Assembly: GCA_965205265.1 (NCBI GenBank)
Contig: CBDBGH010000003.1
Location: 1,056,001 to 1,120,000, forward strand
DNA from: Alphaproteobacteria bacterium
GTDB taxonomy: Bacteria > Pseudomonadota > Alphaproteobacteria > Bin95
Length of the DNA stretch: 64,000 nucleotides
Direction: 5' to 3'
The translations under genes and the position numbers were made by a program. The notes beneath the pieces are model-generated. The model worked only from the letters and a program-made list of their open reading frames with translations, was not told the DNA's origin and searched no databases. Of this stretch, positions 1-64,000 are shown in pieces. Every line of letters begins with the position of its first letter. Within the stretch, counting starts at the first letter, position 1.

Positions 1-793
1 GGGCATGGATGTCCTGGTCCGGGCCGCGCAGGACCGCGTCCTCGCCGACGGCGGGGGCAAGCTCTTCGACGGCCTGGAAGGCAGGCCGGAGGAGGAGCAT
101 GCGGTGGACCTGCCGGCGCGGCCCGGCCAGAAGGCGCGCACGGCCCGCATCTCGGTGCGCTTCGGCGCGGTCACGCTCCGGCGTCCGAGGCACCGGGCCG
201 CAGAGCCCGGCACGCCGGAGTCCCAGCCCGTCTTCCTCGTCGAGGCGCGCGAACGCGACCCGCCTGCGGGGGTGCCGCCTGCGCACTGGCGGCTGCTGAC
301 CAGCCACCGGGTCGAAACGCACGACCAGGCCCGGTGGATCACCCGGCTCTACCGCAGGCGCTGGACGATCGAGCAGCTGTTCCGCACCGTCAAGACCAAG
401 GGCTTCGACATCGAGGCCGTCTCCATGGAGACCGCCCCGTTCCGGGTCCTGTGCGCCATGACGCTCGTCGCCGGCGTCTCCTGCCTGCAACTCGTTCAGG
501 ACAGGGACGGCGAGGGCGCCCGCCCGCTCAGCGACGTCTTCGACGAGGCCGACAGGACCGCCCTCGAAGCTGTCTCGGCCACGCTCGAGGGTGGCACCGA
601 AAGGCAGAAGAACCCACATACGCCGGGCTCGCTGGCCTTCGCCGCCTGGGTCTGCGCACGCCTGGGAGGCTGGACCGGCTACTACGGCAAACCCGGGCCC
701 GTGGTCATGCTGAAAGGGCTCTACGAGTTCAGGGCCATACAGCTCGGCTATAACCTCGCTCTGGAAAGAGCCGGAAATGTGTGAATCCGGTAG
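1..793 (+). mobile_element. IS4 family (IS50/Tn5-like) insertion sequence, right part; left end lies outside the window
   Basis: Transposase ORF runs into a terminal sequence TGTGTGAATCCGGTAG (778-793; reverse complement begins CTA, as in IS50-group ends), followed directly by a truncated palindrome arm. Confidence 0.8.
2..784 (+). CDS. IS4 family transposase, C-terminal part (5' truncated by window)
   Basis: WRLLTS motif, YREK signature YRRRWTIEQLFRTVK, and Tn5-type C-terminal ARLGGWTGYYGKPGP. Confidence 0.92.
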   Translation, partial: GMDVLVRAAQDRVLADGGGKLFDGLEGRPEEEHAVDLPARPGQKARTARISVRFGAVTLRRPRHRAAEPGTPESQPVFLVEARERDPPAGVPPAHWRLLTSHRVETHDQARWITRLYRRRWTIEQLFRTVKTKGFDIEAVSMETAPFRVLCAMTLVAGVSCLQLVQDRDGEGARPLSDVFDEADRTALEAVSATLEGGTERQKNPHTPGSLAFAAWVCARLGGWTGYYGKPGPVVMLKGLYEFRAIQLGYNLALERAGNV

Positions 794-865
794 GACCCCG
801 AGCCGGGGCCTCCATGCAGCGTAGCTCCTGCGGCGCGAGGCCCCGGCTCGGGGGCCGGGGCGACG
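794..865. repeat. CGTC-type REP-like doublet with left arm truncated by the IS
   Basis: Perfect 17-bp inverted repeat CCCCGAGCCGGGGCCTC (796-812) / GAGGCCCCGGCTCGGGG (837-853); right arm continues GCCGGGGCGACG with no partner on the left. Confidence 0.8.
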
Positions 866-901
866 AAATGTGGGGCGAGACCGGCGGCGTTTGACTGCCG
901 C

Positions 902-2023
902 CTACAACGCAGCGTAGCGCCTCAGGTGGTAGTCGTTGTCGCCGAAGCTGCGGTCGATCATGGTGAGGCGCTTGAAATAGTGGCCGGCGGCGTATTCGTC
1001 GGTCATGCCGATGCCGCCGTGAAGCTGGATCGACTGCTGGCCGACGAAGCGGGCCGACTTGCCGATCTGCACCTTGGCGGCGGACATGGCCTTCTTGCGG
1101 GCGTCCGCATCCTCCTCGTCGATGCGCATCGCCGCCATCATCGCCATCGACTTCGCTTCCTCATGCGCGATGAACATGTCCACCATGCGATGCTGCAGCA
1201 CCTGGAAGCGCCCGATGGGCTGGCCGAACTGCTCGCGCGTCTTGAGATATTCGAGCGTCATGTCGTTCAAGGTGCCCATCAGGCCGACCGCCTCCGCCGA
1301 CACGGCTGCAATCGCCCGGTCCACGACTTCCTCCACGGTGCCGAGCCCGCCGTCCACCTCGCCGAGCACATCGCCCGGCGTGTTGTCCAGCGTGACCTCG
1401 CCGGCCCGGAGGCCGTCGGCGGTCGGGTAACCGCGCACCGAAAGGCCGGCCGCATCCCTGTCCACCAGGAAGAGGGTGATGCCCTCCGCATCGCGCGAGC
1501 CGCCGGCCGTGCGCGCCGACACGACGAAGCGGTCCGCCGTCGGCGCGCCGAACACGACGCTCTTCATGCCGGAGAGCCTGTAGCCGCCATTCGCAGCCTC
1601 GGCCCGGACCTCGACATCCTGGAGGTTGTAGCGGGCCTGGCGCTCGGCGAAGGCGAAGGCGAGCTTGCACCTGCCTTCCGCAACGGCGGGCAGGATCTCG
1701 GCCTTCTGCTCTTCGGACCCGGCCGCCGCGACCGCGCCGCCGCCCATGACGACCGTGGAGAGGTAAGGCTCCGCGACCAGACCGTTGCCGATGGCTTCCA
1801 TGACCACCATCGTCTCGACGCCGGACATGCCGAGGCCGCCATGTTCCTCCGGGAAGGGGATGCCGAGCCAGCCGAGCTCCGCGAATTGGGCCCAGTGCTC
1901 GTCGGACCAGCCCTGCTCGGTGGCCACCAATTGGCGCCGCGCCTCGAAGCTGTAGTTCTCGCGCACGAAGCGCTGCACGCTCTCCTGCAGAAGCTGCTGG
2001 TCCTCGGAATAGTCGAAGTCCAT
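902..2023 (-). CDS. Acyl-CoA dehydrogenase, PimD-like small subunit
   Basis: MDFDYSEDQQLLQESVQRF start, REQFGQPIGRFQVLQHRMVDM, QLHGGIGMT; downstream of a PimC-like gene. Confidence 0.9.
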   Translation of the reverse strand: MDFDYSEDQQLLQESVQRFVRENYSFEARRQLVATEQGWSDEHWAQFAELGWLGIPFPEEHGGLGMSGVETMVVMEAIGNGLVAEPYLSTVVMGGGAVAAAGSEEQKAEILPAVAEGRCKLAFAFAERQARYNLQDVEVRAEAANGGYRLSGMKSVVFGAPTADRFVVSARTAGGSRDAEGITLFLVDRDAAGLSVRGYPTADGLRAGEVTLDNTPGDVLGEVDGGLGTVEEVVDRAIAAVSAEAVGLMGTLNDMTLEYLKTREQFGQPIGRFQVLQHRMVDMFIAHEEAKSMAMMAAMRIDEEDADARKKAMSAAKVQIGKSARFVGQQSIQLHGGIGMTDEYAAGHYFKRLTMIDRSFGDNDYHLRRYAAL

Positions 2024-2069
2024 GGCCTGTCCCTGTTCCTTCCCGTCTGCGGGCGCCGTCCGGAGGCTA

Positions 2070-3239
2070 TTAAAGGCCGAGCACGGCCTTGGCGATGATG
2101 TTGCGCTGGATCTCGTTCGAGCCCCCGTAGATGGAGGCCTTGCGCCAGTCGAAATAGCAGGCCGTGGCCCCGGCCGCCTCGCTCGGGCCCACGGGCGGCT
2201 CGTTCCAGCCCCGGGCGAGCGCGCGCTCGATGAAGGGATGCGCGAAATAGCCCTGCGCCTCCATCAGCAGCTCCATCACGTCCTGCTGGATTTCGGTGCC
2301 GCGTATCTTGAGCAGCGAGGCTTCCGCGCCGATCTCGTCATCGGCCTTCTTCGCCGCCACCATACGCAGATAGGACCAGCGCAGGTCCTCCAGCGCGGCG
2401 CCCGTCCCGGCGATGCGGCGGGAGAACTCCGGATCGCGCCCGTCGTCGATCTCCTCCAGCCGGTCGAGGCGCTGGCGGCAGAGCCCGACGCCGGCCGTGC
2501 CGGAGCGCTCATGGCCGAGCAGGTATTTGGCGCAGGTCCACCCCTTGCCCTCGTCGTAAATCCGCTCCGAGACCGGCACGCGGACATCCTCGAAGATCAC
2601 CTCGTTGAAGTCCGACATGCCGCTGAAGCGGTCTATCGGGCGCACCGTGACTCCGGGCAGGCTCATGTCGATCAGGAGGACGGAGATGCCGTCCTGCTTC
2701 TTGCCGGAGCTGTCCGTGCGCACCAGCGCGAAGCACCAGTCCGCCCAGTCGGCGTTGGTCGTCCAGACCTTGCGGCCATTGACGATGTAACGGTCGCCGT
2801 CGCGCACCGCCCGGCAGCCGAGCGAGGCCAGGTCCGAGCCGGAATTCGGCTCCGAATAGCCCTGGCACCAGATGACTTCGCTGGAAAGGATGCCCGGCAG
2901 GTGGCGCGCCTTCTGCTCTTCCGTGCCGAAGGCAAGCAGCACCGGGCCCACCATCTGCGGGCCGAAGGGCACTGGCCCCGGCGCGCAGGCGAGGTAGCTT
3001 TCCTCCTCGAAGATGAACCGCTGCGAGGGTGTCCAGCCGGGCCCGCCCGCGGCTTCCGGCCAGTTGGGGCACATCCAGCCGCGTTCGGAGACGGCGCGCA
3101 TCCAGCCGACGACATCCTCGCGCGTGAGCAGGCTGCCGTCCCTCACCTTGTCGCGCACATCCTGCGGGAGCCGCTCCCGGATGAAGGCGCGCACCTCGTC
3201 GCGGAAGGCGCGGTCTTGCTCAGCAACTTCCATGTGCAT
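2070..3239 (-). CDS. Acyl-CoA dehydrogenase, PimC-like large subunit
   Basis: WCQGYSEPNSGSDLASL, SIYGGSNEIQRNIIAK; start set at MHMEVAE with GAGGGAGG RBS. Confidence 0.9.
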   Translation of the reverse strand: MHMEVAEQDRAFRDEVRAFIRERLPQDVRDKVRDGSLLTREDVVGWMRAVSERGWMCPNWPEAAGGPGWTPSQRFIFEEESYLACAPGPVPFGPQMVGPVLLAFGTEEQKARHLPGILSSEVIWCQGYSEPNSGSDLASLGCRAVRDGDRYIVNGRKVWTTNADWADWCFALVRTDSSGKKQDGISVLLIDMSLPGVTVRPIDRFSGMSDFNEVIFEDVRVPVSERIYDEGKGWTCAKYLLGHERSGTAGVGLCRQRLDRLEEIDDGRDPEFSRRIAGTGAALEDLRWSYLRMVAAKKADDEIGAEASLLKIRGTEIQQDVMELLMEAQGYFAHPFIERALARGWNEPPVGPSEAAGATACYFDWRKASIYGGSNEIQRNIIAKAVLGL

Positions 3240-3316
3240 GATCGTCCCTCCCTCACCCGAGCGGGAGGCTAGGGCCTTAGCCCAGCCGATACAACCCGCC
3301 GCCTCGTCCGCAGTGT

Positions 3317-3799
3317 TCAATCCAGTGAGACCTCGGGAACGAGCCTGAGACCGTTCTTGTTCAATCTGCGCCGCTGAGGAGAATTGCGGGGAATTCGGAT
3401 CTTGTCCGTCGCGAGCCAAAAGTAGCGTTTGTCGGCATTGCTGCGGTCGGCCATCCTGCGCAGATCGTCGCCTTCGCAGGCCAGCCAATCGCGCAGTTGT
3501 TGCAGCTTGGCCAGGACAGGGGCGACTTCGCCCGTCTCGGCCTTGTGGACCTCGATCCAGACAGCCCGCTCAGCGCCGGTCTGCGGCCGGTAGCCGATGC
3601 CATAGTCCCAGCGCGGTGCATTAGCGTATCGGGGTACCGGTCGAAGCGCCGCGTCGAGGTCGATGCTTCCCGTCAACCGGTCGTCATCCGCGCAGGATAC
3701 TCTGCGTCGATGATTTCCCCGAAGAGCCTGCAAACGGGGCCGCCATGCTCCGTTGACGGGAGCCGGAGCCGCCTCTACCGCCCGCCTGAACGCCGTCAT
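3317..3799 (-). CDS. Hypothetical protein (160 aa), possible PD-(D/E)xK-like nuclease, partner of the ABC ATPase
   Basis: ATG overlaps the ATPase stop (ATGA at 3796-3799); motifs SIDLD, PRWDYGIGY, VWIEVHK. Confidence 0.75.
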   Translation of the reverse strand: MTAFRRAVEAAPAPVNGAWRPRLQALRGNHRRRVSCADDDRLTGSIDLDAALRPVPRYANAPRWDYGIGYRPQTGAERAVWIEVHKAETGEVAPVLAKLQQLRDWLACEGDDLRRMADRSNADKRYFWLATDKIRIPRNSPQRRRLNKNGLRLVPEVSLD

Positions 3800-4959
3800 C
3801 CCCGCGCGTCTGCCCGGTTCGCAACCTCGGCCACAATGTCCCCCGCATGGCCGGAAAATTCCGTCAAGCCGCCCCAGCCGCTCTGCGCCTCGTCCTCCGA
3901 GCCGGGGTCGAGTTCGGAAATATCCCGAACCCTGCCGTCGCGGGCGAAATAGTAGGTTTTCAGCATTCCGTTCAGCGCAGCCTCGGCAATGCCTCGCGTC
4001 GCCGGGTTCAGGGGCAGGTTCAGAAGGCGGGTAACGTCCCTCGCAGTCCCGCCGTTCTCCTGGAGGAAACGGAGCGCCCAGACCATATCCAGCACATGAG
4101 GCGAATGGGTGGAAAGGCAAACGCGGTATTCGCGCCGCAACAGTTCCAGCACAAGATTCAGGACCGCGTTAATGGCGTTCGGATGCAGCCCGGTTTCCGG
4201 CTCCTCGACCACGACCCATTCGACGTCATTCCGGCGCGGTGTCGCGGCGGGCGGTAGCAGCCAATACAAGCCGAGAAGCAAAGGTACGAACTCTCGCTGC
4301 CCGGCAGACCATACCGAATAGGGGAGCGGGCGACCCCTCCTTCGCTGCAGGATCAGACGGCTTTGGTGACCGGAGGTGTCGGAGCGCAAGCCGAAGCGGC
4401 CGAAGATGTGCGTTGCGAGCGGGTCCCGGAGCGCTACATTCAGGCGCCCTTGTCGTGGAAAAACACTCTGGTTCAGGCCGATTTCCGTTTGCACGATCCA
4501 GTGCAGCTTGTCGCTGAAATCTCTCAATACGAAAGGGTCTCCGGCCCGGTAATCGCTGAACGGTCGCGTCATGCCGTCCCGCAGGCTCATCACCCGCTGC
4601 GCCGGGATATAGAACATGCTTTCTTGAGCGCTTCCGGACCTGCGGCTGCGGCCGTAGCTGCCCAAGTCCGTATCGTTTCTTGCATTGCCGAGCGTCAGAC
4701 GGCTGCTTTCAGCGTTCCATACAGCCGACATGCCCTCGCCCAGATAGAGATCGAGAAAGGCGGCGAAGTCGCTGCGCCACGTCATTCCGAAGCGCTGCAT
4801 GGTTTCGTGAATTGCGTGCTTGTCCTGAAGCAGTTTCAGAATCTGGAGAAAAATGCTCTTGCCGGTGGCCTGCGGCCCGACGAATACGGTCAGGTTGCCC
4901 AACCGGATGTCGGCCTCGCGGATCGGCCCGATATTACGCGCCCTTATCCGCTCGACCAT
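3796..4959 (-). CDS. AAA_15/AAA_21-type soluble ABC ATPase
   Basis: N-terminal NIGPI, Walker A GPQATGKS, YIPAQR, signature WSAGQ, Walker B/D-loop VVVEEPETGLHP, H-loop STHS; no TM partner. Confidence 0.92.
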   Translation of the reverse strand: MVERIRARNIGPIREADIRLGNLTVFVGPQATGKSIFLQILKLLQDKHAIHETMQRFGMTWRSDFAAFLDLYLGEGMSAVWNAESSRLTLGNARNDTDLGSYGRSRRSGSAQESMFYIPAQRVMSLRDGMTRPFSDYRAGDPFVLRDFSDKLHWIVQTEIGLNQSVFPRQGRLNVALRDPLATHIFGRFGLRSDTSGHQSRLILQRRRGRPLPYSVWSAGQREFVPLLLGLYWLLPPAATPRRNDVEWVVVEEPETGLHPNAINAVLNLVLELLRREYRVCLSTHSPHVLDMVWALRFLQENGGTARDVTRLLNLPLNPATRGIAEAALNGMLKTYYFARDGRVRDISELDPGSEDEAQSGWGGLTEFSGHAGDIVAEVANRADARG

Positions 4960-5030
4960 GGTTTCGAGGCCTCCGAAACGCCCGCCTCCATCCTAGCCGC
5001 CGCAGGGTGAACCGCAAGCGCAAGCTTCGG

Positions 5031-5366
5031 TCAGAACATCCGGCCGCCGTCGGGGACCGGGCGTTCGGGGGCGAGGAGGACGACCTCGCCGTCTTTGTCC
5101 GGGAAGCCCAGCACCAGCACTTCCGACATGAACTTGCCGATCTGCTTTGCCGGGAAATTGACCACGCCCGCCACCTGGCGCCCGACCAGCGCTTCGGGGT
5201 CGTAGTGGACGGTCAACTGGGCGGAGGTCTTGCGCTCGCCGATCTCCGGGCCGAAATCGACCCAGAGCTTGATCGAGGGCCGGCGCGCCTCGGGGTAGGG
5301 CTCCGCGCGCGTGACGGTGCCGACCCGGATATCGACCTTCAGAAAATCCTCGAACGCTATCGTCAC
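5031..5366 (-). CDS. csaA: tRNA-binding protein / chaperone CsaA
   Basis: FEDFLKVDIRVGTV, SAQLT, VVNFPAKQIGKFMSEVLVLG; GTG start. Confidence 0.92.
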   Translation of the reverse strand: MTIAFEDFLKVDIRVGTVTRAEPYPEARRPSIKLWVDFGPEIGERKTSAQLTVHYDPEALVGRQVAGVVNFPAKQIGKFMSEVLVLGFPDKDGEVVLLAPERPVPDGGRMF

Positions 5367-5456
5367 CCTCGTTCCCCCCACCCCGGAGCGGCGCGGACCA
5401 TGGCGCAGGAGCGGCCCCGCCGCAAGACACCCTGTTGCCGGTAGGCGGGACTGCCT

Positions 5457-5633
5457 TCAGGCGTCGTCTTCGGGAACGTCGAGGCGCTTGCCGTCGAGTT
5501 CCCGCTCGCGGCGGGGGCCATCCGGGTCCGGACGGGCTGCGCCCTGCCGAGCGCGCCGCTCCTTCGCCTTCCTCTTCCTGGAGGCGCGCGTTGCAGCCTT
5601 ACGCGCCTTGTTCAGATTGACGATCTCCGCCAC
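5457..5633 (-). CDS. DUF4169 family small protein
   Basis: (M)AEIVNLNKARK...LDGKRLD pattern; usual neighbour of asmA in Alphaproteobacteria. Confidence 0.7.
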   Translation of the reverse strand: MAEIVNLNKARKAATRASRKRKAKERRARQGAARPDPDGPRRERELDGKRLDVPEDDA

Positions 5634-5698
5634 CGGCCTGTCCGCTTCGTGTAGATTCCGGCTTTCGCCGGCCGGGACCCTATCACCGCGGAGGCGCA

Positions 5699-8491
5699 AT
5701 GCGCAGACTTTCCGTCATCGCGATGGTCGTCGTGCTGGCCGCCAGCGGTCTTGCGGCCATTGCGTGGCAGGGTCCGCGCGCCCTCGACTGGTCCCATCTG
5801 GAACCGCGCCTCCAGGAGGCGCTGGGCCGGGAGGTTTCCCTGGACGGCCCGGTCCGGCTGGACCTCTTGCCAAGGCCCGTTTTGACGGTCGGCGGCATCT
5901 CCGCCATCGACATCAGCGTGAGGGAAGCGAGGGCGGTTCTGGATATCGGAGCCCTGCTCGCCGGCAGCCTCGAGATCGACAGGCTGGAGTTCTCCGGCGT
6001 CGAACTAACCTTCGACCGGTCCTTTGTGAGGCCGCTGCCGCCGCTTGCCGCGCAGCACATCCGTTTCGAGGACAGCAGCATCGCTTTCGGAAAGGCGCTC
6101 GTGCCGGTCGAAACCGCGACATTGACGGTCAGGGGTTCCGAAGGCCCGTATCGGCTGGAAGCGAAGGCGGCGCTGGAGGGGCGGCGAATCGATATCGCGG
6201 CCTCGGTCGGGAAATGGCGGGACCGCACGTCCGTCACCGTCTCGGTCGGCGATGGCGGCATTGAGGCGGTTGCCGTGGGCGCGGTCGAGAAGAACCCGGC
6301 GGCCGGCTTTGTCTTCTCCGGGCGGTTCTCCCTGCGAGGAGCCGCCGGATCGGCGTGGGCCGGCACATTCGATTCGGAGTTTCTGCTCGGTCCCGACGGG
6401 GCCCGCTTCACGGGCATCGATGCCGTGGTGGCGGACCAGCGTTTCACCGGCGCGATTCGGGCGGACTGGCGGGGGGGGACCGAGATCGATGCGCGCCTCT
6501 CGACGCGCACGCTGCTTTTCGACAGGTGGCGCGACCTGCTGCCGCAACTCGTCGGTTCGACATCGAGCGCGAGCCTGCGGCTTGCGCTCGATGCCGGCGC
6601 GGTCAAGTTCGGCGACCGGACGGCGCGGAGGGTCGAAGCGGCGTTCCGCACCGATGCGGACGGGTTCCGGATGGAACGGCTGGCAGCAGCGCTGCCGGGT
6701 GGAACGCGGCTGGAAATGGCCGGAGAGGGCCATGAGAGCGCCGCCTTCTCGCTGAAGACCGGAAACCTGCGCGCCCTGCTGCGCTGGCTCGGGATTCGCC
6801 CCGGCGCCGTTGAGGAGGCGCGCCTGCGCGGCCTGGAAGCGGACGGACGGCTGCGGCTCGCCGGGCGCGGGGTTTCGCCGGAGGCGCTGCGGGCGCGGTT
6901 GGAAAGCGCCGATTTCGCGCTAGAGGAGGTTCGCGGGCGCATCGACGGCGCCCGGATCGAAGGCGGTTTCGGGCGGCAGGGGGGGCAATTCGAAGCCCGG
7001 CTGGAGGCCGAAGGCCTGCCGCTCGACGCCTACAGGCCGGCATTCGAGGGCCGCGACCTGTATCCGGGCAGGCTGCATCTGGACCTTGCGCGGACGCGGC
7101 TGCTCGGCGTCCCCGTCGCCAGGCTGCAATTGGCCGCCGAACGGGCAGAGAACGGAGAGATCGTTCTGGCCCGGCTGGCCGTCGAGGATGCAGGCGGCCT
7201 CTCGGGCGAGGCGAGCGGCAGGTTTGGCGGTGAAGCCGCCTCGTTCGAAGTCGCGGGCCGGACGACCGACCTCGACCGCAGCGCCCGCCTTTACGGCTTC
7301 CCGCTCCCCGTTGTCGCGCGGGGTTTGGGCGCCGTCGAGTTCGAAGGCCGCGGCGACGGCCTGCCGGACCTGCTGCCGATAGACTTCCGCGCCGATGCCG
7401 GCGGCCGGACGCTGCGCCTCTCGGGCGAGCTCGCCGAGCGGAGGCGCTTCACGGGGCGCGTCGAGTTCGAAGGTCCGCTGCCGCCGGTCTTGCGGCTGTC
7501 CGGCAACGACAGGCCCGCACTGGCGGCGGCGTCGGTGTCGGCCGGGCGCGACCGCGCCGATTTCACGGATATCGATCTTCGTCTCGGCACGGCCCGGATG
7601 CAGGGGAGCGCCTCTCTCTCGCTGGACGGCGAGCGGCCGGCGGCGCGGGTCGCGCTGACGGCGGTCCGCGTCGATTTGCCGGCGCCTTCCCCGAATGTCC
7701 CGGTCTGGCGGCGCAGGCCGTTCGAGACCGGCCGCTTCGGCGCGTTCGACCTGGAGCTGGAGCTCGGGGCGGATTCGCTCGGCATCGGCGGGGAGGTGCT
7801 GGAAGACGTGAAGCTCGACCTTTCGCTCTCGCCCGAGGCGTGGCTGGTGAAGGCCGCCACGGCGGGCTGGCGCGGCGGGCGGCTCGCGTTCGACGGCTAC
7901 CTGACAGGAGCGGGCCGCGCGCTGCTGAAAATGAGAGTGCGCGATGCCGTCCTGCCGGAGCGCATGGGTTTCGGACCGAGCGGCGCCCGGACCGGCGGGT
8001 TCCTCGGTTTCGCGGCCGAAGGCCGCAGCCTGCACGATATGGTCTCCACGCTTTCCGGCACGGCAAGCTTGGATTTCTCCGGCGGGCGTCTGGCCGGCGT
8101 CGCTGCAGCGGCCGCGCGATCCGCCCTGGAGGGTGCGCCCACTTCAGCGGAATTGCTGCGCCGATTGCGGAACGCGCTGGTTTCGGGCGACAGCCCGCTC
8201 GTCTCCGGACGCCTCGAGGCCCGCATCCGGGGCGGCGTCGCAGAGCCGGTCGCCGGGAGCTTCGCCCTTCCGGGCGGGCAAGTTGCGATTTCCGGGTCGG
8301 CGGATCTCCGGCGCCGGCTGGTCGATCTCACCGGGCGGGTTGCTTTCCCCGACAGGCCGGATGCGCCGCCGCTCGGATTCTCGATTGCCGGTCCGCTTCA
8401 CGATCCCGACCGCCGGCCGGAAGTCGGGGCCGTGGAGGCCATCCTGCTGACCGGGGGCCTGGCGGGGCTCGTCAGATCGAACGCGAACTGA
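5699..8491 (+). CDS. AsmA family protein
   Basis: N-terminal membrane anchor, ALGREVSLDGPVRLDLLPRP AsmA N-domain, beta-rich repeats, AsmA-like C-terminus. Confidence 0.85.
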   Translation: MRRLSVIAMVVVLAASGLAAIAWQGPRALDWSHLEPRLQEALGREVSLDGPVRLDLLPRPVLTVGGISAIDISVREARAVLDIGALLAGSLEIDRLEFSGVELTFDRSFVRPLPPLAAQHIRFEDSSIAFGKALVPVETATLTVRGSEGPYRLEAKAALEGRRIDIAASVGKWRDRTSVTVSVGDGGIEAVAVGAVEKNPAAGFVFSGRFSLRGAAGSAWAGTFDSEFLLGPDGARFTGIDAVVADQRFTGAIRADWRGGTEIDARLSTRTLLFDRWRDLLPQLVGSTSSASLRLALDAGAVKFGDRTARRVEAAFRTDADGFRMERLAAALPGGTRLEMAGEGHESAAFSLKTGNLRALLRWLGIRPGAVEEARLRGLEADGRLRLAGRGVSPEALRARLESADFALEEVRGRIDGARIEGGFGRQGGQFEARLEAEGLPLDAYRPAFEGRDLYPGRLHLDLARTRLLGVPVARLQLAAERAENGEIVLARLAVEDAGGLSGEASGRFGGEAASFEVAGRTTDLDRSARLYGFPLPVVARGLGAVEFEGRGDGLPDLLPIDFRADAGGRTLRLSGELAERRRFTGRVEFEGPLPPVLRLSGNDRPALAAASVSAGRDRADFTDIDLRLGTARMQGSASLSLDGERPAARVALTAVRVDLPAPSPNVPVWRRRPFETGRFGAFDLELELGADSLGIGGEVLEDVKLDLSLSPEAWLVKAATAGWRGGRLAFDGYLTGAGRALLKMRVRDAVLPERMGFGPSGARTGGFLGFAAEGRSLHDMVSTLSGTASLDFSGGRLAGVAAAAARSALEGAPTSAELLRRLRNALVSGDSPLVSGRLEARIRGGVAEPVAGSFALPGGQVAISGSADLRRRLVDLTGRVAFPDRPDAPPLGFSIAGPLHDPDRRPEVGAVEAILLTGGLAGLVRSNAN

Positions 8492-9689
8492 GCCGGACGG
8501 CGCGCATGCCTGCGGCCTGCAGGGCTTCCAGCACCTGGCCGACATGGGCCTCGTCGCGCGTTTCGAGCGCGACCTCGATGTCGGTGAGCTTGATCGGCAC
8601 ATCCTCGAACCAGCGCTGGTGCTGGACATCGACGATATTGCCGCCCGCGCTTGCGATGGCAGCGGCGGCGCGGGCAAGCCCGCCGGGCCGGTCCTGTATC
8701 TCGATGCGCAGCCGGACGAGCCGTCCGCTCCGCACGAGGCCGCGCATCAGCACCGAGGCGAGTATGCGGGCGTCGATATTGCCGCCCGAGACGACGAGGC
8801 CGGTGCGCCGGTTCCTGAAACGCTCGGGATGGGAGAGCACCGCAGCGAGTGCTGCGGCTCCCGCGCCCTCCGCCACGGTCTTCTCGATTTCGGCGAGCAG
8901 TTGCACGCCGTGCTCCATGGCCGCCTCGTCCACCAGCAGGATGTCGTCGACCAGCTCGCGCACCAGCGGCAGGGTGAGCGCGCCCGGCCGCTTGACGGCG
9001 ATGCCTTCGGCGATGGTCGGGCCGCCCGGCGGCGCCGTAAGGCCCTTGAGCGCGTGGTGCATGGAGGGGTAGCCGGACGCCTCGACGCCGATCACGCGGG
9101 TTTCCGGGCTGAGGGCCCTTGCGGCGATCGCAATGCCCGCGATGAGGCCGCCGCCGCCGATGGGCACGACAAGGAAATCGAGGCCGGGCGCCGCGCGCAG
9201 CATTTCCAGCCCGACCGTGCCCTGGCCCGCAACGATGCGCGCATCGTCATAGGGATGCACGAAAGCGAGGCCCTCCGCCTCCGCGCGCTCGTGAACGAAC
9301 GCCTCGCCCTCGGCGATGGTCTCGCCTCTCAGGATCACTTCCGCACCGAGGAACTCCGCCGCCCGAACCTTGCTGAAGGGCGTCGCCTCCGGCATCACGA
9401 TGGTGGCCGGCACGCCCATCCGCGCGGCGTGGTAGGCGACGCCCTGGGCATGGTTGCCGGCCGAAAGCGCAATGACCCCCGCCCGGCGCTGAGCGTCGTC
9501 GAGCCCGGCGAGGTGGATATAGGCGCCCCGGTCCTTGAAGGAGGCGGTGTATTGCCGGTTCTCGAATTTCAGGAAGAGGTCGGCCCCGGAGATCGCGCTC
9601 AGCGTTTCCGAACGAAGGAAAGGCGTGCGCACGATGCGCCCTTCCAGCAAGCGGTCGGCCGCTTCGATGTCCGGAAAGGAAATGCTCAT
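8472..9689 (-). CDS. Threonine ammonia-lyase (catabolic type) with C-terminal ACT domain
   Basis: ASFKDRGA PLP lysine, SAGNHAQG, PIGGGGL, SGGNID, ACT domain DRPGGLAR. Confidence 0.92.
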   Translation of the reverse strand: MSISFPDIEAADRLLEGRIVRTPFLRSETLSAISGADLFLKFENRQYTASFKDRGAYIHLAGLDDAQRRAGVIALSAGNHAQGVAYHAARMGVPATIVMPEATPFSKVRAAEFLGAEVILRGETIAEGEAFVHERAEAEGLAFVHPYDDARIVAGQGTVGLEMLRAAPGLDFLVVPIGGGGLIAGIAIAARALSPETRVIGVEASGYPSMHHALKGLTAPPGGPTIAEGIAVKRPGALTLPLVRELVDDILLVDEAAMEHGVQLLAEIEKTVAEGAGAAALAAVLSHPERFRNRRTGLVVSGGNIDARILASVLMRGLVRSGRLVRLRIEIQDRPGGLARAAAAIASAGGNIVDVQHQRWFEDVPIKLTDIEVALETRDEAHVGQVLEALQAAGMRAVRLSSRSI

Positions 9690-11860
9690 TCGGGCTGCAA
9701 AAGCAAACTATGGACCGGCGCCCGGGCCGGATCGAGGGTGATATAGGCGCCGTCCCGCCAGAGTTCCACAAGATCGTCGTAATGCGGCGAGAAGGGATTG
9801 CCCGACTGTCCGACGGCCTGGATGAACCGCGACCTGTCGAGGTCTTCCAGGTCGTATATGGCCCGGTATCCGGCGCCGTGGCCGTGGCGGAACGGGTCGC
9901 CTTCGTCGCGGAAGCGCGAGCCGCCCCGGTTCACCGTGGTTGGCCCTCCGCTTGTCGCGGTCTCGCGGTTCAGGAGGCTGCCCAGCAGCGGGATACGCCC
10001 TGCGACCGGGTGCGAAAAACGCGCCCGATGCGCCTCGCCCCAGGGCGGGGTCTCGCTGCCATAGCGGTTCTGGAGGAAGGCGACGGCGCGGCGGTGCGCC
10101 AGCGCGAGCCTGTCCTTGCAGGTCTCCTTCGGTTTCGTGCGGATGTCGTCGCACCAGGCGGGGCGGTCCAGCAACGCCCGGCGGAGCACCAGCGGCCGGT
10201 AGGCCCACCAGTCGTCGAACAGCGGCCCCAGCTCGTCGGCGAACACGGCGCGCATCGCCTCGCGCATCCAGGCCATGTAGATCAGCGGCTCCGGGCGATG
10301 GCGGTCCATGTCGCCGTCCCACGCCCGGAGGCGCATATCGGGAACCGCCGCCAGCAGGTGAGGCAGCAATTCGCGCGCCGAGAGCGACACCGTGTCGTTC
10401 TGTACCGTCGCATGGTCCGCTTGCGCATTGAGCAATTCGTGAATCCTGATTGCGCGGTAGGGCGCCTCCCATTCGCGGCCGAGATAGTAGCGGTAGGTTT
10501 CGTCCACGAGGCGGTTGTTGGCGTTGACGATGCGCCCGGAAAGGGGCGCGGCCCGATGCGGCAGTCGGTCGAAGGGAATGAGGCGGGACCATGTCGTCTT
10601 CTCGGATACATCGAAGCCGCCGCGCCGGTCCGGCACCCGCCCCGGCGTGACGATGCCGATGCGGCCGGTTCTGTCCGCATAAACGATGTTCTGCTGCGGG
10701 GAGTGGAAATTGCGAAGCGCCGCGATGAACTCGGGCCAATTCTGCGCCCGGTTTACACCCCCGAGCGCCTCGGCGGTGCGGTCGTCGTCGCGGAAGGCCG
10801 GGCTCTCGACCGCCCAGCCCTCGGGCAGCGCATCGGAGAAATCGGAGACGACGACGCCCTTTCGGGTCCGGCGCAGTTCAAGCTCGACGCTTTCCTCCCA
10901 GCGCACCGCTATCGTCTCGCGGCGGATCGCGGTGACCTCCGGTTGCGTGACGACATCCGCAGTATCGGTGTGGGGCGTGGTCAGGCCCCAGGCGATGCTG
11001 CCGTTGTGGCCGAGCACCATGAAGGGGACCCCCGGCGCCGTAGCGCCCGCCAGCGCGCCTTCCGGCGTCTCGATGCGCGCCAGGTACCAGATGTTCGGGA
11101 TCGTCAGGCCGAGATGCGGGTCGTTGGCGAGCACGGTCGGCTCGCTGACGGCCCAGACATTCGAGGCCCCGCTGCTGCCGAGGCCAGGCAGGGTCACGGG
11201 GTCGTCCACCGCGGCGAGCGGCCACAGGTCCTCTATCCGCTCCGGCGTCAGCCGCTCCGCCATGCGCGCGCGCAGCGCCTCGGCCCGCCAATTGCCGATC
11301 AGCCTGAAGGCCATGACCCGCCCCCAGAGCATCGAATCCGCGACGCTCCAGGGCTCCGGGTCGTAGAACAGGATTGCGAGTTCCCAGGGGAGCGCTCCGC
11401 TGTGCGCGCCCAGCCAGGCGTTCACGCCGGCGGCGTAGGCTTCTGCGACCCGCCGCAGGTCGGGCGGGAGCGCGGCCGCCTGGCTTTCCGCCTGCTGCCG
11501 AAAGCCGAGGCCGCGCGCATAGCGGTCGAAGTCGAGCGCCATGCTTCCGACGAGTTCGCTCATGCGCCCGGACGCGCCGCGCCGCATGAGTTCCATCTGC
11601 CCGAACCGGTCCTGCGCATGGGCATAACCCAAGCCGAAGGCGGCGTCGGCCGGATTGGCGGCCCGGATCGTCGGCACGCCGTAGCGGTCGCGCAGGATCC
11701 GGACCGGCCCTTCGAGGCCCGGCAGGCGCAATTCGCCGTCGAGTTCGGGCAAGGAGGTGCGCAGCCAGAGCAGCCCGGCTGCGACGGTCGCAATTACGGC
11801 AACCGGCAGGGCGATGGCAAGGCGCAGCGTCCAGCGCCGCAACCGCCGCCGGATGTTCAC
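9686..11860 (-). CDS. Penicillin acylase family Ntn-hydrolase (acyl-HSL acylase-like)
   Basis: RDRYGVPTI, GYAHAQDR, GASNVW (Ser nucleophile), LANDPHL, GQSGNPFSPHYDD; N-terminal TM anchor; GTG start. Confidence 0.9.
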   Translation of the reverse strand: MNIRRRLRRWTLRLAIALPVAVIATVAAGLLWLRTSLPELDGELRLPGLEGPVRILRDRYGVPTIRAANPADAAFGLGYAHAQDRFGQMELMRRGASGRMSELVGSMALDFDRYARGLGFRQQAESQAAALPPDLRRVAEAYAAGVNAWLGAHSGALPWELAILFYDPEPWSVADSMLWGRVMAFRLIGNWRAEALRARMAERLTPERIEDLWPLAAVDDPVTLPGLGSSGASNVWAVSEPTVLANDPHLGLTIPNIWYLARIETPEGALAGATAPGVPFMVLGHNGSIAWGLTTPHTDTADVVTQPEVTAIRRETIAVRWEESVELELRRTRKGVVVSDFSDALPEGWAVESPAFRDDDRTAEALGGVNRAQNWPEFIAALRNFHSPQQNIVYADRTGRIGIVTPGRVPDRRGGFDVSEKTTWSRLIPFDRLPHRAAPLSGRIVNANNRLVDETYRYYLGREWEAPYRAIRIHELLNAQADHATVQNDTVSLSARELLPHLLAAVPDMRLRAWDGDMDRHRPEPLIYMAWMREAMRAVFADELGPLFDDWWAYRPLVLRRALLDRPAWCDDIRTKPKETCKDRLALAHRRAVAFLQNRYGSETPPWGEAHRARFSHPVAGRIPLLGSLLNRETATSGGPTTVNRGGSRFRDEGDPFRHGHGAGYRAIYDLEDLDRSRFIQAVGQSGNPFSPHYDDLVELWRDGAYITLDPARAPVHSLLLQPE

Positions 11861-11870
11861 GGCAGCCGGC

Positions 11871-13052
11871 TCATGCGGACGCCGCGGCAGTGCGCGCGGC
11901 CAGTTCCTCGAGGATTCGCTCCCGGTCCTGATCGACGTCCGGGGCCGTGGCGCGGGACGCCGGGTCGTCATAGCCGGAGAGCTTGATCGGGTTGCCGGCA
12001 ACCTTGAGCCGGCCGGCGGTCGGGTCGTCCACCTCGACCACCATATTGCGCGGCTCCACCTGCGGATGCGCCATCACGGTGGCGATGTCGTTGATACCGC
12101 TTGCCGGGATTCCCGCCGGGTCCAGCAGGGCGAGCCAGTCGGCCGTGCTGCGGGCAGCGAGAATGGTCTCGATCTCGGCTTCGAGGCCTGTCTGGTTCTG
12201 ATTGCGCAGATTGTTGGAGGCGTAGCGCGGATCGTCCTTCAGGTCGGCCCGGTCGAGTATGTCGCAGAACCGCCGGAACATGACATCGTTGCCCGCCGCG
12301 ACCACCATCCAGCCGTCCAGGGTCCGGAAGGTCTGGAAGGGCGTGATCGAGGGATGCCGCCCGCCGAGCGGCCCCGGCGATACGCCGGTTGCGCCGAAGC
12401 GGGCGACTGCGTTTTCGCAAAGCGCGATCTGGCAGTCGAGCATGGAAACGTCGAGCTTGCGGCCCCGGCCGGTGCGGCCCCGGTCGTAAAGCGCCGTCAC
12501 AATGCCGATCGCGGTGAACAGCCCGGCGCCGATATCGCCGATGGACATGCCGACACGGGTCGGCTCCTGGCCCGGCTGGCCCGTGATCGACATGATGCCG
12601 CCCATCGCCTGCACGACCATGTCATAGGCCGGACGCTTGGAGTGCGGGCCGGAATGGCCGAAGCCGGAGCAGGCGGCGTAGATCAGGGCCGGGTAGCGGT
12701 CCTTCAGGTCCTCCCAGCCATAGCCGAGCTTCTCCATTGTGCCGGGGCGGAAATTCTCCGCCACCACATCGGCACCGGCAAGCAGCGCCTCGAAAACCGC
12801 GCGGTCGCCGTCGTCCTTGAGGTCGAGCGCGATGCTCTCCTTGCCCCGGTTGACGGAGATGAAATAGGCGGACTTGCCGTTGACGAAGGGACCGTATTCG
12901 CGGGCATCGTCGCCGCGGCCGGGCGTTTCCACCTTGATGACGCGGGCGCCGAGCTCGGCGAGGATCATGGTGCTGTAAGGCCCTGCCAGCACGCGCGTGA
13001 GGTCGATGACGGTGACGCCGCTGAGCGGCCTCTGGGTCCGTTGGTTCGGCAT
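11871..13052 (-). CDS. Class III CoA-transferase (CaiB/BaiF)
   Basis: DLTRVLAGPY, NRGKESIALDLK, ENFRPG, catalytic D in SIGDIGAG. Confidence 0.93.
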   Translation of the reverse strand: MPNQRTQRPLSGVTVIDLTRVLAGPYSTMILAELGARVIKVETPGRGDDAREYGPFVNGKSAYFISVNRGKESIALDLKDDGDRAVFEALLAGADVVAENFRPGTMEKLGYGWEDLKDRYPALIYAACSGFGHSGPHSKRPAYDMVVQAMGGIMSITGQPGQEPTRVGMSIGDIGAGLFTAIGIVTALYDRGRTGRGRKLDVSMLDCQIALCENAVARFGATGVSPGPLGGRHPSITPFQTFRTLDGWMVVAAGNDVMFRRFCDILDRADLKDDPRYASNNLRNQNQTGLEAEIETILAARSTADWLALLDPAGIPASGINDIATVMAHPQVEPRNMVVEVDDPTAGRLKVAGNPIKLSGYDDPASRATAPDVDQDRERILEELAARTAAASA

Positions 13053-13160
13053 GGACGATGCGGTCCCCGGTTGCGGATGCGGAGGCCCAGCATAACCCCG
13101 ACCGTCCTGCCGTCACAGGGGCGGGAGCATGCCGGTCAAGCCAAATCTGTCTTCAGGTCT

Positions 13161-14399
13161 TTAGTCCGTATAGATGCCATCCGCCGGGAAGAACGGACGG
13201 ACCAGGCCGTTTCCAACCAGCTCGGCAAATCGGCGATAGTTTCCGAGTTCCTGTCGAACCCTTCCGGCCGCAATGGCGGGATGGACCTCTGCTTCCCGCG
13301 CCAGAGCGACAATCTTCAAAGCCGTAGCCTGGGCTGCATCGAATGTTTGCCACAACTCCGGCGGAAGTAAGGCGTTTCCTGCCATAGCGTCGGCTTCCCG
13401 TTCGCGCTGCGCCTCGTCATTGTCGTTTCCGGGTTGTCTCAACGTCATGTCGTCCACGTAAATGGGAAAGCCTTCGCCGTCGGCATCGCCGAGATGGAGA
13501 AACACGTGGGCCAACTCGTGCAGCAGGCAGAACCAGAAATTGTCGAGGCGGTCATGGCGCAGTGAGAGGGCCACCATGGGCGCGCCGTCCGGGCTGCGCA
13601 TTGCGGCCCCGTCCAGATAGGTCCTGTTGAGGTGGCGGAGTACAAGGAAGCGGATACCGGCTTCGCGCATTCCGGCGACTGCTTTCCGCGGGCCGTCCGG
13701 CTCCGCGCTCAATCCGGCGAGTTCGCGGAGGAAAGCGGGACCGTCGATCTTCCGGGCGTCGAAGCCGGTATCGAGCGGCCGATCCTCGCTAGCCATTCTC
13801 ATGGCCTGTGCGCACCAGGCTGTAAGCGCGTGGGGCTCCGCCATCGCGTTTTCGCGCGCGCCACGGCGGAATGATGCTGTAGCGCCATCCGAACCGAATG
13901 CATCGGTCAGGAAAGAACGGATTAGCTCTTCGCCCTTGTCCGAAACGGACTTTACCGCCGGCAGCCAGCCGCGCCGGATCATTTCCCGAACCGGGAAGCG
14001 CCTCCAGTCGCAGGCGGAATCCTCCGGTAAAGATGCGCCCGGTCGCCCCAGAAGAATGTCGGCCGGAATGCCGAGATGGACATGCAGGGCTCGGATCATG
14101 CCCAAAGTCAGGTCGCGCCGGTTGTTCAAAACCTCATAGACGCGGTTGCGGCCGCCAAAGTAGGGAGCCACGTCGGCGGCCGTCAGTTTGGCCTGGTCCA
14201 TTCGGAAGCGGATGGCGTCGATCGGGTCGGGAGGCCCGATCGGAGTTGTGCGACGTTCGTAAGCCTCGATCGCCAGGGCCAGCATCTCCAGTTCATCCTG
14301 CTGGTCGGGACTGCGGTTTTGCAGGACCATGAGGTCGTTGAGTCGCTCCAGGGCCGGCTCGTAATCGGCTTCCGTCCTGACGGGACGGACAATATCCAT
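13161..14399 (-). CDS. higA: HigA-type HTH antitoxin fused to an ImmA/IrrE (peptidase M78) domain
   Basis: PPDPIDAIRFRMDQ...RVYEVLNNRRDLTLGMIRALH HTH; RLDNFWFCLLHELAH (HExxH) and EREAD. Confidence 0.9.
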   Translation of the reverse strand: MDIVRPVRTEADYEPALERLNDLMVLQNRSPDQQDELEMLALAIEAYERRTTPIGPPDPIDAIRFRMDQAKLTAADVAPYFGGRNRVYEVLNNRRDLTLGMIRALHVHLGIPADILLGRPGASLPEDSACDWRRFPVREMIRRGWLPAVKSVSDKGEELIRSFLTDAFGSDGATASFRRGARENAMAEPHALTAWCAQAMRMASEDRPLDTGFDARKIDGPAFLRELAGLSAEPDGPRKAVAGMREAGIRFLVLRHLNRTYLDGAAMRSPDGAPMVALSLRHDRLDNFWFCLLHELAHVFLHLGDADGEGFPIYVDDMTLRQPGNDNDEAQREREADAMAGNALLPPELWQTFDAAQATALKIVALAREAEVHPAIAAGRVRQELGNYRRFAELVGNGLVRPFFPADGIYTD

Positions 14400-14420
14400 G
14401 GCTTTATGCTCCTTCAGTTC

Positions 14421-14717
14421 TCAGACGGTGTTGGCATCGATATGGTCATATTCGGCATGGGTGCCGATCCATCGAACCCGGACGATCTCTCCAACGAATT
14501 CGACCACGGCGATCAACCTGTACCGATTTCCCTTTATCCGAAAGACGATCCGTTGGCCTCCGGGCAAGACGGACGCTCTCGGGTAACGCGATGTTATGTC
14601 CAACGGATTCTTCCAGGACGCGCCCTCGACCTCCGCCGTCCATGCCCGCAACGGTCCGTTCAGATCGGGATGTTTCCGGATAGCCGTATCGATAAGGCGT
14701 CTGCCCACGATCCTCAT
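14421..14717 (-). CDS. higB: HigB family toxin
   Basis: RIVFRIKGNRYRLI and WIGTHAEYD motifs; toxin upstream of antitoxin. Confidence 0.93.
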   Translation of the reverse strand: MRIVGRRLIDTAIRKHPDLNGPLRAWTAEVEGASWKNPLDITSRYPRASVLPGGQRIVFRIKGNRYRLIAVVEFVGEIVRVRWIGTHAEYDHIDANTV

Positions 14718-14760
14718 ACGTAAATTCCTTTTGAACCATGTGGTGCATATTTACTTCCTC

Positions 14761-14830
14761 CCCAATAGAGGGATATATATTATTAGTATAATATCGAGTG
14801 TCAATATATATGTCCTAATTTAGGATATAT
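14761..14830 (-). promoter_or_regulatory. sigma70-like promoter and putative HigA operators for higBA
   Basis: AT-rich island; minus strand TTGACA (14804-14799), 16-bp spacer, TAATAT (14782-14777); palindrome ATATgTCCTAAtTTAGGAtATAT (14808-14830); related site CCCAATAGAGGGATATAT at 14761. Confidence 0.6.
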
Positions 14831-14927
14831 CGTGAAGCGCCCCGTGTCCCGTTCGCCGCCCGCCTTGAAGCCCGCAGGCGGACGGGGTATCGGTGCGGCT
14901 GGAATTTCCCCGGGGGGAGCGGCGCCG

Positions 14928-15215
14928 ATGGCGTTGGACCGCGCGACCGTCGAGCGCATTGCCGCGCTCGCCCGCATCGAGATCGCCGAAGAGGAGGCGG
15001 ACGTGCTCGCCGCCGAACTCGGCGCAATCCTGGGCTGGGTCGAAACCCTGAACGAGGTCGATACCGACGATGTGGCGCCGATGACCTCGGTTGGCGGCCA
15101 CAGCCTGCCCTGGCGCGCCGACGAGGTGGATGACGGCGGCTACCCGGACCGCATCCTCGCCAATGCGCCCGATGCCGCCGGCGCGTTCTTCGCCGTGCCC
15201 AAGGTGGTGGAATGA
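14928..15215 (+). CDS. gatC: Asp/Glu-tRNA amidotransferase subunit C
   Basis: [17 protein letters not shown]...FFAVPKVVE. Confidence 0.95.
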
Positions 15216-16681
15216 TGCGCCGCCTCGGCCTTGCGGACATCCGCGCGGGCCTCGCAAGCGGGGCGTTCTCCGCGGTCGAGCTCGTGCAGGACCGGCTGAC
15301 GGCGCTGGAGGCCGCGGCGGCGCTGAATGCCGTCGTAACCCCCATGCCAGAGCGGGCGCTGGAAGCGGCGCGGGCGGCGGACCGGCGGCGCGCGGCGGGA
15401 GAGCCTGCCTTGCCGCTCGACGGCATGCCGGTTGCGGTCAAGGACCTGTTCTGCACCGAGGGCGTCCGGACCACGGCGTCCTCGGCCATGCTGGAGGGCT
15501 TCGTTCCGCCCTATGAGTCGACGGTGACGGCCAATCTCATCGCAGCCGGCGCGGCGCTCGCCGCCAAGACCAATCTCGACGAGTTCGCGATGGGCTCTTC
15601 CACCGCGACTTCGCATTTCGGCGCGGCGGTCAATCCCTGGAAGGCGAAGGGCGATCCGCGCCCGCGCGCGCCGGGCGGCTCCTCGGGCGGGTCGGCCGCG
15701 CTGGTCGCGGCATCCGTCCTGCCGGCCGGGCTCGGCACCGATACGGGCGGCTCGATCCGCCAGCCGGCGGCGTTTTGCGGCATTGTCGGCCTCAAGCCCA
15801 CCTACGGGCGCTGCTCGCGCTGGGGCATCGTTGCCTTCGCCTCCTCGCTGGACCAGGCGGGGCCGATGACCCGGAGCGTGCGCGACGCGGCCATCCTGCT
15901 TGCCGCCATGGCGGGACACGATCCGAAGGACTCGACCAGCGCGCGTATGCCCGTGCCGGATTTCGAGGCCGCGCTCGGCGGCGGCGTGCGCGGGCTGCGC
16001 ATCGGCGTACCGCGCGAATACCGGGTGGACGGCATGCCGGAGGAGCTGGATGCGCTCTGGCGGGAGGGCGCGCGCTGGCTGGAGGAGGCCGGCGCGGAGA
16101 TCGTCGAAATCTCCCTGCCGCACACGCATTATGCGCTGCCGGCGTATTACATCGTGGCGCCTGCCGAGGCGTCGTCCAACCTCGCCCGCTATGACGGCGT
16201 GCGTTACGGCCTCCGCTCCCCCGCCGAAGTCGTCGAGGAGCAATATGCGCGTACCCGCCGCGCCGGTTTCGGGGCCGAGGTCCGCCGGCGGGTGCTGATC
16301 GGCACCTATGTGCTCTCGGCCGGCTATTACGACGCCTATTATGCCAAGGCGCAGCGCGTGCGCCGGCTGATCGCACGCGATTTCGAGCAGGCGTTCGGGA
16401 AGGTCGATGCCGTGCTGGCGCCGACCGCGCCGACCGCAGCCTTCCCGCTCGGGGAGAAGATGGACGACCCGATTGCGATGTATCTGAACGACGTGTTCAC
16501 CGTGCCGGCGAGCCTGGCGGGCCTGCCGGGGGTCTCGGTGCCTGCGGGACTCGACAGCGCGGGCCTGCCGCTCGGCCTGCAACTCATCGGCCGGCCGTTC
16601 GACGAAGCGACCGTGCTGCGCGCCGCCGAGGCGCTGGAGGCCGCCGCCGGTTTCGACGCCGAGCCGGAGTTCGTGCGGTGA
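15212..16681 (+). CDS. gatA: Asp/Glu-tRNA amidotransferase subunit A
   Basis: [41 protein letters not shown]. Confidence 0.97.
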
Positions 16682-18117
16682 GCGCGCTTATCGAAGGCCG
16701 GGACGGGGTCTGGGAATACGCCATCGGCCTTGAGGTCCATGCGCAGGTGGCCTCCTCCGCCAAGCTGTTTTCAGGCGCGCCGACCGCCTTCGGCGCGGAG
16801 CCCAACACCCAGGTCAGCCTCGTCGATGCCGCCATGCCGGGCATGCTGCCGGTCATCAACAGCGCCTGCATCGAGCAGGCGGTGCGAACGGGCCTCGGCT
16901 TCGGCGGCAATATCGCCCGCTATTCGGTGTTCGACCGCAAGAATTACTTTTATCCGGACCTGCCGCAGGGCTACCAGATTTCGCAATACACGCAGCCCAT
17001 CGTGTCCGGCGGGTCGGTGGAGATTCCCGGTCGAACGGTGCGGATCACCCGCCTGCACCTGGAGCAGGACGCCGGCAAGAGCGTGCACGACCGGGACCCG
17101 GACCGGACCCTGATCGACCTGAATCGCGCCGGCGTGGCGCTCATGGAGATCGTGAGCGAGCCGGACCTGCGAAGCCCGGAAGAGGCCGCCGAGTTCCTGA
17201 CGCGCCTGCGCGCGCTGCTGCGTTGGCTCGGCACCTGCGACGGCAACATGCAGGAGGGGTCGCTGCGCTGCGACGCCAATGTGTCGGTGCGCCGGCCCGG
17301 CGCGAAACTCGGCACCCGCACGGAGATCAAGAACCTCAACTCGATCCGCTTCCTGCGCGAGGCCATCGAATATGAGGGGCGGCGGCAGGTGGAGGTGATC
17401 GAGGGCGGCGGGGAAATCGAGCAGGAGACGCGGCTCTTCGATCCCGACCGCGGCGAAACCCGCGCTATGCGCACCAAGGAAGACGCGCATGACTACCGCT
17501 ATTTCCCGGACCCGGACCTTCTGCCGCTCGAACTCGACGAGGACTTCATCGAGGAAATCCGCGCCGCCATGCCGGAACTGCCGGAAGCGCGGCGCAACCG
17601 CTTCACCGGGGAACTCGGCCTCTCCGACTACGACGCCGAGCTACTGACGGCGGAACGCGCCCGTGCGGACTATTTCGAAGCCGCCGCGGCAGGCCGGGAC
17701 GCCAAGCAGGCGGCCAACTGGGTTGCAGGCGAGCTTCTCGGCCGGCTGAACAGGGAAGGGCTGGAGATCGAGGCGGCGCCCATCCCGGCGGCCCGGCTCG
17801 GTGAGCTCATCGACCTTGTCGGCGACGGCACGCTCTCCGGGCGCATGGGCCGGGAGGTGTTCGAGGCCATGTGGGAGACCGGCAAGCCGGCCGCCGCCAT
17901 CGTCGAGGAGCGGGGCCTGAAACAGATTTCGGACACGGGCGCGCTTGAGGGCCTTGTGGACGAATTGCTGGCCCGCGAGGCGGACAAGGCGGCCGAATAC
18001 CGCGCCGGCAGGACGAAGCTGCTCGGCTTCTTCGTCGGGCAGGTGATGAAGGCGACCGGCGGCAAAGCCAATCCGAAGGTGGTGAACGAACTTCTGCGCG
18101 CAAGACTGGAGGACTGA
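16678..18117 (+). CDS. gatB: Asp/Glu-tRNA amidotransferase subunit B
   Basis: [37 protein letters not shown]. Confidence 0.97.
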
Positions 18118-18122
18118 AGGGA

Positions 18123-18893
18123 ATGGCGAAGGACAAGGCGGTTCTGATTACCGGGGCCGGCAGCGGCATCGGCGAGGCCTGCGCGCATGCGTTCGCGGCC
18201 GCCGGCGCGCGGCTTGCGCTTGCCGATATCGACAAGGCGGCGGCCGAGCGGGTGGCGGCGGCCTGCGGCGGCGTGGGAGCCGTGATCGAGGCCGATTGCG
18301 GCGATGTGGCGTCCATCGAGGCGATGGTGGAAGCGGCGGCGAACGCGCTGGGCGGCCTCGACGCTTCGGTCAACAATGCCGGCGTCACCCGCCATGCGGA
18401 CATCATGGAGCTCACCGAGCGGGACTGGGACCGCATCCACCGGGTCAACTCGAAGGGCGTGTTCTTCTGCCTGCAGAGCGTGGCGCGGCGGATGATCGAG
18501 CAGGGCCGGGGCGGGCGGATCGTCAATATCGCGTCCATCGCCGGGCGCGGCTTCAAGGGCACCTCCAACGCCGCCTACGCCGCCAGCAAGGGCGCCGTCA
18601 TCTCGCTCACCAAGACCGCCGCCCAGCAATTGGGGCAATACGACATCAATGTGAATGCGGTCTGTCCGGGCGTCACGTTCACCGCGCTGGTGGAGCAGCT
18701 CGTCCGCGACCGTTCCGCCGCGCGCGGCATTTCGGCCGAGGAAATGCGCCGCAGCATGGAGGCGCCGATTCCCATCGGGCGGGGCAACGATCCCGCCGAT
18801 ATCGCGGAGCTCTGCGTCTTCCTGACCGGGCCGGGCTCACGCAATGTCACCGGGCAGGCCTGGAACGTGGATGGCGGGCTGGTGCCGAGCTGA
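18123..18893 (+). CDS. Short-chain dehydrogenase/reductase
   Basis: TGAGSGIG, NNAG, YAASK. Confidence 0.92.
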   Translation: MAKDKAVLITGAGSGIGEACAHAFAAAGARLALADIDKAAAERVAAACGGVGAVIEADCGDVASIEAMVEAAANALGGLDASVNNAGVTRHADIMELTERDWDRIHRVNSKGVFFCLQSVARRMIEQGRGGRIVNIASIAGRGFKGTSNAAYAASKGAVISLTKTAAQQLGQYDINVNAVCPGVTFTALVEQLVRDRSAARGISAEEMRRSMEAPIPIGRGNDPADIAELCVFLTGPGSRNVTGQAWNVDGGLVPS

Positions 18894-18900
18894 CCCGGAG

Positions 18901-19752
18901 TCAGCTTCCCGTTTCGAGGACCCGGAGAGGCGCGCCGCCGGCTTCCAGTTCGGCGCCGTCCCCGGTGCGGTCGAGGCGCAGCAGCGCGAGGCCGAGGCCG
19001 TTCAGGCTGGAGCGCATTTCCCCGACAGGGCGTCCGGCGACCGTAATTCGCGTACCCGGCTCGACCGGGCCGTCGAGCGCCACCGGCACGAGCTGCTTCC
19101 GCACGGCGCCGCGATAGTGAGTGCGCGCCGTCACTTCCTGGCCGACATAGCAGCCCTTCTCCCAGTCCACGCCGTTAAGCCGCTCGAAGCCGCTTTCCAG
19201 CAGGAAGGCCTGGCCGACCGGCATGTCGCGTGAGCCGTCCGGCGCGCCCAGCCGGTATCGCAGCGCCTCGTAATCGGCGAAGTCCCCTTCCGGCAGGCCG
19301 GTCGGTGCGTCCGCCGGGCGCAGCAGGCGCACCCCGAACCGACCGTCGCGCGGATCGACATAGGCGACGGCGGCCCCGGACCTTGCGGCCTCGCCCGGCG
19401 CGGCCCCGGCGAGGCCGAAATGCGCCGCTCCCTCCGGTGCGGCCTCCACCGCCCACTCGGCGCTTGCATCCTCTATGGCGATCTTCGCCCGGAGCCGGTA
19501 GCGCCTGAGCCGCTTCGAGAGATCGTCCAGCCGGTCGGCCTCGCCGTCGAGATAGACCGTGCCCCCGCATTCCACGGCGAAGACATCGTGCAGGAACTTG
19601 CCCTGCGGCGTCAGCAACGCGGCATAGATGGCGCGCCCGGCGCGGACCCGTTCCAGGTCGTTCGAGAGCAGGCCCTGCAGAAAGCCGTGGACGTCCTCGC
19701 CCGAAAGCGCCAGAACGCCCCGGTGGGGCAGGGGAATGCAGGCGGGAGTCAT
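18901..19752 (-). CDS. ygfZ: Folate-binding Fe-S repair protein YgfZ
   Basis: FLQGLLSND, LLTPQGKFL, KGCYVGQE motif. Confidence 0.93.
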   Translation of the reverse strand: MTPACIPLPHRGVLALSGEDVHGFLQGLLSNDLERVRAGRAIYAALLTPQGKFLHDVFAVECGGTVYLDGEADRLDDLSKRLRRYRLRAKIAIEDASAEWAVEAAPEGAAHFGLAGAAPGEAARSGAAVAYVDPRDGRFGVRLLRPADAPTGLPEGDFADYEALRYRLGAPDGSRDMPVGQAFLLESGFERLNGVDWEKGCYVGQEVTARTHYRGAVRKQLVPVALDGPVEPGTRITVAGRPVGEMRSSLNGLGLALLRLDRTGDGAELEAGGAPLRVLETGS

Positions 19753-19804
19753 GGTGGGCGCCTTTGTCGCCTTTCCCGCCCCGGCGCGCAAGGGATGAGA
19801 AACG

Positions 19805-20830
19805 ATGGACCGACTGGAGATACGCCGCCCGGACGACTGGCATGTCCATTTCCGCGAGGGCGAAATGCTGCGCGCGGTCGTGCCCTTCACGGCGCGGCAG
19901 TTCGCCCGCGCCATCGTGATGCCGAACCTGGTGCCGCCGGTGACGGACGGCGCCCGCGCCCGCGCCTACCGGGACGAGATCGGGGCCGCGCTGCCGCCGG
20001 GCGCGGCGTTCGAGCCGCTGATGACCTGCTACCTGACGGACGGGCTGGACCCGGCGGTCATGGAGGACGAGGTCTTTACCGCCGCCAAGCTCTACCCGGC
20101 CCATGCGACCACCAACTCCGCCCATGGCGTGACCGACATTGCCGCCTTGCGCCCGGTGCTGGAGCGGATGCAGCGGATCGGCAAGCCGCTGCTCATCCAC
20201 GGCGAGGTGACGCATCCCGAAGTGGATGTCTTCGACCGGGAGGCGGTGTTCGTGGAGACGGTGCTGTCCGGGCTCCGGCGCGACTTCCCGGAACTCAGGA
20301 TCGTGCTGGAGCATGTCACCACGGCGGATGGCGTCGCGTTCGTCGAAGAAGCGGACGGGCCGACGGCCGCCACGATCACCCCGCACCATCTCGTCATAGA
20401 CCGCAACGACCTTCTGGTCGGCGGCATCCGTCCGCATCTCTATTGCCTGCCAGTCGCCAAGCGCCGCCGCCATCGCGACGCGCTTCGCCGCGCGGCGGTC
20501 TCCGGCAGCCCGCGCTTCTTCCTCGGCACGGACACCGCGCCCCATGCCGTCAGCGACAAGGAGACCGCCTGCGGCTGCGCCGGCATCTTCTGCGCGCCGA
20601 CCGCTCTGGAGGTCTATGCCGAGGTCTTCGACGAGGAAGGCGCGCTCGACCGGCTGGAAGCCTTTGCGAGCCTGAACGGCCCCGCCTTCTACGGCCTCCC
20701 GCCGAACGAGGAGCGCATCCTGCTGGAGCGCCGCCCCAACGAAGGCCCCGGCCCCCTGGATGTCGGCGACGACACCATCCTCCCCTTCCGCGCGAGCGAG
20801 CGGTTGGAGTGGCGGTTTGTTCCAGCTTGA
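19805..20830 (+). CDS. pyrC: Dihydroorotase (homodimeric type)
   Basis: [39 protein letters not shown]. Confidence 0.97.
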
Positions 20831-20860
20831 TTCTTTACTATTTGGCAATTGGTAAAGAAT
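20830..20860. promoter_or_regulatory. Inverted repeat, putative antitoxin operator (or pyrC terminator)
   Basis: ATTCTTTAC (20830-20838) / GTAAAGAAT (20852-20860) in an AT-rich gap upstream of the AbrB antitoxin. Confidence 0.55.
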
Positions 20861-20904
20861 GAGTATCTTGCGTTGGAATTAGTCAAGTCGGAAAGGAAAG
20901 TTCC

Positions 20905-21132
20905 ATGCCGCGGGTGAGCGCCAAGCGCCAGATCACGCTGCCGGTCGATCAATGCCGGGAAGTCGGCATCGCGCCGGGGGACGAGTACCGGAGCTATGTC
21001 GCTGATGGCCATATCACCATCGTACGGATGACTCCCGGCGCAGCGAAGGGAATTCTGCGGGATGTTGTCGGCGATCCGGCCGTCAGCGATGAGGAATCAC
21101 TGGAAGATGCGCTTGACAGGTCGGCGCGTTGA
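20905..21132 (+). CDS. AbrB/MazE/SpoVT-type antitoxin (VapB-like)
   Basis: RVSAKRQITLP swapped-hairpin motif; AGGAAAG RBS; overlaps the PIN gene. Confidence 0.88.
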   Translation: MPRVSAKRQITLPVDQCREVGIAPGDEYRSYVADGHITIVRMTPGAAKGILRDVVGDPAVSDEESLEDALDRSAR

Positions 21133-21563
21133 TCGCCGTCGATACGAATGTCCTGCTTCGGTATCTGCTGCATGACGACGAAGCCCAGACAGCGCGCGCG
21201 GATGCCGTTTTCGACGTCGGAGAGACCGTTCTGATCCCGGATGTCGTGCTGGCGGAAACTGTGTGGACGCTTGCCGGCCGCAGATACCGGCTGACGGAAT
21301 CCGAACTGGCGACCGTTCTGGAACGGTTGTTCATCGATCGGAACATCCGATTCGAGGACGACCGGGCCGTGTGGCGCGCCCTGCAGGCATTCCGAAGTGC
21401 GGCGCCGGCGGGCGAGGCCGGATCGGTCAGGGGCGTCGGTTTTGCCGACGCCTTGATTGTCTTCAAGGCGTTGCGCGTAGCCTCGGACGCCGGCGAGGCG
21501 TTGACCGGCGTTTACACATTCGACGCTGCCATGCAACGCCTGCCGCACACAAAGCCCGTCTGA
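21129..21563 (+). CDS. PIN domain toxin (VapC-like)
   Basis: IAVDTNVLLRYL, VLAETVW, GFADALI, TFD; TTG start overlapping the antitoxin stop. Confidence 0.9.
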   Translation: MIAVDTNVLLRYLLHDDEAQTARADAVFDVGETVLIPDVVLAETVWTLAGRRYRLTESELATVLERLFIDRNIRFEDDRAVWRALQAFRSAAPAGEAGSVRGVGFADALIVFKALRVASDAGEALTGVYTFDAAMQRLPHTKPV

Positions 21564-21587
21564 AGGCGAAGAACCTGCCGGTTCGGA

Positions 21588-22187
21588 TCAGTCCCGCGCG
21601 AGGGCGCACAGGGGACGGGCGAGGAGGCGTTGGACGTAGCGGCGGAGCGCCGGGAACTCTTCGAGATGCCCCTGCCGCCGCGCCCAGTTGAGGCACCAGC
21701 CGACGATGATGTCGGTCACGGTGAAGCGGTTTTCGACCAGATAGTCATGCTGCGCCAGATGCGCCTCCGGCACCGCGGCGCTGCGCTTGAACATTTTCAC
21801 GTTTTGCTCGAATCCGGCGGTAATGCGCCTCTCTTCCGGCAGCACATAGGTGTTGACGGCGGTGTTCCAGAGCCACGCTTCCATCTCTGTGAGGCAGAAC
21901 GCGACCCACTGGTCGTGCTCGGCGCGGGCGAAGGCGCCGGGCGCGGCGATCAGCTTCGCGGCCGGCGCGCGGTCGGCGATGTAGGTGCAGATGGCCGCGG
22001 ACTCGAACAGCGCCCGCCCGTCGATAACCGCCGCCGGGATCTTGGCGAGGGGATGATACCGGCGCATGTCTTCCACGCTCGCCAGTTTGCTCCTGTCGAT
22101 CTCGGCATAGTCGATGCCTGCTTCCTGCAGGGTCCATTGGCAGCGCGCGGAACGGTTGGTGCCGGTGCCGAACAGGGTTACTTCCAT
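21588..22187 (-). CDS. Glutathione S-transferase
   Basis: HPLAKIPA, LFESAAICTY, FTVTDI. Confidence 0.9.
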   Translation of the reverse strand: MEVTLFGTGTNRSARCQWTLQEAGIDYAEIDRSKLASVEDMRRYHPLAKIPAAVIDGRALFESAAICTYIADRAPAAKLIAAPGAFARAEHDQWVAFCLTEMEAWLWNTAVNTYVLPEERRITAGFEQNVKMFKRSAAVPEAHLAQHDYLVENRFTVTDIIVGWCLNWARRQGHLEEFPALRRYVQRLLARPLCALARD

Positions 22188-22207
22188 GTCGTGAGACTCC
22201 TCTGCGC

Positions 22208-22966
22208 CTACAGCCGGGCGGCGAAATCGAATATCGCATCCGCGACCCGCTCCGGCGCCTCGATGGGGGCGCCGTGGGCGAGACCGTCCAGCACCAGGGC
22301 CCGGGCATCCGGAATGGCCTGTGCAAGCGCGCGGCTCATGGCGGGGGTGGAGTTGATGTCATGCTCGGCCGTCATGGCAAGCGTGGGGCAGGCGATGCGC
22401 CCGGCTTCCCGCGCGAGTTCGGCGTCGGCCGTCGCGAACACCCGGTAGGCGGCGAGATAGGCCGCCGGATCGTTGGCCAGCAGGCGGCGCCGGACCGGTT
22501 CGACAAGCTCGGGCGAGGCCTTGCGGAATTCCTCCGTGAACCAGCGTGCGATGGCCGGGTCGGCCATGCCGGCGGGGCCGTCGCGCTCCACCGCGGCGAG
22601 GCGCTGCAATATCGCGGCGCGCTGGCCCTCGTCGCGGTCGAACACGGCGTTCATCAGCACCAGCCCCCGCAGCGCGGCCGGCCGGTCGAGCGCGAAGCGC
22701 TGCGCCACCATCGCGCCCATCGAGAAGCCGACGACGACCGGCGCGCTGTCGAGACCGCCCGCAATGTCCGCCAGGGCGTCGGCAAAGGTTGCCAGCGTCA
22801 CCTCGCCCTGCGGCACGGGGGCCTCGCCGTGGCAGGGCATGTCGAAGGCGATGCAGCGCAGCCTGCCGGCGAGGCAGCGCGAAACCCCGTCCCACATGCG
22901 CCGGTCCAGTCCGACCCCGTGGACAAGGACCGCAGCCGGGAGCCCGCCGGTCGCCGGTGCGCTCAT
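22208..22966 (-). CDS. Alpha/beta hydrolase, TgnD-like
   Basis: LVHGVG, GFSMG nucleophile, MNAVFDR, YLAAYRVFATAD, DINSTPAM; ATGA-coupled to the LLM gene. Confidence 0.85.
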   Translation of the reverse strand: MSAPATGGLPAAVLVHGVGLDRRMWDGVSRCLAGRLRCIAFDMPCHGEAPVPQGEVTLATFADALADIAGGLDSAPVVVGFSMGAMVAQRFALDRPAALRGLVLMNAVFDRDEGQRAAILQRLAAVERDGPAGMADPAIARWFTEEFRKASPELVEPVRRRLLANDPAAYLAAYRVFATADAELAREAGRIACPTLAMTAEHDINSTPAMSRALAQAIPDARALVLDGLAHGAPIEAPERVADAIFDFAARL

Positions 22967-24000
22967 GCGAAGGCGGGCACCACTTCGTCGATAAAGAGGC
23001 GAAGCGACTCCCGCTTCTCGCTGAACGGCATGCCGTTGTCGATCCACAGGCTGTACTGGTCGAAGCCCATCGCTTCGTAGTTCCTGAGCCGGGCAATCAC
23101 CTGCTCCGGCGTGCCGACGACATTGTTGGCGCGCATCTTGTCCGGCGAGAACATGTCGAGCTTGGCCATCTCCTCTTCCGTCAGCGGCTGGATCATGCCC
23201 TGGTCGATGGGCCGCTCATTGCGGAACCAGGCGCCGAAATGGCAGTAGAACCGGCTGAGCGCCCGCGCTCCGGCCTCTGCCGCCTCCTCGTCGGCGGCGA
23301 CATGGGTGTGGCGCAGCAGCATGATCCGCGGCCGCGGGACCTCCGGATGGGCGGCGCAGGCATCCTCGAAACGCTGCATCAGCCGCTCCACCTCGTCATC
23401 GCCCTGCCAGAGCGGCGTCACCTGCACATTGCACCGCTCGGCGACCGCGAATTTGTGGCTGTCGGGGTCGCGGGCGGCGATCCAGAGGGGCGGATGCGGG
23501 CTCTGGACGGGTTTCGGGGAGGAGGTGGTCTTCGGGAACTGCCAGCGCTCGCCGTCATGCGCATAGTCGCCCTGCCAGAGCTTCTTCACTGCCGGCACCG
23601 TCTCGCGCAGCGCCGCGCCCGCCGAGGCGGCGTCGAGGCCGGGCGACAGCCGCTCGTATTCGAAGCTGTAGGCGCCGCGCGCGATGCCGAGCTCCAGCCG
23701 CCCGCCCGTCACGATATCGGCCAGCGCCGCTTCGCCCGCGAGCTTTATCGGGTGCCAGAAGGGCGCCACGATGGCGCCGGTGCCGAGGCGGACATGTTTC
23801 GTCCTGTTGGCGATATCGGCGAGCGTGATGAACGGGTTCGGCGTGATGGTGAAATCCATGCCGTGATGTTCGCCGGTCCAGATGGCCTCGAAGCCGCCCT
23901 CGTCGGCCATCCGGCAGAGCTCCAGCGACTCCCGGTAGAGCTCGGCATGGTCGCGGTCCGGCGTCAGCCGTTCCATGTGGACGAACAGGGAAAATTGCAT
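22963..24000 (-). CDS. Luciferase-like flavin monooxygenase, TgnB-like (trigonelline/homarine-type oxygenase)
   Basis: MQFSLFVHMER, WTGEHHGMDFTITPNPF, APFWHPIKLAGEAA, ARGAYSFEYER; recalled close similarity to Acinetobacter TgnB. Confidence 0.85.
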   Translation of the reverse strand: MQFSLFVHMERLTPDRDHAELYRESLELCRMADEGGFEAIWTGEHHGMDFTITPNPFITLADIANRTKHVRLGTGAIVAPFWHPIKLAGEAALADIVTGGRLELGIARGAYSFEYERLSPGLDAASAGAALRETVPAVKKLWQGDYAHDGERWQFPKTTSSPKPVQSPHPPLWIAARDPDSHKFAVAERCNVQVTPLWQGDDEVERLMQRFEDACAAHPEVPRPRIMLLRHTHVAADEEAAEAGARALSRFYCHFGAWFRNERPIDQGMIQPLTEEEMAKLDMFSPDKMRANNVVGTPEQVIARLRNYEAMGFDQYSLWIDNGMPFSEKRESLRLFIDEVVPAFA

Positions 24001-24307
24001 TGCCGAACTCCCGGAACGCGCCCGCAGAGAGACCGAAGGCTTCATAACACGACACGCCCTTCTTTCACCGCCCCGATTTCCGGCGTCCCAAGGCAATCGC
24101 TTTTGAAGATTTGCGAGCAGGGCGCATGGCGTGGATTCAACCGGGTTTCGAGAGGTTCGGCGGCATCGGGACCCGGATCGACGCCCGACGGCTTGGTTCC
24201 CAAGTCGTCATGCCCACTCCCATATCGTCATGCCCGGACTTGTTCCGGGCATCCATGCAGCCGCCCCGGGAGAAGCGGTGGAGGGAGAGAGCTGCCCGGA
24301 ACAAGTC

Positions 24308-24669
24308 CACTGCTGTCCGGCTTAGATTTGGTGGACAGAGCGCATGGCTTGGATTCAAGCGGGTTTCGAGGGGTTCGGCGGGATCGGGACTCGGATCGAT
24401 GCCCGGCGGCCCGGCCCTGTTCCCGTCATGCCCGCCCCCCATATCGTCATGCCCGGACTTGTTCCGGGCATCCATACGGCCGCCCGGTGGAGCCGCTTGA
24501 GAGAGATACCCGGAACAAGTCCGGGTATGACGAAAGAGCCTGCCCTGAGCCTGTCGAAGGGGGCATTCGGGCCTCACGGGCAAGGGGCGGATCGCAGACG
24601 CCGCGCGCCCCCGAAACCCCCGGCGGACTCCCGTTCAACCTCGCCCAATGGCTGAACCGGACAGCAATG
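24308..24669. mobile_element. Non-autonomous MITE (362 bp) with IS4-like termini
   Basis: TIRs CACTGCTGTCCGGCTTAG / CATTGCTGTCCGGTTCAG (15/18 identical); perfect 9-bp TSD GAACAAGTC at 24299-24307 and 24670-24678. Confidence 0.88.
24445..24532. repeat. Intact CGTC-type REP doublet inside the inner MITE
   Basis: CGTCATGCCCGGACTTGTTCCGGGCA (24445-24470) / TACCCGGAACAAGTCCGGGTATGACG (24507-24532). Confidence 0.88.
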
Positions 24670-24862
24670 GAACAAGTCCGGGCATGACGGAGGAGGGCGT
24701 TCGGGCATGACGGAAGAACCAGTCCCGAGCCTGTCGAAGGGGGCCGTTCGGGCATGACAAATCCGAAAGCGATTGCCCCGCCGGCTTCCTCCGGGCGGGG
24801 TTGGGGCAGGGCGCATGAGGGGGTACAGACGCAATGGACGGATGAGGGATCGGACCGGATAG

Positions 24863-26074
24863 ATGGGTGACACCGGCGGCGGGCCGCCGCTCCGCATTTC
24901 CAACCGGGCAGCCAGAAGGCTGTTTCTCGACCGGCATGGCCTCTGCCGGCCGCCGCCGGGCGAGGACCTCGCAGGGCTGATCGAACGCCTCGGCTTCGTG
25001 CAGGTGGACAGCATCGCCACGGTCGAGCGCGCCCATCACATGATCCTGGCCTCGCGGCGCAGAAGCTACCGGCCGCGGCAGCTCGACAACCTGCTGGAAC
25101 GGCGGCGGGCCCTGTTCGAGCACTGGACCCACGATGCTTCGGTCATCCCCATGTCGTTCTATCCCCACTGGCGGCTGCGCTTCCGCCGCGATGCCGAAAT
25201 GCTGCGCGCGCGCTGGCGCAACTGGCGGCGCGCGGGGTTCGAGGAGCGGTTCGACGACGTGCTGGAGCGGATTCGGGAGGGCGGTCCCGTCATGGCGCGC
25301 GACTTCGAGGGCGGCCGGCAACGCACGGAAGCCGGCTGGTGGGACTGGCACCCTTCCAAGACCGCCCTGGAATTCCTCTGGCGCACCGGCGCGCTCGCCA
25401 TCGCCCGGCGCGAAGGCTTCCAGAAGGTCTTCGACCTTGCCGAGCGGGTGGTGCCCGAGGCCTATCGGAGCATGGCGCCGGGCGAGGAGGAAACGCTCGA
25501 CTGGGCCTGCAGGAGCGCGCTCGACCGGCTCGGCTTCGCCACGCCCCGGGAGATCGCGTCGTTCTGGGACACGGCCTCGCTCGCGGAGGCGCGCGCCTGG
25601 TGCGCCAGGCAGCATGCCGACACGCTAGTCGAGGTCGAAGTGGAAGGCGCCCGGCCGGGCCAGATACGCCGGCTGCTCGCGCGGCCGGACGCAGGCGAGC
25701 AGGCGGAGCGGGCGCCCGAGCCTCCGGGCGGCGTGCGTGTGCTGAGCCCGTTCGATCCCCTGCTGCGGGACCGCAAGCGGGCGGAGTGGCTGTTCGGCTT
25801 CCGCTTCCGCATCGAAATCTTCGTCCCGGAGGCGAAACGCGAATACGGCTACTACGTCTTCCCGCTGCTGGAAGGCGACCGGCTGATCGGGCGCATCGAC
25901 ATGCGGCGCAAGGAAGGCCGGCTGCGCGTCAGCGCGTTCTGGCCGGAGCGGGGCGTGCGCCTCGGCAAAGGGCGGATGGAGCGCATCGGGCGCGAACTCG
26001 ACCGCATCGCCCGCTTCGCCGGCTGCGACCGCACGGTCTTCGAAAACGGCTGGATCAGGGAGACGAGGGAGTAG
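24863..26074 (+). CDS. ycaQ: YcaQ family DNA crosslink-repair glycosylase (HTH_42)
   Basis: FVQVDSI (QxD), ERAHH, LFEHWTHDAS, GWWDW, LSPFDPL, EYGYYVFPLL. Confidence 0.88.
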   Translation: MGDTGGGPPLRISNRAARRLFLDRHGLCRPPPGEDLAGLIERLGFVQVDSIATVERAHHMILASRRRSYRPRQLDNLLERRRALFEHWTHDASVIPMSFYPHWRLRFRRDAEMLRARWRNWRRAGFEERFDDVLERIREGGPVMARDFEGGRQRTEAGWWDWHPSKTALEFLWRTGALAIARREGFQKVFDLAERVVPEAYRSMAPGEEETLDWACRSALDRLGFATPREIASFWDTASLAEARAWCARQHADTLVEVEVEGARPGQIRRLLARPDAGEQAERAPEPPGGVRVLSPFDPLLRDRKRAEWLFGFRFRIEIFVPEAKREYGYYVFPLLEGDRLIGRIDMRRKEGRLRVSAFWPERGVRLGKGRMERIGRELDRIARFAGCDRTVFENGWIRETRE

Positions 26075-26543
26075 CCTGCAACGCGATGGCGTCCTCGAGC
26101 CAGGCGCGCGCATAGGCGGCGTAGGAGCGGCCGACATAGAGGCGCCAGACGCTGTCCTCGCGCGGCTCCAGCAGCGCATGCGCGCGCGCCAGCGCGGTTT
26201 GTGCGCAGGAGCCGGGCCGAAGCGTGTCGAGGTCGAGCCGGCAGCCCGAAGCCAGGATTTCCATCGCGCCGGAGCCGGAGAGCTCGAGAACCGCGCGGGC
26301 CTCGCTTACATCGACGATGGCGCAATGCTGGCCCTCAAGCGCTTCCTCCAGCGCGCCGGCCGGGTCCGCGTCCGATACGACCAGCCATTCGTCGGGTCCG
26401 AGCCACAGGGCCTGTCCGGCCACCGAATTCGGCGTCTCGGGCAAGTCGAGGCCCAGCACTCCGGAGACGGCAACATGAAACTCTGCTCCGCCGCCCCGTA
26501 ATATCGTCAGGCTGAGGCCGTCGATTGCACGCAGTTCAGCCAT
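26055..26543 (-). CDS. soxG: Sarcosine oxidase subunit gamma
   Basis: LWLGPDEWLV, VDVSEAR, GCRLDL, CAQT; last gene of soxBDAG. Confidence 0.88.
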   Translation of the reverse strand: MAELRAIDGLSLTILRGGGAEFHVAVSGVLGLDLPETPNSVAGQALWLGPDEWLVVSDADPAGALEEALEGQHCAIVDVSEARAVLELSGSGAMEILASGCRLDLDTLRPGSCAQTALARAHALLEPREDSVWRLYVGRSYAAYARAWLEDAIALQATPSSP

Positions 26544-29457
26544 CGAGCCGCGCCCCTTCGCGGTCATAGAAGACCGGATCGACGATCTGCACCCGGCTCT
26601 CGCCTGTCGTGGCCGAGGCCCAGACCCGGTCGCCGTGGCGCGACCGGCCGCCCTTGACGAGCGCCAGCGCGAAGCCGCGCTCCATCGCCGCGCTCCAGTA
26701 GCTGGAGGTCACATGGCCCAGCATCGGCACGGGCGGGGTTCCGCGCGGCGCCTCGATAATCTGCGCCCCTTCCTGGAGCACCTCCGAGGGATCCTCCGGC
26801 AGGAGCCCGACCAGCTGCTTGCGGTCCGGCCGCCGGCTGTCCGGGCGAGCCAGGGAACGCCGGCCGATAAAGTCCTTGCGGGAAGACACCATTCGTTCCA
26901 TGCCGAGATCGACGGGCGTCACCGTGCCGTCGGTCTCGTGTCCGACGACGATGAAGCCCTTTTCGGCCCTCAGCACATGCATCGCCTCGGTGCCGTAGGG
27001 CACGGCGCCCGCTTCCACCAGTTTCTCCCAGACGGGCGCGGCGCGCCGCCAGGGCAGGTTCACCTCGTAGGAGAGCTCCCCGGTGAAGGCGATGCGGAAG
27101 ATGCGGCCCGGCCCGCCGCCGATCCGGCCTTCGCGCATGGACAGGAACGGGAAGGCCGCCGGGTCCAGGTCGATATTCTCGACGAGCGGCTCCAGCAGCG
27201 TCCGCGCGAGCGGCCCCGACACGGTGATCGTGCCCCATTGCTCGGTGACCGAGGTGCAATAGACCCGAAGCTCCGGCCACTCGGTCTGGAGCCATTCCTC
27301 CAGCCATTCCAGCACGGCGGCGGCATTGCCGCTGGTCGTGGTCATCAGGTAGCGGTGCTCGCCGGTCCGGGTCGTGACACCGTCATCGAACACCATGCCG
27401 TCCTCGCCGAGCATCAGCCCGTAGCGGCAGCGCCCGACGGCGAGCGTTTTCCAGCCGTTCGTATAGATGCGGTTCAGGAACTCGGCCGCGTCGGGGCCGC
27501 GAATGTCGATCTTGCCGAGCGTGGAGGCGTCGAGAATGCCGGCGGCCTCGCGCACGGCGCGGCACTCGCGCGTTACGGCCTCGCGCATGCTCTCGCCGCC
27601 GCTCGGGTAGTAGCGCGCCCGGAGCCACTGGCCGACCGGCTCGAAGACCGCCCCGTTGGCTTCCTGCCAGTCCTGCATCGGCGTGCGGCGCACCGGATCG
27701 GCGAGCGCGCCCACATGGCGTCCCGCCAGCGCGCCGAAAGGCACCGGCGTATAGGGCGGCCGGAAGGTGGTGTGGCCGATTTCCGCCGGGGGCCTGCCGA
27801 GGCCGGCCGCCATCAGCGTGAGCCCGTTGATGTTGGAGGTCTTGCCCTGGTCGGTCGCCATGCCGAGCGTCGTCCAGCGCTTCAGATGCTCGACCGAGCG
27901 CATGCCCTCGCGCCTCGCAAGCGCGACATCGGCGGCGGTCACGTCGTTCTGGAAATCGACGAAGGCCTTGCCCTGGCCCTTCGGCGGCGCGGGCGCCGCG
28001 CCCGGCCGGGCGGGTGGACACTCCGGCAAGGCCGGCGGCTCCGGCGCGTCGAAGCCGAGCTCCCGGGCGAAGGCGGCGCCCGCTTCGGCTCCCTGGGCGA
28101 TACATCCTTCCGGATCGAACCGGCCGGCCGCCGCGCCGACGGACCGCTCCGCCTGGGCCGAACGGCCGGGAACGAATGTCTGCAAGCCGTCGTCCCAGCG
28201 CAGCATCCCGCGGGACTGGCTGAACAGATGCACCGCCGGGTTCCAGCCGCCGCCCATGGCAACCAGGTCGCAGGCGATCCGCCGCGTGGACCCGCCCGCC
28301 TCGATCTCGATCCCGGCTACGGCGCGGCGCCCGAGGGTTCGCAAGGGAACCGCGCCGCGCAGCACGGGCAGGCCGTCCGCGTCCGCTGCGCCGTCCGCGC
28401 GCAGATCGACAAGCGCCGCGACTTCGCCGCCGTGGCGGACGAATTCGCGGGCGGCGGCATAGACGGAATCGTCATTGGCGAGAAAGACCGCGCGGCTGCC
28501 CGGCAGCACGGCGTAGCGGTGGATAAAGGCGGTGACGGAGCGCGCCAGCATGACGCCCGGACGGTCATTGCCGGGAAAGACCAGCGGGCGCTCATGCGCG
28601 CCGGTCGCGAGCACTACCCGGCGGGCGCGGACATGCCATATGCGCTGGCGCGGCCGGCCGGCGCGTTCCGAAGGCGGGAGGCCTTCCGTCAGCCGCTCGG
28701 CCAGCGCCACGAAATTATGGTCGTAATAGCCGAAGGCCGTGGTGCGGGGCAGCAGCAGCGCCGATGTGCCGGCCAGCATGCCCTCGGCCCATGCCGCGCC
28801 CTCTTCGTCCCCGACGCGCTCGGGCCCGTCCAGCAGGGAGCCGCCGGGACGCGGGCGCTCGTCCGCCAGCATGACGCGCGCGCCGGCCGCCGCGGCTGCA
28901 TGGGCCGCGGCAATGCCCGCCGGGCCGCCGCCCACGACCAGGATGTCGCAATGCGCGTGGCGGTGTTCGTAAACCTCGGGGTCCGGCTCTTGCGGCGCGC
29001 GCGCCAGCCCCGCCATGCGCCGGATTGCGGGCGCATAGATCCGGTTCCACCAGGAGGGCGGCCACATGAAGGTCTTGTAATAGAACCCGGCGACGAACAG
29101 GCCCGATACGAGCCCGGTCGCCGCGCCGAGATCGAAGCGCAGCGACGGCCAGCGGTTGACGCTCTCGGCCGCGAGCCCGTCGTAAAGCTCGATCTCGGTA
29201 GCGCGCAGGTTCGGTTCCGCGAACGGACCCGGCTCCAGCAGGACGAGCGCGTTCGGCTCTTCCGCGCCCGCCGCCATCGCGCCGCGCGGCCGGTGGTATT
29301 TGAAGCTGCGTCCGACGAGGCGCACGCCATTGGCGAGAAGGGCGGATGCGAGCGTGTCGCCGGGATGGCCGGTGTAGCGCCTGCCGTCGAAGCGGAACGC
29401 GAGGGAGCGGGACCGGTCGATCCGGCCGCCGGCCGGCAGGCGGCGCGGGCCTGTCAC
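26536..29457 (-). CDS. soxA: Sarcosine oxidase subunit alpha
   Basis: GDTLASALLANG, RSFKYHRPRG, VEHLKRWTTLGMATDQGK, GcvT-like C-terminal domain; GTG start overlapping the soxD stop. Confidence 0.95.
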   Translation of the reverse strand: MTGPRRLPAGGRIDRSRSLAFRFDGRRYTGHPGDTLASALLANGVRLVGRSFKYHRPRGAMAAGAEEPNALVLLEPGPFAEPNLRATEIELYDGLAAESVNRWPSLRFDLGAATGLVSGLFVAGFYYKTFMWPPSWWNRIYAPAIRRMAGLARAPQEPDPEVYEHRHAHCDILVVGGGPAGIAAAHAAAAAGARVMLADERPRPGGSLLDGPERVGDEEGAAWAEGMLAGTSALLLPRTTAFGYYDHNFVALAERLTEGLPPSERAGRPRQRIWHVRARRVVLATGAHERPLVFPGNDRPGVMLARSVTAFIHRYAVLPGSRAVFLANDDSVYAAAREFVRHGGEVAALVDLRADGAADADGLPVLRGAVPLRTLGRRAVAGIEIEAGGSTRRIACDLVAMGGGWNPAVHLFSQSRGMLRWDDGLQTFVPGRSAQAERSVGAAAGRFDPEGCIAQGAEAGAAFARELGFDAPEPPALPECPPARPGAAPAPPKGQGKAFVDFQNDVTAADVALARREGMRSVEHLKRWTTLGMATDQGKTSNINGLTLMAAGLGRPPAEIGHTTFRPPYTPVPFGALAGRHVGALADPVRRTPMQDWQEANGAVFEPVGQWLRARYYPSGGESMREAVTRECRAVREAAGILDASTLGKIDIRGPDAAEFLNRIYTNGWKTLAVGRCRYGLMLGEDGMVFDDGVTTRTGEHRYLMTTTSGNAAAVLEWLEEWLQTEWPELRVYCTSVTEQWGTITVSGPLARTLLEPLVENIDLDPAAFPFLSMREGRIGGGPGRIFRIAFTGELSYEVNLPWRRAAPVWEKLVEAGAVPYGTEAMHVLRAEKGFIVVGHETDGTVTPVDLGMERMVSSRKDFIGRRSLARPDSRRPDRKQLVGLLPEDPSEVLQEGAQIIEAPRGTPPVPMLGHVTSSYWSAAMERGFALALVKGGRSRHGDRVWASATTGESRVQIVDPVFYDREGARLDG

Positions 29458-29744
29458 GCCGCCGTCTCCGGCAGGTCGGGGCGGGGCGCCCCCATGGGAT
29501 AGACGGCGACCACCTCGTGGCTCACCGTGTGGCGGAGCAGGTTGAACCATCGCCGGCAGCCCTGGGCATGCATCCAGCGCTCGGCATGGACGCCTTTCGG
29601 GTTGGCGCGCATGAACAGGTAGTCCGCCCAGGCCTCGTCGGAGAGCGCGTCCGGGTCCTCCGGCCGTGCGATATGCGCTTCGCCGCCGTAATGGAACTCC
29701 GTTTCGTCGCGCCCGCCGCACCAGGGACATTCGATGCGCATCAT
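29454..29744 (-). CDS. soxD: Sarcosine oxidase subunit delta
   Basis: IECPWCGGRDETEFHYGGEAH, WMHAQGCRRWFN. Confidence 0.95.
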   Translation of the reverse strand: MMRIECPWCGGRDETEFHYGGEAHIARPEDPDALSDEAWADYLFMRANPKGVHAERWMHAQGCRRWFNLLRHTVSHEVVAVYPMGAPRPDLPETAA

Positions 29745-29758
29745 GGCCGGCTTCTCCC

Positions 29759-31009
29759 CTAATGCGCGACGGCGGCGGCGCCGTGCTCGTCGATCAGCGC
29801 GCCGGAGGCGAAGCGGTCGAGGGCGAAAGGCGCGTTCAGCGCATGCGGCTCGTCCCGCGCGACTGTGTGGGCGAAGGTCCACCCGGAACTCGGCGTCGCC
29901 TTGAAGCCGCCCGTGCCCCAGCCGCAATTGATGTAGAGGCCCTCGACCGGCGTTTTCGAGACGATGGGCGAGGCGTCCGGGCAGACATCGACGATGCCGC
30001 CCCAGCTCCTGAGCAGGCGCGCGCGGCTGAAGGCGGGGAAGAGCTGCATCAGTGCCGCGAGCTGGTCTTCCAGCACATGCAGCCCGCCGCGCTGGCCGTA
30101 GCTGTTGAAGGAGTCGATGCCGGCGCCCAGCACAAGCTCGCCCTTGTCGGACTGGCTGATATAGACATGCACCGCGTTCGACATGACGACGCAGTCGAGC
30201 ACCGGTTTCAGCGGCTCGGAGACCATCGCCTGCAGGGGGTGGCTCTCGACCGGCAGGCGCAGGCCCGCCATCTCCGCCAGCACCGAGGAATGGCCGGCGG
30301 CCACCAGCGCCGCCTTCTTCGCGCCGATGAAGCCCCGGCTTGTCTCGACGCCCGTGACGCGCCCGCGCACCTGACGGATGCCGGTGACCTCGCAATGCTG
30401 GACAATATCGACGCCGCGCGCATCCGCTCCGCGCGCATAGCCCCAGGCAACCGCGTCGTGCCGGGCGACGCCGCCGCGCCGCTGCAGGGTCGCGCCCAAT
30501 ACCGGGTAGCGCACCTCGGGCGAGATGGAGATCGGCGGGCAGAACGCCTTGACGCCCTCGGCATCCAGCCATTCGGCGTCCACGCCGTTCAGCCGGTTGG
30601 CGTTCACCCGGCGGATGGACTCCCGGACATCGTGCTCGGTATGCGCCAGGTTCATCACGCCGCGCTGGCGCAGCATCACATTGAAGTTGAGCTCGCGGGA
30701 GAGACCTTCCCAAAGCTTCAGCCCGTGCTCGTAGATCGCCGCGCTCTCGTCCCAGAGATAGTTGGAGCGGATGATGGTCGTGTTGCGCGCGATATTGCCG
30801 CCGGCGAGCCAGCCTTTCTCCAGCACCGCGACATCGGTGACGCCATGCTCCTTCGCCAGGTAGTAGGCCGTCGCCAGCCCGTGGCCGCCGCCGCCGACGA
30901 TCACGACCTCATAGGCCGGCCGCGGCTCCGGCGAGCGCCAGAGCTCCGGCCAGTCCCGGTGGCCGGTCAGCGCATTGCGCGCCAGAGAGAAGATCGAGTA
31001 ACGCGCCAT
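29759..31009 (-). CDS. soxB: Sarcosine oxidase subunit beta
   Basis: [54 protein letters not shown]. Confidence 0.96.
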
Positions 31010-31204
31010 GAAGCGACGCCCCCCGGAGCGAACGGGCCGCAGATAACCCCGGCGGCTCCCGGCCTTCAACCTATTGCGCGTCCGGAACCTGCGCAATTGC
31101 GACAAGCTACCCGGCGCCTTCTCCCAATTGGCGCCCGGGCTTCTCGGAAGCTAAACTTGCGTCGGTCCCCTTCCGGCCGTTCCACAGCATTGCGAGGCAA
31201 AGTC

Positions 31205-32017
31205 ATGGCGTTTGTCGAAACGGAAATCCACGGCCAGACCATGGTCGTCCGGCTCAACCGGCCGGAGCGTCTGAATGCGCTCAGCACGGCGATCCGCCAG
31301 GGCATGGCGGAGGCGTTCTCGGAGTTCCGCGACAATGATGGCCTGGAAGTCGCGATCCTGACCGGGACGGGCAGGGGCTTCTGCGCCGGCGAGGACATGA
31401 AGGAGTCCGTCGAGCGCGGCGATGTGGGCTCGCCGGACGACGACCCCGACGACCCCTTCGCCGATGGCACGCTGCAAAAGCCCGTCATCGCCGCCGTCAA
31501 CGGCTTCGCGATGGGCGGCGGCTTCATGCTGGTCGAGCGCACCGACCTGCGCGTCGCGGTCAAGGGCGCGCTGTTCGAGATTTCGGAAGCGAAACGCTGG
31601 CTGCTCGGCGGCTACAATCACGGCTTCATCGCCAACCTCCCTTATCCCGTCGCGATGGAAATGGCCTTCGGCTTTCGCTTCACGGCCGAGCGCTTCCACG
31701 AGCTCGGCTTCATCAACCGGCTGGTCGAGCCGGAGGAGCTGATGCCGACCGCATTGGAAATGGCCGACCATCTGCTCAGCCTGCCGCCGGCCTCGCGCGT
31801 CAACACGCTCCACATGATGCGCCAGATGCGGCCGGCGGTCTCGCCGCCGCTGGAGCGCCTGGCTGCGGCATTGCACGAGCATGGCTGCCTGGAGGACCGG
31901 ATGGAATCCCGTCGGGCCTTTGCAGAGAAGCGCAAGCCCGAGTTCAAGGGCTGGAACGACCCGGCGGACCGCTACCGCATGCCGACCCTCGAATCCGTGA
32001 TGGCCGGGGACGACTGA
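31205..32017 (+). CDS. Enoyl-CoA hydratase/isomerase family protein
   Basis: LNRPERLNAL, FCAGEDM, KPVIAAVNGFAMGGG; start trimmed to MAFVETE. Confidence 0.9.
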   Translation: MAFVETEIHGQTMVVRLNRPERLNALSTAIRQGMAEAFSEFRDNDGLEVAILTGTGRGFCAGEDMKESVERGDVGSPDDDPDDPFADGTLQKPVIAAVNGFAMGGGFMLVERTDLRVAVKGALFEISEAKRWLLGGYNHGFIANLPYPVAMEMAFGFRFTAERFHELGFINRLVEPEELMPTALEMADHLLSLPPASRVNTLHMMRQMRPAVSPPLERLAAALHEHGCLEDRMESRRAFAEKRKPEFKGWNDPADRYRMPTLESVMAGDD

Positions 32018-32063
32018 CGCTCCCGGCTTCCGCAAAGCGACATCAATCCAAGGAGCCGATTCC

Positions 32064-33275
32064 ATGACCGGTCGACCGGGCCCGCTTGCGGGCGTCAAGG
32101 CCGTCGCCTGCTCGACTGCGCAGGCGGGCACGGTGCCCTACATGCTGATGGCCGATCTGGGCGCCGAGGTCGTCAAGATCGAAGTGCCCGGCACCGGCGA
32201 CGGCTCGCGCGCGGCCGGCGAGATCAAGGGCGGCGTCAGCTCCTTCTTCGAGACCAACAACCGGGGCGTGAAGAGCCTGACGCTCAACCTCAAGTCGGAC
32301 GAGGGCCGCGCGATCCTCCACAAGCTGGTCGCGGACGCCGATGTCTTCGGGCAGAATTTCCGCCCGGGCGTCGCCGAGAAGAACGGCTTCGACTACGAGA
32401 CGCTGAAGGCGATCAATCCCGCCCTGGTCTATGTGTCGATATCCGGCTACGGGCAGGCGGGGCCTCATGCGCATCTGCCGGGCACGGACGCGGTCGGCCA
32501 GGCGCTCGGCGGCGTGACGGAGGCCTATGCGGGGCCCGGCGAATCCATGCGGACCGGCATCGTCTCGGTCGCGGACGAATCCTGCGCGCTGCTGGCGTTC
32601 GGGGGGCTGCTGGCGGCGCTGCACTGCGCGAGGACGACCGGCGTCGGCCAGAAGGTCGAAACCTCGCTGGTGGCGGGCGTCGTGCGCCTGATGGGTTGGA
32701 CCCTGACGACGACCATGTGGCGGAACCGCAACCCGATCACCGGCACGCGCATCAACGGCACCCGCGAGCGGCCCGGCATCGCCGCCAGTTTCAACGATAT
32801 CGACGGGCGCCCGCTCGTCTTCCAGCTCGACCACCGGGACTGGAAGCGCGCCATGGAAGCGCTCGGCTTCTACACGGTGCTGGAGGAACGCGGCGCCGAA
32901 GACCTGGGGCTGGCGATCGTGTCGGAAGAGAAGAAGGACCTGATCCTGTCCACGCTCGCCGAACTGTTCGCGACCGGCAGCCGGGAGCGCTGGGTGGAAC
33001 TGCTGCGCGCCGCCGACATCGTGTCCGCGCCGATCAACACGCTGCTGGAAGCCTCGAACGACCCCGATGTGCTGGCGAACGGCTATGTCGCCGAAAAGCA
33101 CTATCCGGAGATCGGCGAGACGCTGAAGGTCCACGGCACGCCCTGGCGCTTCTCTGAAACGCCGGTGCAGATCGGCGTTGCGCCGAAGCTCGGCGAGCAC
33201 AGTGAGGAAATCCTCGGCCGCCTCGGCTATGACGAGGCTGCGCTGGAAGGCTTGCGCGAACGCAAGGTCATCTGA
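32064..33275 (+). CDS. Class III CoA-transferase (divergent)
   Basis: MADLGAEVVKIE, NRGVKSLTLNLK, QNFRPG, SVADE. Confidence 0.9.
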   Translation: MTGRPGPLAGVKAVACSTAQAGTVPYMLMADLGAEVVKIEVPGTGDGSRAAGEIKGGVSSFFETNNRGVKSLTLNLKSDEGRAILHKLVADADVFGQNFRPGVAEKNGFDYETLKAINPALVYVSISGYGQAGPHAHLPGTDAVGQALGGVTEAYAGPGESMRTGIVSVADESCALLAFGGLLAALHCARTTGVGQKVETSLVAGVVRLMGWTLTTTMWRNRNPITGTRINGTRERPGIAASFNDIDGRPLVFQLDHRDWKRAMEALGFYTVLEERGAEDLGLAIVSEEKKDLILSTLAELFATGSRERWVELLRAADIVSAPINTLLEASNDPDVLANGYVAEKHYPEIGETLKVHGTPWRFSETPVQIGVAPKLGEHSEEILGRLGYDEAALEGLRERKVI

Positions 33276-33310
33276 AGCTTCTCTCTTCTCGAAGGAACCG
33301 GGGGCATTCC

Positions 33311-34507
33311 ATGACGGGTCCGCTTGCCGGCGTCACCGTGCTCGATTTCACCCGCGTGCTGGCCGGCCCGTGGTGCACGCTCGCGCTGGCCGATCTCGGC
33401 GCCGAGGTCATCAAGATCGAGAACCCGAAGGGCGGCGACGACACGCGCCGTTTCGACGTGCGCGAGGAACTGGCGGGCGAAAGCGCCTATTTCGTCTTCG
33501 CCAACCGCAACAAGAAGAGCCTCGCGCTCAACATCGCCGCACCGGAGGGCCGGGAGGTCGCGCGCCGGATCGCCGCCCGCGCCGACATCCTGGTCGAGAA
33601 CTTCCGGCCCGGCGTGATGGCGCGGCTCGGTCTCGACTTCGAGAGCCTTCGCGAAACCAATCCGGGCCTCGTCTATTGCTCCATCTCCGGCTACGGCCAT
33701 GCGAGCCCCTTGCGGGAAGTCGCCGGCTACGACCCGGTGGCGCAGGCCGAGGGCGGCATGATGGCGATCACCGGCGAAGCCGATGGCGGGCCGTTGCGCA
33801 CCGGCATCTCCTATGCTGATATATTCAGCGGATATAACGCTTTGCAGGGCGTTCTTGCCGCGCTTTACCATCGCGAGCGGACCGGCGAGGGCCAGGCCAT
33901 CGACATCGCGCTGCTCGACGGCGCGGTGGCCTCGCTCGCCAACCAGGCGCAGGTGACGCTCATCACCGGCCGCGACACCGGGCGCTACGGCAACGACCAT
34001 CCGTTCCTGGAGCCGTTCGGGTTGGCCGAGACCGCCGACGGGCCGCTCTATCTCGTCATCGGCAATGACCGGCAGTGGGAGCGCTTCTGCCGGGACGTGA
34101 TCGGGCGCCCGGACCTGGTGGACCACCCCCGTTTCCGCGATAACGCCGCCCGCCTCGCCAACCGGGAGGAGAACCGGGCGGTGCTCGCGGAGATTTTCGC
34201 CGCCGACACCCGGGCCGGCTGGATGGCCAGGTTCCGCGCCGCCGGCGTCCCCGCAGGCGCAGTCCGGAGCATTTCCGAAGCGCTGGCCGCGCCGGAAGTA
34301 CGCGCCCGCGGCATGGTGCAGCCGGTGGACCATCCCAGGGCCGGCCGATTCGAGGCCGTGGCCTCGCCGGTCCATCTCTCCGCCACTCCGACCGCAGCAC
34401 CCGTCGCTGCGCCGACGCTCGGCCAGCACACGGACGAGGTGCTGGCCGCCTTCGGCTACGATGCGGAGGAGATCGCCCACTTCCGCGCCGACGGCGTCGC
34501 CGCCTGA
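33311..34507 (+). CDS. Class III CoA-transferase (CaiB/BaiF)
   Basis: DFTRVLAGPW, NRNKKS, ENFRPG, SYADIFSG. Confidence 0.93.
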   Translation: MTGPLAGVTVLDFTRVLAGPWCTLALADLGAEVIKIENPKGGDDTRRFDVREELAGESAYFVFANRNKKSLALNIAAPEGREVARRIAARADILVENFRPGVMARLGLDFESLRETNPGLVYCSISGYGHASPLREVAGYDPVAQAEGGMMAITGEADGGPLRTGISYADIFSGYNALQGVLAALYHRERTGEGQAIDIALLDGAVASLANQAQVTLITGRDTGRYGNDHPFLEPFGLAETADGPLYLVIGNDRQWERFCRDVIGRPDLVDHPRFRDNAARLANREENRAVLAEIFAADTRAGWMARFRAAGVPAGAVRSISEALAAPEVRARGMVQPVDHPRAGRFEAVASPVHLSATPTAAPVAAPTLGQHTDEVLAAFGYDAEEIAHFRADGVAA

Positions 34508-34570
34508 ACGGACGGCCCGCCGACCCGGCGTTTGCGCTAAGGTGGCGGCGCTTCATACGGGGGACCGGAC

Positions 34571-36886
34571 ATGCCTGACGGGACGCAGACCTCATTCGGG
34601 GCAAGCCATTGGGGCGCCTTCACGGCCGAAACGAAAGACGGGCGGCTGGTCGGCGTGAGGCCGTTCGACAAGGACCCGAGCCCGGCGCCTTTCATCCGGG
34701 CGCTTCCCGATGCCGTCCATGCCGAATGCCGCATCGCAACGCCTGCCGTGCGCAAGTCCTGGCTGGAGGACGGGCCGGGCGCCAATACCGCCGCACGCGG
34801 CGCCGAGCCTTTCGTGCGGGTGAGCTGGGAGCGCGCGCTCGACCTGGTGGCGGCCGAGCTCCAGCGGGTCCGGAAGGCGTACGGCAACGAAGCCATTTAC
34901 GGCAGTTCCGGCTGGGGCAGCGCAGGCGTTTTCCACAATGCGCGCAGCCAGCTTTCGCGTTTCCTGAACCTCCATGGCGGCTTCGTGGACCAGGTGACGA
35001 GCTTCAGCGTCGGCGCGGCGAGCGTCATCGTTCCGCGCATCGTCGGTTCGATGCAGCCGGTGTTCGGCCCGGTCAACACATGGCCCGCGATTGTGGAGCA
35101 CACGGAGCTGATGGTGGCGTTCGGCGGCATGCCGCCCAAGAACGCCATGGTCAACCAGGGCGGCGTCGGCGCGCACGACGCTCCCGACTGGCACCGGCGC
35201 GCGGCGGAATCCGGGACCCGGTTCGTGTGCATCGGTCCGATCCGCGATGACACGGCGGCCGACATCGGGGCCGAGTGGCTTCCCGTGCGGCCCAACACCG
35301 ACCTCGCGGCGATGCTGGGGCTCGCGCACACATTGCTGGAGGAAGGGCTGCATGACGCCGGTTTCCTCGCCCGCTATTGCACCGGGTTCGACAGGCTGGC
35401 CGCCTACCTTCTCGGCGAGGCGGACGGAACCGCCCGCGACGCCGACTGGGCCGCGGATATTTCCGGGATACCGGCCGGGACGATCCGCGGCCTCGCGCGC
35501 CGGATGGCGTCTTCGCGCACGCTGATCGGCGTCAGCTGGTCGGTCCAGCGCGCCGACCGCGGCGAGCAGCCCTACTGGATGACCATCGCGCTGGCGGCGA
35601 TGCTGGGCCAGATCGGCCTGCCCGGCGGCGGGTTCGGCTTCGGCTACGGTGCCATGCACGGCATCGGCGACCCGACCCGGCAGGTGGCGCCGCCCGGGCT
35701 TCCCAGGGGAACCAACGCCATCGCCAATACCATCCCGGTCGCGCGGCTGGCGGACATGATGCTGGGCCCGGGCGCGCCCTACCGCTTCAACGGAGAGGAC
35801 CGCCGCTATCCCGACACAAGGCTGATCTACTGGTGCGGCGGCAACCCGTTCCACAAGCACCAGGACCTGAACAACCTGCTCAAGGGCTGGGCGAAACCGG
35901 ACACGATCGTCATTCACGAGCCCTGGTGGACGCCGGCGGCCAAGCGGGCCGATATCGTGCTGCCCTGCACGACCACGCTCGAACGCAACGACATCGCGGC
36001 CTCCCAGTTCGACCGCTTCGTTACCGCCAGCCAGCAGGCCATCGACCCGGTGGGCGAGGCGCGCAGCGAATACGACATATATACCGGCCTTGCCGGGCGG
36101 CTCGGATTCGCGGACGCCTTCACCGAGGGCCGCAGCGAGATGGAGTGGCTGCGCCACCTCTACGACCTTTACCGCCAGCGCGTTGCCGGGGACGGCATCG
36201 AAATGCCGGGCTTCGACGCCTTCTGGGAAGCCGGCCATTTCGAGATTCCGGTGCCGGCGAGCCCGCCGGTCCCCTTCGCCGATTTCCGCGCGGACCCCGC
36301 AGGCGCGCCGCTCAACACCCCGTCGGGACGCATCGAGATCTACTCCGAGACCATTGCCGGGTTCGGATATGACGACGCGCCGGGCCATCCGACCTGGGCG
36401 GAGCCGGTGGAGTGGCTCGGCAGCGCCAGGGCGGAGCGTTTCCCGCTGCATATGCTCTCGAACCAGCCGCGCGCGCGCCTCCACAGCCAGCTCGATTGCG
36501 GTTCGGTCAGCCGGGCTGCGAAGGTCGCGGGCCGCGAGGCGATGCGCATGAATCCCGCCGACGCTGCGGAAAGGGGCATCGCGGACGGCGACGTCGTGCG
36601 CGTCTTCAACGACCGGGGCGCCTGCCTTGCCGGCGCCGTCCTCAGCGATGCGATTCGCCGGGGCGTGGTCGAGCTCGCGACCGGCGCCTGGTTCGATCCC
36701 GTCGATCCGGTGGTGCCGGGCAGCCTGGAAAAGCACGGCAACCCCAATGTGCTCACCACCGACAAGCCGACCTCGACGCTTACCCAGTGCAGCGCCGCCC
36801 AGACCGCGCTCGTCGAGGTCGAGCGGTTCGAAGGCGAGCCGCCCGAGATCACCGCATTCACGCCTCCGACGGTTCTCGAAGCGTGA
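34571..36886 (+). CDS. Molybdopterin oxidoreductase, BisC/TorA/DMSO reductase family; no Tat signal, so cytoplasmic
   Basis: ASHWGAF, FVRVSWERALDLVA, SFSVGAA (Mo-Ser), ADIVLPCTTTLERNDI, HGNPNVLT. Confidence 0.92.
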   Translation: MPDGTQTSFGASHWGAFTAETKDGRLVGVRPFDKDPSPAPFIRALPDAVHAECRIATPAVRKSWLEDGPGANTAARGAEPFVRVSWERALDLVAAELQRVRKAYGNEAIYGSSGWGSAGVFHNARSQLSRFLNLHGGFVDQVTSFSVGAASVIVPRIVGSMQPVFGPVNTWPAIVEHTELMVAFGGMPPKNAMVNQGGVGAHDAPDWHRRAAESGTRFVCIGPIRDDTAADIGAEWLPVRPNTDLAAMLGLAHTLLEEGLHDAGFLARYCTGFDRLAAYLLGEADGTARDADWAADISGIPAGTIRGLARRMASSRTLIGVSWSVQRADRGEQPYWMTIALAAMLGQIGLPGGGFGFGYGAMHGIGDPTRQVAPPGLPRGTNAIANTIPVARLADMMLGPGAPYRFNGEDRRYPDTRLIYWCGGNPFHKHQDLNNLLKGWAKPDTIVIHEPWWTPAAKRADIVLPCTTTLERNDIAASQFDRFVTASQQAIDPVGEARSEYDIYTGLAGRLGFADAFTEGRSEMEWLRHLYDLYRQRVAGDGIEMPGFDAFWEAGHFEIPVPASPPVPFADFRADPAGAPLNTPSGRIEIYSETIAGFGYDDAPGHPTWAEPVEWLGSARAERFPLHMLSNQPRARLHSQLDCGSVSRAAKVAGREAMRMNPADAAERGIADGDVVRVFNDRGACLAGAVLSDAIRRGVVELATGAWFDPVDPVVPGSLEKHGNPNVLTTDKPTSTLTQCSAAQTALVEVERFEGEPPEITAFTPPTVLEA

Positions 36887-36919
36887 GGGGAGCGCTTCTC
36901 CGTCCGCCGGGAGTGAGCG

Positions 36920-37591
36920 CTACGAGACGATGGGCAATGTCACCGCGTCGTAGTCCAGGGTGAGCGCGCGCCCTGTCCCGTCGTCTGCGAGGCGGGCGCT
37001 GAAGCTCTTGCCGGGCCTTACGCCGCCAAGCGCCGGGATCGTGCCGAGGAACATGGCGAATTCCGGCGGCACCGCCTTGTAGCCGTGGAAATAGTCCGCG
37101 ATCAGCTCCACCGGCTCGCGCACGGCCGCCATGCTTCCCCGCTGATAGGGCCCGCCGTCCATGTCGCTCTCCAGCCTGAGCGCGTCCCAGCGCGGCGCCA
37201 CATCGTCATAGCGCCAGACATCGCGGCCGAGCGGCTTCGGGCACATCTGCTTGGAGACGGCCACCGATTGCGCCTCGAACGTGCGGTCGGTGTGGTCCGA
37301 GCCGACGGCCACCAGCATGCCGTGCTCGGCCGAGCCGATCAGCACGGCCTCCGCCTCGCCGGAGCTGCCTTCGCCCAGCACCTGGATGCGCCCGGCCTGG
37401 GTCGCGAGCGAGGCGCCGACGCGGTAGTAGAGCGGCGTCCCGGACGGCGGCGCCACGCTGATCTCCTTCAACTCCTCGATATGCTCCTCGACCGCCGCTT
37501 TATCGCGGCCCGACCAGCCGGCGATGACGATGACGGAGACCGGAACCTCGATTTCCGCAACGCCCGCCGCGTCGTGCAGCCGGAATTGCAT
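36920..37591 (-). CDS. DUF2848 family protein
   Basis: IAGWSGRD...EHIEEL, SSGEAE, VGSDHTDR, SKQMCPKP. Confidence 0.85.
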   Translation of the reverse strand: MQFRLHDAAGVAEIEVPVSVIVIAGWSGRDKAAVEEHIEELKEISVAPPSGTPLYYRVGASLATQAGRIQVLGEGSSGEAEAVLIGSAEHGMLVAVGSDHTDRTFEAQSVAVSKQMCPKPLGRDVWRYDDVAPRWDALRLESDMDGGPYQRGSMAAVREPVELIADYFHGYKAVPPEFAMFLGTIPALGGVRPGKSFSARLADDGTGRALTLDYDAVTLPIVS

Positions 37592-37604
37592 CGCTCTTTC
37601 CTCC

Positions 37605-38963
37605 TCAGGCCGTCCGCCGCCAGGCGGTGCCGTCCGGCCCGTCCTCAAGCGCGATGCCGCGCGCGGCCAGATCGTCCCGGATCGCGTCGGCGCGCGCGAA
37701 GTCCCGCGAGCGCCTTGCCGTCACGCGCGCCGCCACCAGCGCCTCGATCTCTTCCGCGTCGTCGCCTGCGCCATGAAGCCATGCCGTCGGGTCCTCGCGG
37801 AGCAGGCCGAGCAACTCGCCTGCGCCCAGCAGCGCGCCCGCAAGCGCCGCCTTCTCCCCGGCGTCCTCGGACCGGTTGAGCGCCGTTGCGGTCTCGTGCA
37901 TGGCGGCGATGGCGGCCGGCGTGTTGAGGTCGTCGAGCAGCGCCTCCAGCACGGCCGGCGCGGGCTCGCCCGGCTCGGCCTCTCCTGCGTCCCTGAGCGC
38001 CCGGTAAAGCCTGTCGAGGCCGGCCTTCGCCTCCGCCAGCGTGTCGGGGCCGAAATCGAGCGGCGCGCGGTAATGCGCCTGCAGCAGCGCCAGGCGCACC
38101 GCTTCGCCCGGCGTGTCGGCCAGCAGTTCGCGCACGGTCAGCACATTGCCGAGCGACTTCGACATCTTGTCGCCCTTCACGACCAGATAGCCGTTATGCA
38201 TCCAGTAGCGCACGAAGGGGGGCCCGTGGGCGCAGACGCTCTGGGCCAACTCGTTTTCATGGTGCGGGAAGATCAAGTCGGCCCCGCCGCCGTGAATGTC
38301 GAAGGCGTCGCCCAGATAGGCGCGCGACATGGCCGAGCACTCGATATGCCAGCCGGGCCGGCCCCGGCCCCAGGGGCTCGGCCAGCCGGGCAGGTCGTCC
38401 GCGCTCGGCTTCCAGAGCACGAAGTCCGCCGGATCGCGCTTGTAGGGCGCCACATCGACCCGCGCGCCCGCGATCAACTCCTCGCGGGAGTGGCGCGATA
38501 GCCGCCCGTAATCCGGCATGGAAGGCACATGGAACAGCACATGCCCGTCCGCCTCATAGGCGTGATCGTCGGCAATCAGCCTTTCGATCATCTCGATCAT
38601 TTCGCCGATATGCCCGGTGGCGCGCGGCTCGACATCGGGCGCCAGCGCGCCGAGCGCCGCCATGTCGGCGTGGAAGGCCTCCGTCGTCCGCGCCGCGATG
38701 CGGTCGATGGGCTCGCCCGTTTCCTTCGCGCGGGCGTTTATCTTGTCGTCCACATCCGTGATGTTGCGCACATAGGTCACGCGCGGATAAAGCCGCTTCA
38801 GCAGGCGGTAGAGCACGTCGAACACGACCACGGGGCGCGCATTGCCGATATGCGCGAGGTCATAGACCGTCGGCCCGCACACATAGAGGCGCACATGCTC
38901 GGGATCGAGCGGCTCAAAGGGCTCCTTGGCGCGCGCCAGCGTGTTGTGGACGGTGAGGGTCAC
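37605..38963 (-). CDS. cysS: Cysteine--tRNA ligase
   Basis: YVCGPTVY, HIGN, GRPGWHIECSAM, KMSKS. Confidence 0.98.
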   Translation of the reverse strand: MTLTVHNTLARAKEPFEPLDPEHVRLYVCGPTVYDLAHIGNARPVVVFDVLYRLLKRLYPRVTYVRNITDVDDKINARAKETGEPIDRIAARTTEAFHADMAALGALAPDVEPRATGHIGEMIEMIERLIADDHAYEADGHVLFHVPSMPDYGRLSRHSREELIAGARVDVAPYKRDPADFVLWKPSADDLPGWPSPWGRGRPGWHIECSAMSRAYLGDAFDIHGGGADLIFPHHENELAQSVCAHGPPFVRYWMHNGYLVVKGDKMSKSLGNVLTVRELLADTPGEAVRLALLQAHYRAPLDFGPDTLAEAKAGLDRLYRALRDAGEAEPGEPAPAVLEALLDDLNTPAAIAAMHETATALNRSEDAGEKAALAGALLGAGELLGLLREDPTAWLHGAGDDAEEIEALVAARVTARRSRDFARADAIRDDLAARGIALEDGPDGTAWRRTA

Positions 38964-39083
38964 GGCTTCGTCTCCGGCTCCGTTCGGTCGTTTGTCGTCG
39001 GCAGGCGGATATAGGGCAAGCGAGGGCCTGCGTATATGTCCTTGCCGGATGCGGCCGCGGCGCCGCTGGCCGCCGGACTGCGC

Positions 39084-39671
39084 CTACAGGGTGAGTCCCG
39101 GCGGATCCGGCGCGCCCAGCTCCGCACGCACGCGGGACGCGGTCTCCACGTCCCGCGCCCACTCGTAAAACACGCCCTTGACGGTGGTGAGCACGGTCCC
39201 GGTGCCGGCGAGGCGCCTGAGGCCGTGTTCGTGGTTCGGCGGCGGAGAGCCGCAGGCGTCCGCCACCACGGCAGCCCGGTAGCCCGCCGCGCGCAGCCCG
39301 AGCGCCGATTGCGCCACGCAGACATCCGTCTCCAGTCCCGCCAGCACGAAGCAGTCCCGCCCCAGGGCTTCCAGCGCGGCGCGGATATCCGCCTGGCCCC
39401 AGAGGCCGAAGACCCGCTTGTCGAACACCGGCGGCGCTCCGGCGGGCAGGCAGCGGGCGAGCGCCGGCACAAGCGGGCCGAGGCGCCTCGTGTCCTCGGC
39501 GGTGGCGACGACCGGAATGTCGAGCGCGCCCGCCGCCCGCATCAGCCACGCAATCCGCCCGACCAGCGGGCCGCGCCAGCCGAGCGGCAGCTTGTCCAGG
39601 AAATGTTGCTGCACGTCGATGACGAGAAGGCAGGAGCGGCCCCGCTCGATCGGGCCAAGGTCCGGGTCCAT
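39084..39671 (-). CDS. Isochorismatase family cysteine hydrolase
   Basis: LLVIDVQ, FDKRVF, AGLETDVCVAQS, VADACGS. Confidence 0.88.
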   Translation of the reverse strand: MDPDLGPIERGRSCLLVIDVQQHFLDKLPLGWRGPLVGRIAWLMRAAGALDIPVVATAEDTRRLGPLVPALARCLPAGAPPVFDKRVFGLWGQADIRAALEALGRDCFVLAGLETDVCVAQSALGLRAAGYRAAVVADACGSPPPNHEHGLRRLAGTGTVLTTVKGVFYEWARDVETASRVRAELGAPDPPGLTL

Positions 39672-39704
39672 CACGCCTGCGCCTCCTTTCGCGGGGCTTT
39701 GGCT

Positions 39705-40393
39705 TTATGCCGCCGCAATCTCCTCCTGGAAGCGGAGCGCGGCGGCGCGGGGTTCGGGCGCACGGAGGATTTCGCGGGCGACGACGAGGTAGTCCGCGCC
39801 GGCGGCGATGGCGGCGCGCGGGGTCGCGACCCGCTTCTGGTCATCGGCGGAAGAGCCGGGCAGGCGGATGCCGGGGGTGACGATCAGCATGTCGGGCCCC
39901 AGCGCCTCGCGGAGCATGGCGGCTTCCCGGCCCGAGGCGACCACGCCGTCCATGCCGGCTTCCTTCGCATGGCCTGCGCGCGCCAGCACAAGTTCCTCGA
40001 CCGTGCCGCGCCAGCCGAGTTCGCGGATGCTGGCTTCGTCCATGTCCGTGAGCACGGTGATGGCAAGCAGGCGCGTCCCGGAAGCGCCCCGGCCCCGGCG
40101 CGCGGCTTCCATGACCTGCCGGTCTCCATGCACCGTCAGCAGGTCCGCTCCGAGCGTTGCCGCTCCCCGCGCAGCGTTTTCGACCGTCTGCCCGATATCC
40201 CAGGCCTTGGCGTCGAGAAACAGCCGGCAGCCCTCCGCCGCGAGATCGCGCGCAAGCTCGATGCCGCCGATATAGAAGAGGCCGAGGCCGATCTTGTAGA
40301 AGCGCGCGGCATCGCCGATTCGCTCCACGACCCACCGGGCGCTGTCGCAGTCCGGCGTGTCGAGGCCGACGATCAGGCGGTCGCGCGGATCGG

Positions 40394-40397
<4 letters not shown>
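39705..40397 (-). CDS. pyrF: Orotidine-5'-phosphate decarboxylase
   Basis: LIVGLD, YKIG, LFLDAKAWDIGQTV, VTPGIR, DQKRVATP. Confidence 0.95.
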
Positions 40398-42397
<2,000 letters not shown>

Positions 42398-42485
42398 GAT
42401 GCAGGCATCTCTCGAAAGGGCCCCCGCTCGACGCCGCCACCATAGCCGCGCCGTCGCACGGGCGGAAGACGGCAGCGGGCGGCCG

Positions 42486-42514
42486 TTGCATCCCGTCAGG
42501 CGGGCGCGCATATT
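42486..42514 (+). promoter_or_regulatory. Putative sigma70 promoter giving a leaderless antitoxin mRNA
   Basis: TTGCAT, 17-bp spacer, CATATT, 7 bp, then ATG at 42522; no SD sequence. Confidence 0.45.
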
Positions 42515-42521
42515 CGGCGCC

Positions 42522-42767
42522 ATGAAGGAGATTGCCGCCAAGGAAGCGGGACTGGGTCCCATTCTCGACGCCGCCCGGAAGGCGCCCGTTCGCATCGCTG
42601 GCGAAGACGGGACGGTGTGCGTGGCGATGTCGCTCGAACGCTATGAGTGCCTTCGCGGAGCTGCCTGGGACCGGCTTGTCGCGACGATGGATGCAATGTC
42701 GGAAAGAGCCGCAGCCAATGGTTTGACCGAAGCGAAACTCGAAGCGCTTCTGGCCGATGACAGTTAG
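42522..42767 (+). CDS. Phd/YefM-like antitoxin
   Basis: MKEIAAKEA...LDAARKAPVRI...MSLERYECLR...GLTEAKLEALL; overlaps the PIN gene. Confidence 0.75.
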   Translation: MKEIAAKEAGLGPILDAARKAPVRIAGEDGTVCVAMSLERYECLRGAAWDRLVATMDAMSERAAANGLTEAKLEALLADDS

Positions 42768-43191
42768 GCGCGTCGTCGTCGATACAAATATTCTAATCAG
42801 TGCGGCGCTTCACACCGGAGGATTGCCGCGAACGGTTGTCGATATTTTGAAGGACTCCGATATTCGGCTCCTGTTTTGCGAGGAGACTTTGGAGGAGCAG
42901 AGCAGCCGTTTGCGACGGCCGAAATTCGCCCGTTATTGGGATGAAGGAGAACTCGAAGCCTATCTCGGCGAAGTCGAAGCCGCAGCGGAATGGGTCGCAA
43001 TTTCCGGAAAGCCCATGGGCTGTCGGGACCGGGACGACGACAAGTTTCTGGAAACGGCGATCGAGGGCGGTGCGGATTGCCTGGTTACCGGGGACCGGGA
43101 CTTGCTGGAGATGTCCCCCTTCATGGGCTTTCCAATCCTCTCACCCTCGGATTTCCTTGCACATTGGAATGAGGCCTGCCCGCAGGATTGA
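42757..43191 (+). CDS. PIN family toxin (PIN_3 / TIGR00305-like)
   Basis: VVVDTNILISA, CRDRDDDKFLETA, LVTGDRDLL. Confidence 0.92.
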   Translation: MTVRRVVVDTNILISAALHTGGLPRTVVDILKDSDIRLLFCEETLEEQSSRLRRPKFARYWDEGELEAYLGEVEAAAEWVAISGKPMGCRDRDDDKFLETAIEGGADCLVTGDRDLLEMSPFMGFPILSPSDFLAHWNEACPQD

Positions 43192-43228
43192 GACGGCCGG
43201 GAAGCCCGTCCTCGTGTAAACTGGCGGC

Positions 43229-45358
43229 ATGATCCGCACGCTCGGGCTTCTGGCAATTCTCACCGTCCTCTGGGGCTGGCCGTCCGGGCCGGCGGCGCAG
43301 GAGGCGCCGGCCGGCCCCGACGCGGCGGAGCTGGAAGCGCTGGCGGCCGAGCTTCGGGACGAAGGGAGGCGCGCCGACCTCATCAGGCGCATCGAGGCGC
43401 TGGCGGCCGCGCAGAGGGGGGCTGCGCCGGCGGAGGAGGAACCGGCGCGGGGACCGCTTGCCTCCGTCACGGACAGCATTGTGGCCTTTGGCGGGGATGT
43501 TGCCGGGTCGCTCTCTTTCGCGTTCGATCCGGGCGTGTTCCGGCAATGGCTGGAGCAGGGCTTCAGGGATCCCGCAAACGGCGCGCCCTTCTGGACCGTG
43601 CTCGGCCAGGCGTTGCTGGCGCTGCTTGCGGCGCTGGTCGTCGAGGTTGCGGTGCGGCGCCTCATGGCGGGCCTGCGCCGGGGGCCGGAGCGGCCCGAAG
43701 CCGGGACCGTCGGCGGGAGACTGCTCGCGGCGGCTGTCGGCCTGCTGCTCGGGACCGTGCCGCTCGCGGCGTTCGCGGTTGCCGGATTCGCCGCGCTTTC
43801 CGTCGCTGCGCTGCCGCAAACGGCGGCGGAATTGGTCCTCGCCGTAATCTATGCGAGCAGCGCGGCGCGGTTTGCGATGCTGGCGTTGCGCGTCGTTCTG
43901 GCACCGGAGACCGCCGGCGCGCGGCTTGCGCCGCTCGACGATGGCGCCGCCGCCGGCCTGCTTGCCTGGCTGCGGCGCCTGATTCTTGCACTCGCCTATG
44001 GTTGGCTGGTCTGCGAGGCCGCCCGCATTCTTGCATTGCCGCCGGCCCCCTACCGGCTTCTGGTCGATCTCGTCGGGGTTGCCGTTCTGGGGGTGGCGGT
44101 GGCGATGGTGCTCCGCAACCGCGAGGCGGTGCGGGGCCGCCTGCGCGGCGGCGGCGGACTCGGAGCCCGGCTCGCAGACATCTGGCATGTCATCGCCGTG
44201 GCCTATCTGGCTGCCGTCTTCCTCGTGTGGGCGGCCGCCGTCGAGGGCGGCTTCGCCTATATCGGGGAGGCGTCGGCCTGGACCGTCGCGGCCCTCGCCG
44301 CCGGACGGCTGGCGGACCTCGGCGTCCTGCGGCTCATCGATGCGGCGGCGCGATGGGAACTCCGGGCCGACAGCCGCCTGCCGGGGGTGAAGGCGCGCGC
44401 CGACCGGTACATGCCCGTGCTGCGCAAATGCCTCAGAGCGGCGGTCTGGGCGATTGCCGGAGTCGCCGCGCTGGAGGCATGGCGCGCGCCGGTGCTGGAC
44501 CTGCTGGCATCGCCCGTAGGCGAGCGCGTCATCGGGGCGCTGGTCCGGATCGCGCTGGTCTTCGGCCTCTTCCTGGTGCTGTGGGAGGCGATCTGCCTTG
44601 CCATAGAGCGCTATCTGGACGCCCGCGACGAGGACGGCAATCCGGTCGAGCGCGGCGGCCGGGCGCGGACGCTGCTGCCGCTGCTGCGCCGGGCGAGCGC
44701 CATCCTGCTGCTGACGGTCGGCGTGCTGACGGCCGCCTCCGAGCTCGGCATCGACATTGCGCCGTTGCTCGCTGGCGTCGGCATTGCCGGCCTCGCCATA
44801 GGCTTCGGAGCGCAGACGCTGGTGAAGGATGTCATCACCGGTCTGTTCATCCTCATGGAAGACCAGGTGGCGGTGGGCGAGTATGTGTCGGTGGCCGGCC
44901 ATTCCGGAATCGTCGAAGGGCTTTCGATTCGCACGATCCGGCTGCGCGACCTTTCCGGCACCGTCCATGTCGTGCCGTTCGGAGAGGTCGGCACGGTCGA
45001 AAACCTGACCCGCGACTACTCCTATGCGGTAATCGATGCGGGCGTCGGCTACGGCGAGGACACCGACCGGGTGAGCGATGTGCTGCGCGAGGTCGCGGCA
45101 AGCATGGAAAGCGACGAGGACTGGCGGGACCGCATCATCCCGCCGTTCCAGGTGTTCGGCGTCCAGGAGCTCGGCGACTCGGCCGTTGTCGTCCGCTGCC
45201 GCTTCAAGACGCCGCCCATGCAGCAATGGGCGGTTGCGCGCGAGTTCCGCCGCCGGATGAAGAAGCGCTTCGACGAGCTCGGGATCGAGATCCCGTTCCC
45301 GCACCGCACGGTCTATTTCGGCGGCGGCAAGCCTCCGGAGTCCCTGCCGGAGAGTTGA
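43229..45358 (+). CDS. Mechanosensitive channel, MscS family (YbiO-like)
   Basis: Signal peptide, many TM helices, LAIGFGAQTLVKDVITG, FDELGIEIPFPHR. Confidence 0.92.
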   Translation: MIRTLGLLAILTVLWGWPSGPAAQEAPAGPDAAELEALAAELRDEGRRADLIRRIEALAAAQRGAAPAEEEPARGPLASVTDSIVAFGGDVAGSLSFAFDPGVFRQWLEQGFRDPANGAPFWTVLGQALLALLAALVVEVAVRRLMAGLRRGPERPEAGTVGGRLLAAAVGLLLGTVPLAAFAVAGFAALSVAALPQTAAELVLAVIYASSAARFAMLALRVVLAPETAGARLAPLDDGAAAGLLAWLRRLILALAYGWLVCEAARILALPPAPYRLLVDLVGVAVLGVAVAMVLRNREAVRGRLRGGGGLGARLADIWHVIAVAYLAAVFLVWAAAVEGGFAYIGEASAWTVAALAAGRLADLGVLRLIDAAARWELRADSRLPGVKARADRYMPVLRKCLRAAVWAIAGVAALEAWRAPVLDLLASPVGERVIGALVRIALVFGLFLVLWEAICLAIERYLDARDEDGNPVERGGRARTLLPLLRRASAILLLTVGVLTAASELGIDIAPLLAGVGIAGLAIGFGAQTLVKDVITGLFILMEDQVAVGEYVSVAGHSGIVEGLSIRTIRLRDLSGTVHVVPFGEVGTVENLTRDYSYAVIDAGVGYGEDTDRVSDVLREVAASMESDEDWRDRIIPPFQVFGVQELGDSAVVVRCRFKTPPMQQWAVAREFRRRMKKRFDELGIEIPFPHRTVYFGGGKPPESLPES

Positions 45359-45861
45359 TCCCGGAGGAACGCCAGGATTTCCGGCGCGTCCCATTCCGCC
45401 GGACCTTCGAGACGGCCGATCTCGCGGCCCTGCGTGTCGATCAGCACGGTCGTCGGCAGGATGCGCACATTCATCGCGCTTCCGATCGTGTTGCGCGGGT
45501 CGAGATAGCGCTTCAGCCGTGCAATGCCGTGCTGCTCGAAGAACGGGTCCACGCGCTCGGCGCCGCCCCGGTCTATCGAAAGCGCCACAACCTCCAGCTT
45601 CTCGCCGCCGAGCTCGCCCTGCAGCCGGTCGAGAGACGGCATTTCGCGCCGGCAGGGCGCACACCAGGTGGCCCAGAAATTCAGGACGACCAGCTTGCCG
45701 CCGAACCGGGCGAGCGTTATTTCGCCGCCGTCGGGCCCGGTGAAGGCGGCGTCCGGCGCGGGTGCCGGCGGGTCCGTCTTCCGGTAGTTTTGCAGCCAGC
45801 CTTCCGCCGCCGCGGCGGTTCCGGCGGCGATACAGAAGAGCAGCAGAAGCGAGCGCAGCAT
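45313..45861 (-). CDS. tlpA: TlpA family thiol:disulfide oxidoreductase
   Basis: Signal peptide, [29 protein letters not shown]; divergent from argH. Confidence 0.9.
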
Positions 45862-47266
45862 GGCACCTTCCCGCAGTTCCGGCCCGCCCGCCAACGCCAT
45901 GTGGGGCGGGCGCTTCGCCGGCGGGCCGTCGGAGATCATGGCCGCGATCAACGCCTCCATCGGCTTCGACCGGCGCCTCTACGCCCAGGATATCCGCGGC
46001 TCGCATGCCCATCTGGACATGCTCGAAGCCGCCGGCATCGTGAGCGCGCCCGACGCCGCAGCGATCCGCGGGGGCCTCGACCGGGTCGAACAGGAGATAG
46101 CGGCGGGCCGCTTTGTCTTCAAGCCGGAGCTTGAGGACATCCACATGAACATCGAGGCCCGGCTGGCGGAGCTGGTCGGACCTGCCGCCGGCCGCCTGCA
46201 TACGGCGCGCTCGCGCAACGACCAGGTGGCGACCGATTTCCGGCTCTGGGTGCGGGACGAGATCGATGCGGTGGACGCGGCGCTCGCCGACGCCCAGGCC
46301 GCGTTCATCGAGAAGGCCGAGGCCTGGCCGGACCTGCCCATGCCGGGCTTCACGCATCTGCAGAACGGCCAGCCGGTCGCCTTCGGCCACCATATGCTCG
46401 CCTATGCGGAGATGCTGGGCCGCGACCGGGGGCGCTTCGCCGACGCCCGGCGCCGCCTGAACGAGTCGCCGCTGGGCGCGGCGGCGCTGGCCGGCACGCC
46501 CTTTCCCATTGACCGGGAGATGACGGCCGCCGCGCTTGGCTTCGACCGGCCGGCAGCCAATTCGATGGACGCGGTTTCGGACCGCGATTTCGCGCTGGAA
46601 TTCCTGGCGGCGGGCGCGATTACGGCGCTGCACCTGTCCCGGTTCGCGGAAGAGGTCGTGCTGTGGACGAGCGCGCAGTTCCGCTTCGTCAGCCTCTCGG
46701 ACGCCTTCACGACGGGCAGCTCGATCATGCCGCAGAAGCGCAACCCGGACGCAGCGGAGCTGGTGCGGGCCAAGCCGGGCCGGCTGCTCGGGGCCTTCAC
46801 GGCGCTTGCCACCGTGCTCAAGGGCCTGCCGCTCACCTATGGCAAGGACATGCAGGAGGACAAGGAGCCGACCTTCGAGGCGGCCGACTCGCTGATGCTG
46901 GCCATCGCGGCGGCCGCCGGCATGGTGCGCGACATGGAACCGGACGCCGGGCGGCTGCGGGCCGCGGCCGAGGCCGGCCACCCTACCGCCACCGACCTTG
47001 CCGACTGGCTGGTGCGCCGGCTCGGCATGCCCTTCCGGGAGGCGCACCGCGCGACGGGGGAGCTTGTTGCCGAGGCCGACCGGCGCGGGCTGCCGCTGCC
47101 GCAATTGCCGCTCGACGCCATGCAGGCAGTTGAAGCCGGCATCGACGAAAGCGTGTACGATGTCCTTTCCATAGAGCGGTCGATTGCAGCGCGGACCAGC
47201 TATGGCGGCACCGCGCCGGAGAATGTCCGCCGCGCCGCAGCGGCCGCGCGGGAGCGTTTCCTGTGA
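45860..47266 (+). CDS. argH: Argininosuccinate lyase
   Basis: [35 protein letters not shown]. Confidence 0.97.
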
Positions 47267-47394
47267 AAACCTTGCGCTGGATCCTGTTGTTCGCTGCGCT
47301 CTCCGCCGCGCTTTCGGCCTGCGGTCGCAAGAGCGATCTCGAACACCCGCCGGACTCGGAGGCGACGTTCCCGAGGACCTATCCCACCGGATGA
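47263..47394 (+). CDS. Small lipoprotein, LptM/YifL-like (43 aa; not in the ORF track)
   Basis: GTG-started [30 protein letters not shown]..., lipobox LSAC then GxKxxL; overlaps the argH stop and the lysA start. Confidence 0.85.
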
Positions 47395-48665
47395 GGCCCT
47401 TCGACTATATCGGCGGCAGCCTGGCGGCAGGGCCCGTCCGGCTGGCGGACGTGGCGGCCGAGGTCGGCACGCCCGTCTATGTCTATTCCGCCGACGCCAT
47501 CGAGGCCGCCTATCGCGAGTTCGAGGCGGCGCTGGCCCCGGCGCGCATCTGCTACGCGATGAAGGCGAACGGCAACCTCGCGGTGCTGCGCCTGCTGGCC
47601 GGCCTCGGAGCGGGTGCGGATGTCGTGTCGGAGGGCGAGCTCAGGCGCGCGCTTGCAGCGGGCATTGCGCCGGAGAAGGTCGTCTTCTCGGGCGTCGGCA
47701 AGACCGACGCGGAAATGGAGGCCGCGCTCCGGAGCGGCATCCTCCAGATCAATTGCGAGAGCGCATCGGAAGTCCGCAGCCTGTCGCGCATCGCAGCGCG
47801 CCTCGGCCTGACGGCGTCCGTCGCGCTCCGGATCAACCCCGATGTCGATGCCGGTACGCTCGACCAGATCAGCACGGGCCGCAAGACCGACAAGTTCGGC
47901 GTCGCCTGGACCGAGGCGCCGGCCCTCTTCCGCGAGGCTGCCGGGCTTCCCGGCCTGTCGATGGAAGGGATTGCGGTGCATATCGGCTCGCAGCTGGGCG
48001 AGCTGGAGCCTTACCGCCGCGCCTTTGGCCGCGTCGCCGAGCTCGCGCGCATGCTGGCGGCCGACGGCATCGCCATCCGGCGTCTCGATCTCGGCGGCGG
48101 GTTCGGCATTCGCTATCGCGACGAGACGCCCCTGCCGCTCGCCGGCTATGCAAGGGTCGTCGAAGAGGAAGTCGGCGGCCTCGGTTGCGAATTGGTGGTG
48201 GAGCCGGGCCGGCGGCTGGTGGGGCCGGCCGGCGTACTGCTGGCGCGGGTGGTCGCCGTCAAGGAGACACCGGCGCGCCGATTCGTTATTGTCGATGCCG
48301 GCATGAACGATCTGGTCCGTCCGATGATGTACGGGGCCTGGCACGATATCCTGCCTCTCGCGGCTCCGCCCGAAGGAGCCGAATACCGGCCGGCGGATGT
48401 GGTGGGCCCGGTTTGCGAGACGACGGACAAATTCGCCGACGAACGCCTGCTGCCGCCGCTGGAGGCGGGGGACCTCGTCGCCTTCTGCGAGGCCGGAGCC
48501 TATGGCGCCGTAATGGCTTCGACCTATAACGGGCGCCCGCTCGTGCCGGAAGTGCTGGTGCGGGGCGGCCGGTTCGATGTGGTGCGCGCCCGCCCGACCT
48601 TCGAGGAAGACCTGGCGCTGGAGCGTCTGCCGGACTGGCTCTGCGCCCCGGACGGGGGCGGATGA
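47391..48665 (+). CDS. lysA: Diaminopimelate decarboxylase
   Basis: CYAMKAN, HIGSQ, DLGGG, EPGR, GPVCE, AGAYG. Confidence 0.96.
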   Translation: MRPFDYIGGSLAAGPVRLADVAAEVGTPVYVYSADAIEAAYREFEAALAPARICYAMKANGNLAVLRLLAGLGAGADVVSEGELRRALAAGIAPEKVVFSGVGKTDAEMEAALRSGILQINCESASEVRSLSRIAARLGLTASVALRINPDVDAGTLDQISTGRKTDKFGVAWTEAPALFREAAGLPGLSMEGIAVHIGSQLGELEPYRRAFGRVAELARMLAADGIAIRRLDLGGGFGIRYRDETPLPLAGYARVVEEEVGGLGCELVVEPGRRLVGPAGVLLARVVAVKETPARRFVIVDAGMNDLVRPMMYGAWHDILPLAAPPEGAEYRPADVVGPVCETTDKFADERLLPPLEAGDLVAFCEAGAYGAVMASTYNGRPLVPEVLVRGGRFDVVRARPTFEEDLALERLPDWLCAPDGGG

Positions 48666-51049
48666 ACCTCCGCCGGCGGCTCGCGCGGGCGCGCCTGCAG
48701 GCGCGCCTGGTGCTGGTCGGCCAGGCCCTCTGGTCGGCCTTCTGGCCGGGGCAGGCGCTCCTCGGGGCCTTCTTGCTCCTGGCGTTGAGCGATGCGTTGC
48801 CCCGGCTGGACGGCTGGACCCACTCGGCCGTGCTCGGCGCGCTGGCGGCCGTGCTCGGATGGTCGCTCTGGCGGGCGGCGAGGCGGTTTCGCCCGCCGTC
48901 GCGGGAAGCCGCGGACCGCCAGATCGAACGGGCAAGCGGCCTCCGGCACCGCCCGCTGGCGAGTCTGGAAGACCGTCCTGCGGCGGCGGAACCGGCTGCA
49001 CGGGCGCTCTGGGGGGAACATCTGGCCCGGATATCCGGGCGGATTCGCCGCTTGCGGGCGGGGTGGCCGGCCGGCGTCATGCCGGCGCGGGACCCCTGGG
49101 CCCTGCGCATCCTCGCATTGGTCTGCCTGGCGGCGGCATTCGGCTTTGTCGGCGGTGACGCCGGCGATCGGCTCGGGCGGGCGCTGGCGCCGTCTTTCGC
49201 CGCGGCGCGCGCGGTTGCGCCGGTCTCCGTCGATATGTGGATCGAACCGCCGGCCTATACCGGGCGGCCGGCACTGTTCGCCGGGGCGGAGGGAACGCGC
49301 TTCGATCTGCCTGAGGGAAGCCAAGTCCATGCGCGTGTGACGGGAGCGGACGAGAAGGCGACGCTGGCTGCGGGGCCAGACAGCACAGTACTGGAGCGTT
49401 CGGGCGCGGTTGCGGAAGGCAGCATGCCGATCCGGACGGGCGGACGCATTGCCGTGTTCGCCGGAGACCGCGAACTGGCGGGCTGGCCGGTTACGGTGAT
49501 TCCCGACAGTCCGCCCACCGCCCGCTTCGAATTGCCGCCTTTCGCGACGCAGCGCCACGCAATGCGCATCGAGTATGGCGGAAGCGACGATTACGGCGTC
49601 ACCGCCATGCGGGTCGAGGCGGTTCCAAGCGACGAGCCGACGGCCGAGCCGCTGGTCCTGCCCTTGCCGGTGCTGGGGGACCCCGTAGCGCCTCGCGGCA
49701 ATGCCTATTTCGACCTTACCGCCCATATCTGGGCCGGCCGCGAGGCGACCGTGCAGCTGTTCGCCGTGGACGGCGCCGGACAGGAAGGGGAGGGGCCGCC
49801 TCTCCGGTTCGTGCTGCCCGAACGGAACTTCACGCACCCCGTGGCGCGGGCCATTGTCGGGGAGCGCAAGATATTGCGCTGGGAGGGCAGGGACGCTTCG
49901 GCGGAACGGCTGGACGGCATTGCGGCGGGCACGGAACTCTACGACCGGGACCCCGCGGTGACGCTGGCGCTGGCTGTGGCGTCCGCGCGGCTTCGCGGGG
50001 CGGAGAAGGAAGAGCCGGCGCTCACGAGCGTGCGAAGCCTGTTGTGGAAAACGGCGCTGCGGCTGGAGGATGGCGGCCTCGCCCTTGCGGACCGCGAGCT
50101 TCGCGCTTCGCAGGACGCCATCATGCGGGCGCTTGAGATGGGCGCCCCGGCGGAGGAGATCGACAGGCTGTTCGACGAACTGCGCCGGTCTATCGACCGC
50201 CTGTTGCGTGAACTCGCCTCGGCGGCCGGGGAGGGCGGCGATGAGGCCCGGCCGGACCCCGGCGGGCAGGAGCTGGACCGTCTGGTGGACCGCGAGGGGT
50301 TGCAGCAGATGGTCGAGCGAATCCGCCGGCTGTGGGAAGCGGGCGCGCGCGACGATGCAAGGGAACTGCTCGCGCAACTCCAGAACATATTGGAGAACAT
50401 CCGCCTGGCGCGCATGGGCGAGGGCCAGGCGGAGCGCCAGGCCGACATGCTGCAGCAGCTCAGGGAGCTCAGGGAGTTAAGCCGCGACCAGCAGCGCCTG
50501 CTGGACCGTACCTTTCGCCAGGGACGCCCGCCGCCGGAGGGCCAGCGCAGGGGCCCGCAGGGCGTCCGGCCCGGCGCGGAGAGCGGATATCCGGACTTGC
50601 AGCGGGCGCAGGAGGCGCTGCGCCGGCGCCTTGGGGATTATATGCGCGGCCTCGGATCGGACGCGGGACGGGTGCCCCAGGAGCTGGAGCGGGCCAACCG
50701 GTCGATGCGCGGCGCTTCCGGCGCTCTGCGGGCCGGCAACCGGGGCGAGGCGCTGGAGGCCCAGGGCCGGGCCCTGCAGGACCTTCAGCAGGCCGGGGAG
50801 GCGCTGCTTGAGCGTTTTGCGCGCGAAGGCGGGGGGCCGGGGGATATGATGGGCGGGCGATCCGAATTCGATCCGCTCGGCCGCCGCGACGGCGGCTTCA
50901 TGCCGGACGGCAGCGATGTCGTGCTGCCCGAGGAGGACAACTTCCAGCGGGCGCGGGACATCCGCGACGAATTGCGCCGGCGCGCGGGCGACGCAGCCCG
51001 CCCGCTTCCGGAGCGCGACTATATCGAAAGGCTGCTTCGCCGGTTTTAG
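48662..51049 (+). CDS. TIGR02302 / DUF4175 family membrane protein
   Basis: N-terminal TMs, HRPL, RDPWALR, WIEPPAYTG, DDYGV, helical Q-rich tail, DPLGR...YIERLL; usual neighbour of lysA. Confidence 0.88.
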   Translation: MNLRRRLARARLQARLVLVGQALWSAFWPGQALLGAFLLLALSDALPRLDGWTHSAVLGALAAVLGWSLWRAARRFRPPSREAADRQIERASGLRHRPLASLEDRPAAAEPAARALWGEHLARISGRIRRLRAGWPAGVMPARDPWALRILALVCLAAAFGFVGGDAGDRLGRALAPSFAAARAVAPVSVDMWIEPPAYTGRPALFAGAEGTRFDLPEGSQVHARVTGADEKATLAAGPDSTVLERSGAVAEGSMPIRTGGRIAVFAGDRELAGWPVTVIPDSPPTARFELPPFATQRHAMRIEYGGSDDYGVTAMRVEAVPSDEPTAEPLVLPLPVLGDPVAPRGNAYFDLTAHIWAGREATVQLFAVDGAGQEGEGPPLRFVLPERNFTHPVARAIVGERKILRWEGRDASAERLDGIAAGTELYDRDPAVTLALAVASARLRGAEKEEPALTSVRSLLWKTALRLEDGGLALADRELRASQDAIMRALEMGAPAEEIDRLFDELRRSIDRLLRELASAAGEGGDEARPDPGGQELDRLVDREGLQQMVERIRRLWEAGARDDARELLAQLQNILENIRLARMGEGQAERQADMLQQLRELRELSRDQQRLLDRTFRQGRPPPEGQRRGPQGVRPGAESGYPDLQRAQEALRRRLGDYMRGLGSDAGRVPQELERANRSMRGASGALRAGNRGEALEAQGRALQDLQQAGEALLERFAREGGGPGDMMGGRSEFDPLGRRDGGFMPDGSDVVLPEEDNFQRARDIRDELRRRAGDAARPLPERDYIERLLRRF

Positions 51050-51113
51050 CGAAGCGCGGGACGGGCTATGACTGCCCGGTCTCACTTAACGAAGCAAGGA
51101 AGGGCTGGGACAT

Positions 51114-52031
51114 ATGTCCGAGGGAGTATTGGAAGGCAAGGTCGTTCTGGTGACGGGGGCGGGCCGTGGCATCGGTCGCGAGGTTGCGGTTCTGGCGGCG
51201 CGCGAGGGCGCGCAGGTGGTCGTGAACGACCTTGGCGGCGATGTCGGCGGTTCGGGGGCGGATGCGACGCCGGCCCAGGAGACCGTGGCGATGATCGAGG
51301 CGGCGGGCGGCGAGGCGGTCGTCAACGGCGACAGCGTGGCCGATTACGAGGCGGCGGGCCGGATGGTCGGCCAGGCGGTGGAGACCTTCGGGCGCATCGA
51401 CGGGGTTGTGAATGTGGCCGGCATTCTGCGCGATGTGATCTTCCACAAGATGAGCGAGGCGGACTGGGATGCGGTGATTTCGGTGCATCTCAAGGGCTCG
51501 TTCAATGTGGCGCGCAATGCGGCGGACCGTTTCCGGGCGCAGGAGTCGGGGGCGATGGTGCATTTCACCTCGACCTCGGGTCTGATCGGCAATTTCGGCC
51601 AGGCGAACTATGCGGCGGCGAAGATGGGGATTGTCGGGCTGTCGAAGTCGATTGCGCTCGACATGCAGCGCTTCAATGTGCGCTCCAACTGCATGTCGCC
51701 CTTCGCCTGGACGCGCATGATCGGGACCATCCCGTCGAATACGCCGGAGCAGGAGGCGCGGCTCGCCAAGATCAAGCAGATGACGCCCGCGCAGATCGCG
51801 CCGATGGTGGTCTATCTGCTTTCCGACCTCGCAAGCGGCGTCACCGGCCAGATCTTCGGCAGCCGCATGAACGAACAGATGCTGTTCAACCAGAACCGCC
51901 CCGTGCGGTCCGTGCATCGCAGCGAGGGCTGGACGCCGGCCGACATCCACGAACACGCCATGCCGGCCCTGAAAGCCGCATTCACGCCCAACGAGCGTTC
52001 CGGCGACGTCTTCAACTGGGACCCGATCTGA
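51114..52031 (+). CDS. SDR oxidoreductase (3-hydroxyacyl-CoA dehydrogenase / MFE-2 N-domain-like)
   Basis: TGAGRGIG, VVNDLG, AGILRD, GNFGQANYAAAK. Confidence 0.92.
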   Translation: MSEGVLEGKVVLVTGAGRGIGREVAVLAAREGAQVVVNDLGGDVGGSGADATPAQETVAMIEAAGGEAVVNGDSVADYEAAGRMVGQAVETFGRIDGVVNVAGILRDVIFHKMSEADWDAVISVHLKGSFNVARNAADRFRAQESGAMVHFTSTSGLIGNFGQANYAAAKMGIVGLSKSIALDMQRFNVRSNCMSPFAWTRMIGTIPSNTPEQEARLAKIKQMTPAQIAPMVVYLLSDLASGVTGQIFGSRMNEQMLFNQNRPVRSVHRSEGWTPADIHEHAMPALKAAFTPNERSGDVFNWDPI

Positions 52032-52053
52032 CCGGGGCCGGAGAGCCGGGCGT

Positions 52054-52176
52054 CGGCCGCCCTTCGATACGCGCACGCTGACGCGGGCGCTACTCAGGGA
52101 GAAGGAAAGTGCGAAGGCTGAGTTCCGGCCCCCCTCATCCCGAGTAGCGGCGCAGCCGCGTATCGAGGGACGGCCG
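52054..52176. repeat. REP-like imperfect inverted-repeat doublet between convergent genes
   Basis: CGGCCGCCCTTCGATACGCG...GCTACTCAGGGAGA versus TCATCCCGAGTAGC...CGCGTATCGAGGGACGGCCG. Confidence 0.7.
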
Positions 52177-52211
52177 GATTTCCGTTTCAGCCTGAGGGGC
52201 TTTTCCGGCGC

Positions 52212-53000
52212 TCAGGGAATGGCGTCGGCTCCCCGGACCATCGGGCGCCAGTCCGTCGAGCGCACATAGTCCGGGCGCGGGTCCTCGACGTCGCGGGGCC
52301 GGTTGGCGCAGGCGTTGAAGCAGAAATAGGCGTGCCAGCGGTCCGTCGCCGAGAGATTGTGGCCGGAGGCGTGCAGCAGGTTGCAGTGGAACAGCGCGGC
52401 GGTGCCGGGCGGGCCCGTCACCGCGACGGGCTCGGGCAGGGCCTTCATCGCGGCCTTCATGGTTTCCGGCTTCGATGCCCAGAGGCTGTAGGCCGTGGAG
52501 GAGTCGAAATAGGGATCGACGCGCCCGTCGCGATGACTGCCGGGCAGGAAATAGAGGCAGCCGTTCATCTCCGTCGCCTCGTCCAGCATGACCAGGAAGG
52601 TCGCCATGGACGGCCGGTCGATGCCATCCAGATGCCATGTGCCGAAGTCCTGGTGCCAGGGCCAGGCGCTGCCCTCGATGGCCGCCTTCATGTTGACCTT
52701 GCAGTGGTGGATATAGACCTCGTCCGTGCCGAGCGCCTGCTGGGCCGGGCGCAGGATGCGGGGCGCATGGGCGGCGGCGCGGTAGGCCGGCGAGGCTGTC
52801 GGGCCGTCCTCGGCATGGAGGCGGAACATCGTCTTCGGCACACCGCTCGATCCTTCGCGAAAGACGCATTCGGCATCGAGGCCCGCAACCCGCTCCGCTT
52901 CCGCGCGCAGCCGTGCGACCTCTTCGGCCGAGAACAGCGCCGGGAAAATGAGAAAGCCGTCCTGCTGAAACCGTTCGACCTGCCGTTCCGTCAGTTCCAT
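52212..53000 (-). CDS. PhyH family Fe(II)/2OG dioxygenase (ectoine/proline hydroxylase-like)
   Basis: KVNMK, WPWHQDFGTWH (HxD), NGCLYFLPGSH, NLLHASGHNLS...R. Confidence 0.88.
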   Translation of the reverse strand: MELTERQVERFQQDGFLIFPALFSAEEVARLRAEAERVAGLDAECVFREGSSGVPKTMFRLHAEDGPTASPAYRAAAHAPRILRPAQQALGTDEVYIHHCKVNMKAAIEGSAWPWHQDFGTWHLDGIDRPSMATFLVMLDEATEMNGCLYFLPGSHRDGRVDPYFDSSTAYSLWASKPETMKAAMKALPEPVAVTGPPGTAALFHCNLLHASGHNLSATDRWHAYFCFNACANRPRDVEDPRPDYVRSTDWRPMVRGADAIP

Positions 53001-53028
53001 GGCGCGCCTCCTTCGCCTCGCAGCCGGG

Positions 53029-54195
53029 CTAGATCCCGATGTCCTCCAGATTGTAGTCGCGGATGTCCTCCTTCGCTGCCGGCGTCCAGCGATAGTTGCC
53101 GGCCTCGCCGGCGAGAGGCTCGTAGCGGTAGGGCTCCTCGTCCGGCCGGCGCTGGCGGCGCGCGTCGATGGCGTAAAGGATGAGCCGCGCGCGGCGCCGG
53201 ATATAGTCGGCATCGTAAACCGAGACCGGGTTGTGAACGCCGCCGGTCTTCACATCCAGCACGAACCGCCGGCGGTGGAAGCCCATATTGAGGGTCACGC
53301 GCGGTTTCGAGCCGGTATTGGCGAAGGAGCCGTGGAGCGCCTGCCGGTTCACGATCGCCACATCGCCGGGCGCGCAGATCAGCGGCACGGCCTCCGGCAG
53401 GCGGTCCGAACCCGCGGCCGCCACCATCGCCCTGATGTCCGCCCGGCCGCCGCTGTGCGACCCCGGCACCACCCAGAGGCCGTTCACGGCGTCGCAACCG
53501 TAGAGCTGCGCCACGAAGTTGAAGCCGTGGCTGCCTTCGTCCAGTTCCGGACTGTCCCAGTGGGTCCAGCCGTCCTGGTGCCAGGCGACGGAGCCGCCGA
53601 GGCGCGGATGCTTGATCCAGACCGCCTCGTTGAACGGCGTGAAGTCGCTTCCGTTGACGGCCTCCGCCACCTTCAGCAGCCCCGGGTGCCCGTAGAGACG
53701 CAGGCAGGCTTCCGAATATTGCAGGGAGCCGTGGATGAGCTGCAGCACATGGGACGGGGCGCCGTCCGGCGCCTCGGGCTCCAGCATCTTCGCCGGGTGC
53801 CGTCCGAATGCGTAATCGGTGCCGCCCACCGGGTCGGACAGCGGTTTCACCCAGCCGAGGCCGCGCCCCTTTCTGCCGTAGTCGAAAGCGGGTTGCCCGT
53901 GCCTGTCCGTCTCTGCGCCCGGAGCGGTCGGCGCGCGGTCCAGCAGGTCGGCGAGGTCGCGTTCGATGTCGGCCAGTTCCTCGGGGTCCAGAACCCGCTC
54001 GAAGATGTAGAAGCCGTGGCGCCAATAGGCATCCAGGATGGCGGGATCGAGCGCGCCGTCCGGGCCGAAGCGGAGCGGCCCGCGGTTGTCGAGGGCGAGC
54101 GCCCGCTTCGTCCCGGCCTCGCGGTAGCGCACCATGTCCGCTTCGGCGTCGCCGTAATCGACCGGCGGGGCTTCGTAGAGGGCGAGCGCGGTCAT
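53029..54195 (-). CDS. PhyH family Fe(II)/2OG dioxygenase (long form)
   Basis: VAWHQDG, NGLWVVPGSH, LHGSFAN...R. Confidence 0.85.
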   Translation of the reverse strand: MTALALYEAPPVDYGDAEADMVRYREAGTKRALALDNRGPLRFGPDGALDPAILDAYWRHGFYIFERVLDPEELADIERDLADLLDRAPTAPGAETDRHGQPAFDYGRKGRGLGWVKPLSDPVGGTDYAFGRHPAKMLEPEAPDGAPSHVLQLIHGSLQYSEACLRLYGHPGLLKVAEAVNGSDFTPFNEAVWIKHPRLGGSVAWHQDGWTHWDSPELDEGSHGFNFVAQLYGCDAVNGLWVVPGSHSGGRADIRAMVAAAGSDRLPEAVPLICAPGDVAIVNRQALHGSFANTGSKPRVTLNMGFHRRRFVLDVKTGGVHNPVSVYDADYIRRRARLILYAIDARRQRRPDEEPYRYEPLAGEAGNYRWTPAAKEDIRDYNLEDIGI

Positions 54196-54196
54196 G

Positions 54197-55093
54197 TCAG
54201 CGGTTGGTCGCCGCCGGCTCGAAGGAGTCGGCGCGTTCGTCCCGTCCGGTCTCGACGAGCTCGCTTGCCGGGTCGCCCGCGACCCGGACATGGCGCAACA
54301 CCCGGGGCTCGCCGTAGTCGTAGGGCATGGCCCGGTGCAGCACGCAGCGATTGTCCCAGATCATCAGGTCGCCGGGCTCCCAGGAATGCGAATAGACGCG
54401 CGGCGCTCGGCAGGCATGGTCCAGCAATTCGTCGAGCAGCGCCTGGGCGTCCTCGTCCGCCATGCCCGGAATCCGGAAGGCGTGGCGCCCGATGAACAGC
54501 GACTTTCGCCCGGTCACCGGATGGGTCTTGACCAGCGGCCGGAGCGGCGCGCCCCTGGTGTGGTAGCCGTAGCCTTCCCCGGTCCTGAACTCGAAGCCTG
54601 CCTTCGCCTGCGAGGCGTATAGCGAGTGGTAGGCGGCGAGGCCGACGATGCGCTCCTTCGTATCGTGGTTTAGCGTGTCGTAGGCGTCGCGCATATCGGC
54701 CAGTTCGGTTTCGCCGCCTTTCGAGGGCGTTACCTCCGCCGCAAGCGCGGATGCCTTGGCGGCGAGCGGCATATAGGAGCTGTCCGTGTGCCAGCCTTCA
54801 TTGCCGCGCAGCGTCTGGTAGCGCTTTTCCTCCGGCTTCATGATTTCGCCGTCCGCCCTCTTGTTGGAGATGCGGACCGCCTTGGCGTCGCCGCGAAGGT
54901 ATTCGATGTCCCCGAACCGCTCGCCGAAGGCGATATGCTCCTCGTCGCTCAGATGCTGCGCCGGGAAGACGAGGGCCCCGTATTCGTGGAACGCGTCCTC
55001 GACTTCGCGCCATTCGCCGTCGCTCATGTCGCCGAGCGCAATATCGGTGATCCGCGCGCCCAGGGTGCAGTCGAGAGGGGCGATATCGACCAT
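54197..55093 (-). CDS. TauD/TfdA family dioxygenase, SdpA-like
   Basis: WHTDSSYMP, ADMRDAYD, PLRPLVKTHP, IGRHA, WDNRCVLHRA. Confidence 0.9.
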   Translation of the reverse strand: MVDIAPLDCTLGARITDIALGDMSDGEWREVEDAFHEYGALVFPAQHLSDEEHIAFGERFGDIEYLRGDAKAVRISNKRADGEIMKPEEKRYQTLRGNEGWHTDSSYMPLAAKASALAAEVTPSKGGETELADMRDAYDTLNHDTKERIVGLAAYHSLYASQAKAGFEFRTGEGYGYHTRGAPLRPLVKTHPVTGRKSLFIGRHAFRIPGMADEDAQALLDELLDHACRAPRVYSHSWEPGDLMIWDNRCVLHRAMPYDYGEPRVLRHVRVAGDPASELVETGRDERADSFEPAATNR

Positions 55094-55212
55094 GAAACCT
55101 CTCCTCGCCGGTCTCCCGGAATATTGCGACGGCGCCGGTCCCGCTGCAAGGGTGCGCGGCAACGCCCGCCATGCCAGAATGAGGGCGGCGCCGATCTCGG
55201 GGAGGGGAGGGG

Positions 55213-55947
55213 ATGACCGCGAAATTCGACTATTCGGGCAAGCTCGTGCTGGTGACGGGCGGGTCGAGCGGCATCGGCCGGGCGATCGCCGTCGGGTTCC
55301 GCGACGCAGGTGCCGCGGTGACCGTTCTCGGCACGCGGGGCGGCCCGGAGGACTATCCCGACGATCTCTCGGGCATGGCCTACCGCCGGCTCGACATGAC
55401 GGACAATGACGGCATCCTCGCGCTCGCCGCCGACATGCCGGCCCTCGATGTGCTTGTGAATTCCGCCGGCACGACCGTGCGCGGCCCGGCGGCGTTCGAG
55501 CCGGACAATTTCGAATACACCGTGCAGGTCAACCTGAACGGCGCCTACCGCATGTCCCATGCCTTCCGCGAACAGCTGAAGGCGTCCGGCGGCTCGATCG
55601 TCAACATCGCGTCGATGACGAGCTATTTTTCCTCGCCGCGCGGGCCGGGCTACGGCGCGTCGAAGGCCGGCATCCTCCAGCTGACGCAGTCGCTCGCATC
55701 CGCATGGGCGCGGGACGGCGTCCGCGTCAACGGCATTGCGCCCGGCTGGATCGCGACCAAGCTGACCGCGCCCGTGCAGGCCAACGAGCCGGTGAACCGG
55801 AAAATCATGGAGCGCACGCCGATGGGCCGCTGGGGGCAGCCGGAGGAAATGGCCGGGACCGCGCTCTATCTGGCGTCCGACGCCGCCGGTTTCGTAACGG
55901 GCGTCACCATCCCGGTGGACGGCGGCTGGTCCGCCGAGGGCGTCTGA
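55213..55947 (+). CDS. Short-chain dehydrogenase/reductase
   Basis: TGGSSGIG, VNSAG, YGASK, RTPMGRWG. Confidence 0.92.
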   Translation: MTAKFDYSGKLVLVTGGSSGIGRAIAVGFRDAGAAVTVLGTRGGPEDYPDDLSGMAYRRLDMTDNDGILALAADMPALDVLVNSAGTTVRGPAAFEPDNFEYTVQVNLNGAYRMSHAFREQLKASGGSIVNIASMTSYFSSPRGPGYGASKAGILQLTQSLASAWARDGVRVNGIAPGWIATKLTAPVQANEPVNRKIMERTPMGRWGQPEEMAGTALYLASDAAGFVTGVTIPVDGGWSAEGV

Positions 55948-56002
55948 CGCCCGCGCCGTTCCCGCACATCCCCGAACGACCGCAAGTGGAGAAAGCACAC
56001 CC

Positions 56003-57271
56003 ATGACCCTGTCCAGCGTAAGCGACGTCGACGCCTCGTCGCCGAAACATCTCCGGGGGCGCTACGCCATCGCCGGGGTGGGGGAGACCGCCTATATGCG
56101 CGGCTCGGAATACTCGACCCGCTCGCTCGCCACCTGGGCGATCAAGAACGCGATGGACGATGCCGGCCTGGCACCCGGCGATATCGACGGCATGCTGAGC
56201 TATTCCGGCAACGACTCGATCTTCTCGCCCTTCGTCGCCGGCGATCTGGGCATCCGGCTGAACTTCTACATGGACGTGCATGGCGGCGGGTCCTCGACCG
56301 AGGCGCTGATCGGTATCGCCATCGGCGTGATCGAGGCGGGAATGTGCAACACCGTGGCGATCTTCCGGTCGATGAACGGCTACAGCCAGGTGCGCATCGG
56401 CGGCACCGGCGCGCGCTCGGCCGTGCCGATCAACGGCGACCAGATCCACCACCGCGCCTATGGCTGGCAGAGCGCCGGGCAGATGTTCGCCCCGACCTTC
56501 CTGCGCCACATGTACGACTACGGCACGACGCCGGAGCAGGTGGCGGCGGTCAAGGTCGCCCACTCGAAGCACGCCTCCAACAACCCGAAGGCGTATTACA
56601 AGAGGCGGTTCACCGTCGAGGATGTCGTGAGCAGCCGCATCATCTGCAAGCCGCTGCACCTGCTCGACTGCTGCGTCGAGACGGACAATGCGACCTGTGT
56701 GATCGTCACCCGGCTCGACCGGGCGCGCGACTGCCGCCAGCCGCCGGCGGTGATCCAGTCCGTGGTCGGGCGCTGCTGCAAGCCGCGCATCGACATGCAC
56801 TACCAGCACGGGCCCATTTCGACCGTCGCCGGCCACTACGCCAGGGACATCCTGTTCCCGAATGCCGGCGTCTCGCCGGAAGACATCGACCTGACCGGCT
56901 CCTACGACGCCTTCACCTTCACCACCATGCTGCAACTGGAAGACTACGGCTTCTGCAAGAAGGGCGAGGGCGGCGACTACGTGTCTTCGGGTATCATCGA
57001 GCTCGGCGGCAAGCGGCCCAACAACACCTCCGGCGGGCATCTTTGCGAAGGTTATACCCACGGCATGAACATGGTGATCGAGAACACCCGCCAATTGCGG
57101 GGCGAGGTGGACGACAGCTGCCCCGTCGGGCCGGACGGCAAGCGGCAGCACACTTACGACTACGGCGAGGGCGGCTGCCGGCAGGTGAAGGACGTGGAGC
57201 TGACCGCCAATCTCGGCTGGGCCATGCCGGGCACCGGCTCCGCCATGATCATGTCCAAAGACGCGCGCTGA
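56003..57271 (+). CDS. Thiolase-fold protein of the SCP-x/Ltp2 type
   Basis: AIAGVGET, PLHLLDCC, YDAFT, NTSGGHLCEGYTHG. Confidence 0.85.
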   Translation: MTLSSVSDVDASSPKHLRGRYAIAGVGETAYMRGSEYSTRSLATWAIKNAMDDAGLAPGDIDGMLSYSGNDSIFSPFVAGDLGIRLNFYMDVHGGGSSTEALIGIAIGVIEAGMCNTVAIFRSMNGYSQVRIGGTGARSAVPINGDQIHHRAYGWQSAGQMFAPTFLRHMYDYGTTPEQVAAVKVAHSKHASNNPKAYYKRRFTVEDVVSSRIICKPLHLLDCCVETDNATCVIVTRLDRARDCRQPPAVIQSVVGRCCKPRIDMHYQHGPISTVAGHYARDILFPNAGVSPEDIDLTGSYDAFTFTTMLQLEDYGFCKKGEGGDYVSSGIIELGGKRPNNTSGGHLCEGYTHGMNMVIENTRQLRGEVDDSCPVGPDGKRQHTYDYGEGGCRQVKDVELTANLGWAMPGTGSAMIMSKDAR

Positions 57272-57284
57272 GGGGGGAACGGTA

Positions 57285-57806
57285 ATGCCGCTTCAAGGCG
57301 AATATATGGGCATGATGCTCACCATCGACGATGTGGACCGCGAAAACCGGGAGTTCTTCGCCTGGTGCGACAAGGGCGAGTTCCGCCTGCAGCGGAGCCC
57401 GGAGAGCGGGCTGTTGCGCTATCCGCCGACCACAGCCTGCCCCTGGAGCACGGACCGCGACTACGAATGGGTTCCGGTCGAGGGAAAGGGCGCGGTGCAT
57501 TCCTATGTGGAGGTGCACCACCCGATCCAGCCGGCCTTCCGCGACAAGGTCCCCTACATGATCCTGCTGGTCGATCTCGACACGCAGAAGGGCGAGCCCT
57601 CGGAGCATGAGGCGCTCAGGGTCGCGGGCAATCTGGTGACGGCCGATGGCGAGTTCGCGCCGCCGGAGACGATCCGGTCGGTCGGAATCGGCACCCGCGT
57701 GCGCATGGTGTTCTCGAAGGTCGCGGACGGCTTTTCGCTGCCGCAATGGACCATCGACGAAGACGCCGAACAGCCGGAAGCACCCTGGCGCTACCCGCAG
57801 GAATAG
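57285..57806 (+). CDS. DUF35 / OB-fold protein (ChsH2-like)
   Basis: FFAW...FRLQR, YPP..ACPW, GKGAVHSY, VPYMILLVDL, IGTRVRMVF. Confidence 0.85.
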   Translation: MPLQGEYMGMMLTIDDVDRENREFFAWCDKGEFRLQRSPESGLLRYPPTTACPWSTDRDYEWVPVEGKGAVHSYVEVHHPIQPAFRDKVPYMILLVDLDTQKGEPSEHEALRVAGNLVTADGEFAPPETIRSVGIGTRVRMVFSKVADGFSLPQWTIDEDAEQPEAPWRYPQE

Positions 57807-57818
57807 GCCGCAGACGGC

Positions 57819-57848
57819 CGCGGGCCGCGACGACGAAAGCGGCCCGCG
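57819..57848. terminator. GC-rich hairpin between convergent genes
   Basis: Perfect 10-bp stem CGCGGGCCGC / GCGGCCCGCG; no clear U-tract. Confidence 0.4.
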
Positions 57849-57880
57849 CCCGAAATGGAGCCGGATACTGCTCCGGCGGC

Positions 57881-58879
57881 TCAGGCGGGGAATTGCGCGT
57901 TGGCGCCCGCGCCGACATCGAACACGTCCCCGGAGATCAGGGCCGCTTGCGGGCCGCAGAGGAAGCGCACGCAGTCGCCGATGCGCGACGGCTCGTAGAG
58001 GCCGACCGGCAGGATATGGCGCCCCTTCGCCCCCTCGTTGAACTGCTCGAAGGTGAGCTTCCGGCCGGGCACGATGTTGGAAAGGATGTATTCGTTGTCG
58101 AGCAGTCCGGTGCGGACCAGCGTCGGGCAGACCGCGTTGCAGGTCACGTTGTGCGGTCCGAGGGCCAGCGCGGTGCTCTTCGCGATCCCGATCGCGGCCC
58201 ATTTGGTCGCCGAATAGACCGGGAAGTTCGCGCTGCCGGCGCGGCCGGTCACCGAGGACATCACGACGATCCGGCCGGATTTCCGGTCTCGAAGGATCGG
58301 GGTCGCGGCCTGTATCGTCTTCATGACCCCCTTGAAGTTGATGTCGGTCACCAGAGACAGCGCGTCTTCATCGAAGCTTTCCAGCGGGCCGACCTGGGTG
58401 ATGCCGGCATTGGCCACCACCAGATCGAGACCGCCCAGCTCCCGCACGGCGCGGTCCACTGCGGCCTTTTGCGCCCCGAAATCGCGCACGTCGCCCTGCA
58501 CGGCGATGCATTTCACGCCTTTCGATTCGACGGCCGCCTTCGCTTCGGCCAGATCGGCGGCGGTCGCCAGAGGATAGGGGACTTCGGGCAGTTGCCGCGC
58601 AATGTCGAACAGCAGGACATTCGCGCCGCCGTCCGCCAGGGCTTCCGCGCAGGCCCGGCCGATGCCGCGGGCGGCGCCGGTCACGAAGGCCGTCTTGCCG
58701 GCCAGCTCTCCCGTGGCGGCGGACTCCCGGGCCTCGGCGCTGTCGGCAACGGCGGCGGCGACGCCGGCGACGCCGAGACCGACGGCGCCGGCGAGCGCGG
58801 TCCTGCGCGTGATCGCCGGCCGGTCGGTCGCGGTATCCGTCCGGGGTTCGGGGGCGGGGGATGTGGATGCGTTCGACAT
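57881..58879 (-). CDS. SDR of the mycofactocin-coupled / carveol dehydrogenase type with a twin-arginine leader
   Basis: TRRTALAG plus hydrophobic region and AEA; TGAARGIG; DIARQLPEVPYPLATAADL insert; YSATK. Confidence 0.85.
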   Translation of the reverse strand: MSNASTSPAPEPRTDTATDRPAITRRTALAGAVGLGVAGVAAAVADSAEARESAATGELAGKTAFVTGAARGIGRACAEALADGGANVLLFDIARQLPEVPYPLATAADLAEAKAAVESKGVKCIAVQGDVRDFGAQKAAVDRAVRELGGLDLVVANAGITQVGPLESFDEDALSLVTDINFKGVMKTIQAATPILRDRKSGRIVVMSSVTGRAGSANFPVYSATKWAAIGIAKSTALALGPHNVTCNAVCPTLVRTGLLDNEYILSNIVPGRKLTFEQFNEGAKGRHILPVGLYEPSRIGDCVRFLCGPQAALISGDVFDVGAGANAQFPA

Positions 58880-58945
58880 GGGGATGGTTCCTCGGTTTCG
58901 TGGGTGGGCCGGCTTGCCGGATTTGCGGATTCGCGCGGCCCGCGC

Positions 58946-58998
58946 GTAAACAAATGATTATTTAGTGTCTTCCCATGATTATGTCAACAAATGATTAC
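58946..58998. promoter_or_regulatory. Two TetR operator-like sites overlapping the SDR promoter
   Basis: GTAAACAAATGATTAT (58946-58961) and GTCAACAAATGATTAC (58983-58998), imperfect GTAAAC-N4-GTTTAC palindromes; minus strand TTGACA at 58987-58982. Confidence 0.65.
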
Positions 58999-59014
58999 TA
59001 ACGGGAGCAAAGCT

Positions 59015-59614
59015 GTGAAGGAAACCAACGCGCCGCGCCGGCGCGACGCCGCCGCCACCGCCGAACGCATCCGGCGCGCGGCGCAAGAGGCTTTTCACGA
59101 CAAGGGCTACGAGGGGGCGACGATACGGGAGATCGCCGATCGCGCCGGGGTCAACCTGGCGCTGATAAAGCGGTATTACGGCTCCAAGCTCGGCCTGTTC
59201 GAAAAGGCCGTGCTACCGTTCTTGACCCTGGAGGCTTTCCTCGACAAGCCGGCCGACGATCTCGGCGAGAGGCTGGCCGACCACTATGTCCGCACCGAAC
59301 CGATGGAGCGGTTCGACCCGATTCTCGTATTGCTGAAATCGGTCTCCAGCCCCGATGCCGGGCCGCTCCTGGTCGAGGCGGTGGAGCGGCAGGCGGTCAT
59401 GCCGCTTGCCGAAGCTCTCGGAGGCGAGGACGCCGAAGCGCGCGCAATCCTGATTGCGACCCAGATTGCCGGGCTGATCCTGTGGTTCCGGGCGATGAGG
59501 CAATCGCCCCGAAGCGAGGCGGAAAGGCAGGCGATCCGCGTCCGGCTCTCGGCCTATTTCAGGGAATTGACGCAAGGCGGTTCTATCCCTGCTGACGGCA
59601 AGACGGCCGGATAG
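59015..59614 (+). CDS. TetR family transcriptional regulator
   Basis: GYEGATIREIADRAGVNLALIKRYYGSKLGLF HTH; GTG start with GGGAG RBS. Confidence 0.92.
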   Translation: MKETNAPRRRDAAATAERIRRAAQEAFHDKGYEGATIREIADRAGVNLALIKRYYGSKLGLFEKAVLPFLTLEAFLDKPADDLGERLADHYVRTEPMERFDPILVLLKSVSSPDAGPLLVEAVERQAVMPLAEALGGEDAEARAILIATQIAGLILWFRAMRQSPRSEAERQAIRVRLSAYFRELTQGGSIPADGKTAG

Positions 59615-59661
59615 ACGGGACCGGGGCTCGGCCCTGCCGCGCCTGCCGGCCCGCAACCGGC

Positions 59662-60756
59662 TCAGGCGACGGTGTAGTCCCTGAGGACTTCCGGGCTCGG
59701 GTCGGAGCCGAGTCCGGGGCCGTCCGGCACGGCGATGCGTCCGTCCTCGACCTTGCAGAGATCGCCGAAAATCTCGGCTTCGTGCACGCCGAAGAAGCGC
59801 TCGACCGGCTCTTCGTTATCCGCAACGGCGAGCAGGTGCAGGGTTGCGAGGAAGCCCGGCCCGAAATAGGGCGAGTGCGGCACATAGCGGACATTGTGCA
59901 GGTTGCAGAGCGCTTCCACCTTGCGCATCTCCGTTACGCCGCCGACCTTCGTCACGCTCGGCTGGGCCACGTCCACCGCGTCGGCCTGGAGCATGGCCTG
60001 GAATTGCCATGCGGTGCAGAGGTTCTCGCCGGCCGCAATGCCCATGTCGAACAGGCCCCGCAATTCGGCGAGGCCGGCGAAATTCTCCGGCGGCCACATC
60101 GGCTCTTCCAGCCAATGCACGTCGTGCGGCTCGAAGCTCTCCGCTTTCGCCAGAGCCTCCGCCAGGGTCCACGGGCAGTTGGTGTCCACCATCAGCTTCG
60201 CCTCGGCCGGGATGGCGGCGCGGGCGGCGGCGACGGCCGGCTCCATGCGCTCATGCAGCTTGACCCAGCCATAGCCCTGCGCGGCGGCGTCGGCCGAGCG
60301 CTCGCCCACGAGGTCCGGTTCGAAATAGCGCAGCAGGCTCGCATAGGCTTCCAGCGACATGCGCTGCGCGCCGCCGAGCAGGCGGTGGAGCGGCATGCCG
60401 GCGGCCTTGCCGGCAATGTCCCAGAGCGCGATGTCGAGGCCGGAAAGCGCATAGACGGTTTGCCCATAGCGCCCGAAAATGTGCAGGGTCTTCTGCAGTT
60501 CGGCATGGAGCGCGGCGATGTCGCCGGCGTCCCGGCCGATGACGAGCGGGGCGATCATGGTCTCCAGCGCCGCCCGCGTGGAGGGGATGGCGTTGAACCC
60601 GAAGGCTTCTCCCCAGCCTACATGGCCTTCCTCCGTCTCGACGCGCACAAGCAGCGTGTCGAGATTGCGCCATTCCGTGCCGCCGAAGCCCGTCGGCGGG
60701 CCGCCATGGTCGAAGGGGATCGAAAGCGTGACGGTTTCGACAGTCGCGATCTTCAA
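59662..60756 (-). CDS. Mandelate racemase / muconate lactonizing enzyme family protein
   Basis: GWGEAF, SGLDIALWDIAGK, MVDTN, WLEEP, AGEN; TTG start overlapping the COG0523 stop. Confidence 0.9.
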   Translation of the reverse strand: MKIATVETVTLSIPFDHGGPPTGFGGTEWRNLDTLLVRVETEEGHVGWGEAFGFNAIPSTRAALETMIAPLVIGRDAGDIAALHAELQKTLHIFGRYGQTVYALSGLDIALWDIAGKAAGMPLHRLLGGAQRMSLEAYASLLRYFEPDLVGERSADAAAQGYGWVKLHERMEPAVAAARAAIPAEAKLMVDTNCPWTLAEALAKAESFEPHDVHWLEEPMWPPENFAGLAELRGLFDMGIAAGENLCTAWQFQAMLQADAVDVAQPSVTKVGGVTEMRKVEALCNLHNVRYVPHSPYFGPGFLATLHLLAVADNEEPVERFFGVHEAEIFGDLCKVEDGRIAVPDGPGLGSDPSPEVLRDYTVA

Positions 60757-61808
60757 GGATTGGCCCCCCTCTCGGCCTCGATCCAGGCATCCAGCATTTT
60801 CTCGATGCCCGCTTGCGACAGCCCGTCGCCGATGAAGACGAGCCGGCTGGTGCGGTCGTCGGAAGGCCAGGCCTCCAGAATCGCCGGCGGGTGGAACATG
60901 TGCTGCACGCCATGCACCGCGACCGGCGTCTCCAGCCCCGTGACATTCAGGATGCCCTTGAGGCGCAGCAGCGACTCGCCGTGGGAGGTAATCAGCGCCT
61001 CCAGGAAGCCGACCCATGTGTTCCAGGTGCATTCATCCTCCCGGCGCAGGCAGAAGGAGGTGAACCGCTCGTCATGGCGATGGCCGTGGTGGTGGTGGTG
61101 GTCGTGGTCGTGGTGATCGTGGGCCTCGAATGCCTGCTCCCTCAGCCAGTTGCGGACATCGGCGGACTTGGTCTCCGGGTCGTAGAGCCCCGCGCCGAAC
61201 AAGCGGCCGGGGTCGATTTCGCCGTGGACCGCGCGGTAACGCGGCGCGCTCGGATTGATGCCCGAAAGGCGCCCTTCCAGCGCGTCCAGGTCCTTGTCCC
61301 CGGCGAGGTCGGTCTTGGTGAGCAGCAGCCGGTCGGCCATGGCCGCCTGCTTCAGCGATTCCTCGTGCCGGTCGAGCTGCCCGCCGCCATGCACGCCGTC
61401 CACCGTCGTCACCACGCTGTCGAGGCGGAAGCAGGTCGCGACCAGCGGGTCGGCCATCAGCGTGTGCAGCACCGGCGCGGGGTCGGCGAGCCCCGTGGTC
61501 TCGATCACCACGCGGTCGAAGGCCGGGATTTCCTCGCGCGCGCGCCGGGCGAACAGGTCGCGCAGGGTCTCGGCGAGCTCGCCCCGGATCGTGCAGCACA
61601 CGCAGCCCGAATCCATCACCATGATGTTCTCGTCGTTCGAGGCCGCGACCAGCTCGTGGTCGAGCCCGACTTCGCCGAACTCGTTGATGACGACGGCGGT
61701 CTTCTCCATTCCCGGCTGGCGGATCAGGCGCGAAAGCAGGGTGGTCTTGCCGCTGCCGAGAAAGCCGGTGATGACGCTGACCGGAAGCGGCTCGTTCCCG
61801 CCGTTCAC
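60753..61808 (-). CDS. COG0523/CobW family GTPase metallochaperone
   Basis: GFLGSGKTT, NEFGE, GCVCC, IETTGLADP, His-rich tract, LRLKG. Confidence 0.93.
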   Translation of the reverse strand: MNGGNEPLPVSVITGFLGSGKTTLLSRLIRQPGMEKTAVVINEFGEVGLDHELVAASNDENIMVMDSGCVCCTIRGELAETLRDLFARRAREEIPAFDRVVIETTGLADPAPVLHTLMADPLVATCFRLDSVVTTVDGVHGGGQLDRHEESLKQAAMADRLLLTKTDLAGDKDLDALEGRLSGINPSAPRYRAVHGEIDPGRLFGAGLYDPETKSADVRNWLREQAFEAHDHHDHDHHHHHGHRHDERFTSFCLRREDECTWNTWVGFLEALITSHGESLLRLKGILNVTGLETPVAVHGVQHMFHPPAILEAWPSDDRTSRLVFIGDGLSQAGIEKMLDAWIEAERGANP

Positions 61809-62047
61809 CGAAAGGCCTTGAAGGTAATCAGCGTGAAGGTGTCGGTGACGCCGGGCAGGGTCTGGAGGCGCTCGGTGACGAAATGGCCGGGGTCCGCGCC
61901 GTCCTCGAGGTAGCATTTGACCAGAAGGTCGTACTGCCCCGAGGTGGAATAGATCTCGGACGCCTGCTCCACGTCCTGGGCCAGCCGGTCGGCGACTTCA
62001 TAGGCCTTGCCGAGAGAACATTTCACCATGACGAAGATCGGTCTCAT
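61805..62047 (-). CDS. Stand-alone Lrp/AsnC ligand-binding (RAM) domain protein
   Basis: IFVMVKC, EIYSTSGQYDLLVK, PGVTDTFTLITF. Confidence 0.88.
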   Translation of the reverse strand: MRPIFVMVKCSLGKAYEVADRLAQDVEQASEIYSTSGQYDLLVKCYLEDGADPGHFVTERLQTLPGVTDTFTLITFKAFR

Positions 62048-62074
62048 CCTGGCCTCCCGGCCTTTGCCGGCGCG

Positions 62075-63436
62075 TTACGCCGATGTCGCTTCCCTGCCGG
62101 GGCGCAGCAGGAATGCGGGGATATGTTCGCCGAAGGCCGTATCCGGACGCGGCGCCTCGTCCGGCGGAGAAACGGCCGTCCGGCGCCGGCGCTCCGTTGC
62201 GGCAGGCGGGGCGGACCGGCGGCGCGGCCTCTCCTCCGGCGCCGGCGCAGCATCCGCAGGAGTCGCCTTGCCGTTGCGGCGGCGGCGCTTCGGTCTGTCG
62301 CCCCAATCGGCAGTCTCGACGGTCTCGAGCTCGCGCCTCGGCACGCCGCGCCCGATCAGCGTCTCGATCTTCTGCGTGTGAAGCGCGTCGTCGGGCTCAG
62401 CGATGGTGATGGCCGTGCCCGCCCGCCCGGCCCGTCCGGTGCGGCCGATGCGGTGCACATAGTCCTCGGCATGGATCGGCACGTCGAAATTCAGGACGTG
62501 GCTGACGCGCGGAATGTCGAGGCCGCGCGCGGCGACATCGGAGGCGACCAGCAGACGAAGCTCGCCCGAGCGGAAGCGCTCCAGCGTCTCCGTGCGCCGG
62601 AATTGCGGCATGTCGCCATGCAGCGCCGAGGCCTCGAAGCCGTGCTTCGTCAGCGACTTGACGAGGATATCGACGTCGCGCTTGCGGTTGCAGAAGATCA
62701 GCCCGTTCTCGATGTCCTCGGCGCGCAGGATTTCGCGGAGCGCCGCGCGCTTGTCGTCGCCGGCGACGAGCGCCAGCTGCTGGTCCACGGTCTCCGCCGG
62801 AGAGGCGGGCGGATCGACGGCGATTTCCTTCGGCTCGGTCAGGAACCCGTCCGCCAGCTTGCGGATCTCCGGCGGCATGGTGGCGGAGAAGAACAGCGTC
62901 TGGCGCTTGCGCGGCAACAGGCCCACGATCCGCTCGATATCGGGGATGAAGCCCATGTCCAGCATGCGGTCGGCTTCGTCGATCACGAGCACCTTGACAT
63001 CGCTGAGCAGCACCCGGCCCCGCTCGAAGAGGTCGATCAGCCGGCCGGGCGTGGCGATCAGCACATCGACTCCGCGTCCGAGCGCCTTTTCCTGATCGAC
63101 GAAGCTCTCTCCGCCGATCAGCAGCGCGGTCGTCAGCCGGTGGTATTTGCCGTAGCGCTCGAAGCTCTCGCTCACCTGCGCCGCGAGTTCCCGCGTTGGC
63201 TCCAGAATGAGCGAGCGCGGCATCCGCGCCCGCGCCCGCCCGGACGCGAGCATGTCGATCATCGGCAGGGTGAAACCGGCGGTCTTGCCGGTGCCCGTCT
63301 GTGCGCAACCCAGCACGTCGCGCCCTGTGAGCACGACGGGGATCGCCTGTTCCTGTATCGGCGTCGGCTCGGTGTAACCGGAGTCCTCGACCGCTTTGAG
63401 CGTATCGGCGCTCAACCCAAGATTCTGGAAAGCCAT
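62075..63436 (-). CDS. DEAD-box RNA helicase (RhlE-like)
   Basis: PTPIQ, AQTGTGKT, PTRELA, DEAD, SAT, ARGLD, HRIGRTGR. Confidence 0.96.
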   Translation of the reverse strand: MAFQNLGLSADTLKAVEDSGYTEPTPIQEQAIPVVLTGRDVLGCAQTGTGKTAGFTLPMIDMLASGRARARMPRSLILEPTRELAAQVSESFERYGKYHRLTTALLIGGESFVDQEKALGRGVDVLIATPGRLIDLFERGRVLLSDVKVLVIDEADRMLDMGFIPDIERIVGLLPRKRQTLFFSATMPPEIRKLADGFLTEPKEIAVDPPASPAETVDQQLALVAGDDKRAALREILRAEDIENGLIFCNRKRDVDILVKSLTKHGFEASALHGDMPQFRRTETLERFRSGELRLLVASDVAARGLDIPRVSHVLNFDVPIHAEDYVHRIGRTGRAGRAGTAITIAEPDDALHTQKIETLIGRGVPRRELETVETADWGDRPKRRRRNGKATPADAAPAPEERPRRRSAPPAATERRRRTAVSPPDEAPRPDTAFGEHIPAFLLRPGREATSA

Positions 63437-63632
63437 GCGTTCTGTCGAATTGTCTCTCATCAAATAGATGTTGCTTCTGTCTCTTATGTTGAGTCGGCGG
63501 AATGTCAAGGACTCGCGCCGATTTCCTCCTCTTCGGGTGCGGCTTTCCGGCAAGGCCGAATGTCGCAGAGGCGCTCCGACCCGCCCGGAGAGCGCCATGT
63601 TTCGTCAGGTTCCGCCCGCAGGAGCTTCGGCT

Positions 63633-64000
63633 CTATACGAGGCGGTTGGGCGGGTCGCGGCCCTCGAACAGGGCTTCCAGGCCGGCGATTGCGCGCTCGG
63701 CCATGGCGAGCCTGGTTTCCATCGTCGAGCTGCCGATATGGGGCTGCACATAGATGCGGTCCGCCCTGAGATAGCCGGGATGGATATCCGGCTCGCCGTC
63801 GAAGACGTCGAGGCCGGCGCCGGCCAAACGGCCGCTCTCCACCGCCGCAATGAGCGCCTCGTCATCGACAAGGCTGCCGCGCGCGATATTGACCGCGAGC
63901 GCGCCTTCCGGCAGCCGGGCGATGCGCTCCGCATTCAGCCAGTGCCGGGTCTCGGGAGAGGCGGGGGCGGCAATGACCAGAATGTCGGTGCGGGCCAGGA
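63633..64000 (-). CDS. D-2-hydroxyacid dehydrogenase (glyoxylate reductase-like), 5' end outside the window
   Basis: Frame open to the window edge: ...VNIARGSLVDD...AGLDVFDGEP...PHIGS. Confidence 0.9.
   Translation of the reverse strand, partial: LARTDILVIAAPASPETRHWLNAERIARLPEGALAVNIARGSLVDDEALIAAVESGRLAGAGLDVFDGEPDIHPGYLRADRIYVQPHIGSSTMETRLAMAERAIAGLEALFEGRDPPNRLV

Follow-up and report, generated by a model that had tools for sequence, protein, structure and literature searches.

A PDC-M56 gene pair in an alphaproteobacterial genome encodes an ABC ATPase and a small protein with a predicted restriction-endonuclease-like fold

The ABC-ATPase defence superfamily includes OLD, Gabija, Septu, PARIS and HEC-01 to HEC-04. 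Septu, including its retron-associated PtuAB form, consists of the ABC ATPase PtuA and the HNH protein PtuB. In PARIS, the ABC ATPase AriA is paired with the TOPRIM protein AriB. AriA retains AriB, which is freed by a phage trigger, for instance Ocr. OLD and the Gabija protein GajA have a related ATPase core, to which a TOPRIM nuclease is fused. Finally, HEC-02 comprises an ABC ATPase, HEC-02A, and a NERD-domain PD-(D/E)xK protein, HEC-02B. Phage defence by HEC-02 has been confirmed experimentally. Hence, the combination of an ABC ATPase with a PD-(D/E)xK protein is not new.

Further systems of this sort have been predicted. PDC-M56 is one of 145 candidate "phage defence candidates" in PADLOC-DB v2 (Payne et al., bioRxiv 10.1101/2024.01.29.577857). 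PDC systems were predicted there by guilt-by-embedding, starting from genes inside BREX, DISARM or type I RM loci; the preprint describes them as candidates without experimental test. In a separate study, four of eight candidate systems tested gave protection; PDC-M56 was not among the eight (PMC12881386). Searchable literature text contained no paper naming or testing PDC-M56. The family is also absent from Pfam and NCBIfam.

We analysed a 64,000-nucleotide stretch of alphaproteobacterial DNA, hereafter the window. Two of its genes, which we call A and B, form the cassette described here. The genes and their neighbours are as follows.

902-2023, minus strand: acyl-CoA dehydrogenase (family match), on one flank of the cassette
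2070-3242, minus strand: acyl-CoA dehydrogenase (family match), on the same flank
3317..3799, minus strand: partner gene (B; PADLOC PDC-M56B), 160 aa from the ATG at 3799; ORF with a predicted restriction-endonuclease-like fold
3796..3799, minus strand: ATGA start/stop overlap in the sequence, the stop TGA of A with the start ATG of B (translational coupling)
3796..4959, minus strand: ABC ATPase gene (A; PADLOC PDC-M56A; Pfam AAA_21/AAA_15), 387 aa; ORF with profile matches
5031-5381, minus strand: tRNA_bind (CsaA-like) protein (family match), on the other flank

The first-pass annotation of this DNA had described two minus-strand ORFs with an ATGA overlap, less GC-rich than their neighbours and placed between csaA and a pimCD-like pair. 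Sequence and ORF calls agree with this description, the pimCD-like pair being identified at family level, as acyl-CoA dehydrogenases. The GC content of the cassette is 0.623, compared to a window mean of 0.688, and ranks among the lowest 1.1% for segments of 1643 bp. Similarly, GC3 is 0.742 for A and 0.708 for B but 0.856-0.912 in five neighbouring genes. The dN/dS of A is 0.09-0.16, and that of B is higher, at 0.25-0.26. Homologues are numerous: for B, 133 at E<=1e-3 and 1217 representatives of 50%-identity clusters in a profile search; for A, at least 3554 at E<=1e-20. Given these numbers and the dN/dS values, A and B are not chance ORFs. The pair is under purifying selection and has a foreign composition.

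We rejected a functional meaning for the adjacency to csaA, which is common only to the collinear relative L001 and absent from other loci. A scan of positions 3100-5500 returned no promoter-like and two terminator-like sites, with no excess over shuffled sequences. A search for flanking repeats that might mark an insertion gave no convincing pair around the cassette.

Both proteins match PDC-M56 models in PADLOC-DB from end to end. Residues 3-381 of A align with positions 2-379 of the 382 in the PDC-M56A model (1.5e-140, 466.6 bits). Residues 2-158 of B align with positions 6-149 of the 151 in PDC-M56B (8e-37, 124.5 bits). The gene arrangement also corresponds, since A and B lie next to each other on one strand, in the PDC-M56 order; adjacency is our reading of the PADLOC rule. 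Judged by these profile matches, A and B are full-length members of the PADLOC candidate family PDC-M56, and no feature sets them apart from it at family level. Hence, the proposal in the first-pass annotation of a distinct, uncatalogued system is not supported. That annotation had named a match to an already described system as one outcome that would count against it. Such a match exists in a weak sense: PDC-M56 is catalogued, but only as a candidate. The pair is not a new kind of system and has already been predicted as a defence candidate, so it opens no new category.

Protein A is a member of the ABC ATPase superfamily. In Pfam, it matches AAA_21 (2.8e-19) and AAA_15 (3.7e-15), and no other domain. 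Its motifs are listed with their conservation in an alignment of 32 sequences.

4855..4878, minus strand: Walker A of A, G28-P-Q-A-T-G-K-S35 (GPQATGKS); G28, Q30, A31, G33, K34 and S35 invariant
4594..4605, minus strand: Q-loop of A, P119-A-Q-R122; invariant
4288..4311, minus strand: ABC signature of A, W217-S-A-G-Q-R-E-F224; W217, S218, G220, Q221, R222, E223 and F224 invariant
4195..4215, minus strand: Walker B/D-loop of A, V249-V-V-E-E-P-E255; E252, E253 and E255 invariant
4102..4113, minus strand: H-loop of A, S283-T-H-S286; invariant

All five motifs are invariant or nearly so, and A was correctly described at first reading as an ABC ATPase with complete motifs. The AlphaFold2 (AF2) model of A (pLDDT 89.4) has an ATPase core and helical C-terminal elements. 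In the PDB, ABC ATPase heads gave 159 Foldseek matches (E<=1e-3). Septu and retron PtuA ranked top (8eea, 2.3e-7; 8sux, 9n69 and 9e90 also high), followed by Rad50, GajA and SMC. Sequence-profile matches in the PDB were to OLD (6p74, 2.5e-11), PtuA (8ee4, 2.2e-6) and GajA (~3e-5). In PADLOC, the runners-up to PDC-M56A are all defence ATPases: AriA (1.2e-19), HEC-01A, NsnB, Old, GajA and HEC-02A.

Starting from an alignment of 42 relatives, one conserved peptide pattern gave us 40 related loci, all from MAGs. In 37 of them, the gene immediately upstream of B is an ATPase homologue; in the other three, B is at a contig edge. Hence, the linkage of homologues of both genes, on which the original proposal depended, is seen in 37 of 37 testable loci. 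In 29 of these 37, an NTGA overlap is kept in the partner's frame (20 ATGA, 8 GTGA and 1 TTGA). Distances for A and for B correlate (r=0.86), a value reached by none of 2000 Mantel permutations. Among plasmids, the sole one with A at E<=1e-20 is also the sole one with B. A and B are strictly and tightly linked. Of the joined forms sought among the 150 best profile matches, only P0162 (389 aa) has both parts, the N-terminal half of the ATPase and B. We do not consider this a clean fusion and read it as a deletion or frameshift product. The same set contains P0237 (274 aa), a B homologue with an unrelated N-terminus.

Hosts of the relatives span many phyla. The distribution is sporadic, with different neighbours in nearly every locus, and one relative is carried by a mobilizable MOBF plasmid. 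Some copies are damaged: one is IS-disrupted (L006) and three appear frameshifted (L007, L010 and L040). All conserved residues of B are kept in L006, L007 and L010 despite the disrupted ATPase. This is awkward for a B that is strongly toxic when free. Polar loss of expression, or errors of MAG assembly, could explain such loci.

Within three called ORFs, a defence, toxin-antitoxin or mobilome gene was found in 9 of 40 loci; in 31, the neighbours were only metabolic, housekeeping or unassigned. In L024, for instance, a type IIG/DrmMI-like methyltransferase flanks the pair, with two PDC-S01 genes and then an HKD+Snf2 helicase on the opposite flank. L014 adjoins a type ISP/IIG enzyme and a PemK/MazF toxin. 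We do not accept the count of nine as defence-island enrichment because there is no baseline and ORF calls err in high-GC DNA. An ORF called in L001 (L001:10531-12876(-)) is an opposite-strand artefact over acyl-CoA dehydrogenases.

Protein B has a single PADLOC match at E<=1, to PDC-M56B. Sequence elements include R63-W64-D65 and W81-I-E-V-H-K86, and helix 89-108 of the AlphaFold2 model spans EVAPVLAKLQQLRDWL. The first-pass annotation had singled out RWD...WIEVHK and a following helix. The motifs and the helix stand but K86 is not conserved, being P in most relatives (consensus EVHPA). In 119 aligned B representatives, mean column identity is 34%. Conservation in 144 family representatives is much higher at the following positions.

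3665..3667, minus strand: S45 of B, in beta-strand 42-47; 144/144
3605..3607, minus strand: D65 of B, just before beta-strand 66-70, in the place of the 'PD' aspartate; 144/144
3545..3553, minus strand: E83-V84-H85 of B, in beta-strand 78-85, in the place of the (D/E)xK motif; E83 and H85 in 144/144
3506..3508, minus strand: K98 of B, in the helix after the E-x-H strand; 143/144, and 119/119 in the second alignment

In addition, position 49 is mostly D (130 of the 144 representatives), with E in 13. The AF2 model of B is confident (pLDDT 95.7, pTM 0.90). Its elements (H3-10, E42-47, E66-70, E78-85, H89-108 and E126-130) follow an alpha-beta-beta-beta-alpha-beta order. The first 16 Foldseek rows from the PDB are all nucleases, among them the FokI cleavage domain, Mus81, SwaI, Cdn1, MspI, NucS and TnsA. 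Clearly unrelated proteins account for 7 of the 38 rows listed. Named BFVD matches include VRR-NUC, UL24, ERCC4, endonuclease, endodeoxyribonuclease I and DUF2726. Individually, these PDB and BFVD matches are weak, with none at E<=1e-3 and with TM-scores, normalised to the query (TMq), of only 0.2-0.36. In the ESM Atlas, high scores were only to unnamed clusters. The nearest named cluster, PDDEXK_11, scored 0.76, below the 0.9 level, and we treat kinship with PDDEXK_11 only as a lead.

Taken together, the confident model and the coherent, though individually weak, Foldseek matches support the prediction of a restriction-endonuclease-like fold for B, as had been proposed from the sequence. In line with the proposed E-x-H variant of E-x-K, the invariant D65...E83-x-H85 lies where PD-(D/E)xK proteins have D...(D/E)xK. 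The motif is a variant, not canonical PD-(D/E)xK, with His replacing Lys and a near-invariant K98 in the next helix. Given this replacement, catalysis by B may differ or be absent. By Pfam sequence profile, B falls outside the curated families of the PD-(D/E)xK clan.

Sequence searches with B returned little else. Pfam gave no family above its cut-off for B, and none common to the 119 representatives even at E<=10. We discounted DUF2726 (0.0051) and AHJR-like (0.066), which are single chance-level matches among the 119. No NCBIfam or PHROG family was found for B, and no solved relative in the PDB by sequence profile; Peptidase B (0.026) and C-reactive protein (0.59) are chance-level. The earlier statement that B has no HNH or TOPRIM motif agrees with the lack of a Pfam match above cut-off and the sole PADLOC match to PDC-M56B. 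No B homologue was found in 50,697 phage records.

How does the pair compare with the described systems? With HEC-02, it shares an ABC ATPase and a separate partner of the PD-(D/E)xK superfamily, by predicted fold, and A matches HEC-02A models (4.6e-10 and 3.7e-9). However, these matches are far weaker than that to PDC-M56A. Furthermore, B has no HEC-02B or NERD match in PADLOC or Pfam, is much smaller, and has E-x-H in place of the canonical motif. With Septu, the pair shares a two-gene ATPase-nuclease logic, the nuclease being predicted for B, and PtuA is the closest solved structure to A. Yet A is not PtuA: NCBIfam NF041760 gives E=0.24 and 10.3 bits, where the cut-off is 500. Neither Pfam nor PADLOC yields an HNH match for B, whose predicted fold is restriction-endonuclease-like.

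PARIS also pairs a sensor ATPase with a sequestered nuclease, a layout that the cassette would share, and AriA models give the best named PADLOC match of A after PDC-M56A. They cover only residues 200-291 or 242-289 (1.2e-19 and 3.7e-17), which hold the C-terminal motifs. For B, neither Pfam nor PADLOC gives a TOPRIM or DUF4435 match. OLD and GajA resemble A in their ATPase core, both in the PDB profile search and in the PADLOC Old and GajA models. In contrast to these fused proteins, A has no nuclease domain and the nuclease-like B is a separate gene with a different predicted fold. The layout first proposed, a sensor-type ABC ATPase with a small nuclease-like partner, is supported.

By analogy with HEC-02, Septu and PARIS, the most likely kind of function is ATPase-gated nuclease defence. 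On balance, we think that this PDC-M56 cassette was probably, though far from certainly, gained by horizontal transfer and acts as an ATPase-gated nuclease module of two genes within the ABC-ATPase defence superfamily. Complex formation, nuclease activity, substrate, trigger and anti-phage phenotype are things that we only infer for this pair. In the proposed mechanism, A would dimerise or oligomerise through a nucleotide sandwich, bind co-translated B and hold B inactive. A phage-derived cue, or a change of nucleotide state sensed by A, would release or activate B. In turn, B would be a minimal enzyme of the restriction-endonuclease fold, its active site formed by S45/D65/E83-x-H85/K98. It would stop infection by cutting nucleic acid: phage DNA, or else RNA/tRNA of the host or phage. 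Prediction of an A+B complex gave ipSAE values of 0.00 and 0.11, against a mark of 0.32 and without controls, which speaks neither for nor against binding. There is a small chance that B (~150-160 aa) is a new effector class. Its S45/D65/E83-x-H85/K98 centre would then work unlike canonical PD-(D/E)xK, for example as a His/Lys acid-base RNase or a tRNA nuclease released by A.

Several observations were weighed against the main reading, an ATPase-gated nuclease defence module: the 31 of 40 loci with no defence neighbours, the setting of the cassette among CsaA and acyl-CoA dehydrogenase genes in the window, the lack of a B match in phage records, the weak Foldseek matches of B and its lack of a Pfam family or solved relative by sequence, the change from Lys to His, and intact B beside disrupted A. 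Two small overlapping genes with patchy distribution, foreign composition and plasmid carriage would also suit a selfish addiction or toxin-antitoxin-like module. B would be a toxic nuclease and A its ATP-dependent neutraliser, with post-segregational killing or a stress role and no dedicated anti-phage role. The 31 loci that are 'solo' among housekeeping genes fit this, as does the Pfam label of AAA_21, 'putative AbiEii toxin, Type IV TA system'. However, a simple pair predicts lethality in L006, L007 and L010, where B is intact and A is IS-disrupted or frameshifted. Moreover, A is the more conserved protein, with 92% identity to L001 compared to 76% for B (dN/dS 0.09 and 0.25), unlike a typical labile antitoxin. 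The structural relatives of A are also defence sensors. We consider an addiction module unlikely; a toxin-antitoxin role does not preclude one in abortive infection.

The His in place of the canonical Lys, the weak structural matches and the presence of the Rpb5 N-terminal domain among BFVD matches would fit a B that is catalytically inactive. Non-catalytic proteins with a restriction-endonuclease-like fold exist. B could be an adaptor or nucleic-acid-binding subunit that targets or regulates A, the effector being A itself or a host nuclease. We regard this as quite unlikely. Residues S45, D65, E83, H85 and K98 are invariant or nearly so (n=144), against the mean column identity of 34% (n=119), and in the AF2 model all five occupy canonical active-site positions of the fold. 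Such a pattern usually marks a catalytic centre, not a binding surface, which disfavours an adaptor. A role in DNA repair or genome maintenance, with a Rad50/SbcC/RecF-like ABC ATPase and a structure-specific nuclease such as Mus81, XPF or NucS, is very improbable. Rad50 and SMC heads do occur among structural matches of A, Mus81, XPF and NucS/EndoMS among the weak matches of B, and housekeeping neighbours in many loci. However, the pair is sporadic across phyla, its neighbours differ in nearly every locus, its GC3 is far below that of host genes and some copies are IS-disrupted or frameshifted. The best matches of A are defence proteins (PtuA, OLD and GajA), not repair proteins, and the AF2 model of the 387-aa A has no coiled-coil insertion of Rad50 or SMC length.

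If the pair does defend against phages, the large ABC-ATPase defence superfamily would gain one more effector, a very small protein of restriction-endonuclease fold in which His replaces the catalytic Lys. Should B instead be an RNase or tRNA nuclease, the pair would represent ATPase-gated, RNA-targeting abortive infection, with an effector that has no sequence-detectable solved relative. Small size and a confident predicted fold make B well suited to studies of how an ABC ATPase might restrain and release a nuclease. As the family is widespread, a tested function would improve the annotation of many environmental genomes. At present, at least one complete plasmid record carries B without annotation.

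The cassette consists of two minus-strand genes, encoding an ABC ATPase (P0002, hereafter A) and a small partner protein (P0001, hereafter B). The stop codon of A and the start codon of B share an ATGA at 3796-3799. The genes and their neighbours, by window position, are as follows.

3796..4959, minus strand: ORF for A (P0002), 387 aa
3317..3799, minus strand: ORF for B (P0001), 160 aa
5031-5381, minus strand, upstream of the cassette: tRNA_bind (CsaA-like) protein, 116 aa
2070-3242 and 902-2023, downstream of the cassette: two acyl-CoA dehydrogenases
5-784, plus strand: DDE_Tnp_1 transposase fragment (match 1.1e-7)

The cassette has a GC content of 0.623, compared with a window mean of 0.688, which ranks it among the lowest 1.1% of windows of 1643 bp. 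At third codon positions (GC3), A has 0.742 and B has 0.708; five genes nearby range from 0.856 to 0.912. The first-pass annotation had described the gene pair, its coupling, its low GC and its neighbours, and was accurate in every particular checked except one, the K of 'WIEVHK' (see below).

The same annotation took the system to be uncatalogued, which is wrong. In PADLOC-DB v2, A matches PDC-M56A (1.5e-140, residues 3-381 on 2-379 of 382) and B matches PDC-M56B (8e-37, residues 2-158 on 6-149 of 151). The cassette belongs to PADLOC candidate PDC-M56 and, hence, the system is already catalogued. The prefix PDC is short for 'phage defence candidate'. The available text of Payne et al. (bioRxiv 10.1101/2024.01.29.577857) describes 145 single- or multi-gene systems of this type, which were taken from genes lying inside BREX, DISARM or type I RM loci and placed in PADLOC as untested candidates. 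We infer that 'M' denotes multi-gene, as components carry letter suffixes in the M series and none do in the S series. The name 'PDC-M56' was not found in the searchable literature. In the accessible part of PMC12881386, eight PADLOC candidates were tested and four were protective; PDC-M56 is absent from that set. PDC-M56 remains experimentally uncharacterised in all searchable text.

Protein A is a motif-complete ABC ATPase. Pfam identified AAA_21 (2.8e-19) and AAA_15 (3.7e-15) and no other family; no TOPRIM or other nuclease domain was found. Neither A nor B has an NCBIfam match above cut-off. Across 32 aligned ATPase sequences, the Walker A (GPQATGKS, 28-35), Q-loop (PAQR, 119-122), signature (WSAGQREF, 217-224), Walker B (EEPE, 252-255) and H-loop (STHS, 283-286) are invariant, and a C-terminal block (LDPG...WGGLTEFS, 350-369) is conserved. 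The AlphaFold2 model (pLDDT 89.4, pTM 0.90) has 159 Foldseek matches in the PDB at E<=1e-3. Septu PtuA (8eea, 2.3e-7) and retron-associated PtuA are at the top, followed by Rad50, GajA and SMC heads. Among proteins of solved structure, the closest by sequence profile are an OLD-family nuclease (6p74, 2.5e-11), PtuA (2.2e-6) and Gabija GajA (about 3e-5). NCBIfam does not assign A to PtuA itself (E=0.24).

Protein B has no match in Pfam. A word-index search returned 133 homologues, every one labelled 'hypothetical' and lacking Pfam domains. A profile search of every protein gave 1217 representatives (50%-identity clusters) at E<=1e-3 and 925 at E<=1e-10. The AlphaFold2 model of B, built from a 42-sequence alignment, has a pLDDT of 95.7 and a pTM of 0.90, and 150 of its 160 residues score at least 90. 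Its helices span residues 3-10, 28-31, 48-52, 89-108, 111-117 and 141-148; its strands span 34-36, 42-47, 66-70, 78-85, 126-130, 151-154 and 157-159. In the predicted central order, an N-terminal helix is followed by three strands, a long helix and a further strand. This order defines the restriction-endonuclease-like core.

Foldseek against the PDB found nothing at E<=1e-3 for B. The best match was the FokI cleavage domain (7.3e-2; query-normalised TM-scores of 0.31-0.36). Nucleases fill the first 16 rows (FokI, Mus81, SwaI, Cdn1, MspI, NucS, TnsA), and lower rows include BamHI, MspJI, XPF, the Avs3 nuclease, N.BspD6I, AgeI, EndoMS and AspBHI. Clearly unrelated proteins account for 7 of 38 rows among the matches listed. 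The viral fold search (BFVD) produced no significant match; its named rows include VRR-NUC, UL24, ERCC4, 'endonuclease', endodeoxyribonuclease I, DUF2726 and a head-completion nuclease. These families reportedly have the PD-(D/E)xK fold in common. In the ESM Atlas, the closest named cluster is PDDEXK_11 (0.76), which we treat as a lead only. Because the fold lists are coherent, with each match weak singly, B probably adopts a restriction-endonuclease-like fold. The fold proposed from sequence alone is thus the one to which the predicted model and Foldseek lists point.

Conserved residues were identified in 144 B family representatives, aligned by script. S45, D65, E83 and H85 are each present in 144/144, and K98 and W64 each in 143/144. 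Position 49 is D in 130 and E in 13. An independent MAFFT alignment of 119 representatives has invariant S45, D65, E83, H85, K98 and W128, with a mean column identity of 34%. Both sets came from the profile search and so are free of R-W-D-Y-G pattern bias; R-W-D-Y-G was the search pattern for our 40 genome loci, where its invariance is circular. In the model of B, strand 66-70 starts directly after D65, and strand 78-85 carries E83-x-H85. As modelled, the two sites are where the 'PD' aspartate and the (D/E)xK motif canonically lie. Hence, the anticipated E-x-H variant of E-x-K is upheld, and the helix that follows adds a further invariant lysine. The K of 'WIEVHK' did not hold up as a family feature, the consensus being W-[IV]-E-V-H-P-A. 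One homologue (L011:2754-3206) has G at the otherwise invariant E83 position, which makes it a natural inactive variant unless the MAG was missequenced there.

The ATPase was sought by tblastn in the 40 loci, which had been retrieved through B. A homologue lies directly upstream of B in 37, which are all of the testable loci; in the other three (L021, L036, L037) the contig ends within 180 bases of B. An NTGA overlap in B's frame occurs in 29 of the 37 (20 ATGA, 8 GTGA, 1 TTGA). Pairwise distances for A and B correlate (Pearson 0.86; 325 pairs, 26 loci), with 0/2000 Mantel permutations as high. On sequence distances, this shows co-inheritance as a unit; the correlation alone does not imply physical interaction. 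Values of dN/dS (A, 0.09-0.16; B, 0.25-0.26) indicate that both genes are under purifying selection.

Among 72,556 plasmids, B occurs in one record only, CP007054.1 (Opitutaceae TAV5, complete, mobilizable, MOBF). This is also the sole plasmid with A at E<=1e-20, immediately upstream of B and annotated 'hypothetical protein'. No CDS is annotated for the B homologue (8001-8462; 41.6% identity, 1e-30), and the small B gene has probably been overlooked by annotation pipelines elsewhere as well. A metagenomic protein (P0162, 389 aa) joins the first ~215 ATPase residues in frame to a full B domain (240-388). It lacks the signature, Walker B and H-loop, and is probably a deletion or frameshift product, not a functional fusion.

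Hosts of the B loci, all MAGs, belong to Alphaproteobacteria, Gammaproteobacteria, Terriglobia, Verrucomicrobiota, Planctomycetota, Anaerolineae, Trueperaceae, Desulfuromonadales and Thermodesulfobacteriota. We scanned 186 neighbouring ORFs (at most three per side, from our own crude caller). Pfam was run on all 186, and PADLOC on 110 plus three more from L024; the 76 omitted had clear metabolic Pfam matches. A defence, toxin-antitoxin or mobile-element gene lies within three ORFs in 9/40 loci.

L001: Fic protein, PDC-S24
L006: transposase and PDC-S01
L007: DDE_3 transposase
L010: three transposases
L014: type ISP/IIG enzyme and PemK/MazF
L017: PDC-S64
L022: PIN_10
L030: PIN
L024:2186-14311 (Verrucomicrobiota MAG): a 1138-aa type IIG/DrmMI/PglX-like methyltransferase flanks the cassette on one side; the opposite flank has two DUF4143/AAA_14 genes (PDC-S01), then a 1116-aa HKD+Snf2 helicase (C3a139 1.2e-81, DrmD-like)

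L024 resembles a defence locus in which other genes are embedded, the kind of setting from which PDC systems were defined. Because neighbours in the other 31 loci are metabolic, housekeeping or unassigned, genomic context gives only modest support for a defence role. These 31 loci agree with the available text of 10.1101/2024.01.29.577857, where embedded-derived candidates are less associated with other defence systems. In L006:3787-9995 the ATPase is split (N-terminal part 3787-4083, C-terminal part 9102-9995) by a ~5-kb insertion carrying a 788-aa Transposase_29 protein (8.2e-108), with B intact downstream. The ATPase is apparently frameshifted in L007, L010 and L040. B retains every conserved residue in L006, L007 and L010.

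The best-supported reading is that the cassette is an ATPase-gated nuclease module, in which A would sense and B, a small putative nuclease of predicted restriction-endonuclease fold, would cut. The architecture in the first-pass annotation, an ATPase with a nuclease-like partner, is retained. In Septu and PARIS, too, an ATPase senses and a nuclease cuts. As far as its available description goes, validated HEC-02 (an ABC ATPase with a NERD protein) follows the same logic. Histidine in place of lysine, together with the invariant Ser and Lys, leaves room for chemistry besides the canonical two-metal mechanism; this could include cleavage of RNA.

Alternatively, the genes could form a toxin-antitoxin-like addiction module or a repair module, or B could be a non-catalytic adaptor. 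All three are less consistent with the data than a nuclease module, and are a poorer fit to the conservation pattern of B, the relatives of the ATPase and the sporadic distribution.

Window 902-13793 and L001 run collinearly, with 84.5% nucleotide identity. The cassette occupies the same site in both; therefore, insertion is older than the split of these two relatives. The DDE_Tnp_1 fragment (5-784) is just outside 902, where collinearity starts. On the corresponding side, L001 instead encodes a 504-aa Fic-domain protein (12925-14439, minus; PDC-S24 1.7e-187). Collinearity stops at 13793, inside a minus-strand gene (13161-14399) in a second low-GC islet (about 12900-15300, GC minimum 0.594). 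The encoded 412-aa protein begins with a phage-type transcription-regulator region (phrog_1373 1.1e-21, phrog_11202 8.5e-27), and its C-terminal domain is Peptidase_M78/ImmA-IrrE (3.1e-6). This islet may be another acquired module. Gene calls in the high-GC DNA at 5683-8491 need care. Here, a 930-aa ORF on the plus strand (5699-8491) matches YhdP weakly, below threshold (1.8e-4). Two ORFs on the minus strand, of 419 and 371 aa and both without family, overlap it. The plus-strand reading has a 925-aa counterpart on the corresponding strand of L001.

Follow-up and report, generated by a model that had tools for sequence, protein, structure and literature searches.

Our analysis indicates that the intergenic region at positions 24080-24789 of the window (the whole stretch of DNA analysed, 64,000 nucleotides) holds one MITE nested inside another. 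We put at roughly 85% the probability that this nest results from two successive cut-and-paste transpositions, with DDE transposases supplied in trans, and that MITE families jointly amplify and disperse REPs of the CGTC type without a RAYT. The nest lies between two genes that point away from it, and REPs within the 64-kb window are confined to the outer element. A preliminary description of this DNA gave the coordinates correctly throughout, and every feature that it named is present in the sequence. From left to right, the locus consists of:

22963 to 24009, minus strand: flanking gene for a luciferase-like monooxygenase (PF00296, 206 bits), pointing away from the nest.
24080 to 24088: left target-site duplication of the outer element, CCGGCGTCC.
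24089 to 24780, plus strand: outer element, 'MITE-B', with ISAs1-type ends, 692 bp including the nested inner element; its limits are those of the empty-site junction in the close relative G014 and in a contig of run X24.
24089 to 24112, plus strand: left terminal inverted repeat of the outer element, identical at 22 of 24 nt to the left end of an ISAs1-family IS (L015:1332-2546, 1215 bp).
24226 to 24255: left member of the outer element's REP doublet, uninterrupted (CGTC tag, stem of 9 bp, loop CTTGT of 5 nt, CCA tail).
24293 to 24307: left half of the right REP that the inner element interrupts, ending in the left copy of that element's target-site duplication (24299-24307, 9 nt, GAACAAGTC).
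24308 to 24669, plus strand: inner element, 'MITE-A', REP-homing, with IS4-type ends, 362 bp; 28 full-length copies, with most ends of the family at REP apexes.
24308 to 24325, plus strand: left terminal inverted repeat of the inner element, the same 17-18 nt as the ends of a 1270-bp IS4-family IS (G010, L140:1394-2663).
24445 to 24532: cargo REP doublet of the inner element (repeat pair I2, 29-nt arms, 93% complementary).
24652 to 24669, minus strand: right terminal inverted repeat of the inner element.
24670 to 24689: right half of the interrupted REP, opening with the right copy of the inner element's target-site duplication (24670-24678, 9 nt, GAACAAGTC).
24753 to 24780, minus strand: right terminal inverted repeat of the outer element, matching the ISAs1-family IS of G010 at 26 of 28 nt of its right end.
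24781 to 24789: right target-site duplication of the outer element, CCGGCTTCC.
24863 to 26074, plus strand: flanking gene for an AlkZ-like DNA glycosylase (PF06224, 232 bits), pointing away from the nest.

The inner element is bounded by 18-nt terminal inverted repeats (CACTGCTGTCCGGCTTAG and the reverse complement of CTGAACCGGACAGCAATG match at 15 of 18 positions) and by a perfect target-site duplication. When it is removed and 24293-24307 is joined to 24679-24689, the resulting 26 nt form a perfect inverted repeat with 24226-24251 (repeat pairs I4 and I8), as had been proposed. It also carries an intact doublet of its own, and the stretch that holds this doublet (24440-24538) forms one long hairpin on folding, at -36.4 kcal/mol with a z of -8.9. 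In this genome the family to which it belongs has about 45 MITE copies, 28 of them full length, with identities of 73-100%; the copies nearest to the inner element are 98.3% identical. The 18-nt end pattern occurs 70 times in the genome, against no occurrence of the same pattern read backwards. A half REP, cut at the exact hairpin apex, adjoins 41 of 44 left ends and 40 of 43 right ends, with a 9-bp duplication. This bias (81 of 87 ends at the apex) bears out the proposal that the family is aimed at REP loops, and the family is neither single-copy nor randomly placed, two of the outcomes that had been named in advance as speaking against it.

Among the 28 full copies, the direct 9-bp duplications are perfect in 18 and have one mismatch in 4. 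In five others the flanking 9-mers are inverted and in one the left end has diverged, neither of which is predicted by simple transposition; inverted flanking 9-mers were also counted, by eye, at 4 of 8 REP-like sites in other genomes. Inter-locus recombination was rejected as the origin of the inverted flanks for two of the five copies (C3:2816197 and C3:999733), where both flanks are collinear on one G014 contig. In two copies a variant REP loop, GACTTGATC, is duplicated on both sides of the element, and one copy (C3:636222-636584) lies at a non-REP site with the duplication CGGCCGGCG and no REP, which shows that the REP halves are the target and lie outside the element proper. The inner element is short, has terminal inverted repeats and a target-site duplication, occurs in many copies, contains no transposase gene and shares its ends with an autonomous IS; a tblastn search of the genome with the transposase of that IS, from G010, matched no inner MITE copy. 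A plasmid collection searched with the inner element yielded four Skermanella records only, which matched in the REP doublet alone, at 74-77% identity, and contained no IS.

The IS4 partner that the preliminary description had guessed for these ends is present in relatives. The same-genus genome G010 has four copies of a 1270-bp IS with inner-type ends and an IS4-family transposase gene, and the first ~50 nt of its left end are homologous to those of the inner MITE. Its transposase scores 243.6 bits against NF033592 (cut-off 115 bits), and the transposases of L048 and L043 score 243.5 and 248.1 bits. The YREK motif follows the spacing Y-2-R-3-E-6-K, which YKRRWQVELFFKWIK and YKRRWAVELFFRWVK in the partner transposases fit. 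Of the four G010 copies, two lie at REP apexes, flanked by the duplication GAACAAGTC, and the other two at non-REP sites with the duplications CGCCGTGGC and CAGCGACGG; in other Alphaproteobacteria, ISs of 1259-1275 bp with inner-type ends are also found in the apex of local palindromes. In their size, ends (CACTGCTGT) and 9-bp duplications these ISs agree with the IS4Sa subgroup, for which Table 1 of De Palmenaer et al. (2008, PMC2266710) gives 1150-1750 bp, ends of the form CA------T and direct repeats of 8-10 bp. Our own genome holds the inner-type IS only as a 488-bp remnant (tblastn match C3:1981771-1982236), and no autonomous IS with inner or outer ends was found in it by an end-pattern scan, by self-BLAST repeats of at least 600 bp (an inventory in which the ends of 15 IS families were inspected), by PF01609 or by tblastn. 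Two pairs of ends spaced as in an IS each turned out to belong to two MITE copies or fragments on either side of ordinary genes, squalene/phytoene-synthase-like at C3:687902-689777 and glutathione-S-transferase-like at G009:C265:5638-8154, both judged from translations read by eye.

The outer element has terminal inverted repeats of its own, with GGCAATCGCTTT and AAAGCGATTGCC near its ends (pair I16), and its two target-site duplications match at 8 of 9 positions. Eight left-end and nine right-end matches to its family were found in the genome; other copies have 9-10-bp duplications at non-REP sites, and in sister copies uninterrupted REPs stand in the same position. In agreement with the ISAs1 partner that had been suspected, the outer ends match a 1215-bp ISAs1-family IS in the congeners G010, G005 and G015, whose transposase scores 389.7 bits against NF033564 (cut-off 70 bits) and which makes 9-bp duplications (CCAAAATGT and GCCCGTAGG). 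This genome has one degenerate ISAs1 gene, with a stop codon and without matching ends. A second ISAs1 type in G005 was discarded as a partner on account of its other ends (CAGGGCGAATTAATTG), and inverted-repeat scans of four further ISAs1 loci gave no usable ends. The inner and outer elements share a core and differ in their ends, each of which matches a different IS. Both are MITEs, as originally claimed.

A search for empty sites in relatives and in reads, which had been recommended, was successful. In G014 a single CCGGCTTCC stands at the locus without any REP, and the outer limits coincide with this junction to the base; a second congener, G007, and a contig of the public run X24, in which 24079 is joined directly to 24781, likewise have a single CCGGCTTCC and are REP-free. 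These empty sites show that the outer element brought REPs to the locus, where the inner element would then have homed into one of them, and they substantiate the view that MITEs spread REPs; a second MITE delivery to a REP-free site is seen at C3:2816106-2816632. Because neither element is present at any empty site, the outer one could also have carried the inner one when it arrived. Among the run contigs, those of X20, X21 and X23 read through the outer left junction (23900-24121) and the outer right junction (24756-24950 and 24759-24950) with 0 differences, as well as the inner left junction (24293-24370 and 24295-24362); in all, contigs of other runs cover three of the four nest junctions with 0 or 1 difference. 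None of the run contigs spans the whole nest or contains a joint with the outer element present and the inner one removed, and other contig joints were cross-matches between copies.

The REP at 24226-24255 reads CGTC-ATGCCCGGA-CTTGT-TCCGGGCAT-CCA, and a REP identical to it folds with -10.5 kcal/mol (z -4.3). It has the architecture of the CGTC-tagged class, which the accessible text of PMC3733652 describes by a CGTC tag, an 8-9-bp stem starting AT, a 4-5-nt loop, a short CCA tail and frequent inverted dimers: here the CGTC is followed by a 9-bp stem starting AT, a 5-nt loop and CCA, and most loci are inverted dimers (102 of 168). Nesting recurs genome-wide, with the inner family in its own kind at six loci and in the outer kind at four; the architecture of the present nest is found again at nine other loci, and other inner-family copies have themselves been hit at their two cargo REPs. 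The idea that the inner element brings fresh targets with it agrees with both its own doublet and the self-nesting. MITE context applies to 147 of 300 REPs, of which 110 lie inside inner- or outer-type copies and 37 more beside the ends of a third MITE family, which carries the same doublet as cargo, has 8-bp duplications and possibly IS1595-type ends. The outer and third families occupy varied intergenic sites. The other 153 REPs have no MITE context; by locus, a MITE segment within 400 bp is lacking at 76 of 168, and 54 of these 76 share no flank with another of the 76. Outside the inner and outer families there are 61 doublets, whose units are highly uniform in length (70-76 bp) and sharply bounded by CGTC...GACG, and two further genomes are rich in REPs with few inner-type ends (96 and only 2 in G011, 36 and 1 in G008). 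Given the 153 REPs and 54 loci without MITE context and the counts in G011, the proposed alternative to RAYT-driven spread stands as a route of REP spread, but not demonstrably as the main one; the size of the MITE share is something that we infer.

The RAYT gene that the preliminary description had advised looking for was not found: PF01797 gave no candidate in this genome, which is 98.98% complete. Among 17 genomes of the genus the profile had one match only, a partial one in the REP-poor G015, and in a control it matched 6 of 14 genomes, E. coli included. A RAYT gene flanked by REPs, which would mark membership of the REPIN-RAYT systems, was not found here.

We propose that a MITE with ISAs1-family ends would first have landed in a REP-free promoter region between divergent genes, duplicating CCGGCTTCC and importing one REP doublet. 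A 362-bp MITE with ISRm22-like ends of the IS4 family would then have inserted into the right REP, with cuts staggered by 9 bp around its dyad, an event that duplicated the 5-nt loop and two closing base pairs per side (GAACAAGTC) and added a second doublet. In the genome at large, insertions of the IS4-type family go to REP apexes, each with two fresh targets, and MITEs that are not aimed at REPs (the ISAs1 type and the third type) take the same doublet to new loci. Both MITEs would have been mobilised in trans, and a transposase dimer probably recognises the symmetric or hairpin-prone target. The self-seeding cycle put forward in the preliminary description holds for REP homing, cargo and delivery, but homing of the inner family alone only stacks REPs where REPs already exist; it is the outer and third kinds, not aimed at REPs, that seed new REP loci. 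Since the genome has no intact cognate transposase for either family, the cycle here is a record of past activity. We entertain, as a tentative and somewhat doubtful extension, that CGTC-type REPs in the genus are propagated chiefly as MITE cargo via DDE transposases, with at least three families (IS4Sa-, ISAs1- and possibly IS1595-type ends) carrying the doublet, the non-targeting ones seeding loci and the IS4Sa type adding two REPs per hop. The inverted 9-mers may, in this extension, stem from integration into the folded hairpin of the REP doublet and not from later recombination.

The most serious competing explanation accepts the nest and treats the cycle as incidental: a dedicated enzyme, unknown or lost, would have spread the doublets, which merely came to lie in several MITE families as well, and these families would contribute little to the number of REPs. 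We give it a real chance, if clearly less than an even one. It draws on the 153 REPs without MITE context, on the 61 regular and sharply delimited doublets, on the 96 REPs against 2 inner-type ends in G011 and on the finding of one doublet in three MITE families that are unrelated, a pattern that insertion of the doublet itself would produce; the accessible text of Di Nocera et al. (2013, PMC3733652) also allows that a CGTC-specific transposase may have disappeared. Yet no Y1 transposase was found in 16 of the 17 genus genomes, 147 of 300 REPs do have MITE context, and delivery of REPs by a MITE to a REP-free site is directly evidenced at two loci. Moreover, several pairs of inner-family copies are 98-99% identical, which indicates that REPs were copied recently through MITE movement.

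Insertion at random, with selective survival of copies in harmless REPs, is very unlikely. REPs are intergenic and insertions are tolerated there, but selection is unable to bring 81 of 87 ends to the same single base within a 17-bp core, the ~345 apex sites are by our own arithmetic roughly 6 in 100,000 genome positions, and the outer and third families lie at varied intergenic sites. We consider it still less probable that a longer terminal inverted repeat includes the REP halves and that the inner element does not target REPs at all. Flanks and ends do combine into 33-nt arms that are 76% complementary (pair I3), and 5 of 28 copies have inverted 9-mers; in 22 of 28, however, an asymmetric 9-mer is repeated in direct orientation, which is unexpected for an inverted repeat, sister copies of the outer family have uninterrupted REPs in the same position, and the idea is already contradicted by insertions with 9-bp duplications away from REPs, both in the MITE family (C3:636222-636584) and in two of the four autonomous G010 copies. 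The chance that tandem duplication, or misassembly of an intergenic region rich in repeats, produced the nest is next to negligible. Direct repeats ~218 bp apart (D1, D3, D9 and D4, with spacings of 214-219 and 180 bp) and the fact that no short-read contig spans the nest could be read in this way, but the repeated parts are the core common to two families whose ends match different ISs, both the duplications and the empty sites fit to the base, contigs from other runs confirm three of the four junctions almost without differences, and the architecture recurs elsewhere in the genome.

Insertion into REPs is known from ISRm22 of Sinorhizobium meliloti, a REP-targeting member of the IS4 family and IS4Sa subgroup according to the accessible text of Tobes and Pareja (2006, PMC1525189) and De Palmenaer et al. 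(2008, PMC2266710). It resembles the inner partner in its family, in ends that start with CA and in insertion at the axis of REP palindromy. A relative on S. meliloti pSymB, with a 39% identical transposase, sits in a palindrome and has the end CAGGGCTGTCCGG, one base different from CACGGCTGTCCGG here; this copy, at a place where the record is unannotated, is probably ISRm22. Imperfect direct repeats are given for 3 of 9 ISRm22 copies in the accessible text of PMC1525189 and are seen in 6 of 28 inner copies here. ISRm22 targets a different REP sequence and is reported there with 6-bp repeats, against 9 bp in our case, and the main text of that article contains no word beginning with MITE, miniature or nested. 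Unlike ISRm22, the abundant form here is a 362-bp MITE that contains its own target twice and inserts into members of its own family. REP targeting by this IS4 group was known before; a MITE derivative that carries the target is new, and a literature search that took in few subscription journals found no paper on a REP-carrying MITE aimed at REPs.

Other ISs with a fixed insertion point in such palindromes have other transposase families and other chemistries and are autonomous; the IS110 family, for one, is RNA-guided. They include IS1397 and ISKpn1 (IS3 family) and ISPpu9, ISPpu10 and IS621 (IS110 family), all reported for REP/BIME palindromes (PMC1525189 among the sources). The part of the literature that we covered held no description of these ISs as REP carriers. 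There is also a likeness to the REPIN-RAYT systems that Bertels and Rainey reportedly described in 2011, in that two inverted REPs and a spacer fold as one long hairpin and occur in hundreds of copies. The differences are that RAYT is not found here, that the tag is CGTC and not GTAG, and that movement leaves 8-10-bp target duplications, because the surrounding MITE is the mover. For REPs of the CGTC class, the accessible text of Di Nocera et al. (2013, PMC3733652) names no dedicated transposase and leaves the mode of movement open; beyond what is described there, about half of the REPs here are within or next to MITEs that have DDE-type ends, and delivery by a MITE is documented through empty sites.

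With a hairpin tip as landing site and the hairpin as cargo, REPs would multiply without an enzyme of their own, and a REP that is the landing pad of one MITE family would allow transposon and target to amplify each other. The 1270-bp IS, the 362-bp MITE and the 17-bp target together form a compact model for the recognition of a palindromic or hairpin-prone target by the IS4 family, and the growth of intergenic repeat clusters as nests in these genomes finds an explanation. For the multiplication of CGTC-class REPs, this provides a concrete and testable route, travel inside MITEs that are moved by common DDE transposases.

The window covers C3:1056001-1120000 of a genome (G000) of 5.70 Mb assembled in three contigs, with a G+C content of 65-68% by contig. 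The genes on either side of the nested elements are divergent and encode a luciferase-like monooxygenase and an AlkZ-like glycosylase. Both elements, their duplications, the split REP and the doublet carried inside proved to be where the preliminary description had placed them:

24089-24780, outer element, flanked by CCGGCGTCC and CCGGCTTCC
24308-24669, inner element, 362 bp, with 18-nt ends that agree at 15/18 positions and a perfect GAACAAGTC on both sides
24445-24532, intact REP doublet within the inner element

When rejoined, the halves of the REP interrupted by the inner element give 26 nt exactly complementary to the left REP (24226-24251). The predicted fold of a lone REP (-10.5 kcal/mol, z -4.3) has a stem of 9 bp and a loop of 5 nt; that of the segment 24440-24538, which contains the doublet, is a single long hairpin (-36.4 kcal/mol, z -8.9). 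The 9-mer duplicated by the inner element consists of the REP loop plus two closing base pairs per side. The entire 64-kb window holds three intact REPs and one split REP, all within the outer element.

The inner family comprises 28 full-length copies in G000 (identity 73-100% by BLAST), among them those at 51794 and 5422852, which stem from a single insertion within a large segmental duplication. Several pairs have a nearest-neighbour identity of 98-99%; the window copy is closest to the one at 2816197 of the same contig, C3 (98.3%), and that at 1653338 is equally close. A map of the family's ends in G000, queried with the ends of six diverse copies, placed 41/44 left ends and 40/43 right ends against a REP half at the same exact base (≤2 mismatches). 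The flanking 9-mers of the 28 copies are perfect direct repeats in 18 cases, direct with one mismatch in 4, inverted in 5 and of another kind in 1, and in two copies a variant REP loop, GACTTGATC, is present on both sides of the insertion. The end map and the duplicated flanks together show that the REP halves belong to the target and not to the element, and with ~345 apex sites in 5.7 Mb (our own arithmetic) the bias towards apexes is not explicable by chance. As for the exceptions, the duplication around the copy at C3:636222-636584, CGGCCGGCG, is perfect and non-REP, and one left end is diverged; the left end at 2540411 and the right end at 2533097 have (C/T)ATTGCGTC in common and are thus those of one copy separated by an inversion. 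On C3 (5.46 Mb), nearly all inner copies lie before the 4.1-Mb point, the sole copy beyond belonging to the segmental duplication, a segment of ~24.5 kb near both contig ends (C3:36590-61081 and 5407582-5432139) with identical copies at 51794-52100 and 5422852-5423158. Inverted inner-family ends also surround a squalene/phytoene-synthase-like gene (404 aa; C3:687902-689777, locus L001, with unmatched flanking 9-mers) and, in the genome G009, a glutathione-S-transferase-like gene (242 aa; C265:5638-8154, locus L013), both genes being named by eye.

In the 5/28 copies with inverted flanks, the left 9-mer is the reverse complement of the right:

C3:2816197, 520844, 3620503, 999733 and 1728067 of G000, inverted-flank copies; also loci L032, L043, L094 and L039

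Inverted 9-mers were likewise seen by eye at 4/8 REP-like sites of other genomes. For ISRm22, a passage of Tobes and Pareja (2006, PMC1525189) reports three imperfect repeats among nine copies and attributes them to recombination between copies. Rearrangement between loci is excluded for C3:2816197 and C3:999733, since both flanks are syntenic in the same-genus genome G014, where a single contig carries them with order and orientation unchanged. The host doublet at C3:2816197 is without its spacer and inner REP halves, which fits two insertions in one doublet followed by a deletion, or, more speculatively, integration into a folded doublet. The spacer is kept at C3:999733, where the right 9-mer alone is flipped, as would be compatible with gene conversion by another copy, aided by homology of the REP arms, or with quasi-palindrome correction.

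No IS with the ends of the inner element was found in G000 by end-pattern scan, repeat inventory or transposase profile search; there is an IS4-type remnant of 488 bp with an internal deletion, inside a REP variant (C3:1981754-1982241). When the 18-nt end pattern was scanned in one genome per species, end pairs 1259-1275 bp apart turned up in other Alphaproteobacteria and in one Nakamurella assembly, enclosing a 380-385-aa gene with an NF033592 (IS4 family) match of 243-248 bits (cut-off 115). The same-genus genome G010 bears out the suspected IS4 origin: it has four intact 1270-bp ISs with inner-type ends and a transposase scoring 243.6 bits against NF033592, two of them inserted at the REP apex used by the inner family, where GAACAAGTC is duplicated, and two at non-REP sites (CGCCGTGGC and CAGCGACGG). 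The left ~50 nt of the MITE are similar to the left end of this IS far past the inverted repeat. In other genomes, ISs and short derivatives with inner-type ends occupy the apexes of local GC-rich palindromes of differing sequences, which points to recognition of the target by symmetry or structure rather than by a single sequence. Symmetric 9-bp target preferences are well established for IS10 and IS50. Tobes and Pareja (2006, PMC1525189) draw the corresponding link for Tn5. A relative on S. meliloti pSymB (protein 39% identical, ends CAGGGCTGTCCGG), which we take to be ISRm22, is embedded in CCCTCTCCCCG...CGGGGAGAGGG. Tobes and Pareja describe every copy of ISRm22 as lying in a REP, at the axis of palindromy, and a section of De Palmenaer et al. 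(2008, PMC2266710) places it in subgroup IS4Sa (1150-1750 bp, CA ends, 8-10-bp repeats).

The outer family has 8 left and 9 right ends in G000. With the inner element removed, its interior is homologous to that of the inner family (repeat pairs 85-96% identical), the two differing only at ~18-24 nt on the left and ~27 nt on the right. The ISAs1 assignment suggested for the outer ends also held, as they are the ends of a 1215-bp ISAs1-family IS (22/24 nt left, 26/28 right; NF033564 at 389.7 bits) that makes 9-bp duplications. Given the shared interior, the outer family looks like a chimera, with ISAs1 ends round an inner-type core. NF033564 matches number 27 in G010, 26 in G005 and 14 in G015, the latter two also of the genus; G000 has a single ISAs1 gene, degenerate and containing a stop codon, without outer-type ends. 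Duplications of 9-10 bp surround other outer copies, which sit at non-REP sites: AGAAGCAAA, ATTCGGTTCC, GGGTTGCGGC and CGGACGAA(C/A)T.

Empty sites for the nest are present in two relatives and in a public sequencing run. The G014 locus, with a flanking gene 96% identical, has its flanks joined at 24088|24781 of the window, where they overlap by 9 bp and CCGGCTTCC occurs once; the 736 bp of G000 correspond to 61 bp in G007; and a 325-nt contig of run X24 connects 24079 to 24781. No REP is present at the nest locus in G014, G007 or the X24 contig. As the window's REPs lie solely within the outer element, these comparisons indicate that the outer element took REPs to a REP-free locus, one of which the inner element would then have struck. 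The outer element might instead have brought a nested inner one along on its arrival, as all the empty sites are without both elements; sister outer copies have an uninterrupted REP at the position split in the window.

Nesting recurs in G000: six loci have an inner copy nested in another inner copy (in its right REP at five, in its left at one), and four, the window among them, have one in an outer-type host. A third MITE family, found via an inverted-flank copy, has ~21-24 ends in G000 and also holds the REP doublet. Its inverted repeats of ~22 nt start with GGGGATTACAAAGATAGGTTGAC, its 8-bp duplications are frequently AAACATGA or the complement TCATGTTT, and one copy has an exact empty site in G014. 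As a lead, its ends are similar to those of an IS1595-family element of G000, which encodes a transposase (NF033547, 196.8 bits) and a further open frame, with a weak Dam-like methyltransferase match (50.5 bits, under cut-off):

C3:2816106-2816632, third-family copy; ~20 other loci, e.g. C3:42328-42549 and 1205681-1205916
C3:2077500-2080342 (locus L174), 2.84-kb IS1595-family element, 5 copies, ends GGGGATTATATAC..TTGAC

G000 has 300 REP cores (≤2 mismatches; 217 exact) at 168 loci, 102 of them doublets. Inner- and outer-type copies (60 loci, 18 kb) contain 110/300, and another 37 are ≤130 bp from third-family ends, so that 147/300 have a MITE context and 153/300 do not. At 76/168 loci no segment of the three families lies within 400 bp; of these, 22 have a flank in common with another of the 76, and the remaining 54 have none. 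The genome is very IS-rich, with a 1.93-kb element in ~63 copies (566-aa DDE_Tnp_1 transposase) and further elements of 2.8 kb (34 copies), 4.1 kb (18), 2.5 kb (17) and more; in the window, a 1.48-kb IS (3 copies) extends into 1-812 and a 0.9-kb repeat occupies 51122-52032. A 2.57-kb element (C3:2143285-2145857, one of 19 copies; ends GTATGCGGTGCG / GTAAGCGATGCG, which resemble those of the IS66 family) lies within a REP loop and is flanked by an 8-bp duplication, CTTGTTCC; in the set of exact left REP halves, one loop insertion of this element was seen and one of the 63-copy IS.

The preliminary description had proposed a self-seeding cycle of MITEs and REPs independent of RAYT transposases. 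The RAYT profile PF01797 gave no candidate in G000, control genomes being positive, and one partial match among 17 genus genomes, in G015, which has 6 REPs. In their architecture the REPs of G000 conform to a class with CGTC tags (Di Nocera et al. 2013, PMC3733652), described in a passage of that paper as lacking "a dedicated transposase". In these related, and hence not independent, genomes the highest counts of REPs and inner-type ends go together (254/70, 213/47 and 147/29), and the counts are discordant in G011 (96/2), G012 (88/8) and G008 (36/1). The cycle was largely borne out, in its apex bias, own cargo, nesting and REP delivery; a role of MITEs as the main vehicle in the spread of CGTC-tagged REPs is possible. 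The targeting of REPs by the IS4Sa subgroup is already known, and so are MITEs in general. The novelty lies in a MITE derivative bearing its own target, which leads it to nest in copies of its own family, in a single REP doublet common to three families of MITE, and in REP delivery to virgin loci, which is documented here.

Follow-up and report, generated by a model that had tools for sequence, protein, structure and literature searches.

How have two short non-coding elements, one lodged inside the other and matching across nearly the whole of the outer one, come to end in terminal inverted repeats (TIRs) of two different types? The question is posed by a gap of 862 bp (24001–24862) that separates two divergent genes and holds both elements, within a 64-kb stretch of DNA with a G+C content of 68.8% (the window, by which we mean the whole stretch analysed). 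The gap is flanked on the left by a gene for a luciferase-like monooxygenase on the minus strand (22963–24000, start codon at 23998–24000; Pfam Bac_luciferase, 8.5e-61) and on the right by a gene for an AlkZ-like DNA glycosylase on the plus strand (24863–26074; Pfam AlkZ-like, 2e-68).

Two nested MITEs in one intergenic gap

The inner element is a complete IS4-type (ISRel1-like) MITE of 362 bp (24308–24669, plus strand), delimited by its ends and by a perfect target duplication. Its ends, CACTGCTGTCCGG at 24308–24320 and CATTGCTGTCCGG on the minus strand at 24657–24669, match at 12 of 13 positions, the inverted repeat extends to 33 nt at 76%, and the 9-bp duplication GAACAAGTC lies directly outside them at 24299–24307 and 24670–24678 (9/9). 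Read along the plus strand, the left TIR CACTGCTGTCCGGCTTAGATTTGG (24308–24331) is followed by a leader module (24324–24418), a REP doublet forming a long hairpin (24444–24533), a short post-REP module GAGCCTGTCGAAGGGGGC (24547–24564) and the right TIR (24645–24669). The doublet consists of two inverted REPs, the arms of which (24444–24472 and 24505–24533) are 29 nt each, 93% complementary and 32 nt apart, and its computed folding energy is −61.3 compared with −30.0 for shuffled sequences (z −8.0).

The outer element spans 24089–24780 and comes to 321 bp once the insert is subtracted. Its ends contain a perfect 12-nt inverted repeat (24092–24103 and 24766–24777) within TIRs of about 23–25 nt in all, the left one being CAAGGCAATCGCTTTTGAAGATTTG (24089–24113, plus strand) and the right one occupying 24758–24780 (plus strand); the GATTTG of the left end recurs inverted in the right end. 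Directly outside them stand the two copies of a 9-bp target duplication, CCGGCGTCC at 24080–24088 and CCGGCTTCC at 24781–24789, which agree at eight of nine positions. Between the ends, all on the plus strand, we find a leader module with a GATTC site (24107–24200), a REP arm that forms the first hairpin of a REP doublet (24225–24253), the first part of the second REP arm (24293–24307), where the inner element interrupts it, the right copy of the inner duplication (24670–24678) followed by the remainder of that arm (to 24689), and finally a second copy of the post-REP module (24727–24744) with a REP half (24746–24758), the stretch 24727–24758 being recognizable by its direct and inverted repeats.

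When the inner element and one copy of its duplication were excised in silico, the outer REP hairpin was rebuilt, and the homology between the two elements then continued to the outer right end. When the 862-bp region was shuffled 2000 times, 66 of the shuffles contained a perfect 12-nt inverted repeat with its halves at least 100 nt apart, and none of the 2000 contained such a repeat adjoined by 9-bp direct repeats (at least 8/9). The region is thus composed of two nested non-autonomous DDE transposons, and not of a tandem duplication. As in other MITEs, both have TIRs, target duplications, a small size and no transposase gene (the four ORFs across the two elements match no Pfam family), and several copies exist at unrelated sites, three as DNA in MAG contigs and others as spurious ORFs. 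Elsewhere in the 64-kb window, blastn self-comparison and pattern searches returned no further sequence resembling either element, and no autonomous IS with inner- or outer-type ends was present in it; tblastn with four transposases found as the sole transposase in the window a cut gene (2–784) that belongs to the IS4 family but to another NCBIfam type, after which no matching end was found.

Affiliation of the two pairs of ends

The first-pass annotation, made from the DNA letters alone, had described the inner ends as IS4-subgroup-like and the outer ends as ISAs1-like, and both assignments held when annotated elements were compared. A 47-nt query from the inner left end gave 15 records, nine of them Rhizobium plasmids and two Neorhizobium plasmids. 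The match in R. etli p42a falls on the end of an IS annotated as IS4-like element ISRel1, which is interrupted there by an IS21-type element, and an intact ISRel1 copy of 1273 bp, with 103 nt from left tip to start codon, is present in Rhizobium sp. CIAT894. Both the p42a and the CIAT894 copies start with CACTGCTGTCCGGTTTAAATTT and both (2/2) are flanked by 9-bp duplications. The ISRel1 transposase carries Pfam DDE_Tnp_1 and DUF4372 and scores 260 bits with NCBIfam transpos_IS4_1 (cut-off 115). The inner left tip agrees with ISRel1 at 16 of 18 positions, compared with 7–10 of 18 for ISAs1-family ends. Furthermore, ends could be identified in five of the six IS4 relatives examined (ISRel1, ISRm16, ISAbe18, a Rhodoferax element and a Parabacteroides element), and all of these have TGTCC at nt 7–11, whereas in the sixth, IS5377, the TIR-finding script detected no ends; the target duplication of ISRm16 is 9 bp long, as are those of ISRel1 and the inner element.

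The resemblance to ISRel1 is not confined to the tip. In register, the inner element matches ISRel1 at 15/16 positions over nt 1–16, 12/15 over nt 17–31 and 25/39 over nt 32–70, and L003, one of the copies found in MAG contigs, at 14/16, 8/15 and 27/39 over the same intervals. The blocks GCGCATGGC, TGGATTCAA and CGGGTTTCGAG are therefore best read as an ISRel1-like IS leader that has diverged. Under harsh local scoring of the leader beyond nt 31 against ISRel1, 0 of 300 shuffles did as well as the outer element and 3 of 300 as well as L003, while the signal was weak for the inner element (29 of 300) and for the MAG-contig copy L005 (19 of 300); we regard the in-register counts as the better test of leader similarity. 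On the right side, local alignment of the end of ISRel1 with that of the inner element gave no significant similarity beyond a 15-nt tip (171 of 300 shuffles as good). Compared with ISRel1 and its relatives ISRm16 and ISAbe18, the inner element thus shares the terminal 31 nt (27/31), an in-register leader and the 9-bp duplication; it differs from ISRel1, which has a transposase gene, in being without one and in residing in a different order of Alphaproteobacteria.

For the outer ends, the ISAs1-family transposase of E. coli K-12 was used as a query to collect annotated plasmid members of the family, and the ends of nine of these were taken. The outer left tip agrees at 13–14 of 18 positions, and the right tip at 12–14 of 18, with the ends of ISRm21 and of a Cereibacter ISAs1 element, compared with 10/18 and 7/18 for ISRel1; a Tistrella ISAs1 element starts with CAGGGCAATCG, which has 10 of 11 positions in common with the outer tip. 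The ISRm21 transposase scores 330 bits against NCBIfam transpos_ISAs1 (cut-off 70). A CAGGG start combined with an in-register NATCG box, as in the outer element, occurs in five of the nine (ISRm21 and the Cereibacter, Tistrella, Methylocystis and Rhizobium sp. CIAT894 elements); the box is one base off in ISKpn31 and ISEc1, and another box takes its place in the elements of A. thermophilum and Rhizobium sp. CCGE532. At nt 7–11 the outer element reads AATCG, and the TGTCC box of the IS4 relatives is absent. Target duplications among the nine are 10 bp long in five and 9 bp in one, the outer duplication being 9 bp (8/9). The outer element therefore resembles ISRm21-like members of the family in its start, its box and a duplication within their range of 9–10 bp, whereas its interior is unlike theirs (14–24/52, see below).

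Neither the nine family members nor the plasmid search yielded an ISAs1-family IS with exactly the outer ends. A 40-nt query from the outer left end gave chance-level matches only among plasmids; the best relevant one, 20/21 (E 6), lies in a plasmid of Azospirillum argentinense and has no partner end at a distance of up to 5 kb.

The shared body and its copies elsewhere

The direct homology between the outer and the inner element comprises 24118–24192 with 24336–24410 (89%), 24219–24266 with 24438–24485 (96%) and 24285–24308 with 24499–24522 (92%), and blastn joins these into one alignment of 24118–24308 with 24336–24522 (82% over 194 columns, E 4e-47). The first-pass annotation had described a homology of about 150 bp that starts right after the left TIR with AGATTTG at 24107 and 24324. 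The homology is real but longer by about 50 nt, ending only at the base that precedes the inner left end; the AGATTTG positions are correct, but in both elements this motif lies inside the inverted repeat and not behind it. The reappearance of the homology as GAGCCTGTCGAAGGGGGC at 24547–24564 and 24727–24744 was confirmed, both sites lying within a 46-nt repeat of 85%. In the leader part, 81 of 94 positions are identical between the elements; the terminal 16–18 nt or so differ, the tips agreeing at about 50%.

To which of the two families does this common interior belong? Over nt 19–70, in register (+1), the outer element has 34 of 52 positions in common with the ISRel1 leader (p 1.5e-7), compared with 14–24 of 52 for the ends of seven ISAs1-family elements, each taken at the best of seven shifts. 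As judged by these alignments, the outer element appears to be of ISAs1 type at its ends only, with an interior that does not come from an ISAs1-family IS. Because the interior is an ISRel1-like leader and not an ISAs1 one, we take the body to be IS4-derived, with the left non-coding region of an ISRel1-like IS as the probable source of the outer leader, and the ISAs1-type tips to be the newcomers. The outer leader is 85–89% identical to that of the IS4-ended copies, which are 90–96% identical among themselves (the truncated copy L006 excluded). On the left side the change-over falls at AGATTTG, where ISRel1 reads AAATTTA and the right end of the Methylocystis ISAs1 element reads GAAGGATTTC; the stretch A(G/A)ATTT (about nt 18–24) is present in both TIR types, and the left exchange could plausibly have taken place there.

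We looked for the same body at other sites. A contig collection was searched with a 20-base body pattern and returned four loci, of which L003, L005 and L006 are real copies in alphaproteobacterial MAG contigs. The left end is of the inner type in all three, the right end is intact in none of them, and two of the three abut a REP hairpin at exactly the same position as in the window. The remaining locus, L004 from Erythrobacter, is a chance match to the pattern and no copy. Skermanella (Azospirillaceae) plasmids contain MITEs that combine inner-type ends and 9-bp duplications with another interior, among them a clean copy of 232 bp (L008) and nested copies in REP loops (L001). The nearest DNA relatives of the inner element are found in Skermanella plasmids and alphaproteobacterial MAGs.

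Protein collections were searched with the translated elements, and spurious ORFs that cross the repeats were collected, giving 38 proteins. In P0030, the left junction PRAIAFEDLRAGRMGW aligns at 14 of 18 positions with PKAIAFEDLRAGRMAW of the outer element in the window, with a different upstream flank at the peptide level. P0007 contains the leader, the REP doublet and the peptide GHDKSESDCPA as at the outer right end (12/15), again with a different flank, here downstream, and P0036 has the same ISAs1-type right end after a REP doublet, also as peptide. Peptides of ISAs1-type ends are thus present in three of the 38 proteins, as one left end and two right ends, with no protein carrying both; a word-based search with the right end of P0007 returned no further ISAs1-type right ends. 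When left ends adjoining this leader are counted as DNA or peptide, ten are of IS4 type (the inner element, L003, L005, L006, P0003, P0004, P0005, P0012, P0013 and P0026) and two of ISAs1 type (the outer element and P0030), keeping in mind that peptide searches favour stop-free frames and that the ISAs1 type may be under-counted. The body consequently occurs with both end types, each at several sites, and not with one end type only. The ISAs1-end/IS4-leader junctions in translated ORFs from other sites (P0030, P0007) suggest that the chimera spread after it had formed.

We consider the following course of events the most likely. The inner element would be a deletion derivative of an ISRel1-like IS of the IS4 family that kept the ends of the IS and about 100 nt of its left leader, with a REP doublet and the short post-REP module standing where the transposase gene had been. 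In the outer element, the terminal 18–23 nt or so on both sides would have been replaced by ISAs1-type tips, after which the element could have moved as a unit, presumably by an ISAs1-family transposase acting in trans, with 9 bp duplicated at each site. The inner element landed in the loop of the outer REP hairpin, duplicating 9 bp, and each element was presumably moved by the transposase that matches its ends. The proposal in the first-pass annotation of a cargo with swapped terminal repeats is supported as regards the change of ends, but what changed them would not have been a neutral cargo; it would rather be an IS4-derived MITE that gained ISAs1-type ends.

Origin of the chimera and the REP hairpin as target

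Cumulatively, our findings indicate that the locus is probably an IS4-type MITE inside an IS4-derived, ISAs1-tipped chimeric MITE that moved as a unit. Could both kinds of ends instead descend from a single ancestral TIR, recognized by the same or closely related transposases, with tips that changed faster than the body and no exchange between families? All of the ends have C as their first base, followed by A in three of the four, and an in-register comparison of the two TIR types gives 8 agreements over the first 16 positions, so that the tips may conceivably have a remote origin in common; in addition, ISRm16 of the IS4 family and the A. thermophilum element of the ISAs1 family are identical in their first seven bases. 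The description of the ends as unrelated in the first-pass annotation was accordingly too strong in view of the Pfam domain DDE_Tnp_1 in the transposases of both families, the initial C and the 9-bp duplications, but it holds in that the reference IS of the two TIR types belong to different curated families and not to one. The terminal tips are normally the most constrained part of an element, yet here it is the leader that is conserved, at 81/94, while the tips agree at about 50%. Moreover, each tip is far closer to its own curated family than to the other (16/18 vs. 7–10/18 for the inner, 12–14/18 vs. 7–10/18 for the outer), and the TGTCC found in five of five IS4 relatives with identifiable ends is absent from the outer tips, all of which makes divergence within one lineage unlikely. 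We likewise give little credence to a local accident that left a fragment of an IS4-type MITE between two solo ISAs1-type ends which never moved as a unit. It is true that nesting is common (the window, L001), that the loss of the right ends of L003, L005 and L006 attests to deletions, and that one outer-type copy only has been seen as DNA; however, the outer ends have a 9-bp duplication (8/9) directly outside them, and the left junction of P0030 and the body-right junction of P0007 recur, as peptides, with different flanks.

A REP/BIME-like mosaic, or a tandem duplication of a unit of about 218 bp in which the TIRs are mere mosaic modules, would account for the head-to-tail copies at a spacing of 214–219 nt, and modules do recombine freely in these genomes, where lone REP doublets occur (L002, L006). 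A tandem duplication would nevertheless leave the second, inverted copy of each end unexplained, and such a mosaic explains neither the exact 9-bp repeats and the REP hairpin restored by excision nor why the end and the leader of the inner element match an actual IS, so that we consider an origin of this kind very improbable. The suggestion that the body was retained for a function of the host or the element, either as an outward promoter with a GANTC methylation (CcrM) site or as a structured RNA, found no support and seems to us equally remote. The two elements do lie between two divergent genes, and ISRel1 and all of the MITE leaders have GATTC at a distance of 45–50 nt from the left end, but the constancy of this site among the DNA copies was imposed by the search pattern, which itself contained GATTC. 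A promoter/terminator scan of 23950–24900 returned no site at all, and hence no sigma-70-like promoter, no Rfam family reached gathering in the whole window (when permissive E-values were used for 23950–24900, the sole matches were microRNA-like and lay on the REP hairpins, far below gathering), and the leaders fold at the level of shuffled sequences (z 0.06 to −1.36). The REP doublet is the only strong structure in the body, and the leader may simply be what an IS retains beside its end.

Returning to the chimera with IS4-derived body and ISAs1-type tips, we see about an even chance that it reflects a wider process, in which a MITE lineage of IS4 origin changed its mobilising enzyme by having tips of about 18 nt replaced with ISAs1-type ones, through an exchange in the short stretch present in both TIR types, and then spread under the new transposase, seeding REP targets between lineages and giving rise to nested arrays. 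IS-derived MITEs such as MITEPsy1 from ISPsy2 (PMC3189936) are likewise short and non-coding, with the TIRs of the parent, duplications of parental length and movement thought to occur in trans; here, by comparison, there are two types of MITE, with one interior that includes a REP doublet and with the ends of two IS families. Modular evolution is also described for TIMEs, mosaic non-autonomous transposons derived from Tn3 (PMC4133298), which have one kind of end and a varying cargo, whereas at our locus the converse is seen, with one cargo and two kinds of ends. A literature search that covered few subscription journals turned up no case in which a bacterial MITE combines a single body with ends from two families. 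MITEs are usually taken to be simple deletion products bound to one parental IS. If a single interior with the ends of two curated IS families, each with target duplications of its own and at more than one insertion site, were documented, end replacement would represent an escape route by which non-autonomous elements evade dependence on one transposase, and the small repeat families between bacterial genes would have to be seen as modular. The same body with two end types also offers a pair of substrates for testing the TIR specificity of IS4 and ISAs1 transposases.

The REP doublet hairpin is a preferred insertion target. Four of six IS4-type insertions available as DNA lie in a REP loop (the window, L005, L006 and L001, but not L003 and L008), as do five of six seen as peptides (P0003, P0004, P0005, P0012 and P0026, but not P0013); P0004 and P0026 are complete IS4-type elements, the flanks of which imply, at the peptide level, 9-bp duplications within REP loops. 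Insertion into REP hairpins is known from REP-targeting IS (Tobes and Pareja 2006, PMC1525189), and in that study the IS4-family ISRm22 targets REPs in 10/10 cases and ISRm21 is associated with REP in 2/3. The inserter at our locus differs from the IS described there in being a MITE that itself carries REP hairpins and so creates new targets. MITEs that both carry and enter such hairpins would make targets for their own kin, which may contribute to nesting. In the plasmid collection, only the REP-doublet parts of the locus were matched, in three Skermanella records. REPINs, BIMEs and rhizobial intergenic mosaic elements are alike in consisting of inverted REP doublets that form long hairpins, lie between genes and combine with other modules; the doublets here differ in that they ride inside TIR-bounded elements with target duplications.

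IS4-type ends, and matches to the outer element's ends, outside the window

MITEs on plasmids of Skermanella sp. TT6, at positions 318-830 of locus L001 and 2502-2733 of locus L008, carry ends of the form CACG[AG]CTGTCCGGCACGG, 9-bp duplications and an internal REP doublet, and in L001 the MITEs are nested within REP loops. These elements have IS4-kind ends in common with the window, whereas their interior is different.

A lone 20/21 match to the left end of the outer element, with an E-value at chance level, was found on Azospirillum argentinense Az39 plasmid p2 (L007, 2497-2521). It lies beside the point where an RNA methyltransferase gene begins, and a distinct REP-like doublet (2524-2640) is adjacent; within 5 kb there is no partner end. 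In the MAG locus L003, intergenic DNA contains two copies (1440-1448 and 2373-2381) of the 9-mer GCGATTGCC from the outer right end. One of them precedes the IS4-type left end by 10 nt, the other immediately follows a post-REP module, and a left end paired with these copies was not found.

As judged from spurious ORFs read across such repeats, a third end type may exist on a related body. Among the proteins P0012 and P0019, and also P0026 and P0038, two ORFs have in common a right-end peptide of a third kind, GALRYDGRNV[VI]GLPRQPI, located after a REP doublet. A diverged leader peptide, MDRLTTGLGGFAPSLRR, was found repeatedly in the same protein set.

The GATTC site of the leader

In ISRel1, and likewise in all MITE leaders seen, a GATTC (GANTC) site is located at a distance of 45-50 nt from the left tip; instances are at window positions 24134-24138 and 24352-24356 and at L024 342-346. 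This site could be a sign of methylation control of an IS promoter, keeping in mind that the DNA copies of the leader were retrieved with a search pattern itself containing GATTC.

Transposases and palindromic repeats

At positions 2-784 on the plus strand, the window start truncates an IS4-family transposase, of which the final 260 codons remain (Pfam DDE_Tnp_1; NCBIfam transpos_IS4_3, 148 bits). Its type differs from that of ISRel1, and no TGTCC-type end was found after its stop codon. On S. meliloti pSymB, an ISRm21 copy (L021, 371-1568) lies in the middle of a palindromic repeat, flanked by the 10-bp duplication CCCTTGAGGG, a position which fits the REP association of ISRm21 listed in PMC1525189.
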